A model generated the notes under the pieces. The model was given only the letters and a program-made list of their open reading frames with translations, was not told the DNA's origin and searched no databases. A stretch of 64,000 nucleotides of DNA from Heterodontus francisci (lineage: Eukaryota). Below are positions 1 to 64,000 of the stretch, one piece after another. Numbering within the stretch: position 1 is the first letter of the stretch; each line of letters opens with the position of its first letter. The translations under genes and the position numbers were made by a program. The stretch spans positions 65,434,950 to 65,498,949 of the forward strand of contig NC_090381.1 of assembly GCF_036365525.1 (NCBI RefSeq). Reading direction: 5' to 3'.

Positions 1-574
1 AAATGTGCAGGACCTTTGAATTTTTTCCATGGCCACACATGTGCCGAGTTGTGCTTGACCTGCATGAAAAGCCTCCAGCAACCTGGAAGTTAGAGGGAAC
101 ATTGAAGTTGAAGTCAGAAGTTAGAGGAACTTTCTGACTCAGAGGCAAGAGTGCTACCAACTGAGCTGCAACTGTCACTGCCCCAGTACAATACCTCCTA
201 ATGGGTCACCCATAACAGATAATATCTTTATGCCCTTCCTGCAGTGGTAAACTTGTATATAGTATTCAAACAATTGTGACCTTATGGAGTCATAAAACTG
301 GGCCATCCTCTTCAAATGTCAGTGTCTGCTCCAGACAGCAAGTGTGGATTACTTACACCCAGGCCCGCAATTTATCAGAAACAACAGGGATTTTAAAATC
401 GTAATACATCAGTCTTCTTATAGTTTCACATAAACAGATATAATAAATATGTATAACACGATGCAAGACAAAGCTTGCATCTATAGTCCATATAAATGTT
501 TATATTTTTTGAAATCACTTTACTTCCTAGGAATCCAAAAACCTTTGCTGAGTATCATTTTTAAAAATATGATT

Positions 575-924
575 TTTTAGATTTAGATATACAGCACTGA
601 AACAGGCCCTTCGGCCCACCGAGTCTGTGCCGACCATTAACCGCCCATTTATACTAGTCCTACACTAATCCCATATTCCTACCACATCCTCACCTGTCCC
701 TATATTTCCCTACCACCTACCTATGCTAGGGGCAATTTATAATGGCCAATTTACCTATCAACCTGCAAGTCTTTTTGGCTGTGGGAGGAAACCGGAGCAC
801 CCGGAAAAAACCCATGCAGACACAGGGAGAACTTGCAAACTCCACACAGGCAGTACCCAGAATTGAACCCGGGTCGCTGGAGCTGTGAGGCTGCAGTGCT
901 AACCACTGCGCCACTGTGCCGCCC
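575..924 (-). mobile_element. HE1-like tRNA-derived V-SINE
   Basis: Minus strand reads GGGCGGCACAGTGGCGCAGTGGTTAGCACTGCAGCCTCACAGC...GGGTTCAATTC (A/B boxes), then the V-domain GTGTGGAGTTTGCAAGTTCTCCCTGTGTCTGC, and a CR1-type tail GGGCCGAAGGGCCTGTTTCAGTGCTGTAT with (CTAAAT)n. Four near-identical copies occur elsewhere in the window. Confidence 0.9.
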
Positions 925-1039
925 TGTAACAGAAATTTATGAACAGCCAATAAAAACGTATAAAGCAGGACAACAGCTTCTGTAAAGCTTCACCTTGCCC
1001 ACTCCTAAAAAAGGTAAATCAAGCAAAATTCCAATATGT

Positions 1040-1345
1040 ATATTGAACCAAACATCTGAGATTTCAGTGTAATGCTGTCAGTGTTTTCACACGAGTTGCT
1101 AAGCCAAATATACCTTTTCAGATGGACATTAAAGATCCCATGGGGCTATTCAAAGTAAAAAGTGCCCTAGTCAATATTTCTTCCTCAAGTAAGGTTGCCA
1201 GGAAACGAATTAATTGGGTCGTTCCTTCAATTTGCTGTAGGTGGAATATTACTTTGTGCAAATTAACTACCTCTTTTTCCTACATGGCAATACTTCAAAG
1301 TAATGTATTGGGTGTCAAATATTTTGGAACAGTTTACAGACGAAA
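1040..1345 (+). mobile_element. Degenerate Deu-domain SINE fragment (SacSINE1/AmnSINE1-like) in NCEH1 intron 1
   Basis: GGACATTAAAGATCCCATGGGGCTATTCAAAG and TGTGCAAATTAACTACC...TTCCTACA...TACTTCAAAGTAATGTATTGG resemble the Deu core. Matches the reverse-strand copy at 50660-52890. Confidence 0.6.
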
Positions 1346-1818
1346 TAGAACACTTTATCTATAGAAATTCCTACATTAATCGATATTTTAATAAAAGTGA
1401 AAACATAAAAAATGGAAATACACAACAGGTGCGGCCAAAATTTTAATCGTTTTTTCAGATACTGATGGACGTGCTGTGTATTAGTATCTTCGAATGTATT
1501 TAGTAGTTCAGGAACCACCACCTGCCATTCCTTGTTTCATCTTCGTCATTACCTGTAGGGTGATCAGCATACATCTTTTCTCTTACTAAGTGGACAGTCT
1601 TTGGAAAATTGTATTGAGAACTTTAACATGAAAGGTGTACGCGAAAGGACGTATGTGGGAGTAATACTACCATAAGTGAACAGCAGAGAAAGACAAGTGA
1701 ATTGTGTAACTTGCAAGTCTGGGATACCTTTGAAACTACGAACATAGTAATGGTCAATTATTTCACTTCAAATTATCTCAAGTGTTAGTGAAGCAGCATC
1801 AAGCAAATTGAACTATAC

Positions 1819-1956
1819 CATATCCTGGACTCCTCTGAATGTCGCATCCATGAACATCAGTTTCCAGGGCTCGGAGACGGTGTTCGGTATTGGGATGTAC
1901 ACGTAGTAAGCTGTCAAAGCCGCAGCGATCACGATCACTGGGACTGTTGGTCGCAT
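1819..1956 (-). CDS. NCEH1: Neutral cholesterol ester hydrolase 1 (AADACL1), first coding exon; rest of gene lies left of the window
   Basis: Translates MRPTVPVIVIAAALTAYYVYIPIPNTVSEPWKLMFMDATFRGVQDM (46 aa), colinear with human [46 protein letters not shown]. Followed by a GTATAG donor (phase 0). An in-frame ATG lies one codon upstream at 1959. Syntenic with ECT2. Confidence 0.93.
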
Positions 1957-1959
1957 CAT

Positions 1960-2545
1960 TGCAGAATTCGGGGCAAAAAATGGAAATGCTCGAAGAAGCA
2001 GAGACACACATTTCCTGCCTTTCTGTTACTCAACGCCAGCCTCACAGGGACCAATCAGGTCGCTGCGGCTTTATCAGTCAGCCTATCGGGCGAGGAGGGT
2101 GGGACGTTGGGAATTGTAGTTTTTTCTGTATGGTAATTTTGCGAAATGACGGGCCATGGGTGTGACAGGACGAAAATGACTAAGCGAGAGGTGCACTGCG
2201 CAAAAATAAAACCCGGGAACTGAGAAAAAGACTGAATGTCATCAGGAATAGGAGCTGTTTAGGCCTACTGAAACTCCTCTAATGTGGGATTGCAAACCAA
2301 AGGGCGGTGCTGATTGCTCCTTAAAGGGTGATTGCAGGTTTTTTTTAAATGCAAATAAAGGCGTTAATATTTATGATTAAACATTGACCTTGGTACATTG
2401 CCTAGGATTAAGGAATGCGAATGCTTTGTATTCTTTCTCCAGCGTTCGAATCCAGGTGCCGGGTTCCAAGTGACGTCACCGCCAGCGGGCCGCCATCTTT
2501 TTTACAGGCAGAGGGGCTGTGAGCATTCGTGGCGGCGGCTACAAG
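1960..2545. promoter_or_regulatory. CpG-rich bidirectional promoter NCEH1 <-> THAP gene
   Basis: Start codons are about 590 bp apart, head-to-head. Motifs: CCAAT 2051-2055; TGGGAATTGTAGT 2108-2120 (reverse of ACTACAATTCCCA, the ZNF143/THAP11 motif); CRE TGACGTCA 2471-2478; YY1-type GCCGCCATCTT 2489-2499. Confidence 0.8.
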
Positions 2546-2616
2546 ATGCCAGTGTCGTGCAGCCTGTTGGACTGCAAGAATCGCTTCAAGAAAGGGAGCG
2601 GCATCACTTTCCACAG
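2546..2616 (+). CDS. THAP-domain protein, exon 1 (MPVSCSLLDCKNRFKKGSGITFHR)
   Basis: ATG in ACAAGATGC context; C-x4-C and FHR motif typical of the THAP N-terminus; 71-nt coding exon ending in phase 2 at AG|GTACCC. Confidence 0.9.
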
Positions 2617-3219
2617 GTACCCTGCCAGGCTGCTAGGAGGCCAACTTTCCCTTCCAAAATTATTTCGATCAGGTTCTAACTTTAATCTTTTAGAGCAGAT
2701 GGGTAAGGCACGGTGACACAGGATAGATGGCGATTTTAATCGTTTACCGCAGGGTAACAGCAAAGTTGGTCAGTTCGTGCACAACAGGCCCCCTCCAAAG
2801 CGGTCGCTGCAATTGATTTGCTGCTGTTTTGTATGTTATTACATCTCATCGGATATGTTGTATTCGTTCCTATCTGCGATTTCGTTTAATAGCATTTCCT
2901 GCATTTTAAAACAGGTTTGCCAAGGCACTTTACTATGGGGTATGAAATCTGACATTTGGAAGGCGCTTCTCTTTATGCTTTTTTCCCCCCAATGTTTTAT
3001 TCCATTATCCTGCCTCAACCCTACCCTCCCTTCTTCAGTAGACGGATAGTACAGTCTGTATACATACATCTGCATCTCATAGGCGAACATGGCTTCATTC
3101 ATTAGTTTCTGTTATTGTTTCCTAAATATATTTTCTTAACTAACTCAAACCAAGAAAATTACTTATAAAAGGATTTCAAGAAATGGCCTTCCCACACTCA
3201 AATACGAAATGCGTGATGT

Positions 3220-3748
3220 ATGTGCTTGCTTGCCATTTCAACACACACCCCTGCTCTCATGCCAACATTTCTGTCTTTGGCCTGCTCCAGTGTTCTAGTC
3301 AACATCAACACAAGTTCAAGGAGGAGCTCCTGATCTTTCGGTTAGGCACTCTACAGCCTTGCGGACTGAACATTGAGTTCAATAACTTCAGAGCATGACT
3401 GGCCTTTTAATATTTTATTTTTTTAACCATTTCCCTGCTTTTTACGTAGTCAGGACTGCTCACTATTCCGCTATTAACACTCTTCTTGGACTAATGCTTT
3501 GTCTTTCGCCACAAGCATGAACACACGCTTTGCCTTTGTCCCAGGACAGGTTGTTATTTAATCTCCCCTACCCTATCAGACACCTTCCCCTTTGTTCTCT
3601 CCCCCACCCCCTTTCCCCTTCACTTGCTTAAAATCTGATTCTTTTCTAACCTTTACTAGTTCTGATGAACGGTCACAGACCTGGAACGTTAACTTTCTCT
3701 ACAGATGCTGCTGACCTGCTGAGTATTTCCAGCACTTTTTGTTTTTAG
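3220..3748 (+). mobile_element. Penelope-like retroelement 3' fragment (GIY-YIG endonuclease C-terminus plus terminal repeat)
   Basis: ORF ACHFNTHPCSHANISVFGLLQC...EELLIFRLGTLQPCGLNIEFNNFRA*. Downstream AGTTCTGATGAACGGTCACAGACCTGGAACGTTAACT is a hammerhead-like core with GAAA>GGAA, followed by the CAGATGCTGC...CCAGCA end motif. Confidence 0.8.
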
Positions 3749-4132
3749 CCAGAGCAATTTATGGGATTGGCCATGAATTGTTGGCCTGTATTGCTGCTGA
3801 CCTTGCCAAATACAGTGATAATGCCAAGCACGTGTAGCCTTGTGCTAGGGAATGGTGTGAAGATATATCACAGCAATCTCCCTAACAAGAAAAGTCCAAG
3901 TTTGACCGAGTGGCTTTCTTGAATCAGAAACAGCGTAGTTACATAAAAAACATCTTGAGGTTAGAAGCTAGGTAACAAATGTGATGAGCTGACTATGTAT
4001 ACTTAATAGTTATATGCTCAAAGTAACGTTGGGAATGTGGGAATTTGGGTTTCTGGTTCAGCGCAATGATTATGCTTGGGACTGATGGCTTATGGGGGGA
4101 AAAAACTTGAGTGGTACCAGCTACATAACGTG

Positions 4133-4493
4133 AGTTTAGTTTTTAGTTTAGTTTAGAGATACAGCACTGAAACAGGCCCTTCGGCCCACCGAGTCTGTGC
4201 TGACCACCAACCACCCATTTTATACTAATCCTACACTAATCCCATATTCCTACCACATCCCCACCTGTCCCTATATTTCCCTACCACCTACCTATACTAG
4301 GGGCAATTTATAATGGCCAATTAACCCATCAACCTGCAAGTCTTTGGCATGTGGGAGGAAACCGGAGCACCCGGAGAAAACCCACGCAGACACAGGGAGA
4401 ACTTGCAAACTCCACACAGGCAGTACCCAGAATTGAACCCAGGTCGCTGGAGCTGTGAGGCTGCGGTGCTAACCACTGCGCCACTGTGCTGCC
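4133..4493 (-). mobile_element. HE1-like V-SINE
   Basis: Near-identical to 575-924; (CTAAA)n tail. Confidence 0.9.
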
Positions 4494-4718
4494 TGTGTTT
4501 GGCACTAGGGAGTTCTGCTGGCTGTAACCGGTCTATTGACCAGATTAGTCTATGTTTAGTCTATTGGTTTCTAGAGCTTCTATGACCTTGTCATTCTGAA
4601 TGGTGTGGTTGAGCTGATCATCATCCCCTGGGATGGTGACATTACTTCCTAGAATATCATTTTGATGAGTCCATTTGGTGGTCAGATTATCTGTTCTACT
4701 TGGATTCCCTGCTCTGCT

Positions 4719-5171
4719 GGTTCACTCAACTGATTCCAGAGATGAAGGGGTTATTTTATGAGGAAAGCTTGAACAGGTTCGGCCTTTATCCATTACAGTT
4801 TAGAAGAATGAGAGATGATCTGATGGAAACATATAAGATCCTGAGGGGACTTGACATGGTGGATGCTGAGAGAATGTTTCCCCTTGTGGGAGACACAGAT
4901 TAAAAATAAATCGTCTCCCATTTAAGACAGAGATGAGAAGAAATTGTTTTCTGAGTGCTGTTAGTCTGTGGAAATATCTTCCCCAGAGAGCAGTGGAATA
5001 TTGAATATTTTTAAGGCTCAGTTAGATTCTTGATTGACAAGGGAGTCAAAGGGTATGGGGAATAGACAGGAAAGTAGAGTTAAGGCCACAATCAGATCAG
5101 CCATAATCTTAACAAATGGCGGAGCAGGTTCAATGGGCCAAATGGCCTACTCCTGCTCCTAGTTCGTATGT
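4719..5171 (+). mobile_element. CR1 LINE 3' fragment
   Basis: FTQLIPEMKGLFYEESLNRFGLYPLQFRRMRDDLMETYKILRGLD (CR1 ORF2 C-terminus) and a GGCCAAATGGCCTACTCCTGCTCCT 3' tail. Confidence 0.88.
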
Positions 5172-5975
5172 CCAGTGAATCCACCTTATGCACTCGCAAC
5201 TGCATCAGCTGGTTGCCTTAACTTTCTCCTTTCTTGATCTCAGATAAATTGGACAATTAAGTGACACAATTATCTCTGCTTGTAGCTGGCTTGTATGTCA
5301 TGCAACCTGATTTGTGTAATCTCTCAACTCTGTTCTGAATACACTTTGTACTTGTAAAGATATCATTCTGCACTTCTAGGTAAAGATTATTACAAAAGAA
5401 GACAGAGAATCTGCTGAGAGGTGTGCCAAGCAAATTACAAGTCAACTTGAAACATAAAGAAAAAAGCCTTTCTGTTCAATTGACCAATCTGGAAGATGTA
5501 TGGCAAAAGCGTTTAATATCTGAACAGCCATGTAGGAGTTCTGTAAAATCTCAAGTTAATGTGGTGTGGATATCTAGGCATGTGAGACAACACTCCACCA
5601 CCTCCTAATTTCTTGGTCTTTCCTTCAACAAAGAGTCCTACTAAGGACCAGATAAAGCATGACATATTTATGCCCCAGTAACGAGTTATTTCTGAGCTCA
5701 GCCCTTAATGCTGGCCTCTTATCACTGGTAATAAGTGTTTCATTTCAATATACATGGTCATAAATTAACTAGTTTCTCATCAATCTGTTCAACAGACTCT
5801 ATATTGTAAACCTGACAATATAAACTCTTTTCAGGAAAAATTTGAGTCAATTTTCAGGGTATTTTCTCAACATTCTCCTGCTCATCCACCTTAACGTCAG
5901 CTGAAGAGCCACAGAAATTCCAGGCAGACAACATTTTTTTTCTGCTGTTTCCACAGTTCTTTAAAAAAAAAAACT

Positions 5976-8885
5976 ACTTCTTCTTCTTTGGCCTCCTTGT
6001 CTCGAGAGACAATGGGTAAGCGCCTGGAGGTGGTCAGTGGTTTGTGAAGCAACGCCTGGAGTGGCTATAAAGTCCAATTCTAGAGTGACAGACTCTTACA
6101 CAGGCGCTGCAGATAAAATTGTTTTCCGAGGCTGTTACACAGTTGGCTCTCGCCTTGAGCTTCTGTCTTTTTACCTGCCAACTGCTAAGTCTCTTCAATT
6201 CGCTACACTTTAGCCCCGCCTTGATGGCTGTCCGCCAGCTCTGGCGATCACTGGCAACTGACTCCCACGACTTGTGATCAACGTCAGAGGACTTCATGCC
6301 GCGTTTGCAGACGTCTTTAAAGCGGAGACATGGACGGCCAGTGGGTCTGATACCAGTGACAAGCTCGCTGTACAATGTGTCCTTGGGGATCCTGCCATCT
6401 TCCATGCGGCTCACATGGCCAAGCCATCTCGAGCGCCGCTGGCTCAGTAGGGTGTATATGCTGGGGATGTTGGCCGCCTCGAGGACTCCTGTGTTGGAGA
6501 TACGGTCCTGCCACCTGATGCCAAGGATTTTCCGGAGGCAGCGAAGATGGAATGAATTGAGACGTCACACTTGGCTGACATACGTTGTCCAGGCCTCGCT
6601 GCCGTAGAGCAAGGTACTGAGGACACAGGGTTGATACACTCGGACTTTTGTGTTCCGTGTCAGTGTGCCATTTTCCCACACTCTCTTGGCCAGTCTGGAC
6701 ATAGCAGTGGAAGCCTTTCCCATGCGCTTGTTGATTTCTGCATCGAGGACAGGTTAGTGGTGATAGTTGAGCCTAGGTAGGTGAACTCTTGAACCACTTC
6801 CAGAGTGTGGTTGCCGATATTGAGGGATGGAGTATTTCTGACGTCCTGTCCCATGATGTTCGTTTTCTTGAGGCTGATGGTTAGGCTAAATTCGTTGCAG
6901 GCAGCCACAATCCTGTCAATGAGTCTCTGCAGACACTCTTCAGTGTGGGATGTTAATGTGGCATCGTCAGCAAAGAGGAGTTCCCTTTGGTCTTCGCTCT
7001 TAAATGGGCAAGGTTGAACAACCTGCCATCTGATCTTGTGTGGAGGAAAATTCCTTCTTCTGAAGACTTGAACGCATGTGAGAGCAGCAGGGAGAAGAGG
7101 ATCCCAAACAGTGTAGGTGCGAGAACACAGCCCTGTTTCACGCCACTCAGGATAGGACAGGGGTCTGATGAAGCACCGCTATGTTGAATTGTGCCTTTCA
7201 TATTGTCATGGAATGAGGTGATGATACTTAGTAGCTTTGGTGGACATCCGATCTTCGCTAGTGGTCTGAAGAGACCACGTCTGCTGATGAGGTCAAAGGC
7301 TTTGGTGAGATCAATGAAAGCAACGTAGAGGGGCATCTCCTGTAGCTGGTGAAGGGAGAACAGCATGTCAATGGTGGATCTCTCTGCTCAAATGCCACAC
7401 TGTGCCTCAGGATAGACACGCTCAGCCAGCTTCTAGAGCCTGTTTAAAGCGACTCGAGCGAAGACTTTCCCCACTATGCTGAGCAGGGAGATTCCACGGT
7501 AGTTGTTGCAGTCACCGCGGTCACCCTTGTTCTTATAGAAGGTGATGATATTGGCATCGCGCATGTCCTGTGGTACTGCTCCCTCATCCCAGCACAGGCA
7601 AAGCAGTTCATGGAGTGCTGTGAGTATAGCGGGTTTGGCACTCTTGATTATTTCAGGGGTAATGCTGTCCTTCCCAGGGGCTTTCCCACAGTTTAGTTTA
7701 GAAATACAGCACCGAAACAGGCCCTTCGGCCCACCGAGTCTGTGCCGACCATCAACCACCCATTTATACTAAATCCTACACTAATCCCATATTTCTACCA
7801 CATCCCCACCTGTCCCTATATTTCCCTACCACCTACCTACACTAGGGTAAATTTATAATGGCCGATTAACCTATCAACCTGCAAGTCTTTGGCATGTCGG
7901 AGGAAACCCACGCAGACACAGGGAGAACTTGGAAACTCCACACAGGCAGTACCCAGAATTGAACCTGGGTCGCTGGAGCTGTGAGGCTGCGGTGCTATCC
8001 ACTGCGCCACTGTGCCGCCCACTGGCTAGAGAATCAATGGCATCACTGAGTTCCGATTTTGTTGGCTGTTCGTCCAGCTCATCCATGACGGGCAGAGACT
8101 GGGATGCATTGAGGGCGGTATCAGTGACAACATTTTCCCTGGGGTACAGTTCTAGGTAGTGCTCCACCCAGCAGTCCATTTGCTTGTGTTGGTCAGTGAT
8201 TGTGTCCCCTGATTTAGATTTGAGGGGGGCTATCTTCCTGATGGTTGGCCCAAAAGCTCTCTTAATGCCATCATACATTCCTCTGATGTTTCCGGTGTTC
8301 GAGGCCAACTGAATACGACTGCATAGGGTTGGCAGTAGTCATTTGCGCAGCGCCTGGCCGTTCTTTGAGCAGCGCTTCTGGCTGCTTTTAAGTGCTACAG
8401 ATGTTAACTCACTAGGGGCTTTCTTGTCGTTCAACAGTGCAATGCATTTAGCGGCTATGACAGGATCCAGCTCTTCAAAGTGAGATTGAAACCAATCTGT
8501 GTTCTGCTTCACATGTTTGCCATAGGTGGTCATTGCTGAGTCATAGATGGCGCCTCTGATGTGGGCCCACTTAGTCTCTGCATCCCCTGTAGGAGTGTTT
8601 TTTGAAGGGCTTTTTCAAGTGAGTTTAGAAACTTATGTAACAGCTGTGGATAAGAAATTCTGTTAGTGTTGATGCGCAGGCGGCCCTTGTGCTTGGAGTG
8701 ACGTAGCTTCTTTGGTTTGAGTCTAACCTTGCTGCACACCAGGGCGTGGTCGGTGTCGCAGTCCGTACTGTAGAAGCTGCATGTGATTTGAACGCTGTTT
8801 AAAGAGGCTCGCCTTGTGATGATGAGGTCCAGCTGGTGCCAACGACGTGATCTTGAGTGCCTCTAAGAAACCTTGTGACAGGGTT
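5976..8885 (-). mobile_element. RTE-clade LINE, 5'-truncated and frameshifted (endonuclease end, RT, C-terminal Cys/His motif)
   Basis: ORF pieces NYRGISLLSIVGKVFARV, AFIDLTKAFDL, GVKQGCVLAPTLF, FTYLGS, RMEDGRIPKDTLYSEL and CSACVRVCHSRIGLYSHSRRC; (AAG)n tail near 5976. Confidence 0.9.
7692..8020 (-). mobile_element. HE1-like V-SINE nested inside the RTE LINE
   Basis: Same SINE sequence with a small internal deletion. It interrupts the RTE ORF between DAIDSLASG and KAPGKDSIT. Confidence 0.9.
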
Positions 8886-9429
8886 TTAAAAACTATGCAG
8901 CGGGAAAACCCCCAAGGAAATTCAGCTCCCAGATATCTAACTCCAACTAATACATCTTGCATGCTGTCTTGCCATATTCTCCTCTTCAAAACTGCTGAAA
9001 GATTAAAAAATTAAATACATAGCTGCAGGAATATTAAAGGTCGCTCATTTAGGGTTTTCACAATAATAGCTAGTCATGGAATTCAATCTCCAAAGCACAA
9101 GAAATCATACCAGGATACCACTTACTATAAATAGAATTTTACTTATTTAGTTCCTATAACTTAGTGGACCTGATGTTTCCCCTATGTGGCATAAACAGGC
9201 CTATTGTCATAAAGCAGTATATCCTCTGACGCGCCATGGGCAACGCTGCTGGAGATTTGTAGTATATGTTTTAATTTTGGAATTTTAGCTCCATCAGTAT
9301 TGCTACACTTTGAGTCTACATTAAAATCATGGGATCTTACAGTATAGAAAGATGCCATATGGCCTGTCGTGTTTGTGCTGGCTTATTCTCGGAGAGAATT
9401 TCTAATAATTTTGTTTCCTACCAGTAGGG

Positions 9430-11497
9430 TCGATTGGTAAGACACAATCTAACATGATAGAATTTTTCATTAAGATGGAGAGTGAAAGAGTTGATTCTGA
9501 GACTAGGGTCCTGAATCTAAATAAAGGAAACTATGAAGGTATGAGGCACGAGTTGGCTATGATAGATTGAGGAGTGTTACTAAAAGGGTTGACAGTGGAC
9601 AGGCAATGGCTAGCATTTAAAGAGCACATGGATGAATTACAGCAATTGCTAATTCCTGTCTGGTGCAAAAATAAAACAGGAAGGGTGGCTTACAAAAGAA
9701 ATTAGGGATAAAATGGCCAGAACAAGCAGCAAACCTGAGGATTGGGAGCAGCTTAGAATTCAGAAAAGGAGGACAAAGGAATTGATTAAGAAGGAGAAAA
9801 TAGAGTATGAGAGTAAGCTTGCAGAGAACATAAAAACTGACTGTAAAAGCTTCTATAGATATGTGAAGAGAAAAAGATTAGTGAAGACAAATGTGGGTCC
9901 CTTACAGTTAGAAATGGGGAATTTATAAAGGGGAACAAAGAAATGGCAGACCAATTAAATACATACTTTGGTTCTACCTTCACAAAGGAAGTCACAAATT
10001 ACTTCCCAGAAATGTTGGGGAACATAGGGTCTAGTGAGAAGGAGGAACTGTATGAAATCAGTATTAGTAGGGAAATTGATCGGATTGAAGGCCGATAAAT
10101 GCCCAGGGCCTGATAATCTACATCCCAGAGTACTTAAGGAAGTGGCCCTTGAAATAGTTGATGCATTGCTGGTCATTTTTCAAAATTCTATAGACTCTGG
10201 AACAGTTCCAATGGATTGGAGGGTAGCTTATGTAACCCCGCTATTTAAAATGGAGGTAGAGAGAAAACATGGAATTATAGACCAGTTAGCCTGACATCAG
10301 AAGTGGGGAAAATGCTAGAGTCCATTATAAAAGATGTAATAGTAGAGCACTTGAAAATAATGACAGGGTCGGACAAAGTCAACATGGATTTACGAAAGGG
10401 AAGTCATGCTTGACAAATCTACTGGAATTTTTTGAGGATGTAACGAGTAGAATAGATAAGGGAGAACCAGTGGATGTAGTGTATTTGGATTTTTAGAAGG
10501 CTTTCGATAAGATCCCACATAAGAGATTAGCATGCAAAATTAAAGCTCATGGGATTGGGGTAAGGTACTGACATGGATAGAGAACTGGTTGGCAGACAGG
10601 AAATAAAGTGTAGGAATAAACGGGTGTTTTTCCGAGTGGCAGGCAGTGACTAGTGGGGTACCGCAGGGATCAGTGCTAGGACCCCAGCTATTCACAATAT
10701 ATATTAATGTTACAGATGAGGGAATTAAATGTAATATATCCACAATTGCCGACGACACAAAGCTGACTGGGAGTTGAGGAGGATGCAGAGAAGCTCGAGT
10801 GTGATTTGGACAGGTTGAGTGAGTGGGCAAAATACATGGCAGATGCAGTATAATGTGGATAAATGTGAGGTTATCCACTTTGGTGGCAAAAACAGAGTAC
10901 AGGAGCAAGGCTGTCTTGCTGCAATTATGCAAGGCATTGGTGAGACCACATCTGGAGTATTATGTGCAGTTTTGGTCCCCTTATCTGAGGAAGGATGTTC
11001 TTGCTATGGAGGGAGTGCAGCAAAGTTTCACCAGACTGATTCCTGGGATGGCAGGACTGACGTATAAAGAGCGATTGGGTTGATTTAGGCTTGTATTCAC
11101 TAGAGTTTAGAAGAATGAGAGGGGATCTCATAGAAACCTACAAAATTCTAACAGGATTGGACAGATTAGATGCAGGAAGGATGTTCCCGATGGCGGGGAA
11201 GTCCAGGGCCAGTAGTCACAGTCTAAGGTTAAGGGGTAAGCCGTTTAGGACTGTGATGAGGAGGGATTTCTTCATCCAGAGAGTGGTGATCCTGTGGAAT
11301 TCTCTACCACAGAAAGCAGTTGAGGCCAAATCATTAAATATTAAGAAAGAGTTAGATATAGTTCTTGGGGATAATGGGATCAAGGGATAAGGGGAGAAAG
11401 CGGGAACAGGTTACTGAGTTTGGATGATCAGCCATGATCGTATTGAATGGCGCAGCAGGACCGAATGGCCTACTCCTCCTATTTTTCTGTGTTTATG
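9430..11497 (+). mobile_element. CR1 LINE ORF2 fragment (decayed)
   Basis: KCPGPDNLHPRVLKEVALEIVDAL, RPHLEYYVQFWSPYLRKD and RRMRGDLIETYKIL, with stops and frameshifts; CR1 3' tail. Confidence 0.92.
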
Positions 11498-12971
11498 GTC
11501 AATAATCTGACAATTATGTAGATGCCATTTTTACTTTGTTCTAATGGTATGAAAATTACATTTAGATGCTTGAGAGGCAATCTTTGAGGACGAAACAACT
11601 GATTTGATGGATCTCTTCGCAAGAAGTAATTTAAAATGAAACCAATTCCCAATTTGATCAGTGTTGTACGAAGATTCTCGTATTATGACTTCCTGGACAT
11701 TAAAGGAAAAAGTGGAATATATCCCATCCTATTTCTGGTGCATAAAATGGCAGATGGGTTCATTGTTTACCTGGAAGCCAGCTTTCCTTTGTAATTTGTG
11801 CACAACAAATATCAGTTTATAAAAATCGCAAACTTGACTGACGTCTCTGAGCAGGAATGATAAGTTTTGGGATACAACCCAAATTGCAACAAATAAAATT
11901 AGATTTTGATATGTTGTAAAATTGTTCTTTGTTTACCATTTTTGGGCTCATGATTTAGGTATTTACTGTGTATGGTGAGGTCACATGAAACAGTCCTGCA
12001 CACCTATCTTTGATCTGTCAGTCTGCGCTTGGACAATGAGGTTGTAGAATACATGAAAAATTGTCAGATTGTATTGTAGTGCCATTTTGAGGGTGGATAT
12101 TTCAAAGAAAAGCTTATTAGTCTTTTCATTATTTGTTTGTACGAATTTAAGGATTAGAACTTTCAATAGTATACTTCCATGGGAATTGTTTTGCTCCAAT
12201 TGCTTTGTCTTTGTTTGGTTGCTGTGTTCATCAACATCTGAGGAAAAATCCATAATGCGTACTTGTTTAGTATGAATTGCTTTATTTAAGTAACAATTAC
12301 ATAACAGGAAATATGTTTTTCTGATTTTACTTATATGCCAAGTAATATGAAATAATGTTTAAGATTTTCATTTTGAGTCTTGTGTGAATTTATGACTGTA
12401 CGCTTTTGTATCCAGTAATTTGCACAACTTGATTTTAGTTTGGAGGGATTTGTCTGTTTTCACAGGAGGTACTTGTAAGCGAGATTTATTTTGAGAGTTT
12501 ACTGCAGTTATCTTTATTGTTTCTTTCTTCAGTGCCATAGATTATACCAGCATCAGACAACCTTATTATTTTTTGCATTCCCACTAATATATATTTTCTA
12601 ACTTATCAATGTGTATTGCAGTTATTTTGTGTCCTGCTGCTGAGTTTGTTTGTTTTCACTTCGGAAGAGCTGCTGACCTGTAATGGTTGCTAATCTAATT
12701 TTTATCACTTAAATCCCACCATTCTATTAAGAGAATTTAACTGACCAAACTCAGTTAATTGTCAAGTGAGTTTCAAGATAGCTCAGCAGAATGGAGCAGC
12801 TGCTAATGATCAGTTATGCCCAGAGTTGCAGAGCAGATGCATTGACTGATAAGTACAGCATCTCAATAAATATAAAAATCTGAAAATGCTAATGAGGATA
12901 CTTGCAGTTTCACTAAGTTTTTTTTATATTGAATCCCTACTTTTGGTTTATTTTGTGTTCTGTCTACGTAG

Positions 12972-13158
12972 ATTTCCTATTTCAAGACCTGACCTCATGG
13001 CAAAATGGCTGAAAGCTGTAGCACGGGAAAACTGGATGCCATCACCAAGATCAACTCTCTGTAGTGATCACTTCACAAAAGATTGTTTTGAAGAACGGAA
13101 TGATAGAAGGCATTTAAAATTCTCTTCCATTCCAACCATATTTCCATCTCAAAATAAG
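12972..13158 (+). CDS. THAP-domain protein, exon 2 (FPISRPDLMAKWLKAVARENWMPSPRSTLCSDHFTKDCFEERNDRRHLKFSSIPTIFPSQNK)
   Basis: Pyrimidine tract plus TAG acceptor; phase 2 matches exon 1. Contains the conserved P, W, C-x-x-H-F and the AVPTIF-like box (SIPTIF). Ends AAG|GTACAG, phase 0. Confidence 0.92.
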
Positions 13159-13197
13159 GTACAGTTTCAACCATTTATTGTGTGTCATTCATTTTAG

Positions 13198-13538
13198 ATT
13201 TAGATTTAGAGATACAGCACTGAAACAGGCCCTTCGGCCCACCGAGTCTGTGCCGACCATTAACCACCCATTTATACTAATCCTACACTAATCCCATATT
13301 CCTACCACATCCTCACCTGTCCCTATATTCCCCTACCAGCTACCTATACTAGGGGAAATTTATATTGGCCAATTTACCTATCAACCTGCAAGTCTTTTGG
13401 CTGTGGGAGGAAACCGGAGCACCCGGAGGAAACCCACGCAGACACAGGGAGAACTTGCAAACTCCACACAAGCAGTACCCAGAATTGAACCCGAGTCGCT
13501 GGAGCTGTGAGGCTGCGGTGCTAACCACTGTGCCGCCC
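13198..13538 (-). mobile_element. HE1-like V-SINE with 8-bp target-site duplication
   Basis: Same SINE family; flanked by CATTTTAG at 13190-13197 and 13539-13546. Confidence 0.9.
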
Positions 13539-14239
13539 CATTTTAGTAAATCATTTTTGATAACTTGTTGATTAAAACTTAAATTTTTGCCCTAGGTGAT
13601 CACAAGTTTTCACAAGTATGTCACTGGTCAGCATGGGTAATCTTGTACACTTTTTGTAAAGACTTTTTAGTTCTCCATTACATATCAAATAACCCAAATC
13701 TTGATTGCTTTAGATAACTTAACAATTTAAAATATAGCTGACTGAATTAAATCGCTACCAAAGCATTAGTGTGTTGGAAGAAACCTACTGAGAAAGTGTC
13801 CTCAAAAGCACGATCTCTGTGGTACACTTTGATCTGGTGCACTGTTATTAACTGTCAGTGGCTCAGAAGAATTGTAGGCAGTATTTTGTGTGGGATTACT
13901 GAATTGTTCTGCTTTTACTGGCTGTTGAAGTCAAGGATGTCACTGAGGGGTTCTTCTGAAGAATGTATTAATGGATTTTTTTTTTAAATAAGGTACAGGT
14001 TTTGACTTGAGGGTTTTTGAAGACAGTGGTGTGGTGGTGAGTATGGTGATGGGTGTGGGGGGGGGGAGGTGTATTAGTTTATATTCTAAAAATTATAATT
14101 TTGAATGGCCCCCAGAGTTTCTTTACCACTGGGTAAATTGAGTTCAAATTATCTCATAGATGGTATGATGCAGTGCAAAATGTGTTGCGTTTTTTTTTTA
14201 CAGAAGAGCAAACAAACATAAATTTTAACTATTTTGCAG

Positions 14240-15199
14240 ACTACAGGCTCCAGAAGGTCATATAAGGCAAAGTCTTCTGATGGATATCATAAGGGAACTT
14301 CGGAGGTACAGATGGCAGATTTCCTGTCGCAACCTGATTCAGTTGATGAAGTATTAAGCCAGTCAACTGAGCAAACTAAAATCACAAATTTACAGTCTAC
14401 ATTAACTACAGAGACACTTAATACAGGGAGACTAGCTCAACTAGCAGCAGCAGCAGTCCTGAATTTAGCAGAATTTTCTCAGGTTTTGGAAGTTCCTGTA
14501 AAACCAGAAGCAGAGTCTTCAGAAGTCCCCACACTATTTAAATGCAGTTCACAAACTCATACATGCACAACAGATGCAAAGATGAAATCAGTTTCAAGCA
14601 AGTTAATAACAGTTCATTCAGAGGAAAAATCTCAAGATTCAGCTGCAGTTCCATGTTCAGATGCCCTCCATTGGACAGCCAATGTATTATCGAGACCTAA
14701 AGTACTATCGGATACATCCACTGTGCTTGTGGGCTCAGTGGATGTATCTGCAGTGTCCACTAGTGTTCCCTGTTTATTTACAACATTTACAGATCTAACA
14801 TCTGAGCGAGTAACAACATCAGAAGAAACAACTTGGATATCTACAGAAGTGCTTATCCCAGAAACAGAGATCACACAACCATCCACTCCAGTCTTTGCTT
14901 TTGAAGAACTGCAGTGTTCCTCTGAGACTATGCTTTCTTCTTCTGATGATCAAGATGTGTCAGGAATGACATTTTTTCAGGATCACAGTTACTTTATGAG
15001 TCCTTGCCCAGATACCATCAGGAGAACTCTAGAAAAGAAACTTGCATGGGAAAGAAAGAAGAATGAAGAGCATAAGCAAAAATTCAGAGTACTCCAACAA
15101 AAACTGAGAAGAAAAGAGCAGAAAATTGACAATCTCACCAAACTCATCAACCAGCTGAGAGAAAGTAAGACTGACCGTCTGTGGAACAGTAATGTATAG
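14240..15199 (+). CDS. THAP-domain protein, terminal exon 3 (Ser/Thr-rich linker, DHSY HCF-1-binding motif, coiled coil)
   Basis: TTTTGCAG|ACT acceptor in phase 0 opens a 319-codon ORF. DHSY lies at 14981-14992, followed by a K/R/E/L-rich heptad region (LEKKLAWERKK...LQQKLRRKEQKIDNLTKLINQLRE), the standard THAP+HBM+coiled-coil layout. Total about 405 aa. Confidence 0.85.
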   Translation, partial: TTGSRRSYKAKSSDGYHKGTSEVQMADFLSQPDSVDEVLSQSTEQTKITNLQSTLTTETLNTGRLAQLAAAAVLNLAEFSQVLEVPVKPEAESSEVPTLFKCSSQTHTCTTDAKMKSVSSKLITVHSEEKSQDSAAVPCSDALHWTANVLSRPKVLSDTSTVLVGSVDVSAVSTSVPCLFTTFTDLTSERVTTSEETTWISTEVLIPETEITQPSTPVFAFEELQCSSETMLSSSDDQDVSGMTFFQDHSYFMSPCPDTIRRTLEKKLAWERKKNEEHKQKFRVLQQKLRRKEQKIDNLTKLINQLRESKTDRLWNSNV

Positions 15200-15200
15200 T

Positions 15201-15206
15201 AATAAA
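15201..15206 (+). terminator. Candidate proximal polyadenylation signal AATAAA of the THAP gene
   Basis: AATAAA immediately after the stop codon. Confidence 0.35.
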
Positions 15207-15657
15207 AAGGGTGAAGCTATTTGTATATGTTGTCCAATTGCAGAATCTGAAAGTACAGTTTTTTGAACAGCAAAAATAGGTGACATTTTCATTCATTTTT
15301 AACTCTTAACTGAAATGTATAGTCAATTCATCATTCATTCATGCTAAATCACATTGGCTTCTGTTGAAGTTGGGCTTGGTGTATTTATAGTGCAATAGTT
15401 GTTTGCTGAAAAAGGATATTAAAAATATAGCATAAATGTGCAAGTAGGGCTTGACCGTACTTCAACACATCTCTCAAGACACTTCACATTACTCTAGTGA
15501 ATCATGTAACCTGGTTTTGAAAAATGCTTAGGGGGGTGGGGAGGATAGGTGTGTGGTCTGTTGTATATTGAAATGAATGTGTTCTATTCCTCAAACTTTT
15601 TGAACTTGCCTGTAGTGTATTTATATGTTGAAAGTGCAGACACTCTCACCTATGTTC

Positions 15658-15663
15658 AATAAA
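15658..15663 (+). terminator. Candidate distal polyadenylation signal AATAAA of the THAP gene
   Basis: AATAAA at the end of an AT-rich, 3'UTR-like stretch with TGTA/TATTTAT motifs. Confidence 0.45.
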
Positions 15664-15739
15664 ATTCTAAATTTTAGCTGCTGGGAACAGAATTTTGCAC
15701 GCCTGCAAAATTCTAAGACGCATAGCATATCAGGCAGTA

Positions 15740-15829
15740 TCACTGACCCGAAACGTTAACTCTGCTTCTCTTTGCACAGATGCTGCCAGACCTGCTGAGT
15801 GGTTCCAGCATTTCTTGTTTTTATTTCAG
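15740..15829 (+). mobile_element. Penelope-like terminal-repeat fragment
   Basis: TCACTGACCCGAAACGTTAACTCTGCTTCTC...CAGATGCTGCCAGACCTGCTGAGTGGTTCCAGCATTTC; nearly the reverse complement of 35680-35765. Confidence 0.75.
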
Positions 15830-17855
15830 CAAGGTATTGTTTGGCTGGAAACAATTCTGCAGCTACTGGTCGCAGATGGATTGATGGCTACAGTATAAAT
15901 TCACCACTGGTGTCTTGATAGATTAGTGGACTCTCAGTTATTTCCGTAGCCAACAATGTTGACATTGGTTGGTAGTGTTTTTACCCCAATGTCAAAAAAG
16001 AAAATCTTTGCAGATATAAGTAACTTGTTCACAACCTTCAGTAAATCAGAAATAAATACCAGTCCTTATAACAGTATATTCTTGCTGATAGTCTCGATGA
16101 GTTTGTGATAACTGTTTGCTTCTGAAGAAACACTTTCAAGTTCTACCTGCTTTGAGGTTAAGAGTATAAGCATTTTCAAAAAAGTCTGTTTGGCTCAACA
16201 AGCTTGTCCCTTTTTCACATATCTACCCCAGTCCTTCTCTGGAAATGTATTTAATCTATTTACCTTGTTTACTTCAGTGGCCTTCCCTGCTAACTCCTTT
16301 TACATTTTGCGCAACTTGCTAATTTTTAATGTGCCCCTGGTTTGTGAATCCTTCACTATAACGACCAATTTGCATGGATCTGTTTTTGTCAGTTCCCTTT
16401 AATAATCGTGAACTTGTGTTCAGTCACTTTCAAGTGCCTCTTCCAAAGAAAATAAGTCCCAACTTTTTAACCTTTCCTTTAACAGTTAAATTTATGATGG
16501 TCAGCCTTCATTACTCACCTCTGCAACTCTTCAAGAATGTTAATACCCTATTAAGTGAAAAGATTAATCAGATCCCATCCAGAATATTGTGTAATCATTC
16601 CGTTGTGCTTTTATGTTTTAAAAAGTCCCAATGCAATATGAAAAACAGGACATTCAGTTATTCAGGTTATCTTAATGAATGGGGAAAACTGAGGACAATA
16701 AATATGTGCTGTTCAAACTTATTTGGTAGCCACATTTTCTACTAAGAAGCTACAAGAGGTCAGTTACCCACACTTCTCTTGCTCAGCACGTTTTCTTCAG
16801 CTTTTTCATTTGATGCTCAACACTAAAACCCAATTTTATCTTTTGACCCATAAACAATAGCAAAGCAAGTACATTAATAAAATGGAAAATAAATGCTCAA
16901 GGTAAGATATGGTCCCATTGAAGAAGATCCGGGCTAAACTATTGCATTCGACAGCAACAACTTTAATTTATATAGTGGCTTTAATGTAATAAGTCCCGAT
17001 GGAGGATACTCTAGTGCTATACTGTACCAGCCATTCTTGCCTGAAGGTTATGATGTATTCAACACAACTATCCATGTAGGCAGTAACTTGATGTGCATAA
17101 TTAAAATTGATGAGTTTAAATCAGAACGAAATACCATTATAAAAACTAGCCACTAGAGCTGCTGCAACAAATTCAGCAGAAGAAATTGGGTCAAAGAAAC
17201 GGCCAACTCCATGAAATTGGATACTGCTGGCATAAACAGAAAATGGTGAATTCCTGTTACCTTCTAAGGGACAGTGGCTACAGTCACTCCTATTAAGTGC
17301 TCTGTGTATCATTCCTTTTACAGGAATTGACTCACACTGCCCTCTATCTTATTTGTGGGTTGGCATAACCCTCTTATGACCTGAATTGGATATTTGTGTT
17401 TTTTGCATATGTACTTCTTTGCTCTGAACATGGACTGAACCAACACACTCAGATGAGGCTAAATATAAATCATTAAGCTACTTTATTTAACAGTGAGGTG
17501 AACATACTGTACACCAGTTATGATTACAGTCACTTGATTCAATCCATATGATTTGTTTCCACGTAATAACTCAAAGTAAAGAATAGGCCAAGCCTTCCCA
17601 CACCAGTGGGTTGTCTCACTTAAACAGTGACATCCAGCATTTCTGACCTCTTAGTCTCCAAGAATGCCCTTTCAGCTTCTCTAAGTTTCTCTGTGCAGCG
17701 TCCTGTTTCAAAAGGCATCTCTACCAGCCTCCATATTCTATTTTCTATTCACAGCCAAAAAGGAGAATAAAGACTTTAATACAACACACAAGGCAAATAA
17801 TACATTGTTTATTACTTACAGGCTGAGGAAACGTCATCAAAGCTAGCTCATTAGC

Positions 17856-20800
17856 ATATGAACATAAGAATTAGGAGCAGGAGTGGGCCACTCGGCCCTT
17901 CAAGCCTGCTCCGCCATTCAATAAGTTCATGGCTAAACTGATTACTCCACATTTCCACCTACCACTGATAACCTCCCCCCCGCCCTTGCTCATCAAAAAT
18001 CTATATACCTCTGCCTTAAAAATATTCAAAGACTCTGCTTCCACCGCCTTTTGAGGAAGAGAATTCCAAAGACTCGCGACCCTCTGAGAGAAAAAATTTC
18101 TCCTCATCTCTGTCTTAAATGGGCGACCCTTTATTTTTAAACAGTGACCCCTAGTTCCAGATTCTCCCACAAGGGGGAACATTCTTTCCACATCCACTGT
18201 ATCAAGACCCCTCAGGATCATATATATTTCAATCAAGTTGCCTCTTCCTGTCCTAAATTCCAGCGGATACAAGCCTAGCCTGTCCAATCTTTCCTTGTAA
18301 GACAGCCCGCCCATTCCAGGTATTAGTCTAGTAAACCTCTTTACTGCCTCCAACACATTTACATCCTTCTTTAAGTAAGGAGACCATTACATAGTACTCC
18401 AGATGTGGTCTCACCCATGCCCTGTATAGCTGAAGCAAAACCTCCCTACTTTTGTATTAAATTCCCCTCACGATAAACGACAACATTCTATTAGCTTTCC
18501 TAATTATGTGCTGTATCTGCATACTAACCTTTTGCAATTCATGCACTAGGACACCCAGATCCTTCTGCATCTCAGAGCTCTGCAATCTCTCACCATTCTG
18601 ATAATATGCTTTTTTATTCTTCCTGCAAAGTGGACAATTTCCCACTTTCCCACATTATACTCCATTCGCCAGATCTTTGCCTACTCACTTAACCTATCTA
18701 TATCCCTTTGTAGCCCCCTTATGTCCTCTAATCTTTGTGTCAGCAAATTTAGCAACCATACCTTTGGTCCCTTCATCTAAGTCATTTATATAAATTGTAA
18801 AAAGTTGAGGCCCCAGCACAGATCCCTGTGGCACACCACTCGTTACATCTTGCCAACCAGAAAATGACCCATTTATGCCTACTCTGTTTCCTGTTAGCTA
18901 GCCAATTTTCTATCCATGCCAATGTTACCCCCTACAGCATGAGCTATTTTCTGTAATAACGTTTGATGTGGCACCTTATCAAATGTCTTATGGAAATCTA
19001 AGTACAATACATCCACCAGTTCCCCTTTATCGCAGCACATGAAACTCCCTCAAAGACCTCCAATAAATTGGTCAAACACGATTTCCCTTTCACAAAATCA
19101 TGTTGACTGCCTGATTATCTTAAATTTTTCTAAGTGCCCTGCTAAAACGTCTGTAATAATAGCCTCTAAATTTTCCCTGAGACAGATGTCTGGCCTGTAG
19201 GTTCCTGCTTTCTGTCTCCCTCCCTTTTTGAATAAAGGAGTCACATTTGCTATTTTCCAATCTAACGGAACCTTCCCTGAATCTAGGGAACTTTGGAAAA
19301 TTAAAACTACCGCATCATCTATCTCACTAGCCACTTCTTTTTAACACCCGAGGATGAAGTCCATCAGGACCTGGGGAGCTGTCAGCCCGCAGCTCCAACA
19401 ATTTGTTCAGTACCACTTTCCTGGTGATTGTAATTTTCTTGAGTTCCTCCCTCCCTTCCATCTCCTGACTTACAGCTAATACTGGGATGCTGCTTGTATC
19501 TTCAATAGTGAAGACCGATGCAAAATATCTGTTCAATTCATCTGCCATCTTATTATCCGTAATTAATTCCCCAGACTCACTTTTTATGGGACCAATGCTC
19601 GCTTTGTTAGCTTTTCTTTTTAAAATATCTATAGAAACTTTTACTATCTGTCTTTATATTTCTAGCTGGCTTTCTCTCGTACTCTAATTTTACCTTCCTT
19701 ATCAATCTTTTAGTCATACTTTGTTTTATATTCTGTCCAATCTTCTGAACTGCCTCCCATCTCTGCGCAATTATAGGCTTTTTCTTTAAGTTTGATACTA
19801 TCTTTAACTGTTTTAGTTAACCACGGATGGCGGGTCCCACCCTTGGAATTTTTCTTTCTCGTTGAAATGTATCTATTCTGTGTATTGTGAAATATCCCCT
19901 TAAATGTCTGCCACTGCATCTCTATTGACCTATCCCTTAACCTGATTTGCCAGTTCAGTTTAGCTGACCCACTCTTCTCTCCCTCAAACTGAATTTAAAA
20001 TTCAATCATATTATGATCGCTGCTACCTAGGGATGCCTTAACTATAAGGTCATTCATTAATCCTATCTCGTTGCACAATACCAGGTCTAGTATAGCCTGC
20101 TCTCTGGCTCCAGAACGTATTGTTCCAAGAAATTATCCTGAAAACATTCTATGTACTCCTCATCTAGGCTACCTCTGCTCATCTGATTTTTCCAGTCTAT
20201 ATGTAGGTTAAAATCCCCCATAATTATCACTGTACCTTTCTGACAAGCTGCCATTGTTTCTTCCTTTTATACCCCGTCCTACAGTGTGGTCAATGTTAGG
20301 TGGTCTGTACACCACTCCCACATGTGACTTCTTGCCTTTGATTTCTCATCTCTACCCAAACTGCTCTACATCCTGATCTCCTGAACCTAGGCCATCCCTC
20401 TGTATTGCGCTAATACCATCATTAATTAACAGAGCTACCCCTCCACCTTTTCCTAGCTTCCTGTCCTTCCTAAATGCCATGTACCCTTCAATATTCAGGT
20501 CACAATCTATGTCATCCTGCAGCCATGTCTCTAATGGCTATCAAATCGTATTTATTTATTTCTATTTGCACTCTCAGGTCATCTGTTTTGTTTTGAATGC
20601 TATGTGCATTCAGATAGAGAGTCTTTAGTTTTGTCCTTTATTATTTTCATTACCTCTTGCTTTATCTGTTGATTTACTCTTAGATTTGTATGCTCAGTTC
20701 CTTCCTGTCATGGTCTGTTTATCATTTCCCATATTAATACCTTTCTCTCTTGCCTTGTCTCTACTCCTTGATTTACCATATCTTCCCAAATTTGATCCCT
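17856..20800 (-). mobile_element. CR1 LINE, near-full-length ORF2, decayed
   Basis: Minus-strand pieces SPGPDGLHPRVLK, VPLDWKIANVTPLFKKG and RFTRLIPGMGGLSYKERLDRLGLYPLEFR; 3' tail near 17856; endonuclease N-terminus (LYLNAHSI) near 20600. Confidence 0.92.
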
Positions 20801-20980
20801 TGCATCTTCACTAGCTATTGCCTTAGCATTTTTTAAACTTGTCTCAATATGCAATCGTTATAACTTTTTTTTCAAAACCATTTTGTGGGAAAATAGCCAA
20901 ATAATCCCTAGACACAACAGTTCTCCCGTTAAATCTATTTAGTGGGTATCCAACATGTGTTCTTTCTGTACTTTTAGAGC

Positions 20981-21199
20981 ATGATGAACATGAACAAGGA
21001 GAGGAACTGGACCAAACACAACAATGTTACTGAAATGGAGAAGTTTCTGGAGATTGTGTGGGTGCGGGAGCAGATAGTTAGTGGTCTTGTGTCTGAAAAG
21101 ACAGATAACAGTGTGTATTTCGTTGACAAAGGAGATGCAAAGAAATATCTGCTCCACAATAAAGGAAAGTTGAAGCCTCTGTGGATTGACCTAATTCTA
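20981..21199 (+). pseudogene. NOP53: Intronless fragment of NOP53 (GLTSCR2/PICT1) N-terminus, probable processed pseudogene
   Basis: NKERNWTKHNNVTEMEKFLEIVWVREQIVSGLVSEKTDNSVYFVDKG...KPLWIDLILD aligns with human NKKRGW...[34 protein letters not shown]...KPLRVDLILE. Conserved Arg residues appear as W/Q (CpG decay). Confidence 0.75.
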
Positions 21200-23072
21200 G
21201 ATTACAATTTGAGCATGTTATTGGCAGCTCAGCAAAACAAAATCTCTGTTTTGATATTTAATTATTTTTACTTATATCTAGAATATTAGATAATAAATTT
21301 TAGTACAATGTCAAACAGTGGTGTTAATAGCTTTCTCTGACAGAAAGTAAGGAAGAGATATATAAAGTAATGATGCCTATTTCTGTGTTTGGGGATGTGT
21401 TCTGCCAGATTTTGTGAGCACAGAATAATGCAGGTCAGAGAAGCAGTTGTCACCAAGTTGTCCTGGGCAAATTCGCAGGTGCTGCACATCCTTTGGCCTA
21501 TTGCAATTAGGCAAACCTGGAAATACAGGTGTGTTTGGGTGCTTACAGAATGTTCACATTTTTTGCACATGTATAACAGGGTTTTTTTTTAATTACTTTT
21601 ATTAGGAAATAAAAGCTACAAGCAATTAAAGCAGTACAGAGAGAAGCTTGTCCCAGGGAACAAAATGTGTTGATATCAAAGAAGCCAGGTACTATATCGT
21701 GTGAAAGCTGTGAGAGCAGGAAAGAGTGGATGAGTTCAGGGAGAAAGCAAGCGTAGAAAAATAACAGAACTAATAAAGAGAAGCAGTTGTGGGAACCCTT
21801 AAGGAAATTGATAAGAAACAGCAATAGGCAAGAATTAGAGCAGAATAGCTCCAGGATCAAAGCAGGTTCCTATTAAAGCAGCTGGAGGACATGGCAAGAA
21901 ATCTCTGGGAGTGCCAAAGAGTGGGTAGGTTTAGGGAGGAAAACAGGCCCAGGAATATAGCATGAACTGGCAGGACAAACGGGAGTAGGTAGTGGGAAGC
22001 CTATTTTAAATTGTTCTGAACCTTTGACACCAACATCTCCCAAATTGAGTTTCTTCCCTTACGTCAGTCACCAAAATTAACCATACTTCTATCAACTGCT
22101 AAATTTAAGTTCTGTAGTGCTGCACCATAGAATAGCTCCACTGCTTGCCAGAAAAAAGTAGCAATCGGGTGATGAAAACTGGAACTAGAAAGTAACTGTG
22201 ATTCACAGCTTAATCCCCACTGAGCAGAAATTCTAAGATTGAATCACAAACCGGTATTCATTTCCACCCACTGAGCATAAAAATCACGATTGGACCAAAA
22301 TGCCCTATTGAAACTTTTTCCTTGACTTCGCCCAACCCCTTCACTCAATTAACAAAGAGAACACAAATTTCCCCTCCAGTACTGAACCCCAACTGGAGCA
22401 GAACTATCATCACCATATCCACAACACCATATTAGAATTTCTCCCACTGAGCACAGGTATTGTACAAACTTTTTCCGTGTTACATTTGGGCCCCATTAAT
22501 TCCTAAATGCGCTCACAGTTGTGGAGGGAGCACACAACCATCACAGCACCCGTACAGAGTACAAGTGTAGTAATTGCACTCTATCAGTCCCAGCTGAGCA
22601 ATACAGAGGAGCCAACTGTCCCTAAGTCAAGCAATGCCCCCTTCCACATTGACCATTGTTTTGGTAATCGGACCCCACATTCTTGATCTGAACAGATCTA
22701 TCTCCTTTCTGCAACCCCCCTCCCACCGCAACCCTGACACAGACCAGCCAAATAACCTTGCGCTTTGGGAACTGCAAACTAGCCTCCCTGTCAAAGCACA
22801 TTTCACCTACTCCGATATGGAGCCAAACTCTCCGTTGCGACCTGGTGAGGAGGGGTCGAAGGGCTCCCCTCTTTTCTCTCTCTTTATTTGACCACAACAG
22901 ATTTATTTCTTTTTTAAGTAGATATACTTGCTAATTCAGTGAGTGTTTATTTGTTTACACGCTGTGATCATAAAAAGAGCCAAGTGGACAGATTTTCCCA
23001 ATTTTAACAAAGAAAGAGGTTAACTTTATTGTACTTAAACCATTCTAAGTAAAATAATATACACTCCAATTT

Positions 23073-23091
23073 ACACACACACACACACACA
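23073..23091. repeat. (CA)n microsatellite
   Basis: ACACACACACACACACACA run seen directly. Confidence 0.9.
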
Positions 23092-23219
23092 TTGGTTACA
23101 GAATGGGTAACGATAGATTGATCAAATTAGAGTCCAGAGAAATAAAAGGAATATACAATCTGTGGGGGTTGGTGACTCGGCTGACTTCAGGCTGAAGTCA
23201 GTGGTTACGCGACTTTCAT

Positions 23220-23400
23220 TTTGAAGATGTGGATGCTGATGTGGAGGCTTCCAGTTTGAAGATGTGGATGCTGATTTGGTGGTTCTTTGGCTTCCAGTTT
23301 GAAGATGTGGGTGCTGATGTGGAGGCTTCCAGTTTGAAGATGTGGATGCTGATTTGGTGGTTCTTTGGCTTCTGGTTTGAAGAAGTGGATGCTGATTTGT
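23220..23400. repeat. Compound tandem repeat, 78-bp unit (35-bp + 43-bp subunits), about 2.3 copies
   Basis: TTTGAAGATGTGGATGCTGAT recurs five times, alternating with GTGGAGGCTTCCAG and TTGGTGGTTCTTTGGCTTCCAG. Confidence 0.9.
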
Positions 23401-23721
23401 TGATTTTCTGGGAGACAGCAATACCGCTGATTTCTTTCGAGAGAGGGATTTCTGTTCTTTCCAGAAAGTTCTCTCCCCACTCGCTGCCCCCATCAGGCTT
23501 AAGTCATTGATGTTCATTGTGCCTAATCGGTGAACAGACTAACACAATCAAACACAGATCAATTATACCCACTGAACGCTACAGTCTGCAATATGCCTCG
23601 GTGCTCACGGTTAGCAGGCAGAGTTCAAAGCTTGCAAGGATTGAGTAGTTCGATTCCACCAGTTTAATTATGTTTCCAGCCGGTGGATTAAAAAATCATC
23701 ATTTGACGTAGCACATTTTTG

Positions 23722-23990
23722 TGACATTTTCTTTGTCCATTCTCCTCATCTCCCCTCTCACTTCCTTTCTTCACCTCCCTATTATTTCCCATTCACCCTC
23801 TTTCCCTCATTCTCCAATTCGCCTTGCCTTCTCCCATATCCTCTCACCCTTTCCTCTCCCTAACTCCACCTTCCCTGCCCTTCTCCCCAATTCCTTCCCC
23901 TCCCTCCTTTTCTGCTTCAGCATCCCTCTGACCTCTGCTTTGCCTGTCTATCAACTCTCTTCCTCCTGCTTGCTCTGATTCAATTATTCT
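23722..23990. repeat. Low-complexity pyrimidine (C/T)-rich tract
   Basis: About 270 bp strongly C/T-biased on the plus strand. Confidence 0.75.
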
Positions 23991-24224
23991 CCATCCTGTA
24001 ACCCTGCTTGAGCGGAATACTGTACTTGTTCTTAACTCACCATTTGCAAGTCCACAGGAGTTAAACTGGTATAATATAAATAACCAACGTTTTTGTAAGG
24101 AATAACAAGTTGTTTATAACTTAAACATTTTTAAAGTCATAGGTAAACAGTATTACAGATATATATTAGTGAGGCCTGTATCTTTCAACATTAGTAAGAT
24201 ATTTTCTATCTTTTTTAAATTATT

Positions 24225-24495
24225 CAATCTCAGAATGTGGGTGTTGCTGGCAAGACTAGCATACATTGCCCATCACTAGTTGCCCTTCAGAAGATGGTGG
24301 TGTGCCTTCTTGAACCACTGCAGTTGTGTAGTAAAGGTGTTTACATAATAGTGTTAGGTGGGAAGTTCCATAATTTTGGCCCACTGACAAAGAAGGAATG
24401 GCAGTATATATCCAAATTAGGATGGTGTGTGACTTGAAGGTGGTGATGTTTCCATGCACATTCTGCCTTTGTCTTTCTGGTGGAGGTCGCAGGTT
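24225..24495 (-). mobile_element. 3' end of a divergent CR1-group LINE (same family as 46140-48580)
   Basis: Shares CCCTTxAGAAGxTGxTG, CTTGAACxxCTGCAGT and GATGGTGTGTGxCTTGxAG with 46175-46400. Confidence 0.7.
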
Positions 24496-24928
24496 TTACT
24501 TAGATCCACCAATATTTGTGCATAGGTTGCTTATTGTGCCATGGCGTTCTATACTACAGCAAGGTTTTCTGGGGTCAAGCTTTGTTACATTCAGAATTGT
24601 ACCACATTTAATTGTTTGGTGAACGTTATGATGTTTGAGACTTAATTATTAGACACAGGAATCCCATTCAAACTTTTGAGTCTTTTTTTGGAATTTGTTT
24701 TTGACTTCCTGGGTAATATTTTCCTGAATTTTCCTTGTATTTCATTCTGATTTGCATAAATTTAGTTATAAATAGATGTTGATATTCTACAGAATTTTAT
24801 TTCAGAATCAGAACAGAATCTATATCTGAAATAGGGGCGAAATTACATTTGCACGGTGTGATGCAATTATACTGTACCCTTCTATTCATAATTTGCTACA
24901 AAACTGTCTGTACTTGGTCTTGACTCTC

Positions 24929-26587
24929 AGGCTGGGATTTTATCTGGGCGATGGGGGCCTTGAACATCAGCAAAAGCACCGATGAGAGCCCCTGTGTCAC
25001 CTCCTCTGGGGAAGGTTTGCTGGATCAAGTGCGAATTAGGCACTAAAGTGGACAGAGACGGGCCTTCCCCGGGGTCAAGGACAATTGGCCAATCACAGCC
25101 TGGCAGCTCTTTTTTTTTAATTTCCAAAATATACTTTATTCATAAAAATCTGTAAAAAAATACATTACCAGTTTCAAACAGCACCAAGTCAAAAAATACA
25201 AACAGTGCAAAGGTGATCAGTTTCCTTCAATACAATCATGAGTTGTCTCACAACCCTTCCATTTCATTTGTCATGCCAGACGCATTTTTACATTTTACAG
25301 CACACGAAATTTTCCCGGTACAGTTCGAGGGGTTTTCCATGGATCCAGCCCCTCCGTTCAGCTTGGTGGGGGGACCTTACACAGTGGTCTTTCCCCATTG
25401 AGCCTTTGCTGCGGCTGCCCCAAGCTTTAGTGCGTCCGTCAGCACGTAGTCCTGGACCTTGGAATGTGCCAGTCTGCAACATTCGGTCATGGACAACTCT
25501 TTGCGCTGGAAGACCAGCAAGTTTCGGGCAGACCAAAGGGCATCTTTCACCGAATTGATAGTCCTCCAGCAGCAGGTGATGTTTATCTCGGTGTGCGTCC
25601 CTGGGAACAGCCCTTAGAGCACAGACTCCTGTGTTACAGAGCTGCTTGGGATGAGCCTCGACAAAAACCACTGCATCTCTTTCCACACCTGCTTTACAAA
25701 GACACATTCCAGAAGGAGGTGGGCAACCGTCTCTTCCCCACCACAGCCACCGCGAGGGCATTGTGCGGAGGGGGGTGAGACTTCGGGCGTGCAGGAAGGA
25801 TCTGATGGGGAGGGCTCTTCTCACCACCAGCTAAGCTACGTCTTGGTGCTTGTTTGAAAGTTCTGGTGATGAGACATTCCGCCAAATGACTTTGGCGGTC
25901 TGCTCGGGGAACCATCCGACAGGATCCACTGTCTCCTTTTCCCGTAGGGCCTTGAGGACATTCCGTGCAGACCGCTGCCTGATGGTTTGGTGGTCAAAGG
26001 TGTTTTCCCGCAGAAACTGCTCCACGAAGGATAGGTGGTATGGCACAGTCCAACTGGATGGAGCATTCCGCGGCAATGTGACCAGGCCCATCCTTCGCAA
26101 CACCGGGGACAGATAGAACCTCAGCACGTAGTGACACTTGGAGTTTGCGTACTGGAGGTCTACACACAGCTTGATGCAGCCGCACACGAAGGTAGTCAGC
26201 TCGTTAACTGAGCAGCACTGCCACAGAGGCGGCGGCTGCTGCCGGTAGAGCACTCACCCAAGGTCCTGGAACCAGGCCACCGGTAAGTCATAGCGGGATG
26301 AGTTTTGCAGGGTGGGGGATGCGGGGGAGGGGGTGTAGGAGGGGACGGGGGTGGCTCTCAGCGGGCGTCCCGTTGCCAGGTCCCTCATTCAAACACTGAG
26401 TGCCTTTTAACGAGGGAACCCCCCCCCCCTCCCCCACCACACCAACCCCCCGGAACCCGCCCTGGACTTAATTTGGGTGGAGATGGGAAGGTGACGGGGT
26501 TCCCTCCCCCCGCCCCACCACCATCCCGCCCTATTATATGCTTTCCCTGCCTCAAACTTGTGCAGGGGAAAGCATAAAATTTCTCCC
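24929..26587. mobile_element. Non-autonomous TIR (possibly PIF/Harbinger-like) element interrupted by a Tx1 LINE
   Basis: Imperfect inverted ends GGCTGGGATTTTAT (about 24930) and ATAAAATTTCTCCC (about 26574-26587); GC-rich non-coding interior that continues across the LINE. Confidence 0.45.
25110..26196 (-). mobile_element. Tx1/L1-clade LINE 3' fragment with poly(A) and 6-bp TSD
   Basis: ORF pieces KCHYVLRFYLSPVLRRMGL...WTVPYHLSFVEQF and LSNKHQDVA*LVVRRALPIRSFL (zf-RVT region). AATAAA plus poly(A) on the minus strand at about 25110-25140. CAGCTC at 25104-25109 and 26197-26202. Confidence 0.85.
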
Positions 26588-27757
26588 ATTAAAATCTTCA
26601 TCTTTGTCATTTTTTTCATAATCAATTCCTAGGTCCTCATTTATAATGGAAACTGCCCAGGCAAAGTAGCTACACTTCAAAATGGGAACTGAATGCCATC
26701 TGTACACCATAGTTCAATTATGTTCCACCTTCAGCAGAATTCACCGTTGGTATCTCCATTCCTCACATCATCTGTGGTGCTTTTCTGATGCTATTACCTG
26801 GCCTTAAATCTGGAATTCTCAACGCAAGTCTTCTTCACATTTCTGGGTTGTCTGTGTGATTTGCCTTCTTGAAAACCCTTTTTGCTCTTAAAACAGCCAG
26901 TGTGTTCAGGTTTGCACCCCTTTTAATAAATAATTTATGGCTGCATCATGTTTACTTTCCTTATTTCTGTTTACCTGCAAAACGTTTTCTTCCCTGTTCC
27001 AGCCCAGGTTTTCTCTGTTTCAGTCCACATTTTCTCTTTGAGGCAGTCCTGGTTTTCTTTTGACTTTTTTTTCTCTGTGGTTGCTTTCTTAACCTTGGAA
27101 CATCCTGTGCTTCATCTTTTTTTCTCCTCTTCTCATCGCCAGAAATTGTAGTGTTGTGCTGTGTTCTTAAGTCTTTTTTAAATGACAACCACAGGCTTTA
27201 TATTTGGATTCAACACAAACACTATTGTCTTACTTATCTAGATTGCATGGTTCCAGGTACTGGTCTTTCCCTGTGTGCTTTTTTTGTGCGTGCTTCCTAT
27301 AAAGACATGTGCTGAGTGTGCTCTCAGAATAGTGTTTGCTCTTTATATATGTCTGGTGATGTCATCAGTTGCATCAATGGCCTGATCTCTTCAAGATGCG
27401 GTTTCTTAAAGGTGAAGACACCACTGCACTACACTAGGGATGTTTACCTAGTGATTGCAGAACACACTCCATTGTAGTAAACAAATTTTCCACATTCAGA
27501 AATACAACTGAAAGTTGGCACATAGTTTATTTTCATTAGTTCGGTTTCGGTACAATAAAGCTAACTTGTTGCTTTGTTAACTCAAGAAAACCTGTCCGAT
27601 TGGTTCTTGTTATGATCATAGCAAGTAAGTAATCAAACACCTACTGAATTGGCCAGTACATCCACTTTAAGAAAGAATTACGCCTGTTGTGGTCAAACAG
27701 GGAGAGGGAAAAAAGGGAAGCCCTTCGACCCCTCTTCACCCAACCATAACAGAAATT

Positions 27758-27775
27758 TGGGGGCTCATTCGGGAT
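27758..27775 (+). promoter_or_regulatory. Primer-binding site, tRNA-Pro type
   Basis: TGGGGGCTCATTCGGGAT versus canonical tRNA-Pro PBS TGGGGGCTCGTCCGGGAT, 6 nt after the LTR end. Confidence 0.8.
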
Positions 27776-30700
27776 CAAACTCAAAGACAAATGGGAAATT
27801 GGAAGCAGGAAACTAAATATATCCCGAGCAACAATTTAAAAATTTCAATAGAGGTTTTCTTGGGGGTTTCAGTGCTAGAGTACTAAAATGTCCACATTCA
27901 AGACCAGTACCTTCCTAGAACAGTGAAGTAACTTGGGCCGGGTGTCTTGAAGAGTTGAGGAATGTAGCTGGGCAGTTCGAGATGATTATCCGTCCAAAAG
28001 CTAGGTAGCCTGAATTCTTAAAACCCATGGCCAACCATTTTAAAATTGACATTGAAGAACTGGAGACAGGTATAGAATCTGAAACAAGACAAAGTAACAT
28101 TAGCCAAGGTACAACTAGAACCGAGGAGACTAGAATTAGAGAAGGAGAAAAAGAAGAGAGAGTTTCAGGAAAGAGAAAAAGAGAGAGCTTTCCAGAGAGA
28201 GAAAGAGGAGATAGAATTCCAGGAAAGGGAAAAAGAGCTTTCCAAAGGGAGTTAAGGCAGCTGGAACTGAATAGAAAAAGACCCAATGTACCCAGTGAAG
28301 ACAGCATTAGTGAGGGAACTACCCCTAGCTCAGGACCAGGTGCTGAGTTCTTAAAGTTCTCCCAAAGTTATGTCAAAGTTCAATGAGGCAGATGTGGAAG
28401 CATTTTCTGTCTCTTTTGAAAAGCTTGCAAAATTGCTGAGGTGGCTGACAGAGAACTGGACACTGTTATCGCAAAGCAAACTAACAGAAAAAGCCCATGA
28501 GGTTTATTCACTGTTGCCTGATGAGCGGTCATCAGATTATGAGGTAATAAAAATGCTGTCCTGGGTACATATGACCTAGTACTGGAGGCGTACCGCCAAA
28601 AATTCCAAACCCTCCAAAAGCAGCATGAATAAACTTACCTCAAATTTGAAAGAGTTAAGCAGCTTGCTTTTGACCGATTGATATAGGCACTGAAGATAGA
28701 GTCCACCAATGAAAACCTCAGAGAGGTGATCCTCCTTGAGAAGTTCAACACTCGCTTCCCCTTTCCATAAGAAACCACTTGGAGGAACAAAAGGTTCCAA
28801 GAGCCAGGCAGGCAACAATCCTGGCTGATGATTATACACTTATTCACAGGCCCTTTCCCCAAGGGAAACCCTTCCCTAGTCACCTCCAAAAACCTGAAAA
28901 GGATAGAAGGTGGGTGCGTGATAGGAGGATGAACAGCCATGGGCGAGAAGGGAGAGCTGGAAACACGGGGCCCTCCTCGGGTCAAAAAGGAAGGTGTAGA
29001 GAACAGGAGTGACGCCTGAAACCTGTATGTTTCCATTGTAACAAGGCAGGTCACCTTTGAGCTGCTGGAAGTTAGGAGGAAAACCCATAGGTTTAGTCAG
29101 GGTACACCAGACCAGTGCAGGAAAAGGGGCCCTGATGGAAAGCACTGCGGATCAGGCTGTCGGTTTAACTGCGGCAGTAAAACCCAGTAAACCTACTGCT
29201 GAGAGTGTGGGAAAATGTAACAAAATCCCAGAGAGTTACCAGGATTTTGTGTCCAGAGGAAAAGTAACCCCATACCCCTCGAGTGAGGTGAGTAAGCCCA
29301 TAGTCATACTTAGGGATACAGGGGCCACTCAATTCCTTCTGCTGGGAAAAGGCATGACCTGTCCCCCAGAGAGTGCATTGAATGCTTGAGTGCTAGTAAA
29401 CGGTATCGGAGGAAAGTATATGCTTATACCTTTATACCAGATGCACCTGCAGTGTGACCTTGTTTCAGGACCATGGGGATTGTGCCTAGTTTACCTGTGG
29501 AAGGGGTCAACTTGCTCCTGGGTAATGATCTGGCGGGGGCAAAGGTGGTAGCTTCCCCAGTGGTTTTAGAAAGACAAAAAGAGGTCAGGGAGACAGAGCA
29601 GTTGCAGGAAAAATGTCCCTGGCATTTTTCTTGACTGTGCGGTGACCTGGTCCATGGCCAAACAAGCTCCATCAAAGGAGGCTGAACTGGCATAGTCAAC
29701 AGATGACCTACTGTCTGGTTATCTGAAACCTTCTTTGGGAAGTTGGAGGACCCAAAGGATGGTTTAAACAGGTCTTCCTTTGTCGAGGCTCAGCAAGCTG
29801 ACTCAGGATTTAAAATGTTAGTACAGACTGCCCAAACTGAGGCTGAAGCAGAGGGAGTTCCAGAGTGCTACTATTTAAAGGATGAGGTGCAGAAGAGAAA
29901 TGAAGATCTCCTCACAGACCTGCAGATGAAGAGTGGACAGTGGGTCATCAGATAGTGGTGCCGCCGAGGTACCTTAGGGAAATATTGAGAAGAGTCCACA
30001 AGACTCCAATGGCTGGATGTGTCGATATCAGAAAATCCCAAACCCGCATCAGACAGCATTTTCACTGGCCACAACTCCACAAGGATGTGGTAGAGTTCTG
30101 TAGGATTTGCCACAGGTGCCAGGTTGTGGGGAAGCCTCAACCTGCAATAAAACCTGCACCCCTAATTCCCATACCGGCTTTTGGGGAACCATTCAGCAGA
30201 GTGCTGGTAGATTGTGTGGGCCCCTGCCGAAAACAAAAGGGGGCTTCTAGTATCTTCTCACTATGTTGAATGTAACTACTTGATTTCCAGAGGCTATTCC
30301 TCTAAGAACTGTCTCTGCCAAGGTAGTGGTGGAGGGGCTAACTCAATTCTTCACCTGACATGGGCTGCCTGCTGAGATCCAGTCAGATCAGGGGACAAAT
30401 TTTATGTCCAGTATTTTTCAAAAGATCATGGGTTATCTGGGCATAACCCTGCTAAGGTCCTCAGCCTACCACCCACAATCACAGGGGGCTTTGGAGCAGT
30501 ACCACCAGATCCTAAAGACAATGATCAGGGCATACTGCTATGAGTACCTCCATGACTGGGACAAAGGGCTAGGATTTCTTCTGTTTGCTACCAGGGTCTC
30601 ACCCAATGAGTCCACTGGCTTTAGTCCCTTTGAATTACTTTATGGATACAAGGTGAGAGATCCTGTAAAACTAATCAAGAAGAGGTTTTTTGGGACACAG

Positions 30701-31444
30701 GGACGAATCTACCCTGTTAGACGACATCACCATGTTCCGAGAAAGGCTCACAAGAGCCTGTGCGGTGGCTCAGGAACACCTAAAAAAAAAACTCCCAACT
30801 ATGAAAAGGCAGGCAGATAAACATACCAAGGCCAGATCATTTCAGCCCAGAGACCGTGTGTTAGTGCTATTACCAATACAGGGAGAACCATTGAAAGCCC
30901 GGTTCAATGGCCCGTATAGAGTAATAAAGAGAATTATCAAGGTGAATTATATAATTGACACCCCAGATCGTAAGAAAAAACAAAGGCTGTGCCACATCAA
31001 TATGTTAAAACAATATCAGCCTGGAAGGGGACAAGCAAGCACAAGTCTGTCAAGCAGTCAGGAAAGAGGAGGGTGAAAGGGACGGTGAGGACGAGTTAGA
31101 GGAAGGCCAAGAGGATTCCGAAATTGAACCCCCTACCGTCCAGTTAACTAATACTGAAATGCTAAGGAAATTAAACACCGTACTCTCCTATTTAAATGCA
31201 GAACAGAGAGGGGACCTAACAAGGCTGCTCACAGCATTCAAGGGATCTGCAGGGACAAACCAGGTGCAGAACCCTAACCCTACACAATATGGATATACTG
31301 ACCACAATCCTTTGACCTTTGTAGAGAAATTCAAAGCCCATAATGCAAGGCTTTTTCATTGGAGCCTGCTGCTGCAACCTTAGCACCTAAAAATTATCCA
31401 CGTTGCAGGGATGACTTTGCTAGCAGCTTAGGATGGCCACCTAA

Positions 31445-31769
31445 TTTTATTTATTTATTTATATTTTTTAAGAGATACAGCACTGAAACAGGCCCTTCGG
31501 CCCACCGAGTCTGTGCCGAACAAGAACCACCCATCTATACTAACCCTACAGTAATCCCATATGCCCGACCACCTACCTACACTAGGGGCAATTTACAATG
31601 GCCAATTTACCTATCACTTGCAAGTCTTTGACAGTGGGAGGAAACCGGAGCACCCGGCGAAAACCCACGTGGTCACAGGGATAACTTGCAAACTCCGAAC
31701 AGGTAGTACCCAGAATTGAACCTGGGTCCCTGGAGCTGTGAGGCTGCGGTGCTTGCCACTGTGCCACCC
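31445..31769 (-). mobile_element. HE1-like V-SINE (variant subfamily, (TAAA)n tail) nested in the Gypsy element
   Basis: Same head and V-domain as the other copies, with a shorter 3' body. Confidence 0.88.
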
Positions 31770-32387
31770 TAAATTTGCAACACTGTATCCTACATTGCAA
31801 GGCCTGTGATGAGGGAGATGAAATGGCTGCTTATTTCTCAGCAAGAATCAATACCCAGGATGTTTAAGGGAACTACCTTTTTTAGCAAGAAAAGAAATAC
31901 TGCTAACTGCTATGTTTGAATCATTGAGTGACTGTCATGTGACAAGTCCCTCCCCATCTGTGGTTTTAAGCTTTTGTTTCTCTGTAACCGAAAGAGAAGC
32001 AACTGGACTCTGACACATGGAGACCCAAGTGGGAGTTGTCTCTCTCTCCATTCCAGCTTGAAAGCTTCAAATCCTGCTTGTTGACTGATCACCTTTGCAT
32101 GCTCTGGCTACAATCAGAAACCCCATTGGAGGAAATCATCCGCATCGCAATATCCAAGAAACCCATCTTCAAACTAAAAGCCTCAGTACCACCGAATTCA
32201 GCTAGAAACCAGCCGAATCACCAAACGCCACAGACTGTATACCCTTTTATTTTCTATGGACTCTAACTCAACTAATCTACATTTCCCCACTCTAACCTAT
32301 TTGTGTGTATGTATGTGTGTGTAAACCTCTAGTGTGTGAGTGAAAGTTAGCACTTAGTTTATTATTTCTATTATTTTATTTATTATT

Positions 32388-34068
32388 ACTAAATGCATAC
32401 TTTGTTTCTGTCTTCACAAAGGGACGACACAAATATCATACCAGAAATGTTGGGGAACACAGGGCTTAGTGAGAGAGAGAGGAACTGAAAGAAATCAGTA
32501 TTAGTAGAGAAATGGTGTTGGGACAATTGATGAGATTGAAGGCCGATAAATCCCCAGGGCCTGATGATATGCATCCCAGAGTACTTAAGGAAGTGGCCCT
32601 AGAAATAGTGGATGCATTGGTGGTCATCTTCCAAGACTCTATAGACTCTGGAGCAGTTCCTATAGATTGGAGGGTAGCTAATGTAACCCCACTATTTAAA
32701 AAGGGAGGTAGAGAGAAAGCAGGGAATTGTAAACCAGTCAGCCTGACGTCCATTATCAAAGATTTTATCGCAGAGCACTTAGAGAACAGTGGTAGAATCG
32801 GGCAGAGTCAGCATGGATATACGAAAGGGAAATCATGCTTGACAAATCTACTAGAATTCTTCGAGGATGTAACTAGTAGAGTTGATGAGGGGGTGCCAGT
32901 GGACGTGGTTTATTTGGACTTTCAGAAGGCTTTTGACAAAGTCCCACGTAAGAGATTTGCATGTAAAATTAAAGCGCATGGGATTGGGGGTAGTGTATTG
33001 CTATGGATAGAAAATTGGTTGGCGGACAGGAAACAAAGAGTAGGGATAAAATGGGTCTTTTTCCGAATGGCAGGCAGTGACTAGTGGGGTACCGCATGGA
33101 TCGGTGCTCGGACCCCAGCTATTCACAATATACATTAATGATTTAGATGAGGGAACTAAATCTAATATCTCCAAATTTGCAGATGACACAAAACTGGATG
33201 GGAGGGTGAGTTGTGAGGAGGATGCAAAGAGGCTTCAGGGTGATTTTGACAAATTGAGTGAGTGGGCTAATGCATAGCAGATGCAGTATAATGTGGATAA
33301 ATGTGAGGTTATCCACTTTGGTAGCAAAAACACGAAGGCAGATTATTATCTGAATGACTATAAACTGAGAGAGAGGAATATGCAGCAAGACCTGGGTGTT
33401 CTCGTACACCAGTCGCTGAAGGTAAGCATGCAGGCGCAACAGGTGGTAAAAAAGACAAATGGTATGTTGGCCTTCATAGCGAGAGGATTCGTGTACAGGA
33501 GCAGGGATGTCTTGCTGCAATTATACAGGGCCTTGGTGAGGCCACACCTGGAATATTGTGTGCAGTTTTGGTCTCCTTATCTGAGGAAGGATGTTCTTGC
33601 TATAGAGGGAGTGCAGCGAAGGTTTACCAGACTGATTCCTGGGATGGTGGGACTGATGTATGAGGAGAGATTGAGTCGGTTGGGATTATATTCACTGGAG
33701 TTCAGAAGAGTGAGGGGGGATCTCATAGAAACCTATAAAACAGGGTAGATGCAGGATGTTCCCGATGGTGGGGGAGTCCTGAACCAGGGGCAGGGTAAAC
33801 CTTTCAGGACTGAGATGAGGAGATATTTCTTCACCCAGAGAGTGGTGAGCCTGTGGAATTCGCTACCACAGAAAGCAGTTGAGCCAAGACATTGTACATT
33901 TTCAAGAAGGAGTTAGATATAGCTCTTGGGTCTAAAGGGATCAAAGGGTATGGGCTGAAAGTGGGAACAGGCTACTGTGTTGGATGATCAGTTATGATCA
34001 TAATGTATGGCAGAGCAGGCTCGAAGGGCCGAATGGCCTACTCCTGCTCCTGTTTTCTATGTTTCTAT
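32388..34068 (+). mobile_element. CR1 LINE (RT region to 3' end) inserted in the Gypsy 3' LTR
   Basis: [52 protein letters not shown] and RPHLEYCVQFWSP; LTR sequence resumes at about 34065. Confidence 0.93.
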
Positions 34069-34369
34069 TTCCACTAGTTTGGTTTAGGTGCAATAAAAGT
34101 TAACCTCTTTGTTAACTCAAGAAAACCTGTTGATTGGTTCTTGTTATGATGAACTGGCCAGTACATTCACTTCAAGAAAGAATTCAACCTATTGTGCTCA
34201 AACGGGGAGGGAAAAAGGGAGGCCCTTCCACCTGACCGTACCAACAACTAATGTGCATTTTTTTTATTGAAGACCAAGAAATGATCTCTGATAGTTGTAG
34301 CAGACTGTCACTTCTGATTTCTCCTCTCCTGAATCCTTTCCCTGATTTGAAGAAGGCAATTTCCTGTTC

Positions 34370-34518
34370 TTGGAACATGCAGAAAACGTTGGAATCACTC
34401 AGCAGGAATAGAGTTAACCCTTCAGCTCATCTGATGAAAGGTGTTTTTTCTCTTTCCACAAATGCTGCCTGACCTCCTGAGTATTTCCAACATCTGCAGT
34501 ATTTAGCTTTTGTTTCAG
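34370..34518. mobile_element. Fold-back Penelope-end-derived element upstream of the ECT2 promoter
   Basis: Left arm GTTGGAATCACTCAGCAGG is complementary to right arm CCTCCTGAGTATTTCCAAC; central CTGATGAAAGG. Confidence 0.6.
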
Positions 34519-34545
34519 TAGCTCGCTCAAAAGATCATTTTTATC

Positions 34546-34801
34546 CCAATCGAGGACGGTGGTTCGCTGACCAATCAGACATGGCTTATGTGTCGTCAGA
34601 CCCAATCACAGATGATACAACGTTAATTCCAGCGTGAACAACCAATCAGGAAAAGCCGTTTATGCCTATCAATGGAATATCAGTATGGACCAATGAGACA
34701 AGCGTTTAGGACGGTGGCTGGAAGTTTGAATTTTTTTTGTTGGCGGCGGTGGGAGCTGAGGTTCCAAAGCCGTTTGAAGACGATAAAGCGCGAAATTTAA
34801 A
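34546..34801 (+). promoter_or_regulatory. ECT2: ECT2 G2/M cell-cycle promoter: five CCAAT boxes, CDE/CHR and E2F-like site
   Basis: CCAAT at 34546, 34571, 34602, 34642 and 34690; GGCTG-GAAG-TTTGAA at 34716-34730 (CDE-4nt-CHR); second TTTGAA at 34773-34778; GCGCGAAA at 34788-34795 followed by TTTAAA; CpG-rich. Confidence 0.8.
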
Positions 34802-34945
34802 TCGGAGTTTGCTTTAAAACACTTGTCGGCAGGGCCGCGGGTTGCGTGAGTGGTGTAGTGTGTCGGAGGCCCCTTTGATTTAGAGGGAGCCAGCTGTTGG
34901 TCTGTTTGTCCGGCCGCGTCGTCGCTGCTCGAAGCCTGGGTGACA

Positions 34946-35048
34946 ATGGCTGAGTGGAGCGTAGAGGCCGCCAGCGCTGGGAGTCTCCTGTCCGCCTTCG
35001 ATTCCAAGGAACACCTGCTGGCCGAGGCCGCATCGTACGCCGTTGAAG
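34946..35048 (+). CDS. ECT2: ECT2 first coding exon (MAEWSVEAASAGSLLSAFDSKEHLLAEAASYAVE)
   Basis: ACAATGG Kozak context; resembles human MAENSV...IFDSK...KENLL...SYVEE; G|GTAACG phase-1 donor matching the next exon. Confidence 0.8.
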
Positions 35049-35333
35049 GTAACGAAAATATTTCTGTAAGGCTCTGGTTCCCGTGTCCGAACGCGGTCAC
35101 GGAGTAGTCGCCACCATTCCCCCGGTATCTGGTAAAAATCCAAACTGCAGCAATGGCTGAGCCTTCCATTGAAGGGACAACGCTCTTTATTCCAACAATA
35201 AAAGATTCTTGTAACTGCATTTCTTCCTGATACACCCACATGTTGGGTGATGTAAATATTGTAACAAACTGGTATATACACACATCGACTGAAGCTGAAA
35301 TATTCACTGTAAACAGGCTTCAGGTTGGACACT

Positions 35334-35513
35334 AATACAAAAGCAAAAACTGTGGATGCCGGAGTTCTGAAACAAAAACAGAAAATGATGGAAAGTTTCA
35401 GGCCAGGCAGCATCTGTGGAGAGAAACAGTTAACGTTTCAGGTCGTGACCTTTCGTTAACTCTTTCTCGACAGATGCTGCCTGACCTGAATATTTGCAGG
35501 ATTTTCCGTTTTT
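35334..35513. mobile_element. Fold-back element made of two opposed Penelope ends, flanked by 17-bp direct repeats
   Basis: CAGGCAGCATCTGT...GTTAACG / CGTTAAC...ACAGATGCTGCCTG inverted arms; GCTTCAGGTTGGACACT (35317-35333) and GCTTCAGGTTAGACACT (35514-35530). Confidence 0.75.
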
Positions 35514-35639
35514 GCTTCAGGTTAGACACTGACCTGTGCTGATATATGTACTTTATTAAAAAAACTGCTGCAGTTAGTGAAACGCTGATCATTACATATA
35601 AATGCTTACAATTGGAATAAAGTGTTTCTGATGCAACAT

Positions 35640-35775
35640 TAAAATAAAAGCAAAATACTGCGGATGCTGGAAATCTGAAATAAAAACAAGAAATGCTGGA
35701 ACCACTCAGCAGGTCTGGCAGCATCTGTGAAAAGAGAGGCAGAGTTAACGTTTCGGGTCAGTGATCCTTCGGAAC
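35640..35775 (-). mobile_element. Penelope-like terminal-repeat fragment
   Basis: Reverse complement of the 55331-55464 and 15740-15829 motif (…TGACCCGAAACGTTAACT…CAGATGCTGCCAGACCTGCTGAG…). Confidence 0.8.
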
Positions 35776-35914
35776 ATTGCTAGCTTAATACGTCCGACAG
35801 ATGTGTAAAGATATCATAAATGCTTTTGTTAGGAGTAGGGAATGTGTAATATTAAGATGGTGTATGCTGTTATGTTAATTATGTTAAAGGTGCTGTGTAA
35901 ATACAAGTTGCTGT

Positions 35915-36310
35915 TTACAGAATCACAGAATTGTCACAGCGCAAAAGGAGGCCGTACAGCCTGTCGTGTCTGTGTTGGCTCACCTAAGGAGCAATTCCCC
36001 TGGTGCCACTACCCCATCTTCTCCCTGTAGCCTTGTGCAATTTTACTTTTCAGATAACAATCCAATTCCCTCTTGAATGCCTAGATTGAAACTGCCCCCA
36101 TCACACTCTCAGGCAGTGCATTCCAGATCCTAACCACTTGCTGCAAGAAAAAGTTTTCTGCTGTCGTCATTGCTTCTTTTGCCAATTACCTTAAATCTGT
36201 GCTCTCTTCCTGAAGCTTCCACCAATAGGAACAGTTTTTTCTTATCTAGTCTGTTCAAACCCCTGAAGATTTTAAATATCTCTATCAATTCTCCTCTCCC
36301 TTCCATGGTC
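35915..36310 (-). mobile_element. CR1 LINE 3' fragment, decayed
   Basis: Minus strand RGELIEIFKIFRGLNRLDKKKLFLLVE...HRFKVIGKR; CR1 tail. Confidence 0.75.
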
Positions 36311-36584
36311 CTAATAGTGTAACATTTTCTCTTTGGCCAAAATGTGCAATTATAGTGTGCCATGCTCAAGTTGGCATTATGCATTATAAATATGGATATA
36401 AGGAATTGATGGTGGAAATCAAAAAGCAATGCATGGCTTTGAAATGGGCACTGTATTACATATGTATATCCTGCTTCAATTATTCACTGTCCTCTAGCCC
36501 TCCTTCATTTGAAAACTGCCTTTAATCAGTGCCATGAGAGATCAGCTAATGTTTTTTATAATTTTTTTTGGTTCTGTTTTCTAG

Positions 36585-36661
36585 ATGTACCTCTGATTCA
36601 AACAAAAGTTGCGTTAATGGGAAAGGTTGGGGACACTGAAGAGATTCTGAAAGCCTTGGAG
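36585..36661 (+). CDS. ECT2: ECT2 exon (DVPLIQTKVALMGKVGDTEEILKALE)
   Basis: Pyrimidine tract plus CTAG acceptor, GTAATG donor; human EMPQIETRVILVQEAGKQEELIKALK. Confidence 0.88.
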
Positions 36662-37812
36662 GTAATGACTTCAGGTTTAAAACTTCAATTGCAATCATTA
36701 TCTTTTCATCTGTAGGTGTCGATGTTGTATTAAGAATATTTATATTTTGATATTTTCTGGTTCTTTTGTTACTGTGGTAATCCATCATATTAGTAAAACA
36801 CTTGACAGATTCCTAAAATGTTGTAAGAAACAGTTTTGGGTAAGAACATGCAATCTTTCTTTTATAAAGTAGATTGTTTTAGTTTTTCTCTTTTTTGCTT
36901 GAAAATTTGAGACCTTTTTATTCTTGCCCAAACGCAGTTCTGTAAGCCTTGGTAAGATAAACACACAAATTTCTTGCCAATCCAGGGGTTCTTGTATCCA
37001 TGCCTTTAAAAGTTGACCCATTATTGAGGATTGTAGAGTTATGTTTGTGATGAGCATTTTTTGTAAGACTCTGATAGCTGTTGCATTCTGCATATCATTT
37101 TACTGTTAATAGTTGACGCATGAAATGTCTTGAGTGTCCAAACCCAAATCCCACTTCCAGCTTTTTTTTAATGGCATCACTCTGAAAATAGTCAATTTGA
37201 CAAGCTATTTTCAACTAAATACCAATAATACTTTTGGCTGCTGTCTCAATTTGCTGGTCTGGCACATAGCTCCAACATCAGTTTCACAAGTAATGGCTAA
37301 AGCTGAACTATTGATATAAAACTGTGCCAATATTTGACATCTTTTGAGGTAGAACATTTCAGTGGTTAACTGTAATTCAGTCCCATTTTACACAATGTAA
37401 CTAGCTAGGTCCTGACTTTTATATTTTGGCACATAGTGTTTTTCACGTTTACTTCATTGGTTCTTGGGAAAAAGCTATTTCCTTTTTTATCTGTACCTTC
37501 CCAAAGCTATGTTAGGATAGGTTGAATGGGGCACTGATACCTCAAGTGGCCGTTAGTAATGAGTCTGGACTGTGAACGCTAGTGGGCTGTAACCAAGGAG
37601 TGGGGGGGGGGGGGGGGGGGGTGTTTGGGGGAAGGGAAATGGCAGGCATTATTGTACCTGATCCTGTATTCACCTGATATCCATGCAAAAAGAAAAGACA
37701 AATAGACCTTATAACACAATGCACAAAGCTGCAATATAGCAATAAATGGAGCTTTTCTGCATCCAAATCCAGTGGTGTACTTTTTTTGGTATTAGCTCTT
37801 GATCCTTCACAG

Positions 37813-37905
37813 ACAGTTAAAGAAATTGAAGTTCCTATGATGGTGAAGGAAAGCATGCCTAATAGCAAGTTGGGACAACGGTTTATAAAATCAATTGCAA
37901 ATATG
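37813..37905 (+). CDS. ECT2: ECT2 93-nt cassette exon homolog (TVKEIEVPMMVKESMPNSKLGQRFIKSIANM) with non-canonical donor
   Basis: 31 aa colinear with the human alternatively spliced TIKIMEVPVIKIKESCPGKSDEKLIKSVINM; CAG acceptor; donor position reads ATAGGT. Confidence 0.6.
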
Positions 37906-40016
37906 ATAGGTTTTGGGGATCTTGGGAGTAAACTCCACCTCCCTCCAAGTTACATTGGCCTAATCTCTACACTCCAAATTTGTCTTTTAAAATTGAGGAT
38001 ATATTCTTAATATATTGTATTTCAAACTTGGGATGAAACTGAATGGAAACTCTTCCCTCTGGGCTGATTTATTTTAAAACAAAACAAAAAAAAAATTAAA
38101 TTTTCTATTAATGTACTTAGAAAATTATCCACATGTCCATTTTAGGACCTTTTTTTTATATTGGGTTTTCTAAACTAGCCTATGATGCCAGGTTGGACCT
38201 TTTTTTGCAGTTGACAAGTTTCTTAATAGTTGGTGTGTTGTTGGTAACTTGTGCATGGGATCTGTTAGAAACTGAAACAATTTGGTTGAAGCAATAATAT
38301 CAAGTGAACAGGGTGTGTTATACTTGTTTGCTGCTTGCAACTGGTATCAGCAAATGCTTGACACCTCAAAAAAGAAAGTATTTTCTACTTAGTATATACT
38401 TAAATATCGTTTTAAGCAATTTTTATGCAAGGATATAGGGCTGGAATGCTTATCTGTACCATTTTCCAATAACATGATCTAGTTTATAATACTTTAGTGT
38501 TGTGCACATGCATGGTGGGTTATGGTTTGGGGATTTTTAGTATTGTGTATTCTGTATTGTGTTTACAGTACTGTCTGTAAACAGATTTGTCACCTGCAAT
38601 CTGGAAGCTTTATTTTTGTTCTCTCTCTCTTGCCTTTTCTAAGGTTTATACCAGGGAGTAACAACAACCCTACTTGCAGCATTCATTTTAATGGATTTAA
38701 TGTAGTCTCACACTGGTGTTACTGAACTTGTTTGAAATGTAAGATTCTCTAAAGTGCTGCATGGTTGATGCATCCAGAAAACTGAATTCATTTTTTTTGT
38801 AAGCTGTTTACATAAAATAAAGTTCTTTAGTTGTTTAATATTTTTGTTACTGTTTAATATTTCTGAGCCAAGAGTGCTCAGGCTAATTCTAATGTCCCAG
38901 CTTGGATCAGGTACCTCATCACAGGGCTGGATTCAAACTCAGGATCTCTTGTGTATGGCTTAGTAGTACATCATATAATAACCTCTACCCGCTGGGCCAG
39001 CAAGAAGTGCCTGACTGCAGACAGGCCTAAAATAATCACCTTTATCCATTGTATAACTTTTTTTGATACAAGGTCCATGATTTGGCACTAACTTTTTTTT
39101 TAGTGATTGGTAAATAGGTTCCACATTTTCACCGTCACTAAAAATAGGGGATTCTCAAATTATCTGCATTCCAATTATTTGTCAGTCTTCCAAGATAAAA
39201 TTATGCAAAATGTTACCTAATTGCAAAACCAATTAACAGCCTAATGTCTGAGAAATCAATCTTCTAGCTCAAGGAGAGATTACATTTAATTGTCATTTAT
39301 ATTGCACTCGTCTTCATTCATGTGCTGAGGTTGTTACAGTATCATACTTGCAGGGCCAAGTTTGGAAACTGAATATTTGCTAAATTCTATTAACCACATG
39401 GGCAGTCTCCATTTTGGAGTGTAATTGAGGTTTCACTGTACTTTTAATTTCATACTTCATAACATGCATATTCATTGTGGAAGCAAATCATGTACATACT
39501 TACCATTTGATTGTTTCAACCGATTATCTGTTGTGGACTTGAGCTTCACAACCTTAAGCAAATCTTGATGCCTAGCCCAGGAGGAATTGGTGCACCATGT
39601 TTTTTGTTTTAATTGATGTAAAGACAAATGATAGTTGTCAGATGTAGGTTTAAACTGAGATATCTGCCGTGCACCAAGATGCCAACCTAATTTTGGGGAA
39701 TGTCTCAGCTCCTCCAGAGTACAAGATATTTCATTTTTTAATTCTGTTCCTGGTACTGATATCTAGCTATGTTATTTCTTGTGCTGTTGAAATGATTTAA
39801 AAAAAAAAAATTCAGCCCTCAAATCAGTAATTCTTAAACTGTTACAAATCCAAAATTGTAGAGTGCAATCCTGAATTAATAACATAATTTAAAAAAACTA
39901 ATCTAATAGGGATTTTTCTTCCAGTATAATTGAGCTCTTTGTCTGCACCATGCAGAAGGAACTTCAGAGAATTTGTTTCTGATTTTTCTTTATCTTTCAC
40001 GTTTGCAATGATTTAG

Positions 40017-40196
40017 GAAATCAAGCTGCCGGTTGTTAAATTGGAAAGCGTGGAAGATTTTGGCAACGAAAATGCTGAGTTTGAGACTATATTTGTGCTG
40101 GGAGAATTCGAAGGCCAGCCTTATGAGATCTTGCACAAGATGAATGCTAGAATCCTGGGACCTCCTGTTGTGCTTCACTGTGCAGGAAAAGGAGAG
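40017..40196 (+). CDS. ECT2: ECT2 exon, BRCT0 (EIKLPVVKLESVEDF...RILGPPVVLHCAGKGE)
   Basis: TAG acceptor, GTATAG donor, 180 nt; human DIKVGFVKMESVEEF...RVIGPPVVLNCSQKGE. Confidence 0.93.
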
Positions 40197-41565
40197 GTAT
40201 AGTTGAACATCAACGTACATGTGTGTGATTTCAAAACTTAGTGGTGGGGAGAGTACCACAAAAAAAACCTCAGTGATTTTGTTAGCACAAGTTGCTAGAA
40301 GCCATGGGTTTTGTGCAGTTTAATCTTAATCAGGATAATCTAAAGTCCTCATGTTCAGACTCTATCTGTTTTGATTCTGAAGCCGATTACTAGCTGGTCT
40401 TATAGACAACATATTCTCTACTCCCCTCACTAATTAACAGTGCTGCAACACTATTTACAATTAGAATCTGCATGTTGACTAAAACGAGCTGGGAATCAGA
40501 TGAATGGGGAGAATTGTGTAATTAAAATTCTCCCATCTGAGTGGGAAAGAAAAACTAACCAGGAAGCTTTTGGTAACATCAGGGGCCAGGCCGGCAAATA
40601 ACCGTTACGACATCCAGGATCTTCAGTAAGCCTAGAACTATGGTGGAGTCGTTGCTATAACTTCAGTTTGAACAATGACTACTGCAGCTAAAAGCCAATC
40701 CACCTACTATTTGGCTGTTGATTTATCTTGAGAGTTTGAACTGGTGAATTTGAGAAATTTCAATCTTCTGCACTAGAGGAGGCAATGTAAGTGGCTGACC
40801 CAAGGACTGATACACACAGGTCTGAAAAATCGCAGCTGCAGTTACCATTATGTAACTCCTGTGCAGATGCTCCAGCTGCATGGATGCCCTTGCTTGCTCT
40901 ATGTTTGTAACATCATGTGCTTCAAAGCTGGACTGTGCAACACTGCATGCATCTACCCTTGCCTTACCTCTATTGTCAATGAAACCATTGCTTTCACCTT
41001 CCTTATTGTCAGTCTCTACCTCTTCAATGCCAGCCTCCGAACTTCTGAATTATTCAGAACTCTACTGCCTGCCTCCTGTCCTGCTTACTTAATGTGCTTG
41101 ACCACACTACCCTGTGCTTTTCCTCATCTCTCAATGCATAGGAGTTTAAAAAAAAAAAAAACACAACCTGTATCTACAAATTCTTTCACCGCCTCATCCC
41201 ACCCTTCACACTGCAATATTTTCCAGGCTTGTGTGCCCTCTGATCCTCTGGCTCTGGCCTTCCCCTACCCCAAAGCATTCCATCTTTGGTAGATCCTTAA
41301 GTTTCCTTGCCCCTATTCTCTAGAACTATTTTTCTTTCTTCTCCTTTCCAAAAACTCCCTTCAAAAACTATTTTTGTCCATGCTATTGGTCACCTTTCCT
41401 TGGCTTCCCACAAAAACTGTCTGCTCCGTTTCCTCCTCTGAGGTACTCTTGGATGTTCTTGGGGTATAGCTGCTTTAACATAGACCAAGTTGTTGTTGGT
41501 TTATTCTCTAGAGGTGTTTCTTCAGATGTAGCTAACTTGGATATGTCCAAATTTAAACTGTTTTA

Positions 41566-42955
41566 CATACAAACATACAAATTAGGAGCAGGAGTCCCCT
41601 CGAGCCTTCTCCGCCATTTGATAAGATCATGGTTGATCTGATTGTGGCCTTAACTCTACTTTCCTGTCCATCTCCTCCTATAACCTTTGACTGCCTTGTC
41701 AAAAAATCTATCTAACTCAGCCTTAAAAATAACCAATGACCCTGCCCAACAGGGTTGTTGACCCTGCCTCCACTGCTGTCTGAGGAAGAGAATTGCACAG
41801 ATGAACAACCCTCTGAGAAGAAATTTCTTCTCACTCCATCTTAAATGGGAGACCCCTTATTTTTAAACTGTCCCCTAGTTCTAGTTTCTCCCACAAGGGG
41901 AAACATTCCCTCGCACCCACCCTGTCAAGTCTCTTCAGGATCTTGTATGTTTCAAACAGATCACCTCTCCTTCTAAACTCTAATGGATACAGGCCCAAAC
42001 TGTCCAACTTTTCCTCCTAAGGTAACCCTTCATCCCTGGAATCAGTTGAATGAACCTTCTCTGAACTGCTTCTAATGCAGTTATTTCCTTTCTTAAGTAA
42101 GGAGATCAAAGCTGTACACAGTACTCCAGATGTGGTCTCATCAAAACCCTGTACAGCTGTAGCAATATTTCCCTACTTTTATACTCTATTCCATTTGTCT
42201 TTCTAATCACTTGCTGTACTGGCATACTAACTTTTTGTGATTCATGTACCAGGACACCCAGATCCCTCTGTACTGCAGAGCTCTGCAATCTCTCGCCATT
42301 TAAATAATATACTGCTTTTCTATTCTTCCTGCCAAAGTGGACAAGTTCACATTATACCACCTGCCAGATGCATGCCTGCTCATTTACCTATATCCCTTTA
42401 CAGACTCCTTGTGTCCTCTTCACAACATGCTCTCCTACCTATCTTTGTGTCATCAGCAAATTTAGCAACCATACATTCGGTCCCTTCGTCCAAGTCATTG
42501 CTATAGATTGTAAATAGTTTAGGCCCCAGCACTGGTCCCTGTGGCACTGCACTAGTAACAGCTTGCCAAACTGAAAATGCCCCATTTATCACTACTCTCT
42601 GCTTCCTGTTCTCTTTGATAGAGGATTGGTTAGCTAATATGTTACCCCCTACACCAAGAGCTCTTATTTTGTATAATAACCTTTGATGTGGCACCTTGTC
42701 AAATGCCTTTTGGAAATCCAAGTATGCCACATCTACAAGTTCCCCTTTATCCACCTAGCATGTTACTTCCTCAAAGAACTCTAGTAAATTAGTCAAACAC
42801 AATTGCCCATTCACAAAACCATGTGACTGTGCCTGATTAAATTAAGATTTTCTCCGTGCCCTGCTATAACCTCCTTAATAATAGATTCTAGCATTTTCCC
42901 TATGACAGATGTTCAGCTAACTGGCCTGTAGTTTCCTGCCTTCTGTCTCCCTCCT
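41566..42955 (-). mobile_element. CR1 LINE RT-to-3' fragment
   Basis: YLDFQKAFDKVPH, VPQGPVLGP, KFADDTKIG and RPHLEYCVQ on the minus strand. Confidence 0.9.
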
Positions 42956-43826
42956 TGTTTTGGTCCTATCATTTGATGATTATGCTAGGGTAGGGCTGTG
43001 TCTGTGCACACTTCTGAAATGGTCAAAAAGTCCACTATATTGCAGTTTTGCTACTGATAACAGCCCTACAGATAATGACGAAATAAACAATGTGGCATTA
43101 GTGCTGTTGAAGGTGGTGTGCACTAGGAAGTGATGCAGCGTATCTCCATAGCAGCATTGTTTTTGGCATTGTAACTATTATTGCTGGCAGAGATAACTGT
43201 TGTTCTGTTCTTGACAAATTTGTTTCTGGCCTGTATTCACCTTTTTCGAACCATTGGGGAAGGTAATACATGCTGGAAAACTTTGCTGTTAGCAGGGCAG
43301 AATTTCTGAGTGCCCTTACAAATGGCAACCCCTTTAAGAGAATCCTGTGCTCTTTCAGAGGAATACACCCATAGCTGTTGCCTATTTTAATCCTCTGCAT
43401 GAAGGAACTTGGACATGCTCAGTTCTTGTGATTTTTTTTTTTTGTTTGTGCTGTAGAAACAAACCCACAATATAAACAGAGCAATTTCTACAGCATCAGG
43501 AACTTTGCTGCGTTACAGTATTAATTCCAAAAGTGGGTTGCAATATAAATGCAGCATCAGAAGAGCATATGATTAACTTTTAGTAGTTCCAATTCTCCAG
43601 AGGATTTTTGCCACACTTAATTGGAAGATAATTTTCCCTGTTGTGAAAAAGTTTACTGTCAAGCTTGTAGAAACTTGTACAGAAGGCATAACAAATTTTA
43701 TAACTTTAACTTGAGATGATGGTTCAACCCACATTCTTGTTTTAAAAAAAATAAATTGAATTAGGAATATTTCCTCCTTTTAAGTGTTAATGATTTTAAT
43801 AAAGCTAATATTTTTGTTCTATATAG

Positions 43827-43913
43827 CCTCTGCCTTTCACATCACGGCCGCTGTATTGTACAAGTATGTTGGATCTGGTCTTGTGTTTCACTGGATTCAA
43901 GAAAGAGAAGTTG
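43827..43913 (+). CDS. ECT2: ECT2 exon, BRCT1 start (PLPFTSRPLYCTSMLDLVLCFTGFKKEKL)
   Basis: TAG/GTGAGT boundaries; human PLPFSCRPLYCTSMMNLVLCFTGFRKKEEL. Confidence 0.95.
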
Positions 43914-44929
43914 GTGAGTTTCCTCTTAGTCAAAGTTCTATTGACTGATTTCTGGCAAACATGGAGTATTGTATTACAAGGATTCTGATAGTGAGCATTG
44001 TCACTTTGTCCAGCATATGAAATACCACTTTAGTACACTTCAGATCTGCTCTGTATTCTCCAAGGAATGTTGTTTTTTTTTTCTGCCATTTAAGTTATGA
44101 CCATCTAACACTCAGGAAGCATCCATTCTGAATTCATAAATTAGTGAAGTGTTTGTGAGGAATCTGTTAAACTGCAGTTTTCAATCGTATTTTAAACTTC
44201 CCTTCAATAATCAAAACATGGGATTCCTGGAAAAGTAGTTGAAATAACTAAATTTTGCAGTTCTGCATTGAAGTTTTGATTAAATCTCACCAGTCACTTC
44301 CATTAGGCCTATGATGGTGCTATCAATTGTAGATAGCAACGCATGCACAGGTAATTGTTTTAGCAACCTGCAGACCCCACAGGTGAATGAATTATGTTAT
44401 TAGTGAGTTGGATTGCATAATGGAAGAATTTCTTTTTCTCTTGTGCACATTTTGCTCTTCATGGTATGTCTGATGGTAGCAGAATACTCTGAACGGGAAA
44501 TATTGTCTAATCCTGAACTAATGGTTTTAAAACTTTACTGCAAGCTCACGTGGAATGGTACTTGTTACTCGAAAGAAGGTTCTGGTAATGGATGATTCAT
44601 TTTTGAATGACAATTAATTATTTTTGAGGAAAACCAGGTGCATGCTAATTATTGTAGCAGCCTTTTGATTATTTGAAAAGGCTTAAGTAAGAATATCAGA
44701 TGTACTATATAAATTGATAAATGTACTAAGGGGGTGACAGCTATTGAGAATTGGATGCTTTTGAACCCTGTGGTAAACTAATAGATTGACTGTAAACTGG
44801 GACAGTATTTTTGTTTTATTTTGTTAAAGATGAAAAAAGATGTCCGTAGTTCCTCATTTCCCATTCCTTGATAATTACGAGAATAATTCATTTAACAATG
44901 ACTGCGTTATTTTCTTGTTTTACCTGTAG

Positions 44930-45037
44930 CTTATTCTTGTTACCCTGGCACACCACATGGGAGCAACCATTCGTAAAGAATACACTGGCAAAATAACTCA
45001 TCTCGTGGCAAATTCTACTCAAAGTGGCAAATTCAGG
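44930..45037 (+). CDS. ECT2: ECT2 exon, BRCT1 (LILVTLAHHMGATIRKEYTGKITHLVANSTQSGKFR)
   Basis: TAG/GTATGA boundaries; human VRLVTLVHHMGGVIRKDFNSKVTHLVANCTQGEKFR. Confidence 0.95.
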
Positions 45038-45504
45038 GTATGAAAAATTTTTTAATCTGGAATGTTTCATTTGCACATTGCAAAAATATCTCTGAAGTTG
45101 TGGGGTTCTTGATCAACTCTGGAAATGGTTCAGAAACTGTTTTCCAGCCATTGGAATGGGGGAGGAAGGGTGCTGAATGCAGTTCCATAGGGCTGGGAGT
45201 TGAAGCACCGCTGTTTTTAACTTGCGAAAATGATCTGGGTACAAAAACTCAGCATACTGATGAAACTTGTTACTGATGCTAAGCTGGGAAGGGCAGTGGA
45301 ATTGGAGGTAGAAGCTCAATCGTTGTCCAATGAGTTGGACAAAATAAATATGAGGGTAGAATAATGCCAGCATGTGAAGTATGGCACATAGGAAGGGAAA
45401 ACAAGCAATGCAAATAGTCTATGATTGGTGTTGGAAAAAGCTCAGACTAATCTTCAACATGTCCAATCAACCAGAACAGCAAAGACAATACAATAGCAAG
45501 ATTT

Positions 45505-46130
45505 ATGGCAGAGGTGGAGGCCACTTGGTTCATTGTTTCTGTGCTGGCTGTGAGTTATCCAGTCTAATCCTACCTTCCAGCTCTGTCTGTAGCCCTGTAG
45601 GTTATGGCACCTCAAGTGCTGCTTTAAATACGATGAGGGTTTCTGCCTCCTATCTCCCGTTCAGGCAGTGAGTTCCAGACCCCCACCCTGCTCTGGATGA
45701 GAAAAGTACTTCTCAATTCCCCTCTAATCATTCTGCCAATTACTTTAAATCTATGCCTCCCTACTTACTGACCTCTCTGCTAACGGAAATAGGTCCTTCC
45801 TATCCATTCTATCTGGGCCTCTCAATTTTATACACTCAATTAAATCTCCCCTCACCTTCCTCATAACAAAAGTTCTCCATTCCTGGCAACATCCTCCTAA
45901 ATCTCCTCTGTACCCTCTCTAATGTGATGACATCCTTCCTATAATGCAGTGACAAGAAACTATGCCGTACTCTAGCTGCACTCTAACTAGTGTTTTATAC
46001 AGTTCTAGTATAACCTCTCTGCTCTTATACTCTAGGCCCTAAATGCTTTTTTGACCACCTTATCTACCTATCGTACTTTCAGGGATTTGTAGACATACAC
46101 TCCAAGGCTTCTCTGTTTCTCTACATTTCT
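45505..46130 (-). mobile_element. CR1 LINE 3' fragment, decayed
   Basis: Reverse complement of CR1 3' ORF2/UTR motifs (GGCATAGATTTAAAGTAATTGGCAGAA; AAAACACTAGTTAG). Confidence 0.75.
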
Positions 46131-46139
46131 CGGTCACTT

Positions 46140-48580
46140 TTTTTTCATTTCATTCAGGGAATGGGCTAACGTTTATTGCCCTTGAGAAGGTGCTGGTGAG
46201 CTGTCTTCTTGAACTGCTGCAGTCCTTGGGGTGTAAGTACACCCACGGTGCTGTTGAGAAGGGAGTTCAAGGATTTTGACCCAGCGACAGTGATATACTT
46301 CCAAGTCAGATGGTGTGTGGCTTGGAGGGGAACTTGGTGGTGGTGGTGTTCCCATGCATCTGCTGCAGTTGTCCTTCTAGGTGGTGGAGGTCCTGGGTTT
46401 GGAAGGTGCTGTTAAAGGAGCCTTGGTGAGTTGCTGTAGTGCATTTTGTAGATGGTACGCACTGCTGCCACTGTGCGTGAAGGTGGTGGGCGGGGTGCCA
46501 ATCAAGCCAGCTGCTTTGTCCTGGATGGTGTCGAGCTTCTTGTGTTGTTGGAGCTGCACCCATCCAGACAAGTGGAGAGTATTCCATCACACTCCTGACT
46601 TGTGCCTTGGAGATAGTGGCAGGCATTGGGGAGTCAGGAGGTGAGTTACTTACTGCAGAATTCCCAGCCTCTGAGCTGCTCTTGTAGTCACAGCATTTAT
46701 GTGGCTGGTCCAGTTCAGTTTCTGGTCAATGGTGACCCCCAGGATGTTGATGGTGGGGGGTTCAGCGATCGCGATGCCATTGAACGTCAAAGGGAGATGG
46801 TTAGATGCTTTTTTTTGAGATGGCTATTGCCTGGCACTTGTGTGGCATGAATGTTACTTGGCACTTATCAGCCCAAGCCTGGATGTTGCCCAGGTCTTGC
46901 TTTAGTATCTGAGGAGTCATGAATGCTGCTGAACATTGTGCAAATGTCCCCACTTCTGACTTTATGATGGAGGGAAGGTCATTGAAGTAGTTGAAGATGG
47001 TTGGGCCTAGAATGCTACACTGAGGAACTCTTGCAGTAATGTATTGGGACTGAGATGATGGACCTCCAACTACTGCAACCATCCTCGTTTGCATTGGGTA
47101 TGATTCCAACCAGCGGAGAGTTTTTCCCCTGATTCCCATTAACTTCAGTTTTGGTAGGGCTCCTTGATGCCAAACTCTGTTAAGTGCTGCCTTGACGTCA
47201 AGGGCAGTCACTCGCCTCATCTCTGGAGTTCAGCTCTTTTGTCCATGTTTGGTCAGGAGCTGAGTTGGCCCTGGCGGAACCCAAACTGAGCATCAGTGAG
47301 CAGGTTATTGCTAAACAAGTGCTGCTTGATAGTATTGTCAACAACCCCTTCCTTCTTATCGAGTGTAGACTGATAGAGCGGTAATTGGCCAGGTGGGATG
47401 GGAACATAAGAGCAGGAGTAGGCCATTCAGCCCATCGAGCCTGCTCCGCCATTCTATATGATCATGGCTGATCATCTGTTTCAATGCCTTTTCCCCCACA
47501 CTATCCTCATAGCCCCTTTGTCCTGGATTTGTCCTGCTTTTTGTGCACAGGACATGCCTGGGCAATTTTCCACATTGCTGGGTAGCTGCCAGTGTTGTAG
47601 CTCTACTGGAACAGCTTGGCTAGGGGCGTGGCTAGTTCTGGAGCACAGGTCTTCAGCATTATTGCCGGAAGGTTATCAGGGCCCATAGCCTTTGCAGTAT
47701 CCAGCACCTTCATCCATTTCTTGATGTGGAGTGAATTGGATTGGCTGAAGACTGGCATCGGTGATGCTGGGGACCTCAGGAGGAGGCCAAGATGGATCAT
47801 CCACCAGGCACTTCTGGCTGAAGATGCTGCAAATGCTTCAGCCTTTTTTGCACTGATGTGCTGGACTTTCCCTCCCATCATTCAGCATGGGGACATTTGT
47901 GGAGCCACCTCCTCTTGTTTAATTGTCTACCACCATTCACGACTGGATGTGGCAGGACTGCAGAGCTTAGATCTGATCTGTTGGTTGTGGGATCACTTAG
48001 CCCTGTCTATTGCATACTGCTTCTGCTGTTTGGAATGCAAGTAGTCCTGTTGTAGCTTCACCAGGCTGATACCTCATTTTTAGGTATGCCTGGTGCTGCT
48101 CCTGGCATGCCCTCCTGCACTCTTCTTTGAATCTAGGCTTAGTCCCCCAGCTTGATAGTGATGGTAGATTGGGGGCTATGCTGGGCCATGAGGTTACAGA
48201 TTGTGGCTGAATACAATTTTGCTGCTGCTGATGGCCCACAGCGCCTCATGGATGCCCAGTTTTGAGATTCTAGATCTGTTCAAAATCTATCCCATTTAGC
48301 ACGTTGATAGTGCCACACAACACGATGGTGGGTACCCTCATTGTGAAGACGGGACTTCATCTCTACAAGGATTGTGCAGTGGTCACTCCTACCAATACTG
48401 TCATCGACAGGTAGATTGCTGAGGATGAGGTCAAGTAGGTTTTTCCCTCTTGGTTTATGGCAGGTGGTGAGGGAACCCAGTCTAGCAGCTATGTCCTTTA
48501 GAGCTTGGCTAGTAGTGGTGCAATGGACATTGAAATCCCCCACCCAGAGTACTTTTGTGCCCTTACTACCCTCTGTGCTG
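46140..48580 (-). mobile_element. Divergent CR1-group LINE (endonuclease + RT fragments), with a small CR1 3' end nested at about 47401-47518
   Basis: MGDFNVH, LLDLILSNLP, SDHCTI, KAMGPDNLPAIMLKTCAPELATPLAKLFQ, VTALDVKAALNRVWHQGAL and KAQVRSVMEYSP. Confidence 0.85.
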
Positions 48581-48589
48581 TTTCCAATT

Positions 48590-49045
48590 GGTATTCAAAT
48601 CTACCATTTATTGTGTATTCCCTTGCCTTGTTTGTCCTCCCCAAATGCATTACCTGACACTTCTGGATTGAATTCCTTTGCCATTGTTTTGCCCACTTGA
48701 CTAGTTCATATCTTCTGCAATCTACAGCTTTTTTCCTCACTGTCAACCACGTGGGCAAATTTTGTATCACCTGCAAACTTCTTAATTATGTCCCTACATG
48801 TAACTCTAAAATCATTGATTATATACCGCAAACAGCAAGGGAGCCCGTACTGAGCCCTACGGAACACCACTGCAAACCATCTTCCTGTGACAAAAACACC
48901 TGTTGACCAAAACCCTTTGCTTCCTGTAACTGAGCCAATTTTGGATCCACCTTGCCACTTTTCCTTGGATCCCATGAGCTTTTAATTTTCTGACCATCTG
49001 CTATATGGTCAAAAGCCTTGCTAAAATTCATGTATACTACATTAA
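48590..49045 (-). mobile_element. CR1 LINE RT fragment
   Basis: MNFSKAFD, KFAGDTKF and KCQVMHLGRTNKAREYTING pieces. Confidence 0.8.
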
Positions 49046-50037
49046 ATGATGTTGAACTTCAAAAACAGAATATAAGTCAGGGAAGTGGTGATTGATCTAG
49101 TCAGACTATACCTTGAATACTCTGTCCAGATCTGTATTTTGACACAAAAGACCCTTTCAATTGCTGGAGGTAGTGCAGAGAAAAGCCACTAAGCTGATCC
49201 CTGGTGTCAACAGGATGAGTTTTGGAAAGTTAAAGATAGAGCCCTGGAACTATTTAATCAACAATTAGATACAACAGGCGAGGAGGAGTACCTCTAGAAT
49301 TTTGCTGGATGGGTAAATTAAGATGGACCAAATAGCCTTCCTTATCTTGTAAACCTAATCAATTTCTGTATAGTTTTTATGGAAAATAGGCCATCTTATC
49401 TGCTTGAGATTACCAGTTGTGCTCCAATATAAATTGTCAATGACAGAATGAGTATAGTATTTAAAAAATCAGATCCTTAATGTGTTAGATTATTTGAAGA
49501 TAATTTTGTGAAATAAACTTCAGTTCAGACAGAGGTTCTTGATCTGGGAGGCATAAGAAGGTTATCTGGTTGCGAGCAAGCTGAGAATGAGTGATTATCG
49601 TGTCTCAAAGTCAGAGGAGGTAAGTTACAGGTCAATCTCTGCACGGTGTGGAGGTTTGAATCTCTCCTGATTTTGAAAAGTAGATGTTTGATCTATAATG
49701 GTTAGTGGTAGGCTTGCTACAATTTGCATATGTCCCTTTTAGGGTAGGGTGCCGGGGTTAGAATGGGGAAACTTGGTGAGAATGTCAACTTTTGATTACT
49801 TTTCAGCTGCCCTGTATGAAGTGTGCTTGTATAGATAAAAGACAAGATCATTCCTCCATGCAGTTGCATAACTTGCTGACAGTGAATATGCTATACTCCC
49901 ATATGTAGACTGGCCTTTTCGGTGAGGTAGTGAGAACAATTGGCACCTGTGGTATTGTGCTCCAGTAGCAGTCAATGCTTTTAGGAGAGCCTGTGGGATG
50001 GAAATTGACAAAATAAAATGTCTAATATTAATTATAG

Positions 50038-50111
50038 ATTGCTGTAAGCATGGGCACTCCTATCATGAGAGCAGAATGGATTTACAAGGCCTGGGAAAAA
50101 CGAAATGAAAC
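50038..50111 (+). CDS. ECT2: ECT2 exon, BRCT1 end (IAVSMGTPIMRAEWIYKAWEKRNE)
   Basis: TAG/GTAAGT boundaries, phase 2; human VAVSLGTPIMKPEWIYKAWERRNE. Confidence 0.95.
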
Positions 50112-50659
50112 GTAAGTGTTCCAATTTGTTACCAGTAAAAATTGTTATGGCTTCTGTTTGATTTAATGTAATGTAATACACATTGTGTGATCTTCTCCAT
50201 TTAATTCCACAGTCAGTGAGAATTCATAAGATTTGAGTCGTGAATTTTTTTAAAACTGCAGAATATGCATTTGAGCAGTTGCAGAAATGTTATATCTGAT
50301 CTAAAACGTCTCATCTGGTCCTTCATTTTTTGTAGTTGCTCATGTAAATTGAAAATTCTTAAAGGTGCCAATCAAATGCATGTAAATTCTATTCCACATC
50401 CAAGTAGTGCTTTACAATGCAATGTTTTGTATCTTAATTTTGTAATTCATGAAATATAGTACTTCAGTTTCTTTTAAACTTTGTGTGGAGTAAAAAGCAA
50501 TCCTCGATAACTAAATTCATGTCAAACTAATGATGTGTTGTATTTACATTTTAATACAAGTAGCCGTGCATTAAATCATGAGGATGGCTTTCTTTTGTGG
50601 GGATTTTAAACTTTTGGTTTCACAGCTTTAAAAAAAAAATACTTTCATTTCGATAGCAC

Positions 50660-52890
50660 CATTTTGCAGTCAATTAACTACTTTTTAAAAATGTAGTCAC
50701 TGTTCTAATGGAGGAAACAAGGCAGCCAATTTGCACATAAGTTCCCACAAGCAGCAATGTTGATTTAAAAAAAAAAGGAAAAAATAGATGAGAGTAAACT
50801 AGCCAGATTGTAAGAGCTTTTCTAGGTATATCAAAAGGAAGAGAGTAGCTAAAGTAAATGTTGGTCCCTTAGAAGCAGAGACAGGAGAAATTATCATGGA
50901 GAGTGAGGAAATGGCAGAGGTATTGAACAAATATTTTGTGTCTGTCTTCACAGTAGAAGACACCAGTTCCAGACCAGAAATAGACAGTAACTTGGGGCCT
51001 AAAAAGAGTGAGGAAATTGAGAAAATACATAGCAGAAAAAAAGTATTGGGGGAAACTTAAGGAACTAAAATCTGACATCTCCATGATCTGATGCCCTACA
51101 CCCTAGGGTTCGAAAAGAGATAGTGGATGCGCTAGCCATGATTTTCCGAAATTCCTTTGATTTGTGAACGGTCCCATCAGATTTTAAGTTGGCAAATGTT
51201 GCACCACTTTTCAAGAAAGGAGGGACAGAGAAAATGGGGAACTCCAGGCCAGTTAGCCTAATGTCAGTCGTTGGGGAAAAATGCTGGAATCTATGAAGGA
51301 AGTCTTAACAATTCAATTGGGAAAGCACAGTATGATTGGAACAAATCAACATGGTTTTACTAAATGGAAATCATGTCTAACAAATTTATTAGCTTTTTTT
51401 GAGGTTTTAACTAGTAGGGTAGATAAAGGGGAACCAGTAAATGTATACCTGGATTTCCAAAAGACATTCGATAAGGTGCCACACAAGGTTAATAGGCAAG
51501 ATAAGGGCTCATGGAGTTGGAGGTAATATATTAGATGGATAGATGATTGGTTAACTGACAGGATGCAACGAGTGGGCATAAACAGGGCATTATCAAGTTG
51601 GCAGGTAGTAAATAGTGGAGTGCTGCAAAGATCAGTGCTGGGGCCTCAACTATTTATGCTCTATATTAATGACTTAGATGAAAAGACAGGGAGTAATGTA
51701 TCTAAGTTTGCTGATGATACAAAGGTAGGTGGAAAGGTAAGCTGTGGGGAGGACACAGGTTGCAAAGAGTTATAGACAGGTTAAATGAGTGGGCAACAAG
51801 ATGGCAATAGACTATAATTTAGGCAAGTGTGAAGTTATTCATTTTGGTCCAAAGAATAGAAAAGCAGAATATTTTTTAAAAGGTGTGCAACTTATAACTG
51901 TTCAGAGACTTGGGTGTGCTTGTACAAGGAATGCAGAAAGTTAACGTTCAGGTACAGCAAGCAATTAGGAAGGCAAATGGCATGTTGGCCTTTATTCCTG
52001 TACGCCAATCCCCTTGCAATAAAGTATTGCTTTTGTAGTTGTACAGGGTTTTGGTGAGACCACGTCTGCAGTACATTGTGCAGTTTTGGTGTCCACATTT
52101 AAGAAAGGATATGCTTACATTGGAGGCGATTAAGCGAAGGGTCTCTAGATGAGGGGGATGTCCTATGATAGGCTAAGTAAATTGGGCCTGTATTCACTGG
52201 AATTTAGAAGAATGAGCGGTGATCTCATTGAAACATATAATATTCTAAAGGGGCTGGGTAGGGTAGACACTGAGATTATTTCCGCTGGTCTGGGAATCTA
52301 AAACACGGGGGCTCGGTCTCAAGGTAAGAGGCTGATCATTTAGGACTGAGATGAAGAGAAGTCAATTCATGCAAAGGGTTGTGAATATTTGGAATTCTCT
52401 ACCCCATCATTGAATACATTTAAGGCTGGGATAGACAGATTTTTGGTGTCTCGGAGTCGAGAGGTATGGCGAGTGGGTGGGAAAGGAGTTGAATGCTAAG
52501 ATCAACATTAATCATTTTGAATGATGGAGCAGGCTCGATGGGCCATATGGTCTACTGCTATTTCTTTTTGTTCTTGTGATAATGACTAGATAATCTGTTT
52601 TTCTAATTTGAGGGATGAATGTTAGTCAGGGCACCAGTTTGTAGGGGTGGGGTGGGGGGAGGGCTCCCCTGCTCTTCTTTGAAATAGTGCCATGGGATCT
52701 TTTATGCCCACTTGAGGGGGCAGGTGGAGCCTCTGTTCAACTTCTCATCTGAAAGACGGCACTTCTGACAGCACAGCAGTCCCTCAACTGCATTGGAGTG
52801 TTGGCCTTGACTTTTATGCTCAAATCCTGGAGTGGAACTGGAATCCACAACCTTCTGACTTGGCTACGAGTGCTATCAACTGAACCACGG
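50660..52890 (-). mobile_element. Deu-domain SINE (SacSINE1-like) split by a CR1 insertion: 3' part about 50660-50763, 5' part about 52577-52890
   Basis: GTAGTCACTGTT...GGAAAC..GGCAGCCAATTTGCAC...CCCACAAGCAGCAATGT continues as GATAATGACTAGATAATCTG...GAAATAGTGCCATGGGATCTTTTA...CTCATCTGAAAGACGGCAC, ending in a tRNA-like head. Confidence 0.75.
50765..52575 (+). mobile_element. CR1 LINE fragment nested in the Deu-SINE
   Basis: QHGFTKWKSCLTNLL, YLDFQKTFDKVPH and [10 protein letters not shown]; CR1 3' tail at about 52530-52575. Confidence 0.9.
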
Positions 52891-55330
52891 CATTATATAA
52901 TAGTTTCCTTTGTCGATTAAATTATGTTCTGTTAGAGATATAAACACACAGCTGAGCTACATTGCGTGCTTTGTGACATAAATAGGTAGCCCAAATGTTC
53001 AAATGCGTATCTTGGCAAAGCAAATTTTATTCCATTAGTGGAAAAACTGGCGTGATTGTAAAGCTCCCAAAATTGCAAATGTGATTCTGTTCACCTTTTA
53101 TCGTAGAATAAAAACTGTATCAAGCTGATGTGAATTATTGTCTAGAAATCAGATTGAATCTAGCTGGGGTTATTTTGTTAAACTACTTATGCCAAGAGTA
53201 GCAACTTAGATTCCAGTCTTTAACAGACATGTTCTTCAGTGACTTGAGATTTTGGAGTCAACATCTAAAAGAATCAGGAAAAGAGTGATGGACAAACTGA
53301 AGGAAGGAAAAAGGATAACTTGAATGGCCAGAGATCCGTTTAAGTCATAAAAACAGAAAGGTAAAATAACTACTAAAAACAGAAAGGAATAATAAATAAA
53401 AACAGTTTAAACTGTTGGTGCAGCAATGTACATGGTACTCACAACGGATGAACTGGAGACAATCATTTGCCAAAAGGATCAGGAATAGTAGGAATGGTTG
53501 AATTGTGGCTACGTAGAGGACAAGGTTGGCAACTAAATATTGCCATATAATAACAGTTAGGGAGGTGGAATAGATGTAGTTAAAGATAACAAAATGAGAG
53601 GTGGAATAAAAGGATGTAGCTAGCAGTTGCAGAGTCCATATGAACTGAGTTTAAAAGATGAGAAAGAAACCATTATCCTAATGTGGGGCATATTGTACTT
53701 AACCAAATGGAAGGAAATTGGAGGAATAACTGGAGGCAAATCCACAAGGTAAGTAGCAGGCAGAGAAGAAGGTGAAATTTCAGCTATCCCCAAATAAACT
53801 GGCAAGAAGAAATATCAAAATGGAATCTAGTTTTTAATGTATACAGGACTCTTTTTATTACTCAATGTAAAAGTCCGACAAGAAAGAGCCATTGCTGGAT
53901 CTTTGTAATGGGTAATATAGGAGAATATCTTTGGAGATCACAACATAGCAAGGTCCAAGATTAGGACTGAGAATGGCATAAGTAGGATAAAGACTAAGGT
54001 AATAGAATGGAAAAAAGCAAATTCTGAGGAAATGAGGGTGGCACTAAAGAGAATAAACTGGGAGAAAATCTTGGAACAAAAGAGGCAGGAAAATAGTGGA
54101 AATTTTTTAAAAGGGTAATTAATGAAGTTCTAGTGGAATACATTTCTCGAAGTCAAAAACAAGCAAGCTGATGTGGGGCACTGTGCATGAGCAAAGAACT
54201 AAAGGAAAATTGATTCTAAAGAAAAAGACATGGAAGTAAGTACTTGGATACTAAAGGAGAGGAGGTCAAAAGAACTTGAAATTTTAAAAATAAAATCAGG
54301 AAGGCAAAGAGAAATTGAAATCAAATTATCAAGGATTATGAAAAGAAATGTGTTCTGTCGACATGCAGAATAAAAGCAATATTAAAGTAGGGTTAGGAAC
54401 ACTTAAAAGATGAGCAAGATAAACTTGCAGGTAATGAGAAAAGTGGCAGAAGTATTGAATAACTAGCTTCATTTTTACTGAAGAAGATAACAAAATAGAT
54501 ACTTTACTAGAAGATGAACTTGAATGTTAATAGAATTAGGATAGAAAGGGAGAAAATAATAAAATGGTAAAGCTAAAAGAGGATGAAACCCATGTCTGGA
54601 TGGTATGCACCCATCAATACTTAAGGAAACTAGGGAGGAAATACCAGAGCCAGTAATTTATATCTACAAAAATCTGTAGAAGATGGGGTATTGCCAGAGG
54701 ACTGTTGGACAGTTCATCTCATTCCTATATATGGAAAGGGAGATGAAACAAAACCTAAGAGCTTAATTTCAGTGATAGAAAGGTTATGGGAATTTATGCT
54801 AAAAGGTGTATTGGAGCATGTAGAGACAGGAAGTATAATAGCATAGATCCTAAAAGGCTGTCATGCTTATCCAACCTGACACTTCAAAGAATTCTAATGG
54901 AAAGAGTAGATGAGGCTAAGCATTAGATGTCATAGTTGGACTTTCAGAAGGCCTTTAAGGTACCACATGGTAGGCTAATGACAAAGGTTAGGGCATGTAG
55001 GGTTGGAGAATAAATAGCTGAATGGATAGCAAATTGACGGACTGAAAAATAGGAAGGGGTAAAGGGTAGTTATTCCGATTAGCAGAAGGTCAAAAGCAGT
55101 GAACCACAAAGATCAATGCTGTTCATAATTTACATTAATGATTTTGGAGTTTGGAATAAAGAACTATCAAAATTGTCATGAGCCTAACTGTGATGCCATC
55201 AGAATTGCAGATGATACCAAATGAGGGAGGAGGGTGTAGCTGACACTAAGGAACATAATACACGATGACATTAGAAAACTTGTAGGCTGGGTTGCAAAGT
55301 GTAAATTAATTTCAACATAGATCAGTATAA

Positions 55331-55367
55331 AGTTCTGATGAAGGGTCACTGACCTGAAACGTTAACT
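55331..55367 (+). ncRNA. Minimal type I hammerhead ribozyme motif
   Basis: AGTT-CTGATGA-A-GGGTC-ACT-GACCT-GAAA-CG-TT/AACT: core CUGAUGA and GAAA, helix II GGGTC/GACCT, helix I AGTT/AACT and a palindromic ACGT helix III as in PLE minimal hammerheads. Confidence 0.7.
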
Positions 55368-55464
55368 GTGTGTTCTCCACAGATGCTGCCAGACTGCTGA
55401 GTATTTCCAGCATTTCTTGTTTTTATTTCAGATTTCCAGTATCTGCAGTATTTTGCTTTTATTT
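55331..55464 (+). mobile_element. 134-bp Penelope-derived insertion with perfect 13-bp TSD
   Basis: TAGATCAGTATAA at 55318-55330 and 55465-55477; the body is the PLE terminal repeat. Confidence 0.85.
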
Positions 55465-55577
55465 TAGATCAGTATAAGGTAATGCACTTTGGTAGCAAAG
55501 ATAAACATCACCTACACCTTGGAATATAAACTAATGAGGTAAAAGAGCAAAGGGATGTGGGGATGCACATGAACATG

Positions 55578-55955
55578 GGGAGCAGTAATGTCACTACTAG
55601 TAATCCAGAGGTCCAGGCTAATGCCCTGGGGACATGGGTTCAAATCCCACCATGGCAGCCAGTGGAATTTAAATCCAATTAATTAATAAATTCAATTAAT
55701 AAAAATCTAGTCTCCGTTTCATGGCACCATTACTATCATCAAGTGTCGTTAAAAACCCATCTGTCCTTTAGGGAAGGAAATCTGCTGTCCTTACCTGGTC
55801 TGGCCTATGTGTGACTCCAGACCCACAGCAATGTTGACTTTTAACTGCCTTCTGAAATGGCCTAGTCAAGCCACTTAGTTGTCAAAGGCAATTAGGGATG
55901 GGCAACAAATGCTGGCCTTACCAGTGACGTCCACATCCCATGAAAGAATTTTTTA
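55578..55955 (+). mobile_element. tRNA-derived SINE (non-HE1 family) with a LINE-derived tail
   Basis: B-box GGGTTCAAATCCC at about 55636-55648; the tail GGCAATTAGGGATGGGCAACAAATGCTGGCCTT...CACATCCC matches the LINE end at 24231-24290. Confidence 0.75.
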
Positions 55956-56789
55956 AAAAATCATTAAAAGCAGCATTATGGGTCAGCAATGTAATTTTAA
56001 AAGTTAACAAAGCATTGGGATTTATTCCTAAGGGTGTAGAATTCAAAAGCAGTGAAGTTATGTTAAATTTGTATAGGACCTTGGTCAGGCCACTCTTGGA
56101 TTATTGTTCACAGTTCTAGTCTTCAAATTATTGAAAGGATGTGGAAGCACACATGAAAATGCAAAAAAGATTTACAAGGATGTTTTCAGGATGTTACCAG
56201 AAGTGAGATTACAGCTATTGGGAAAGATTGGGTTGAAGATTTTTTTCTTTAGATAAGAGACGAGTTGGAGAAGACATGATTGAAGTCTTTAAAATTTATG
56301 AATGGGGTGGAGAAAGTACTTCCACTTGTGGGAGAATCCAAAACTAGAGGCCATAAGTAGAAGATAGTTACTAATAAATTCAATTGGAAATTGAGAAACA
56401 TTCTTGCACAGTGGTTAGAATGTAGAACATCTACCACAGGAAGTAGTAGAGGTAAATAACTTAATACTTTTAAAATAATAGGAAGATGCTGAAAGGCTGA
56501 GGTAAATGGAATAGGAGGAGATGTGTCTGGACAGACTGGTGTGATTCTGTGCTGTATATTCTATGTAAATCAAAATCCTGTTTTGATATGGACACGGGTG
56601 GAAAGTAGGGATATCTGAGTAGACTTGAATATAACTGGCAGAGAAGATTGAATAGACTGGAGAACGGAGTCAGCTAAGGCAGTTTTAGACCAGGCTCTAG
56701 GTTTGGTATGCAGGTATTGATCTGTTGTAGGGAGACAAAAATGCAATATCCTATTCATGCTGTTTACACGAGACTCAGTAAACAAATGA

Positions 56790-57990
56790 GGAGGTTACTA
56801 GATATGTAGATGAGGGCAGAGCAGTAGATATAGTTTACATGGACTTCAGTAAGGCTTTTGATAAGGTCCCGCATGAGAGATTGGTTCAGAAGGTAAGAGC
56901 CCATGGGATCCAGGGCAATTTGGCAAATTGGATCCAAAATTGGCTTAGTGGCAGGAGGCAGAGGGGTGATGGTCAAGGGTTGTTTTTGCGAGTGGCAGCC
57001 TGTGACCAGTGGTGTATCGCAGGGATCGGTGCTGGGGCCCTTGCTGTTTGTAGTGTACATTAATGATTTAGACGTGCATATAGGAGGTATGATTAGTAAA
57101 TTCGCAGATGACATGAAAATTAGTGGTGTCTTAAATAGTGAAGAGGAAAGCTTTAGATTACAGGACAATATAAATGGGCGGAGCAGTGGCAAATGTAATT
57201 TAATCCTGAGAAGTGTGAGGTGATGCATTTTGGGAGGACTAACCAGGCAAGGGAATATACAGTGGATGGTAGGATCCTAGGAAGTACAGAAGGTCAGAGG
57301 GACCTTGGTGTACTTGTTCATAGATCACTGAAAGCAGCAGCACAGGTAGATAAGGTGGTTGGGAAGGCATATGGAATACTTGCCTTTATTAGCCAAGGTA
57401 TAGAATATAAGAGCAGGGAGGTTAAGATGGAGCTGTATAAAACACTAGTTAGGCCACAGCTGTGTACCATTCTGGGCACCACACGATTGGAAGGATGTGA
57501 TTGCACTGGAGAGGGTGTAGAGGAGATTCACCAGGATGTTGCATGGGCTGGAGCATTTCCACTATGAAGAGACTGAAAAGGCTAGGGTTGTTTTCCTTCT
57601 AGCAAAGAATGCTGAGGGGGGACATGATGGAGGTATACAAAATTTGAGGGGCATAGATGGGGTAGATAGGAAGAAACTTTTTCTCTTAGCGGAGGTGTCA
57701 ATAACCAGGGGGCATAGATTTAAGGTAAGGGGCAGGAGGTTTAGAGAGGATTTGAGGAAAAATTGTTTTCACCCAGAGGGTGGTTGGAATCTGCAATACA
57801 CTGCCTGAAGGGGTGGTAGAGGCAGGAACCCTCACAACATTTAAGTAGTATTTAGATGAGCAATTGAAACACCATAGCATACAAGTCTATGGGCCAAGTG
57901 CTGGAAAATGGGATTCGAATGGATGGGCTTGATGGCCGGCAAGGACACGATGGACCGAAGAGCCTGTTTCTGTGCTGTATGACCCTGACT
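56790..57990 (+). mobile_element. CR1 LINE RT-to-3' fragment
   Basis: [37 protein letters not shown] and LYKTLVRPQL; tail CCGAAGAGCCTGTTTCTGTGCTGTATGA. Confidence 0.9.
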
Positions 57991-58555
57991 TGTGGGTGTT
58001 TAACATCTGATTACCCTACTATCTTTAACCATCAGTTATAGCAGTTGGGAATTACACACTGATGTGTTAAAACATTATTTCTGAATAGTAGATGGACATG
58101 AATGTGGAAAACACTTCGGAAAGGGCGCTCTAAGGTAGAGAGCTGACTTTTAAATGTTGCTGTTTTTTTTTAAATAGAAGGATAGTAGATACCCTGACAG
58201 ATATAATTCTTCTGAGTAAGGTGTGCAAGTCATATTAACATCATCTTGGTTGTATTAGAGAGAATTCCCAAAAAATAATTAAATTATTTTTGTGTCAATT
58301 CAACTTTTACATTCTGGTGCCCGGTGCCATATTGGATATTCTTGCAGGCGAGGAAACTCAAACAATCTTGAGCTCTTAGTGATAGCACCCATTATTTCAA
58401 AATCATTCGAGTAGCAGATTTATTGTCTTACAATATTTTCCTCTTCTAGAAAAATGTAGCAAGCTTGATTATGGGATTGCTGTCATGAATCACAAGTTCA
58501 GAAGTTCCATTACAAAGATCATTGGTAGAGATTAACAGTTAGTTTTGTTCTGTAG

Positions 58556-58689
58556 TGATTTCCATGTTGCTGATGACGACGTGTTTCAAAACGAATTCAA
58601 AGTGCCACCATTTCAAGACTGCGTGCTATCTTTTCTGGGATTCTCAGATGATGAACTGAAAAGTATGGAAGAAATGACTGAAATGCAAG
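58556..58689 (+). CDS. ECT2: ECT2 exon, BRCT2 (DFHVADDDVFQNEFKVPPFQDCVLSFLGFSDDELKSMEEMTEMQG)
   Basis: TAG acceptor in phase 2, G|GTCTGT donor in phase 1; human NEFKVPPFQDCILSFLGFSDEEKTNMEEMTEMQG. Confidence 0.96.
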
Positions 58690-59100
58690 GTCTGTGGTGA
58701 ACGTACAAGAAAACTATGTAAAGCAATTGTTTTCAAGTAACTCGCCTACTATTAAACTTTAAGCATAATCATGCTTGCAAGTAGGTAATGGAGTGCAAGT
58801 GTAATCTTAAACTCCTTTTTCTTTCCAAGATAGAGTTTCTTCTGCGCATCAACCTCTGCCCCTAATGTATGTCTGTCAACTTCTTTTGAAGGTCACTTCT
58901 CATCCTCACTTTGTGTTTGTTTAATTGTGATTTGAAGATTTGGGAGCATTATAAATGCCTGGGGAAACATGAGCTCCAGCAGCTCACCATGGGGCTGCGG
59001 TTTTAAAAATTGTATTCCAGACCATAGGCTATCTGAAAAATGCTGTGAAGATCTACGATTATAAGTAATGGAAATTTGACAACTTGCTGCCCCTTTTCAG

Positions 59101-59213
59101 GAGGACGATATCTGCCTCTTAACGATGAAAACTGCACTCATCTTGTGGTGGAGAATACAATAAAACAGCTGCCATTTGAACCATCCAAAAAGCTGTTTGT
59201 CGTAAAACAGGAG
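59101..59213 (+). CDS. ECT2: ECT2 exon, BRCT2 (GRYLPLNDENCTHLVVENTIKQLPFEPSKKLFVVKQE)
   Basis: CAG/GTGAGA boundaries; human GKYLPLGDERCTHLVVEENIVKDLPFEPSKKLYVVKQE. Confidence 0.96.
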
Positions 59214-59669
59214 GTGAGAAATCTCTACCATACTTTTGGCCTTGGACTAATATAATAGAAACTTCTAATAATGTTTATTGTTGCTTTGGATTAAGGTGTC
59301 AAATCAAACTCCCCACCCCAGGCCCCCCTTCTTTTCTCCTTCTGGGTCTTTCAGGGCACATACCATATGCCAGGTGAGAGTGAAAACTGTGCAGTTGTCA
59401 TTCAGTATTCATTGAAAGAAGATGGAGATGGGTTTTATCTGGCTTTTGCTTCTCCAGTGGGACAACTGAAATGAAATTTACTATGGGAGTTAAATGGTCC
59501 ATCATTCTGTGATCTAATGTAGTGAAATATATTTATATATGTATATAAGTATTCTTTCTGCAATTGGTTATGGTTTTGATTGAGTTGATATTAAATTGAC
59601 AACAGTTAATGTGTTCTAATTGTATGTTTTCTAGTGTAGATTACTAATAAAAGTCTCTCTTCATTTTAG

Positions 59670-59732
59670 TGGTTCTGGGGAAGCATACAGATGGATGCCA
59701 GAGCTGGAGAGTCAATGTACTTGTTTGAAGAG
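59670..59732 (+). CDS. ECT2: ECT2 exon (WFWGSIQMDARAGESMYLFEE)
   Basis: TAG/GTACGT boundaries; human WFWGSIQMDARAGETMYLYEK. Confidence 0.96.
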
Positions 59733-59822
59733 GTACGTCAATTTTTTTTTCATCACCATTGGCGCACTTTTTTTTTCTGGATGTTTTTTAGCTGAAAAAA
59801 GGATTTTATTTTCTACTTACAG

Positions 59823-60039
59823 TCAGCAAGTCCAACCCTTAAGACGTCTGTGTCTTTGCTTTCACTGAGCACACCAAATAGCATGCGCAAGAGGCGCCGC
59901 TTACGCGATACACTGGCTCAGTTTACAAGAGAGGCTGACAACTTCTCGCCTTTTCCTCCATGCAAAAGGCCGTCAGCGGAAGCTTCCATTTCACTGGGAT
60001 CTTTGTTGGACATCTCTAACACGCCGGACTCCTGCAGAG
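59823..60039 (+). CDS. ECT2: ECT2 exon, S-loop/NLS (SASPTLKTSVSLLSLSTPNSMRKRRRLRDTLAQF...GSLLDISNTPDSCR)
   Basis: CAG acceptor, G|GTGGGT phase-1 donor; human SVSMLSLNTPNSNRKRRRLKETLAQL...GSLLDISNTPES. Confidence 0.95.
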
Positions 60040-60099
60040 GTGGGTTGACAGGTTTTTTTTTTATGTTCTATTGAGATGTATGAAATGTTTTTGGAATCA

Positions 60100-60910
60100 G
60101 AGTAATATAGCATAGAAGAACATGTGGCCCACTTTGCCTTTGGCTCTTTTGAAGAGTTATCCAATTAGTCCCATAATCCTGCTCTTTCCCGATAGCCCTG
60201 CCAATTTTTTCACTTCCGATTATTTAATTTCCTTTTGAAAGTTACTATTGAATTTCCATCACCACCCTTTCAACATTTTGCGCCTCGTTTTTTTGCCAGT
60301 CATCTGAAATCTGTGCCCTCAGGTTACTGACCCGTCTGCCACTGGAAAACCCTTGATGACTTTGAATACCTCTATCAAATCTCCTCATCTTCTGTATTTC
60401 TCTATTAATAAAATCAAGGCTCCTATATACTTTAACAGTCTCCAACTTGTCATGCCACCTTTCTTGCAGGCACCCACTTTAAAATTGTACCATTTCATTA
60501 TATTGTTTCACCCCATTCTTCCTACCAAAAATGTCACTTCACGTATCTGCATTAAATTTCATCTATTATGTGTTTGCCTGTTTCATCAGTCTGTGTCCTC
60601 CTGAAATCTGTTGCTGTTTCCTCATTGCTTAATACAATCCCGAGTTTCAAGTCATCTGCAGGCTTTGAAATTATGCCCTGGAACACAAATGCAGATTAAT
60701 ATCAAAAAGGGCAGTAGTCTTAATACAGACCCCGGGGAACACCACGATGTACTTTGCTCAAGTCTGGAAAAGCATTCACCACCAATCTCTGCTTTCTTAC
60801 CCTCAGCAAATTTTGTATCCACTCTACTATTGTCCCTGAAATAAACTTTAACTTTGCTTCAAGTCTATTATGTAGTAATCTGTTAAATGCCTTTTTGAAA
60901 GTCAACCTTC
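60100..60910 (-). mobile_element. Decayed CR1 LINE fragment
   Basis: Minus strand FKKAFNRLLHNRL, RGVPRG and CR1 3' UTR remnants. Confidence 0.7.
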
Positions 60911-60926
60911 TCCATTACTTCATTAG

Positions 60927-63344
60927 AACATTACAGCGCAGTACAGGCCCTTCGGCCCTCGGTGTTGCGCCGACTTGTGAAACCATCTGACCTACACTAT
61001 TCCATTTTCATCCATATGTCTATCCAATGACCACTTAAATGCCCTTAAAGTTGGCGAGTCTACTACTGTTGCAGGCAGGGCGTTCCACGCCCCTACTCCT
61101 CTCTGAGTAAAGAAACTACCTCTGACATCTGTCCTATATCTATCACCCCTCAACTTAAAGCTATGTCCCCTCGTGTTTGCCATCACCATCCGAGGAAAAA
61201 GACTCTCACTATCCACCCTATCTAACCCTCTGATTATCTTATATGTCTCTATTAAGTCACCTCTCCTCCTCCTCTCTAACGAAAACAACCTCAAGTCCCT
61301 CAGCCTTTCCTCGTAAGACCTTCCCTCCATACCAGGCAACATCCTAGTAAATCTCCTCTGCACCCTTTCCAAAGCTTCCACATCCTTCCTATAATGCGGT
61401 GACCAGAACTGCACGCAATACTCCAGGTGCGGCCGCACCAGAGTTTTGTACAGCTGCAGCATGACCTCGTGGCTCCGAAACTCGATCCCCCTACTAATAA
61501 AAGCTAACACACCATATGCCTTCTTAACAGCCCTATTAACCTGGGTGGCAACTTTCAGGGATTTATGTACCTGGACACCAAGATCTCTCTGCTCATCTAC
61601 GCTACCAAGAATCTTCCCATTAGCCCAGTACTCTGCATTCCTGTTACTCCTTCCAAAGTGAATCACCTCACACTTTTCCGCATTAAACTCCATTTGCCAT
61701 CTCTCAGCCCAGCTCTGCAGCCTATCTATGTCTCTGTACCCTACAACATCCTTCGGCACTATCCACAACTCCACCGACCTTCGTGTCATCCGCAAATTTA
61801 CTAACCCACCCTTCTACACCCTCTTCCAGGTCATTTATAAAAATGACAAAGAGCAGTGGCCCCAAAACAGATCCTTGCGGTACACCACTAGTAACTAAAC
61901 TCCAGGATGAACATTTGCCATCAACCACCACCCTCTGTCTTCTTTCAGCTAGCCAATTTCTGATCCAAAGCACTAAATCACCTTCAATCCCATACTTCTG
62001 TATTTTCTGCAATAGCCTACCGTGGGGAACCTTATCAAACGCCGTACTGAAATCCATATACACCACATCCACGGCTTTACCCTCATCCACCTGTTTGGTC
62101 ACCTTCTCGAAAAACTCAATAAGGTTTGTGAGGCACGACCTACCCTTCACAAAACCGTGCTGACTATCTCTAATGAACTTATTCTTTTCAAGATGATTAT
62201 AAATCCTGTCTCTTATAACCTTTTCCAACATTTTACCCACAACCGAAGTAAGGCTCACAGGTCTATAATTACCAGGGCTGTCTCTACTCCCCTTCTTGAA
62301 CAAGGGGACAACATCTGCTATCCTCCAGTCTTCCGGCGCTATTCCTGTCGACAATGACAACATAAAGATCAAGGTCAAAGGCTCTGCAATCTCCTCCCTG
62401 GCTTCCCAGAGAATCCTAGGATAAATCCCATCTGGCCCAGGGGACTTATCTATTTTCACACTTTCCAAAACTGCTAACACCTCCTCCTTGTGAACCTCAA
62501 TCCCATCTAGCCTAGTAGTCTGTATCTCTGTATTCTCCTCGACAACATTTTCTTTCTCTACTGTAAATACTGACGCAAAATATTCATTTAACGCTTCCCC
62601 TATCTCCTCTGATTCCACACACAACTTCCCACTACTATCCTTGATTGGCCCTAATCTAACTCTAGTCATTCTTTTATTCCTGATATACCTATAGAAAGCC
62701 TTAGGGTTTTCCTTGATCCTATCCGCCAATGACTTCTCGTGTCCTCTCCTCGCTCTTCTTAGCTCTCCCTTTAGATCCTTCCTGGCTAGCTTGTAACTCT
62801 CAAGCGCCCTAACTGAGCCTTCACGTCTCATCCTAACATAAGCCTCCTTCTTCCTCTTGACAAGCGCTTCAACTTTTTTAGTAAACCATGGCTCCCTCGC
62901 TCGACAACTTCCTCCCTGCCTGACAGGTACATACTTATCAAGGACACGCAGTAGCTGCTCCCTGAATAAGCTCCACATTTCGATTGTGCCCATCCCCTGC
63001 AGTTTCCTTCCCCATCCTACGCATCCTAAATCTTGCCTAATCGCATCATAATTTCCTTTCCCCCAGCTATAATTCTTGCCCTGCGGTATATACCTGTCCC
63101 TGCCCATCGCTAAGGTAAACCTAACCGAATTGTGATCGCTATCACCAAAGTGCTCACCTACATCTAAATCTAACACCTGGCCGGGTTCATTACCCAGTAC
63201 CAAATCCAATGTGGCATCGCCCCTGGTTGGCCTGTCCACATACTGTGTCAGAAAACCCTCCTGCACACACTGGACAAAAACTGACCCATCTAAAGTACTT
63301 GAACTATAGTATTTCCAGTCAATATTTGGAAAGTTAAAGTCCCC
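60927..63344 (-). mobile_element. Young 5'-truncated CR1 LINE, ORF2 intact except for one frameshift, 6-bp TSD
   Basis: A 541-aa ORF (GDFN...SDH...QHGF...DFSTAFD...QGSVLGP...FADD) continues into a second ORF after a frameshift near 61735. CATTAG at 60921-60926 and 63345-63350. Confidence 0.95.
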
Positions 63345-63477
63345 CATTAGTTGGATTCTACTGAGAAAGCAGCAAAATATTTTGAGTGAATTGTTAATAA
63401 CATTTAAAACTAAAGTACATAAGGAAGGAATAACCAGTGCAATACTATTTCATTCAGTTTATTTATTTTTCTTTCAG

Positions 63478-64000
63478 AATATGAAATGAACAGGATAGTA
63501 AAGAGGCATAGAAAAAATGATAGACAGCAGGGCACATTTGTGCAAGTTGGCAAACCGATCCATAACTGGAGAGTTCAGAGATGCTCAAAAAATGGAAAAA
63601 GGTCTGGCAAGCTTATTGGTAATACCAACTCAGAAATAGAACAACATGCCAAATTTCTAGAATTTCTTCAGCCAAAGAAGGAAGGATCTGGATATTACAC
63701 CATTGGTTCCCCCATTAGCTTTCCGGAGGCAAAATTAGCACTTGAGTTTGAAGATACACCTAAGGTTAGAAATGAGACAGAAAAAGGAGAAAAATTTCAA
63801 AGGGAAGCTTTTATAGAATTTCCAGGAGTTACTGAGAGCAATAATGTCTTGTGCAGCAACACTGAGATTGAGATGGATGCTTCTGTCTGCAGTCCAGAAA
63901 AACTTGGTCAGATAGATGAAGGACTTTTATCTCAGAAAAATAGTGCAGAGGAGAATATAGCAAACTTTAGCAAGGCTACTGACTTGTCGCAAGTGATTGA
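63478..64000 (+). CDS. ECT2: Candidate large ECT2 exon without a human counterpart (open to the window end)
   Basis: Strong acceptor TTTATTTATTTTTCTTTCAG. Spliced in phase 1 to the exon ending at 60039 it reads EYEMNRIVKRHRKNDRQQGTFVQVGKPIHNW...EFEDTPKVRNETEKGEKF...KATDLSQVI with no stop in 523 nt. Confidence 0.6.

Follow-up and report, generated by a model that had tools for sequence, protein, structure and literature searches.

THAP domains share core residues (P, W, F, P and an AVPTIF-type box), and a THAP domain followed by an HCF-1-binding motif (HBM) and a coiled coil makes up the front half of P-type transposases. The finger of THAP1 has six specificity residues, Q3, K24, Y50, S51, S52 and R65 (PMC2879526), and the HBM rule reads D/E-H-x-Y at 1-13 residues from the coiled coil (10.1101/813352). 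Human THAP5 carries an HBM yet failed HCF-1 co-immunoprecipitation (PMC13631171), so the presence of the motif is no guarantee of HCF-1 binding. Human has five more THAP genes than mouse (10.1101/813352), and zebrafish has 32 (PMC13631171).

A THAP gene of the horn shark and its neighbourhood

The window, which is the whole 64,000-nucleotide stretch of horn shark (Heterodontus francisci) DNA analysed here, contains a THAP gene with the following features and neighbours:

1819..1959, minus strand: first coding exon of the divergently oriented upstream gene; open for 47 aa between ATG 1959 and a GT donor, with a signal-anchor-like start
1960..2545, no strand: promoter region shared by the two divergent genes; CpG-rich, 587 bp from one ATG to the other
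2108..2120, minus strand: exact THAP11/ZNF143-type site ACTACAATTCCCA (sequence match)
2546..2616, plus strand: exon 1, 71 nt; start codon and first two zinc cysteines
12972..13158, plus strand: exon 2, 187 nt; remainder of the THAP zinc finger up to the IPTIF box (Pfam THAP E 1.3e-11)
14240..15199, plus strand: third exon in its long form (960 nt), encoding an S/T-rich linker, the HBM and the coiled coil and ending with the stop
14399..14497, plus strand: conserved motif in the middle of the linker (residues 140-172), for which a short helix is predicted
14981..14992, plus strand: HCF-1-binding motif DHSY, residues 334-337; putative by motif
15008..15160, plus strand: coiled coil, residues 343-393
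20978..21033, plus strand: alternative exon 4 of the RefSeq isoform; adds an 18-aa acidic C-terminus
20978..21286, plus strand: decayed NOP53-like sequence under exon 4 (Pfam Nop53 E 1.5e-10), in a different frame from exon 4
34500..64000, plus strand: ECT2, the downstream neighbour; promoter CpG island and 5' exons

The exons at 2546-2616, 12972-13158 and 14240-15199 (71 + 187 + 960 = 1218 nt, plus strand) splice into a frame of 405 aa plus stop with no internal stops; both introns are GT..AG, and AATAAA occurs at 15201 and 15658, downstream of the exon 3 stop. An initial annotation had described a complete three-exon gene of ~405 aa, and its ends, splice sites and open frame were confirmed, but a fourth exon had been overlooked. 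The RefSeq model of the horn shark gene (412 aa, four exons, named THAP5-like) leaves exon 3 at an internal splice donor directly after 15164 and continues into a fourth exon at 20978-21033; the gene therefore reaches past the interval 2546..15199. The four exons translated from the window reproduce the 412-aa RefSeq protein letter for letter. The locus is thus already annotated, under names that vary by species (THAP5-like, THAP4-like or uncharacterized). An assembled-read protein (P0012; longest contig 1713 nt) crosses the exon 2-3 junction, so the spliced transcript is probably made in a ray-like animal.

The exon-4-type protein end is present in 7 of 14 homolog records. Exon 4 sits on a decayed NOP53 copy, which matched PDB NOP53 over residues 43-123 (E 2.4e-4) and contains stops downstream in all three frames. 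A NOP53-derived exon would be a datable example of a new protein tail arising from a dead gene copy.

The divergent upstream neighbour at 1819..1959 is presumably NCEH1; Pfam and PDB searches with this minus-strand exon gave no match. ECT2 lies downstream on the plus strand, as previously annotated: the exon at 58587-58691 matches ECT2 structures (E 2.9e-16), and further ECT2 exons were also located. The human NCEH1-ECT2 interval is not known to contain a THAP gene. No description of the shark gene was found in the literature searched (subscription papers and supplements lay outside its scope), which likewise returned nothing combining NCEH1, ECT2 and synteny and nothing with five locus or accession identifiers.

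CpG o/e is 0.72-0.81 across 1501-3000, and the promoter region contains CCAAT, CRE-like and YY1-like elements as consensus matches. Site ACTACAATTCCCA occurs once in the 64 kb against 0.01 expected (1/100 shuffles), and its sequence is that of the TBS probe in PMC3627581. The gene lies head-to-head with its presumed NCEH1 neighbour at a single CpG island carrying this THAP11/ZNF143 site, so that one THAP factor may regulate another. An Rfam scan of 1-36000 gave no matches.

Candidate DNA-binding, cofactor-binding and dimerization modules

Pfam THAP (PF05485) spans residues 5-81 (59.8 bits; cut-off 23.9) and is the sole family on the full protein. The intact C2CH domain, DHSY and C-terminal coiled coil reported initially were recovered as zinc ligands C5, C10, C54 and H57, DHSY at 334-337 and a predicted long helix. 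Finger residues 3-81 align without gaps to human THAP1 (PDB 2JTG, 2KO0; E 2.4e-21), including P26, W36, F58 and P78, and the AVPTIF-type box reads SIPTIF. The suggested likeness to THAP1 is therefore real as an alignment, but it is generic: other THAP domains score equally high, and the base-reading residues are not kept. The equivalents of the THAP1 specificity residues are V3, R24, R50, S51 (A in most orthologs), T52 and E65, so that at most one of the six is retained. The N-terminal finger, whose fold is taken from the gapless alignment, would bind promoter DNA, and its target would be expected to differ from the TxxxGGCA of THAP1 because these residues differ. With its scaffold unchanged and its base-reading residues altered, this finger offers a natural test of target choice by THAP fingers.

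DHSY conforms to the D/E-H-x-Y HCF-1-binding motif (PMC13631171), with D334, H335 and Y337 invariant in 14/14 homolog records. Six residues separate it from the helix start at 343, which fits the 1-13 rule. By analogy with the family, the motif would dock on the Kelch propeller of HCF-1 and so recruit chromatin co-regulators.

AlphaFold2 with 14 sequences gave a mean pLDDT of 45, with the finger unfolded and the coil as the sole confident part (long C-terminal helix 343-409; pLDDT 82-98 across 341-400). The homodimer model of the coil scored 0.46 against 0.14 for the best control, with contacts agreeing 100% between runs and pLDDT of at least 79. The same mark was reached by 21/30 solved pairs and 0/23 single chains in a microbial benchmark, and by 17/29 pairs and 0/30 single chains in a eukaryote benchmark, whose pairs include 7/16 from animals and 1/7 lacking an older solved relative. 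The structure of the THAP11 coil has been solved (5AJS; PMC6402169), so resemblance to coils already solved may explain the score. A parallel homodimer of the coiled coil is thus model-supported, and it would bring two fingers to paired sites across a disordered linker of ~250 aa. Residues 140-172 of this linker are conserved, elasmobranchs being identical at 28-33 of the 33 positions and Callorhinchus at 23/33; a helix at 147-162 is predicted at low confidence.

Distribution and origin of the gene

A word-indexed search yielded 14 hits among 1359 candidates, all named ones chondrichthyan and forming one cluster per species; the horn shark gene has orthologs in 12 further named species, comprising sharks, rays and a chimaera. 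Two parts are conserved best, the THAP finger and the module of DHSY and coiled coil: identity to Callorhinchus is 38/49 in the THAP domain and 49/63 in HBM plus coil, as compared with 13/53 in the first linker. A word-indexed full-length profile search added just one insect protein among the 8000 candidates listed. These searches are insensitive, in that the one for shark orthologs missed the coelacanth and the one naming Latimeria LOC106704418 missed the sharks; absence elsewhere is therefore judged solely from an exhaustive profile search of 1.84 billion representatives (library clustered at 50%, predicted proteins only), from its best 150 of 4091 rows.

The THAP-HBM-coil order of a P-type transposase front half, together with the ~25% of the window that is repeated within itself, could be read as a transposon remnant or a pseudogene without host function. 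The frame is open and conserved domain by domain from chimaera to rays, and the exons are unique, with 0% repeat cover. Pfam detected no P-element catalytic or HTH domain on the 412-aa protein or in 50 ORFs scanned (42 of the plus-strand ones in 15.2-34.9 kb, 7 minus-strand and 1 inside ECT2; 87 had been listed), in agreement with the initial report of no transposase catalytic region. When the upstream flank was compared with the downstream one in inverted orientation, the top match (22.3 bits) lay within the 20.3-30.2 bits of 30 shuffles. Nor did we find the multicopy, TIR-flanked transposon that had been raised as a contrary outcome, since there is no TIR and the gene is single copy in the window. 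We consequently rejected the transposon reading and consider a functionless remnant highly improbable. By descent, as established for the family, the gene would represent a P-element-type transposase reduced to its THAP-HBM-coil front half, the catalytic half being absent.

Among the best 150 of 4091 rows, the sole non-chondrichthyan one with the C-terminal module as its best stretch was the coelacanth row P0028, Latimeria chalumnae LOC106704418 (XP_014346923). It scored 85.9 bits on the C-terminal profile, as compared with 30.9 for the next row, and is identical at 40/61 positions of HBM plus coil, as compared with 20/61 for the next best of 140 rows scored. Nine mammal-like rows of the best 150 entered none of the scores or trees, which therefore lack THAP5 and mammalian THAP1/3/4. 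As in sharks, the coelacanth protein has a long S/A/P-rich linker (~245 aa in both), then HBM and coil, and stops right after the coil; its size is about that of exon 3 alone. The coelacanth model differs in lacking the THAP domain, and its linker is not alignable beyond chance: 211/500 shuffles were as high for Heterodontus, 14-31/500 for four other species and 151 for Callorhinchus. The mid-linker motif also matched the coelacanth protein in hhalign, but this match failed shuffling (133/1000 as high) and was rejected. The coelacanth match, a link of 61 residues in sequence comparison, speaks for an ancient paralog rather than a gene confined to chondrichthyans.

The shortness of that link and the linkers aligning no better than chance would also suit a chondrichthyan-only gene, sharks and coelacanth having separately domesticated related P-element-like transposons; the C-terminal likeness would then be transposon kinship, and the transcription-factor mechanism would be unchanged. 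HBM plus coil modules of like style do occur in many transposon-like THAP proteins, such as P0103, where Pfam Tnp_P_element follows. However, 40/61 is twice the identity of any transposon-like row (20/61), and the shared linker length and abrupt end after the coil also argue against separate domestication, which we regard as unlikely.

Among the 140 rows scored from the best 150 of 4091, nothing from ray-finned fishes, lungfish or tetrapods matched as strongly as the coelacanth. Rows P0016, P0017, P0021 and P0022 were rejected as bony-vertebrate orthologs; they rank high only from summed repeated THAP domains, and they form their own clade and match the C-terminus weakly. The ancient paralog could still be present in gar, bichir, lungfish or amphibians and have been missed here, with little or no loss, given the 50% clustering, the restriction to predicted proteins and to the best 150 rows, and a coelacanth model that itself lacks THAP exons. 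Yet a THAP finger with a coelacanth-grade C-terminus would far exceed the 75.5-bit floor of the best 150, whose high scorers are multi-THAP proteins with C-termini below 12 bits, and we find a missed paralog distinctly unlikely.

In a quick tree of 83 THAP-domain columns, covering neither THAP2 nor THAP5-12, nine chondrichthyan rows formed one clade (SH-aLRT 100, stem 0.48) outside the THAP1-like (11), THAP3-like (18) and THAP4-like (4) groups, whose labels were assigned by eye. A sister position was not rejected for any of them (p-AU 0.19, 0.56 and 0.42, respectively) or for a THAP-DDE family (0.60). THAP4 carries a nitrobindin domain; the full shark protein has the THAP family only, and it falls inside neither the THAP3 nor the THAP4 clade. 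The earlier view that no clear human ortholog can be assigned is supported, and none of the 140 scored rows matches the C-terminal module like the coelacanth.

Alternatively, a named human THAP, THAP5 being the likeliest candidate, might have its ortholog here, diverged and moved to a new locus. The label THAP5-like on 8/13 named hits and the nearest Atlas clusters (THAP5 0.96, THAP5-like 0.95, THAP8 0.93) point in this direction, as does a similar coil position, and the named paralogs in the tree are the THAP1-, THAP3- and THAP4-like ones. With THAP clusters set aside, the Atlas gave only a 0.85 lead. A 1:1 ortholog should, however, match the C-terminal module as the coelacanth does, and 0/140 scored rows do so; the RefSeq labels, moreover, are automatic and inconsistent (THAP4-like or uncharacterized elsewhere). 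The short finger motifs characteristic of THAP5 were absent from 154/154 kept rows, shark proteins included, and the neighbours here, ECT2 and presumably NCEH1, differ from those of THAP5, PNPLA8 and DNAJB9. We consider such a relocation quite unlikely.

Since it seems to have a counterpart in the coelacanth but none that is clear in human, this is probably an old vertebrate gene lost by other lineages. Of the two origins initially proposed, an ancient paralog lost in mammals is favoured in its first part, the loss looking wider than mammals, whereas a chondrichthyan-specific domesticated transcription factor stands as a domesticated THAP factor, its restriction to chondrichthyans being weakened by the coelacanth protein. 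On balance, we think it more likely than not that this is a single-copy host THAP-family transcription factor gene, unlike the named THAP paralogs tested, which probably dates from the last common jawed-vertebrate ancestor, was kept in cartilaginous fishes and probably the coelacanth, became lost or unrecognisable in ray-finned fishes and tetrapods, and acts by the mechanism proposed above. More tentatively, and with rather less confidence than doubt, it may be an undescribed, ~430-million-year-old jawed-vertebrate paralog with its own DNA specificity between NCEH1 and ECT2, driven from a THAP11/ZNF143-type divergent promoter. It would survive in cartilaginous fishes and the coelacanth after two losses, one in ray-finned fishes and one in the lungfish/tetrapod line, and galeomorph sharks would later have given it an acidic tail when a NOP53 retrocopy became an exon in another frame. 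If the main reading is right, a missing branch would be added to a family usually drawn from 12 human genes, the misleading label THAP5-like would be corrected in many shark genomes, and there would be one more gene common to sharks and coelacanth and missing from model animals.

Comparison with named THAP proteins

The shark protein shares with human THAP1 the zinc ligands, P26/W36/F58/P78 and an HBM directly before the C-terminal coil, and presumably a first coding exon of 71 nt. It is about twice as long, lies outside the THAP1-like clade, and THAP1-like C-termini score below 12 bits on its C-terminal profile. Like human THAP5, it has ~400 aa with THAP domain, long linker, HBM and a coil near the end; it lacks the THAP5 signature motifs and has other neighbours. 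The coil lies at 331-372 in human THAP5 (PMC6402169) and at 343-393 here. With THAP9 and P-element transposases it has in common the THAP-HBM-coil order of their N-terminal half, and it differs from them in having no HTH, catalytic domains or terminal inverted repeats. Its working model would be that of THAP11/Ronin and THAP7 with HCF-1, namely a THAP finger, a D/E-H-x-Y near the coil and a predicted parallel homodimer, although sequence comparison with THAP11 structures gave nothing up to E = 10. A shark THAP gene is not very surprising, because THAP genes are known for quick turnover and its mechanism would be that of known members; the gene adds a family member to THAP and is no new kind of system.

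Gene model and genomic setting

The three exons proposed in the initial annotation (2546-2616, 12972-13158 and 14240-15199, + strand) were confirmed, with GT-AG introns and 1218 nt encoding 405 residues with no internal stops, and exon 3 is 100% identical to the RefSeq Heterodontus francisci protein 'THAP domain-containing protein 5-like'. However, describing them as the complete gene overlooked a fourth exon: in the RefSeq model, splicing from a donor that follows 15164 joins a shortened exon 3 to exon 4 (20978-21033), and the four window exons reproduce its protein letter for letter. Among 14 homolog records, counted as one representative per cluster and possibly hiding further isoforms, the exon-4 tail occurs in 7/14, all of them galeomorph sharks, the read-through end of the initial model in 6/14, and Callorhinchus has its own end; both the exon-4 and read-through C-termini are real in the family. 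Exon 4 uses, in a different frame, the 5' part of this feature:

20978-21950 (+): decayed NOP53-like copy

Another frame over exon 4 resembles the NOP53 N-terminus (Pfam Nop53, E 1.5e-10; PDB NOP53 residues 43-123, E 2.4e-4) and the sequence past this match is riddled with stops, suggesting that exon 4 is a decayed NOP53 retrocopy exonised in a new frame. Just 5' of exon 2, 12791-12865 (+) matches the alternative N-terminus of Heptranchias isoform X2; in an isoform of this type, the first two zinc-binding cysteines would be missing.

THAP is the sole Pfam family on the protein, and its C2CH domain is intact, as claimed (59.8 bits, cut-off 23.9; C5, C10, C54 and H57 present). Residues 3-81 of the finger align gaplessly with human THAP1 (E 2.4e-21), and P26, W36, F58 and P78 are also retained. 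The DHSY and C-terminal helix were likewise recovered, at residues 334-337 and from residue 343, and structure prediction made the linker disordered (pLDDT about 30).

Of the placement between NCEH1 and ECT2, the downstream side was borne out: ECT2 lies on the same strand, with an exon at 58587-58691 matching ECT2 structures (E 2.9e-16), further exons at 43.8, 45.0, 50.1 and 59.1 kb, and a CpG island at 34.5-36 kb. On the upstream side, the minus-strand 47-codon exon beginning at 1959 is taken to be NCEH1, a name that Pfam and PDB searches did not confirm. No THAP gene is known to lie in the human NCEH1-ECT2 interval. The upstream gene and the THAP gene are head-to-head, with 587 bp between this exon and the THAP start codon. 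This divergent promoter contains the window's one exact ACTACAATTCCCA (2108-2120, - strand; 0.01 expected), described in PMC3627581 as a THAP11 site overlapping ZNF143 sites, which are enriched at bidirectional promoters. CRE-like (2471) and YY1-like (2492) matches lie closer to the THAP start. In the ECT2 promoter (34500-34830), five CCAAT boxes spaced about 25-48 bp from one another and a CHR-like TTTGAA at 34725 form what we take to be a G2/M cell-cycle layout. Within ECT2, a candidate open exon at 63479-64000 (+), with a good upstream acceptor, is more than 170 codons long and is cut by the window edge; it had no Pfam match, no such exon is known in human ECT2, and it may be a long fish-type ECT2 insert or a separate gene.

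As initially proposed, this is a host gene with no transposase part: in 50 scanned ORFs, Pfam detected fragments of retroelement integrase and RT, plus Nop53, and no P-element domain. The best inverted match between the flanks was at chance level (22.3 bits, against 20.3-30.2 in 30 shuffles), all four exons are unique within the window, and on these grounds the transposon reading was rejected. Long inverted repeats in the window are opposed repeat copies, mostly of what we take to be LINE-like families. CR1-like and other LINE pieces lie across the introns, and between the THAP gene and ECT2 (~22800-31600) are decayed remains of Gypsy-type LTR retrotransposons, with integrase and RNase H-like parts. 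A further repeat, identified by eye, has one copy within a LINE in intron 1:

590-925, 4150-4495, 7690-8020 and 13195-13540 (+): SINE-like repeat, ~330 bp, four copies

Conservation in cartilaginous fishes and a probable coelacanth counterpart

Searches with exon 3 retained 14 of 1359 candidates, one cluster each: 13 chondrichthyans, horn shark included, and one assembled-read protein. The latter, from a contig no longer than 1713 nt, continues across the junction of exons 2 and 3, suggesting a spliced transcript of the gene in a ray-like animal. Residues identical to those of Callorhinchus numbered 38/49 for the finger, 23/33 for a mid-linker motif and 49/63 for the HCF-1-binding motif (HBM, D/E-H-x-Y) plus coil, against 13/53 for the first linker, a module-wise conservation that, judged from sequence, looks like purifying selection. 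Two short motifs, residues 140-172 and 281-295 of the 412-aa RefSeq protein (14399-14497, 14822-14866), are kept from chimaera to rays in an otherwise drifting linker; neither had a family match, and both are candidate partner-binding sites.

A profile of 14 sequences retrieved 4091 of 1.84 billion representatives at E 0.001. Among the best 150 of these 4091, a single row outside chondrichthyans had the C-terminal module as its best-matching stretch: a coelacanth protein, Latimeria LOC106704418 (85.9 bits on the C-terminal profile, runner-up 30.9), with 40/61 identical residues and no gaps, against 20/61 for the runner-up among 140 rows; nine mammal-like rows were kept outside all scores and trees. 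Because word-indexed searches missed the shark-coelacanth pair both ways, the lack of comparable matches elsewhere derives from the exhaustive profile search alone. The coelacanth protein had no THAP domain in a Pfam scan. With an overall size close to that of exon 3 by itself, it may come from a model that failed to include the THAP exons. Its linker is similar in length and make-up, with alignment scores not above shuffles (211/500 as high for Heterodontus, 14-31/500 for four others, 151/500 for Callorhinchus; 133/1000 for the mid-linker motif), and we therefore rejected an hhalign extension into this linker as independent support.

Relationship to known THAP paralogs

A quick-search tree (LG+G4) of 129 THAP domains over 83 columns, with THAP5 absent, placed nine chondrichthyan rows in one clade (SH-aLRT 100, stem 0.48), separate from the clades that we labelled by eye as THAP1-like, THAP3-like and THAP4-like. 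AU tests on 50 rows rejected none of four sister unions (p 0.19-0.60). Of the initially noted THAP1/THAP3 resemblance, the likeness to THAP1 is generic, since many unrelated THAP domains, THAP1-like included, score 84-90 bits on the chondrichthyan profile.

Orthology with THAP5 would agree with the RefSeq THAP5-like label on 8/13 chondrichthyan hits, the THAP5 names of the top Atlas clusters and a coil position similar to that given for THAP5 in PMC6402169. However, THAP5 motifs occurred in 0/154 kept rows, and the neighbourhood is unlike that of THAP5. The gene is real and conserved and is probably an ancient, unnamed THAP paralog; its current annotation probably bears the wrong name. No description of it was found among open-access papers, supplements aside; PMC4797157 and PMC3424704 added no shark synteny.

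Two other families were met. P0016, P0017, P0021, P0022 and P0043, an unnamed family with its own clade, carry two to three tandem THAP domains, a terminal DHxY and a coil. P0067 and eight relatives make up the second THAP family, which is strongly conserved; one of its members has a DDE_Tnp_1_7, not P-element, transposase domain.

Predicted mode of action

The HBM lies six residues before the helix. A parallel homodimer model of residues 330-396, made with no alignment, scored 0.46 against 0.14 for the best control, with 100% contact agreement and pLDDT of at least 79. The mark applied was reached by 21/30 solved pairs and 0/23 single chains from microbes, and by 17/29 pairs (7/16 in animals; 1/7 with no older solved relative) and 0/30 single chains from eukaryotes. 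The coil may form a parallel homodimer, and its score may reflect likeness to the solved THAP11 coil.

By analogy with the family (PMC13631171 and 10.1101/813352), the finger would bind promoters zinc-dependently, the dimer would read paired DNA sites, and HCF-1 would be recruited via D/E-H-x-Y. This recruitment is not assured, because THAP5 carries the HBM yet failed HCF-1 co-IP, according to PMC13631171. The already annotated gene would work like known THAP factors, and lineage-specific gain and loss is already a known trait of the family. All members of the chondrichthyan family share R50, T52, R66, R69 and R70; against the six base-reading residues of THAP1 in PMC2879526, the shark protein has V3, R24, R50, S51 (A in most orthologs), T52 and E65.

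What the first reader, a model, noticed from the sequence alone, without database searches (positions are those of the whole stretch)
63478..64000. Large in-frame extra exon in ECT2 between the NLS/S-loop and the DH (RhoGEF) domain
Seen: a textbook acceptor (T-rich tract + CAG at 63475-63477) followed by at least 174 stop-free codons in exactly the phase (1) left by the preceding ECT2 exon. The ORF track misses it because it runs off the window. The peptide is basic at its start (KRHRK, KNGKRSGK), acidic later, and carries S/T-P sites (GSP, DTPK, CSPEK). Known: in human the next exon begins GDTPKSCTK and runs into the DH domain (ARWQVAKELYQTESNY); that exon is not present in 60040-63477. Inference: this is a lineage-restricted long insert or an alternative terminal exon in the hinge that controls BRCT-mediated autoinhibition. 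It would give either a giant ECT2 or a BRCT-only, GEF-less isoform.
Basis: partly seen in the sequence, partly recalled or inferred. Interest (0 to 1): 0.78.

Follow-up and report, generated by a model that had tools for sequence, protein, structure and literature searches.

The report
Ancient optional long exon in ECT2
A shark's gene for the cell-division switch ECT2 carries a large optional exon, shared with other sharks, rays and chimaeras and probably with coelacanth and turtles, that lengthens the protein's flexible hinge and may give vertebrates a second, differently placed form of the switch like one known in fruit flies.

Summary
In detail: an acceptor at 63475-63477, then 173 stop-free codons in phase 1. 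The peptide is 63-76% identical to an insert in annotated ECT2 isoforms of four sharks, and a ray and a chimaera carry it too. There it is 275-296 aa long and returns in frame to the ETPK/DH exon. Five of these six species also have models that skip it. So it is an internal cassette giving an ECT2 of about 1,200 aa with all domains, not a GEF-less form or a transposon. It is probably not shark-specific: its first 34 residues match coelacanth and softshell-turtle inserts at the same site in register (0 of 56,256 control windows score as high), although free searches miss this. The window matches Heterodontus francisci ECT2, whose two models seen skip it. No splice junction was shown for this species. 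Function is inferred: the closest analogue is Drosophila Pbl-B, whose authors ask whether unidentified vertebrate Ect2 isoforms do the same job. Ten literature searches found no description, and this scan had no earlier ECT2 finding. Real, already in gene models, unstudied.

The parts
63478..64000 (+). 5' 523 nt of the optional S-loop exon of ECT2 (phase 1). About 120 further codons are expected beyond the window, ending near 64,360 (inferred from relatives).
   Evidence: 77% identical to Pristiophorus ECT2 X1 residues 424-598 of an insert spanning 424-719.
63458..63477 (+). Polypyrimidine tract and CAG acceptor
   Evidence: Sequence. Relatives' inserts start at the same residue.
63478..63629 (+). 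Basic first 50 residues (net +10 here, +6 to +11 in relatives), with KRHRK (63501-63515). This is the part that matches coelacanth and turtle inserts.
63630..63671 (+). Conserved SEI..H..LEF.Q block, predicted helix at low confidence
   Evidence: Alignment; helix 31-48 of P0124
63876..63887 (+). DASV, matching the Plk1 consensus D/E-x-S/T-hydrophobic, at the same column in 6 of 8 chondrichthyan sequences
   Evidence: consensus as stated in PMC2680336. Motif match only.
59823..60039 (+). Upstream S-loop exon with the Cdk1 site and NLS1 (RKRRR, 59886-59900) and NLS2 (here C-K-R, 59961-59969). Ends in phase 1.
   Evidence: NLS positions from PMC3158779 and PMC4300507
34946..59732 (+). Upstream ECT2 coding exons (start codon 34946; BRCT0-2 exons near 36587, 40017, 43827, 44930, 50038, 58554, 59100, 59670)
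   Evidence: tblastn: nine blocks match Heterodontus francisci ECT2 X1 (P0036), with differences only at exon edges
60920..63350 (-). LINE (endonuclease plus reverse transcriptase; CR1-like by my recall) in the intron before the exon, ending about 130 nt upstream of the acceptor. Separate from the exon.
   Evidence: ORFs 61722-63449 and 60992-61813; Pfam RVT_1 1.8e-29; contig depth in the thousands stops at about 63345

Best explanation
This is the first 60% of an old, alternatively spliced cassette exon (phase 1-1, about 290 codons in cartilaginous fishes) in the S-loop of ECT2. Skipping gives the ordinary ECT2 of about 870-910 aa; inclusion gives one of about 1,160-1,200 aa with BRCT0-2, DH and PH all intact. 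Shown: exon, frame, conservation, and inclusion and skipping in relatives' gene models (about 0.92). Inferred from an anchored alignment: the exon's 5' end dates to the last common ancestor of jawed vertebrates (about 0.8). Inferred only (about 0.4): the insert is a mostly disordered spacer whose conserved basic start, some 25 residues behind the Cdk1-switched NLS, adds an import or membrane-binding signal, while the long acidic rest loosens the BRCT-to-DH/PH coupling. The long form would then differ in where and when it activates RhoA (earlier nuclear return, less midzone dependence), as Drosophila Pbl-B does, probably in a subset of tissues.
For: Four of 280 candidates hit, all shark ECT2, 63-76% identity over the full query. 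Inserts are 296, 288, 289, 290, 286 and 275 aa in six species, all open and returning to ETPK. Five of those six species, and coelacanth (P0041 vs P0053), also have skipping models. An unnamed ORF, P0124, diverges from the spliced forms exactly at the insert's end, as expected from reading through a phase-1 donor (inference). Insert identity is 39-81% against 87-98% for DH-PH, yet 55 of 301 columns are invariant in six sequences and cluster at the two ends. Acceptor-anchored ungapped match: Pelodiscus p<=6e-4 and coelacanth p<=1.3e-3 at 7 of 7 lengths, with all slid controls negative. With the split codon left out, 0 of 56,256 natural 34-mers score as high. A turtle profile finds the coelacanth and snake inserts above 300 of 300 shuffles. 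All 13 inserts measured have 11-17 K/R in the first 60 residues. No residue of the insert-only model reaches pLDDT 70 (pTM 0.14). Contigs of a run guessed to be RNA (X5) cover 359 of the 523 nt, and one runs 142 letters past the window; a second organism's run (X6) covers 63850-64000 (weak). Pbl-B precedent: PMC10238489, PMC12589889.
Against: No 60039-to-63478 joint was listed in any of four runs, though repeats swamped the table and 15 joints were not shown. The two Heterodontus models seen (P0035, P0036) skip the exon, as do 29 of the 36 chondrichthyan records listed. All inclusion evidence comes from automated gene models; I did not see their read support. Free searches do not link shark and bony-vertebrate inserts: the shark profile scores turtles at shuffle level and coelacanth at 3 of 300, and hhalign gives probability 0.6%, E 0.1. 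Mauremys, Gopherus and the snake fail at zero offset (p 0.35-0.97) and fit only with a 3-residue shift chosen afterwards. Teleost inserts show no similarity. A classical K-K/R-x-K/R motif is present in only 5 of 8 sequences. The full-length model was poor throughout (mean pLDDT 40.5, PH domain also under 50), so low confidence there does not prove disorder. Pbl-B's exon lies inside BRCT2, not in the S-loop. No functional or tissue data exist.
Confidence: 0.6

Rival explanations
1. The exon is real and old, but works through its conserved 3' block (EMSS.SEC...SF..WDV, beyond the window, about 25 residues before the DH domain). That block would act as a built-in ligand which, once phosphorylated, binds ECT2's own BRCT domains or DH surface and so bypasses or competes with centralspindlin.
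For: The last 30 columns are the most conserved of the insert (12 invariant of 30). A Plk1 consensus site sits there in 4 of the 7 sequences that reach it. Plk1-phosphorylated serines of CYK-4 are the known BRCT ligand (PMC2680336). A resemblance to that CYK-4 segment, and to inhibitory helices just ahead of DH domains in other GEFs, is recalled and comes from no call.
Against: The block is absent from the coelacanth, turtle, snake and teleost inserts, so it cannot be the ancestral function. A PDB search with it gave only weak WD40 look-alikes (best E 0.015). No CYK-4 sequence could be fetched for comparison.
Confidence: 0.15
2. The exon is a tolerated, low-level lengthening of a flexible linker. 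It is kept open only because inclusion must not break the frame, and has no distinct function.
For: Fast divergence (39-81% identity). Length varies from 66 to 296 aa across vertebrates. Most listed records skip it (100 of 120). No paper describes it.
Against: A rarely used, functionless exon should have picked up stops or frameshifts between shark, ray and chimaera. Instead six of six are open, with clustered invariant columns and a shared basic start.
Confidence: 0.17
3. It serves, at least sometimes, as an alternative last exon. The transcript would read through the donor and be polyadenylated in the intron, giving a BRCT-only, GEF-less protein.
For: P0124 and three like ORFs on unnamed contigs of 983-1,807 nt end with a stop a few codons past the inferred donor. 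The exon's 3' end in this genome is outside the window.
Against: All six full-length chondrichthyan homologues continue into DH-PH. The P0124 contigs may simply be genomic DNA.
Confidence: 0.05
4. The open frame is a transposon remnant or a chance frame beside the LINE.
For: A LINE ends about 130 nt upstream.
Against: No Pfam transposon domain; the only Pfam hit is below cut-off. No second copy in the window. Contig depth is 0-14 over the exon bins from 63517 on, against thousands over the LINE. The only named homologues are ECT2 isoforms; the one other hit is an unnamed ORF that aligns to the same insert.
Confidence: 0.01

Closest known systems
RefSeq/UniRef long ECT2 isoforms of cartilaginous fishes (e.g. 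XP_038672068.1 Scyliorhinus canicula, XP_048460561.1 Rhincodon typus, XP_043558142.1 Chiloscyllium plagiosum, XP_069753011.1 Narcine bancroftii)
   Same: Same exon: same start residue, 49-77% identity to the window peptide across the six species compared, same position.
   Different: Automated models with no published study found. The two Heterodontus francisci models seen (XP_067898329.1, XP_067898331.1) do not include it.
Drosophila Pebble isoform Pbl-B (alternative exon 8, 458 aa; PMC10238489, PMC12589889)
   Same: ECT2 orthologue with a large, fast-evolving, predicted-unstructured optional exon between the N-terminus and DH, keeping all domains. Long and short forms coexist.
   Different: Pbl exon 8 lies inside BRCT2 and is reported almost only from insects; this exon lies in the S-loop after the NLS. 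Probably convergent. Pbl-B's behaviour (no midzone signal, early nuclear entry, needed in spermatocytes) is shown for flies only.
Human ECT2 exon 5 variant (ECT2-Ex5+; PMC7049692)
   Same: An alternatively spliced coding exon of vertebrate ECT2 with a reported functional effect.
   Different: It lies in the BRCT region, not the S-loop. The matching shark exon (37813-37905) is only 31 codons and is a separate feature.
Same-site inserts in Latimeria (82 aa), turtles (about 265 aa), Erythrolamprus (119 aa) and catfish/characin (66-77 aa) ECT2 models
   Same: Same position and a basic start. Coelacanth and Pelodiscus match the shark exon's first 34 residues in register.
   Different: Length and downstream sequence are unrelated. 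Homology of the teleost inserts was not detected.

Membership tests
ECT2 gene | N-terminal BRCT0-BRCT1-BRCT2 and S-loop with NLS | tested here: met
   Window exons match ECT2 X1 of Heterodontus francisci; Pfam ECT2_BRCT0 and BRCT on P0002
ECT2 gene | DH and PH domains downstream, in frame | tested here: inconclusive
   Met in six relatives carrying the insert. Lies beyond the window, and no genome is held.
Alternative internal cassette exon | Canonical acceptor in the phase left by the upstream exon | tested here: met
Alternative internal cassette exon | Symmetric phase: inclusion and skipping both keep the frame | tested here: met
   Long forms read DSCG-E...E-ETPK and short forms DSCG-ETPK in relatives. 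The donor itself was not seen in this genome.
Alternative internal cassette exon | Both forms exist within one species | tested here: met
   Gene models of 5 of 6 chondrichthyan species with the insert, plus coelacanth. Models, not reads.
Alternative internal cassette exon | Junction reads in this species | tested here: inconclusive
   No joint listed; contigs only, and the table was swamped by repeats
Pbl-B-type long ECT2 isoform | Large optional insert that keeps all BRCT, DH and PH domains | tested here: met
Pbl-B-type long ECT2 isoform | Insert is unstructured | tested here: inconclusive
   pLDDT below 70 everywhere and pTM 0.14 from an 8-sequence alignment; the full-length model was poor overall
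Pbl-B-type long ECT2 isoform | Insert lies inside BRCT2 (Pbl exon 8) | tested here: not met
   Pfam BRCT2-containing PDB chains end at catshark residue 317-323, and the insert starts at 391. It is therefore not filed as Pbl exon 8.
Pbl-B-type long ECT2 isoform | Sequence homology to Pbl exon 8 | not tested
   No Pbl-B sequence was fetched. No insect hit appeared.
Pbl-B-type long ECT2 isoform | Excluded from midzone, broad cortical signal, early nuclear entry | not testable with these tools
   Needs cell imaging
Transposon ORF | Transposon protein domain or multi-copy DNA | tested here: not met

The most novel reading that the evidence does not exclude
Jawed vertebrates ancestrally make a second, long ECT2 through this S-loop exon. 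It is the missing vertebrate counterpart of fly Pbl-B, evolved independently at a different site: a form that activates RhoA broadly at the cortex without centralspindlin, used in germ cells or in the cleavage of large eggs. It was kept in cartilaginous fishes, coelacanth and reptiles, and lost or overlooked in birds and mammals, where nearly all ECT2 work has been done.
Probability: 0.25. Interest if true: 0.75.

Novelty: new variant of a known kind. Interest (0 to 1): 0.5.

Why it matters
ECT2 is the central RhoA activator of animal cytokinesis, and its S-loop holds the Cdk1-controlled NLS that cytokinesis needs (bioRxiv 10.1101/2025.09.04.674117; PMC4300507). In flies a long isoform with a big optional exon drives a second, pole-directed mode of contractility. 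[quoted passage not shown] This exon is a concrete candidate that can be tested by expressing catshark, turtle or coelacanth long and short forms in ECT2-depleted cells. The interest is capped because the exon is already in automated gene models and its function is pure inference.

Tried and rejected
No whole genome is held, so the exon's 3' end, donor and dN/dS could not be examined.

Run search: no RNA holder listed on record; RNA labels are guesses. Laying four runs (X5, X21, X22 from one sample, X6 from another organism) gave no exon-exon joint. X5 had no cover of the upstream constitutive exons, X22 none of this exon from 63517 on, and X21 cover in one bin. These blanks say nothing about tissue, because contigs drop variants and a filter removes human-like records. 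Including the LINE in the stretch swamped the tables.

Complex prediction (BRCT region + DH-PH + the insert's last 47 residues, catshark): no verdict, score 0.00 in two runs, alignments not used.

Full-length AlphaFold model: too poor to judge autoinhibition; no fold search was run on either model. ESM Atlas on the insert: no usable hit. Pfam on the peptide: one sub-threshold ribosomal L24 hit, taken as chance. PDB search with the insert's end block: WD40 look-alikes only, rejected.

Turtle-insert search: 4 hits of 852 candidates, all turtles. It missed even the snake insert, so it is no evidence that birds or mammals lack the exon. Free profile comparisons between shark, turtle and teleost inserts were negative.

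Literature: ten searches found no paper on an ECT2 S-loop insert. PMC9799973 concerns a PH-domain loop and was set aside. Scan look-ups by sequence and by words found no earlier ECT2 finding. My notebook says 8 batoid records have C-K-R; the count is 7.

Full report
Observation. The acceptor, phase and open frame are as described. The upstream exon 59823-60039 is 217 nt and leaves phase 1. From 63478 the matching frame has 173 full stop-free codons to the window end, while the other + frames hold 10 and 21 stops. None of 20,000 shuffles was open in that frame. The window has other open frames of similar length, so I did not rest the case on length. The gene is ECT2: nine tblastn blocks match Heterodontus francisci ECT2 X1 (P0036) with differences only at exon edges, so the source is that species or a very close one. 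No genome is held, so nothing beyond 64,000 could be read.

What it is. The peptide found 4 proteins among 280 candidates, all shark ECT2 isoforms, at 63-76% identity over the whole query. A search with the S-loop and the insert's start found 1,369 proteins, of which the best 120 were listed; the ranking favours insert-bearing relatives. Of the 120, 17 have more than 60 residues between LLDISNTP and RWQV, 100 have fewer, and 3 could not be measured. Among the 36 chondrichthyan records, 6 (Pristiophorus, Scyliorhinus canicula, Rhincodon, Chiloscyllium plagiosum, Narcine, Callorhinchus) carry an insert of 275-296 aa, 1 carries only its first 19 aa, and 29 skip it. All six long forms return in frame to ETPK and keep DH and PH. 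Five of the six species also have skipping models; Rhincodon showed only the long form. Human ECT2 in PDB 6L30 aligns on both sides of the insert and lacks it. The window holds about 60% of the exon, and its end is expected near 64,360 (inference). This is a phase 1-1 cassette exon, already in automated gene models but not in the two Heterodontus models I saw. It is not part of the neighbouring LINE.

RNA. No holder is on record as RNA. Contigs of X5, guessed to be RNA and from the sample that may be the source of the DNA, cover 63606-63789 and 63826-64000, and one continues 142 letters past the window. X6, from another organism, covers 63850-64000 with two differences, both changing a residue. 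No junction was listed. Splicing in this species is therefore not shown.

Age. Inserts at the same site occur in coelacanth (82 aa), turtles (about 265 aa; six species), a snake (119 aa) and catfish/characin models (66-77 aa). Free profile searches do not connect them to the shark insert. After seeing a weak in-register hhalign match, I scored ungapped alignments fixed at the inferred acceptor. Pelodiscus and coelacanth beat shuffles at 7 of 7 lengths (p<=6e-4 and p<=1.3e-3), with every slid control negative. Leaving out the split codon, 0 of 56,256 natural 34-mers reached either score; among 70,345 20-mers, 16 reached the Pelodiscus score and 0 the coelacanth score. Mauremys, Gopherus and the snake fail at zero offset and fit only three residues in, which suggests a shifted acceptor but was chosen afterwards. 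A turtle profile does find the coelacanth and snake inserts above all 300 shuffles. The coelacanth start is fixed by its skipping model (P0053); the Pelodiscus start is inferred from the flank. I put common ancestry of the 5' end across jawed vertebrates at about 0.8. Teleost inserts are unresolved. All but one of the bird records listed lack an insert here (P0096 has an unrelated 27 aa), and mammals were not sampled beyond 6L30, so loss there is not shown.

Anatomy. The insert evolves fast (39-81% identity against 87-98% for DH-PH). It keeps a basic first 50 residues (net +6 to +11), a SEI..H..LEF.Q block, a D/E-A-S-hydrophobic site in 6 of 8 sequences, and a Ser/acidic-aromatic block in its last 30 columns; the rest is acidic. 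The insert-only model has no confident residue and three weak helices, which is compatible with disorder but does not prove it.

How it probably works (inferred). The S-loop carries two NLS motifs, and Cdk1 phosphorylation next to the first blocks importin binding (PMC3158779, PMC4300507: passages). That NLS is required for cytokinesis (bioRxiv 10.1101/2025.09.04.674117: passages). The feature shared by all inserts, short or long, is a basic start close behind these motifs. The simplest reading is an added import or membrane-binding segment plus, in sharks and turtles, a long spacer between the BRCT and DH-PH modules. Drosophila Pbl-B is the working analogue. Its 458-aa optional exon is predicted unstructured, removes midzone localisation and speeds nuclear entry (PMC10238489: abstract, passages, section 8 and part 1 of the Discussion), and spermatocytes depend on it (PMC12589889: passages). 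The fly exon lies inside BRCT2, so this is 'works like, perhaps', not membership. Rivals are a cis-acting ligand in the 3' block (0.15), a neutral linker (0.17), a terminal exon (0.05) and a transposon (0.01).

Novelty. Ten searches of the open-access library found no description of this exon. Subscription papers are mostly outside the library, and I did not open any supplements; Supplementary Fig. 2 of PMC10238489 could bear on this. Other papers seen as passages only: PMC7049692, PMC12246546, PMC2680336, PMC9799973 and bioRxiv 10.64898/2026.06.03.729549. This scan had no earlier ECT2 finding.

Verdict: a real, old, optional exon, new as a described variant but present in public annotation, with a testable link to a stated open question. 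Interest 0.5.

Noticed in passing
window 37813-37905 +: A 93-nt copy of the optional BRCT0 exon (probably the counterpart of human exon 5, by position; included in P0001, P0003, P0011 and others) is followed by AT instead of GT. The donor looks dead in this genome, and both Heterodontus models seen lack the exon.
   Followed up: partly
window 59961-59969 +: The second S-loop NLS reads C-K-R instead of R-K-R. The same change is in both Heterodontus records and all 7 batoid records, but in none of the other 27 chondrichthyan records, so it may have arisen twice. Mutating this motif delocalises human ECT2 (PMC3158779).
   Followed up: partly
window about 60920-63350 -: A young-looking LINE with a long open endonuclease/reverse-transcriptase frame (61722-63449, plus 60992-61813) sits about 130 nt upstream of the optional exon's acceptor. 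It might affect inclusion in this lineage.
   Followed up: partly
P0012 (Callorhinchus milii model): Includes only the first 19 aa of the exon (the basic part), implying an internal donor. Together with the short coelacanth and teleost inserts, this hints that the basic start is the core and length varies at the 3' end.
   Followed up: no
P0001, P0002, P0036 and other chondrichthyan ECT2, segment between ETPK and ARWQVA: Sharks, rays and chimaera lack the S-T-P motif that human 6L30, birds, turtles and catfish have just before the DH domain. I recall this site as a Cdk1/Plk1 docking site in human ECT2; not checked.
   Followed up: no
window 14222-15196 + and 12853-13194 +: A 325-codon open frame upstream of ECT2, and a nearby 114-codon frame with a THAP-like start (my recall), possibly a transposon-derived or separate gene.
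   Followed up: no
window 63456-63457 +: A second AG 20 nt upstream of the acceptor; its use would shift the frame.
   Followed up: no
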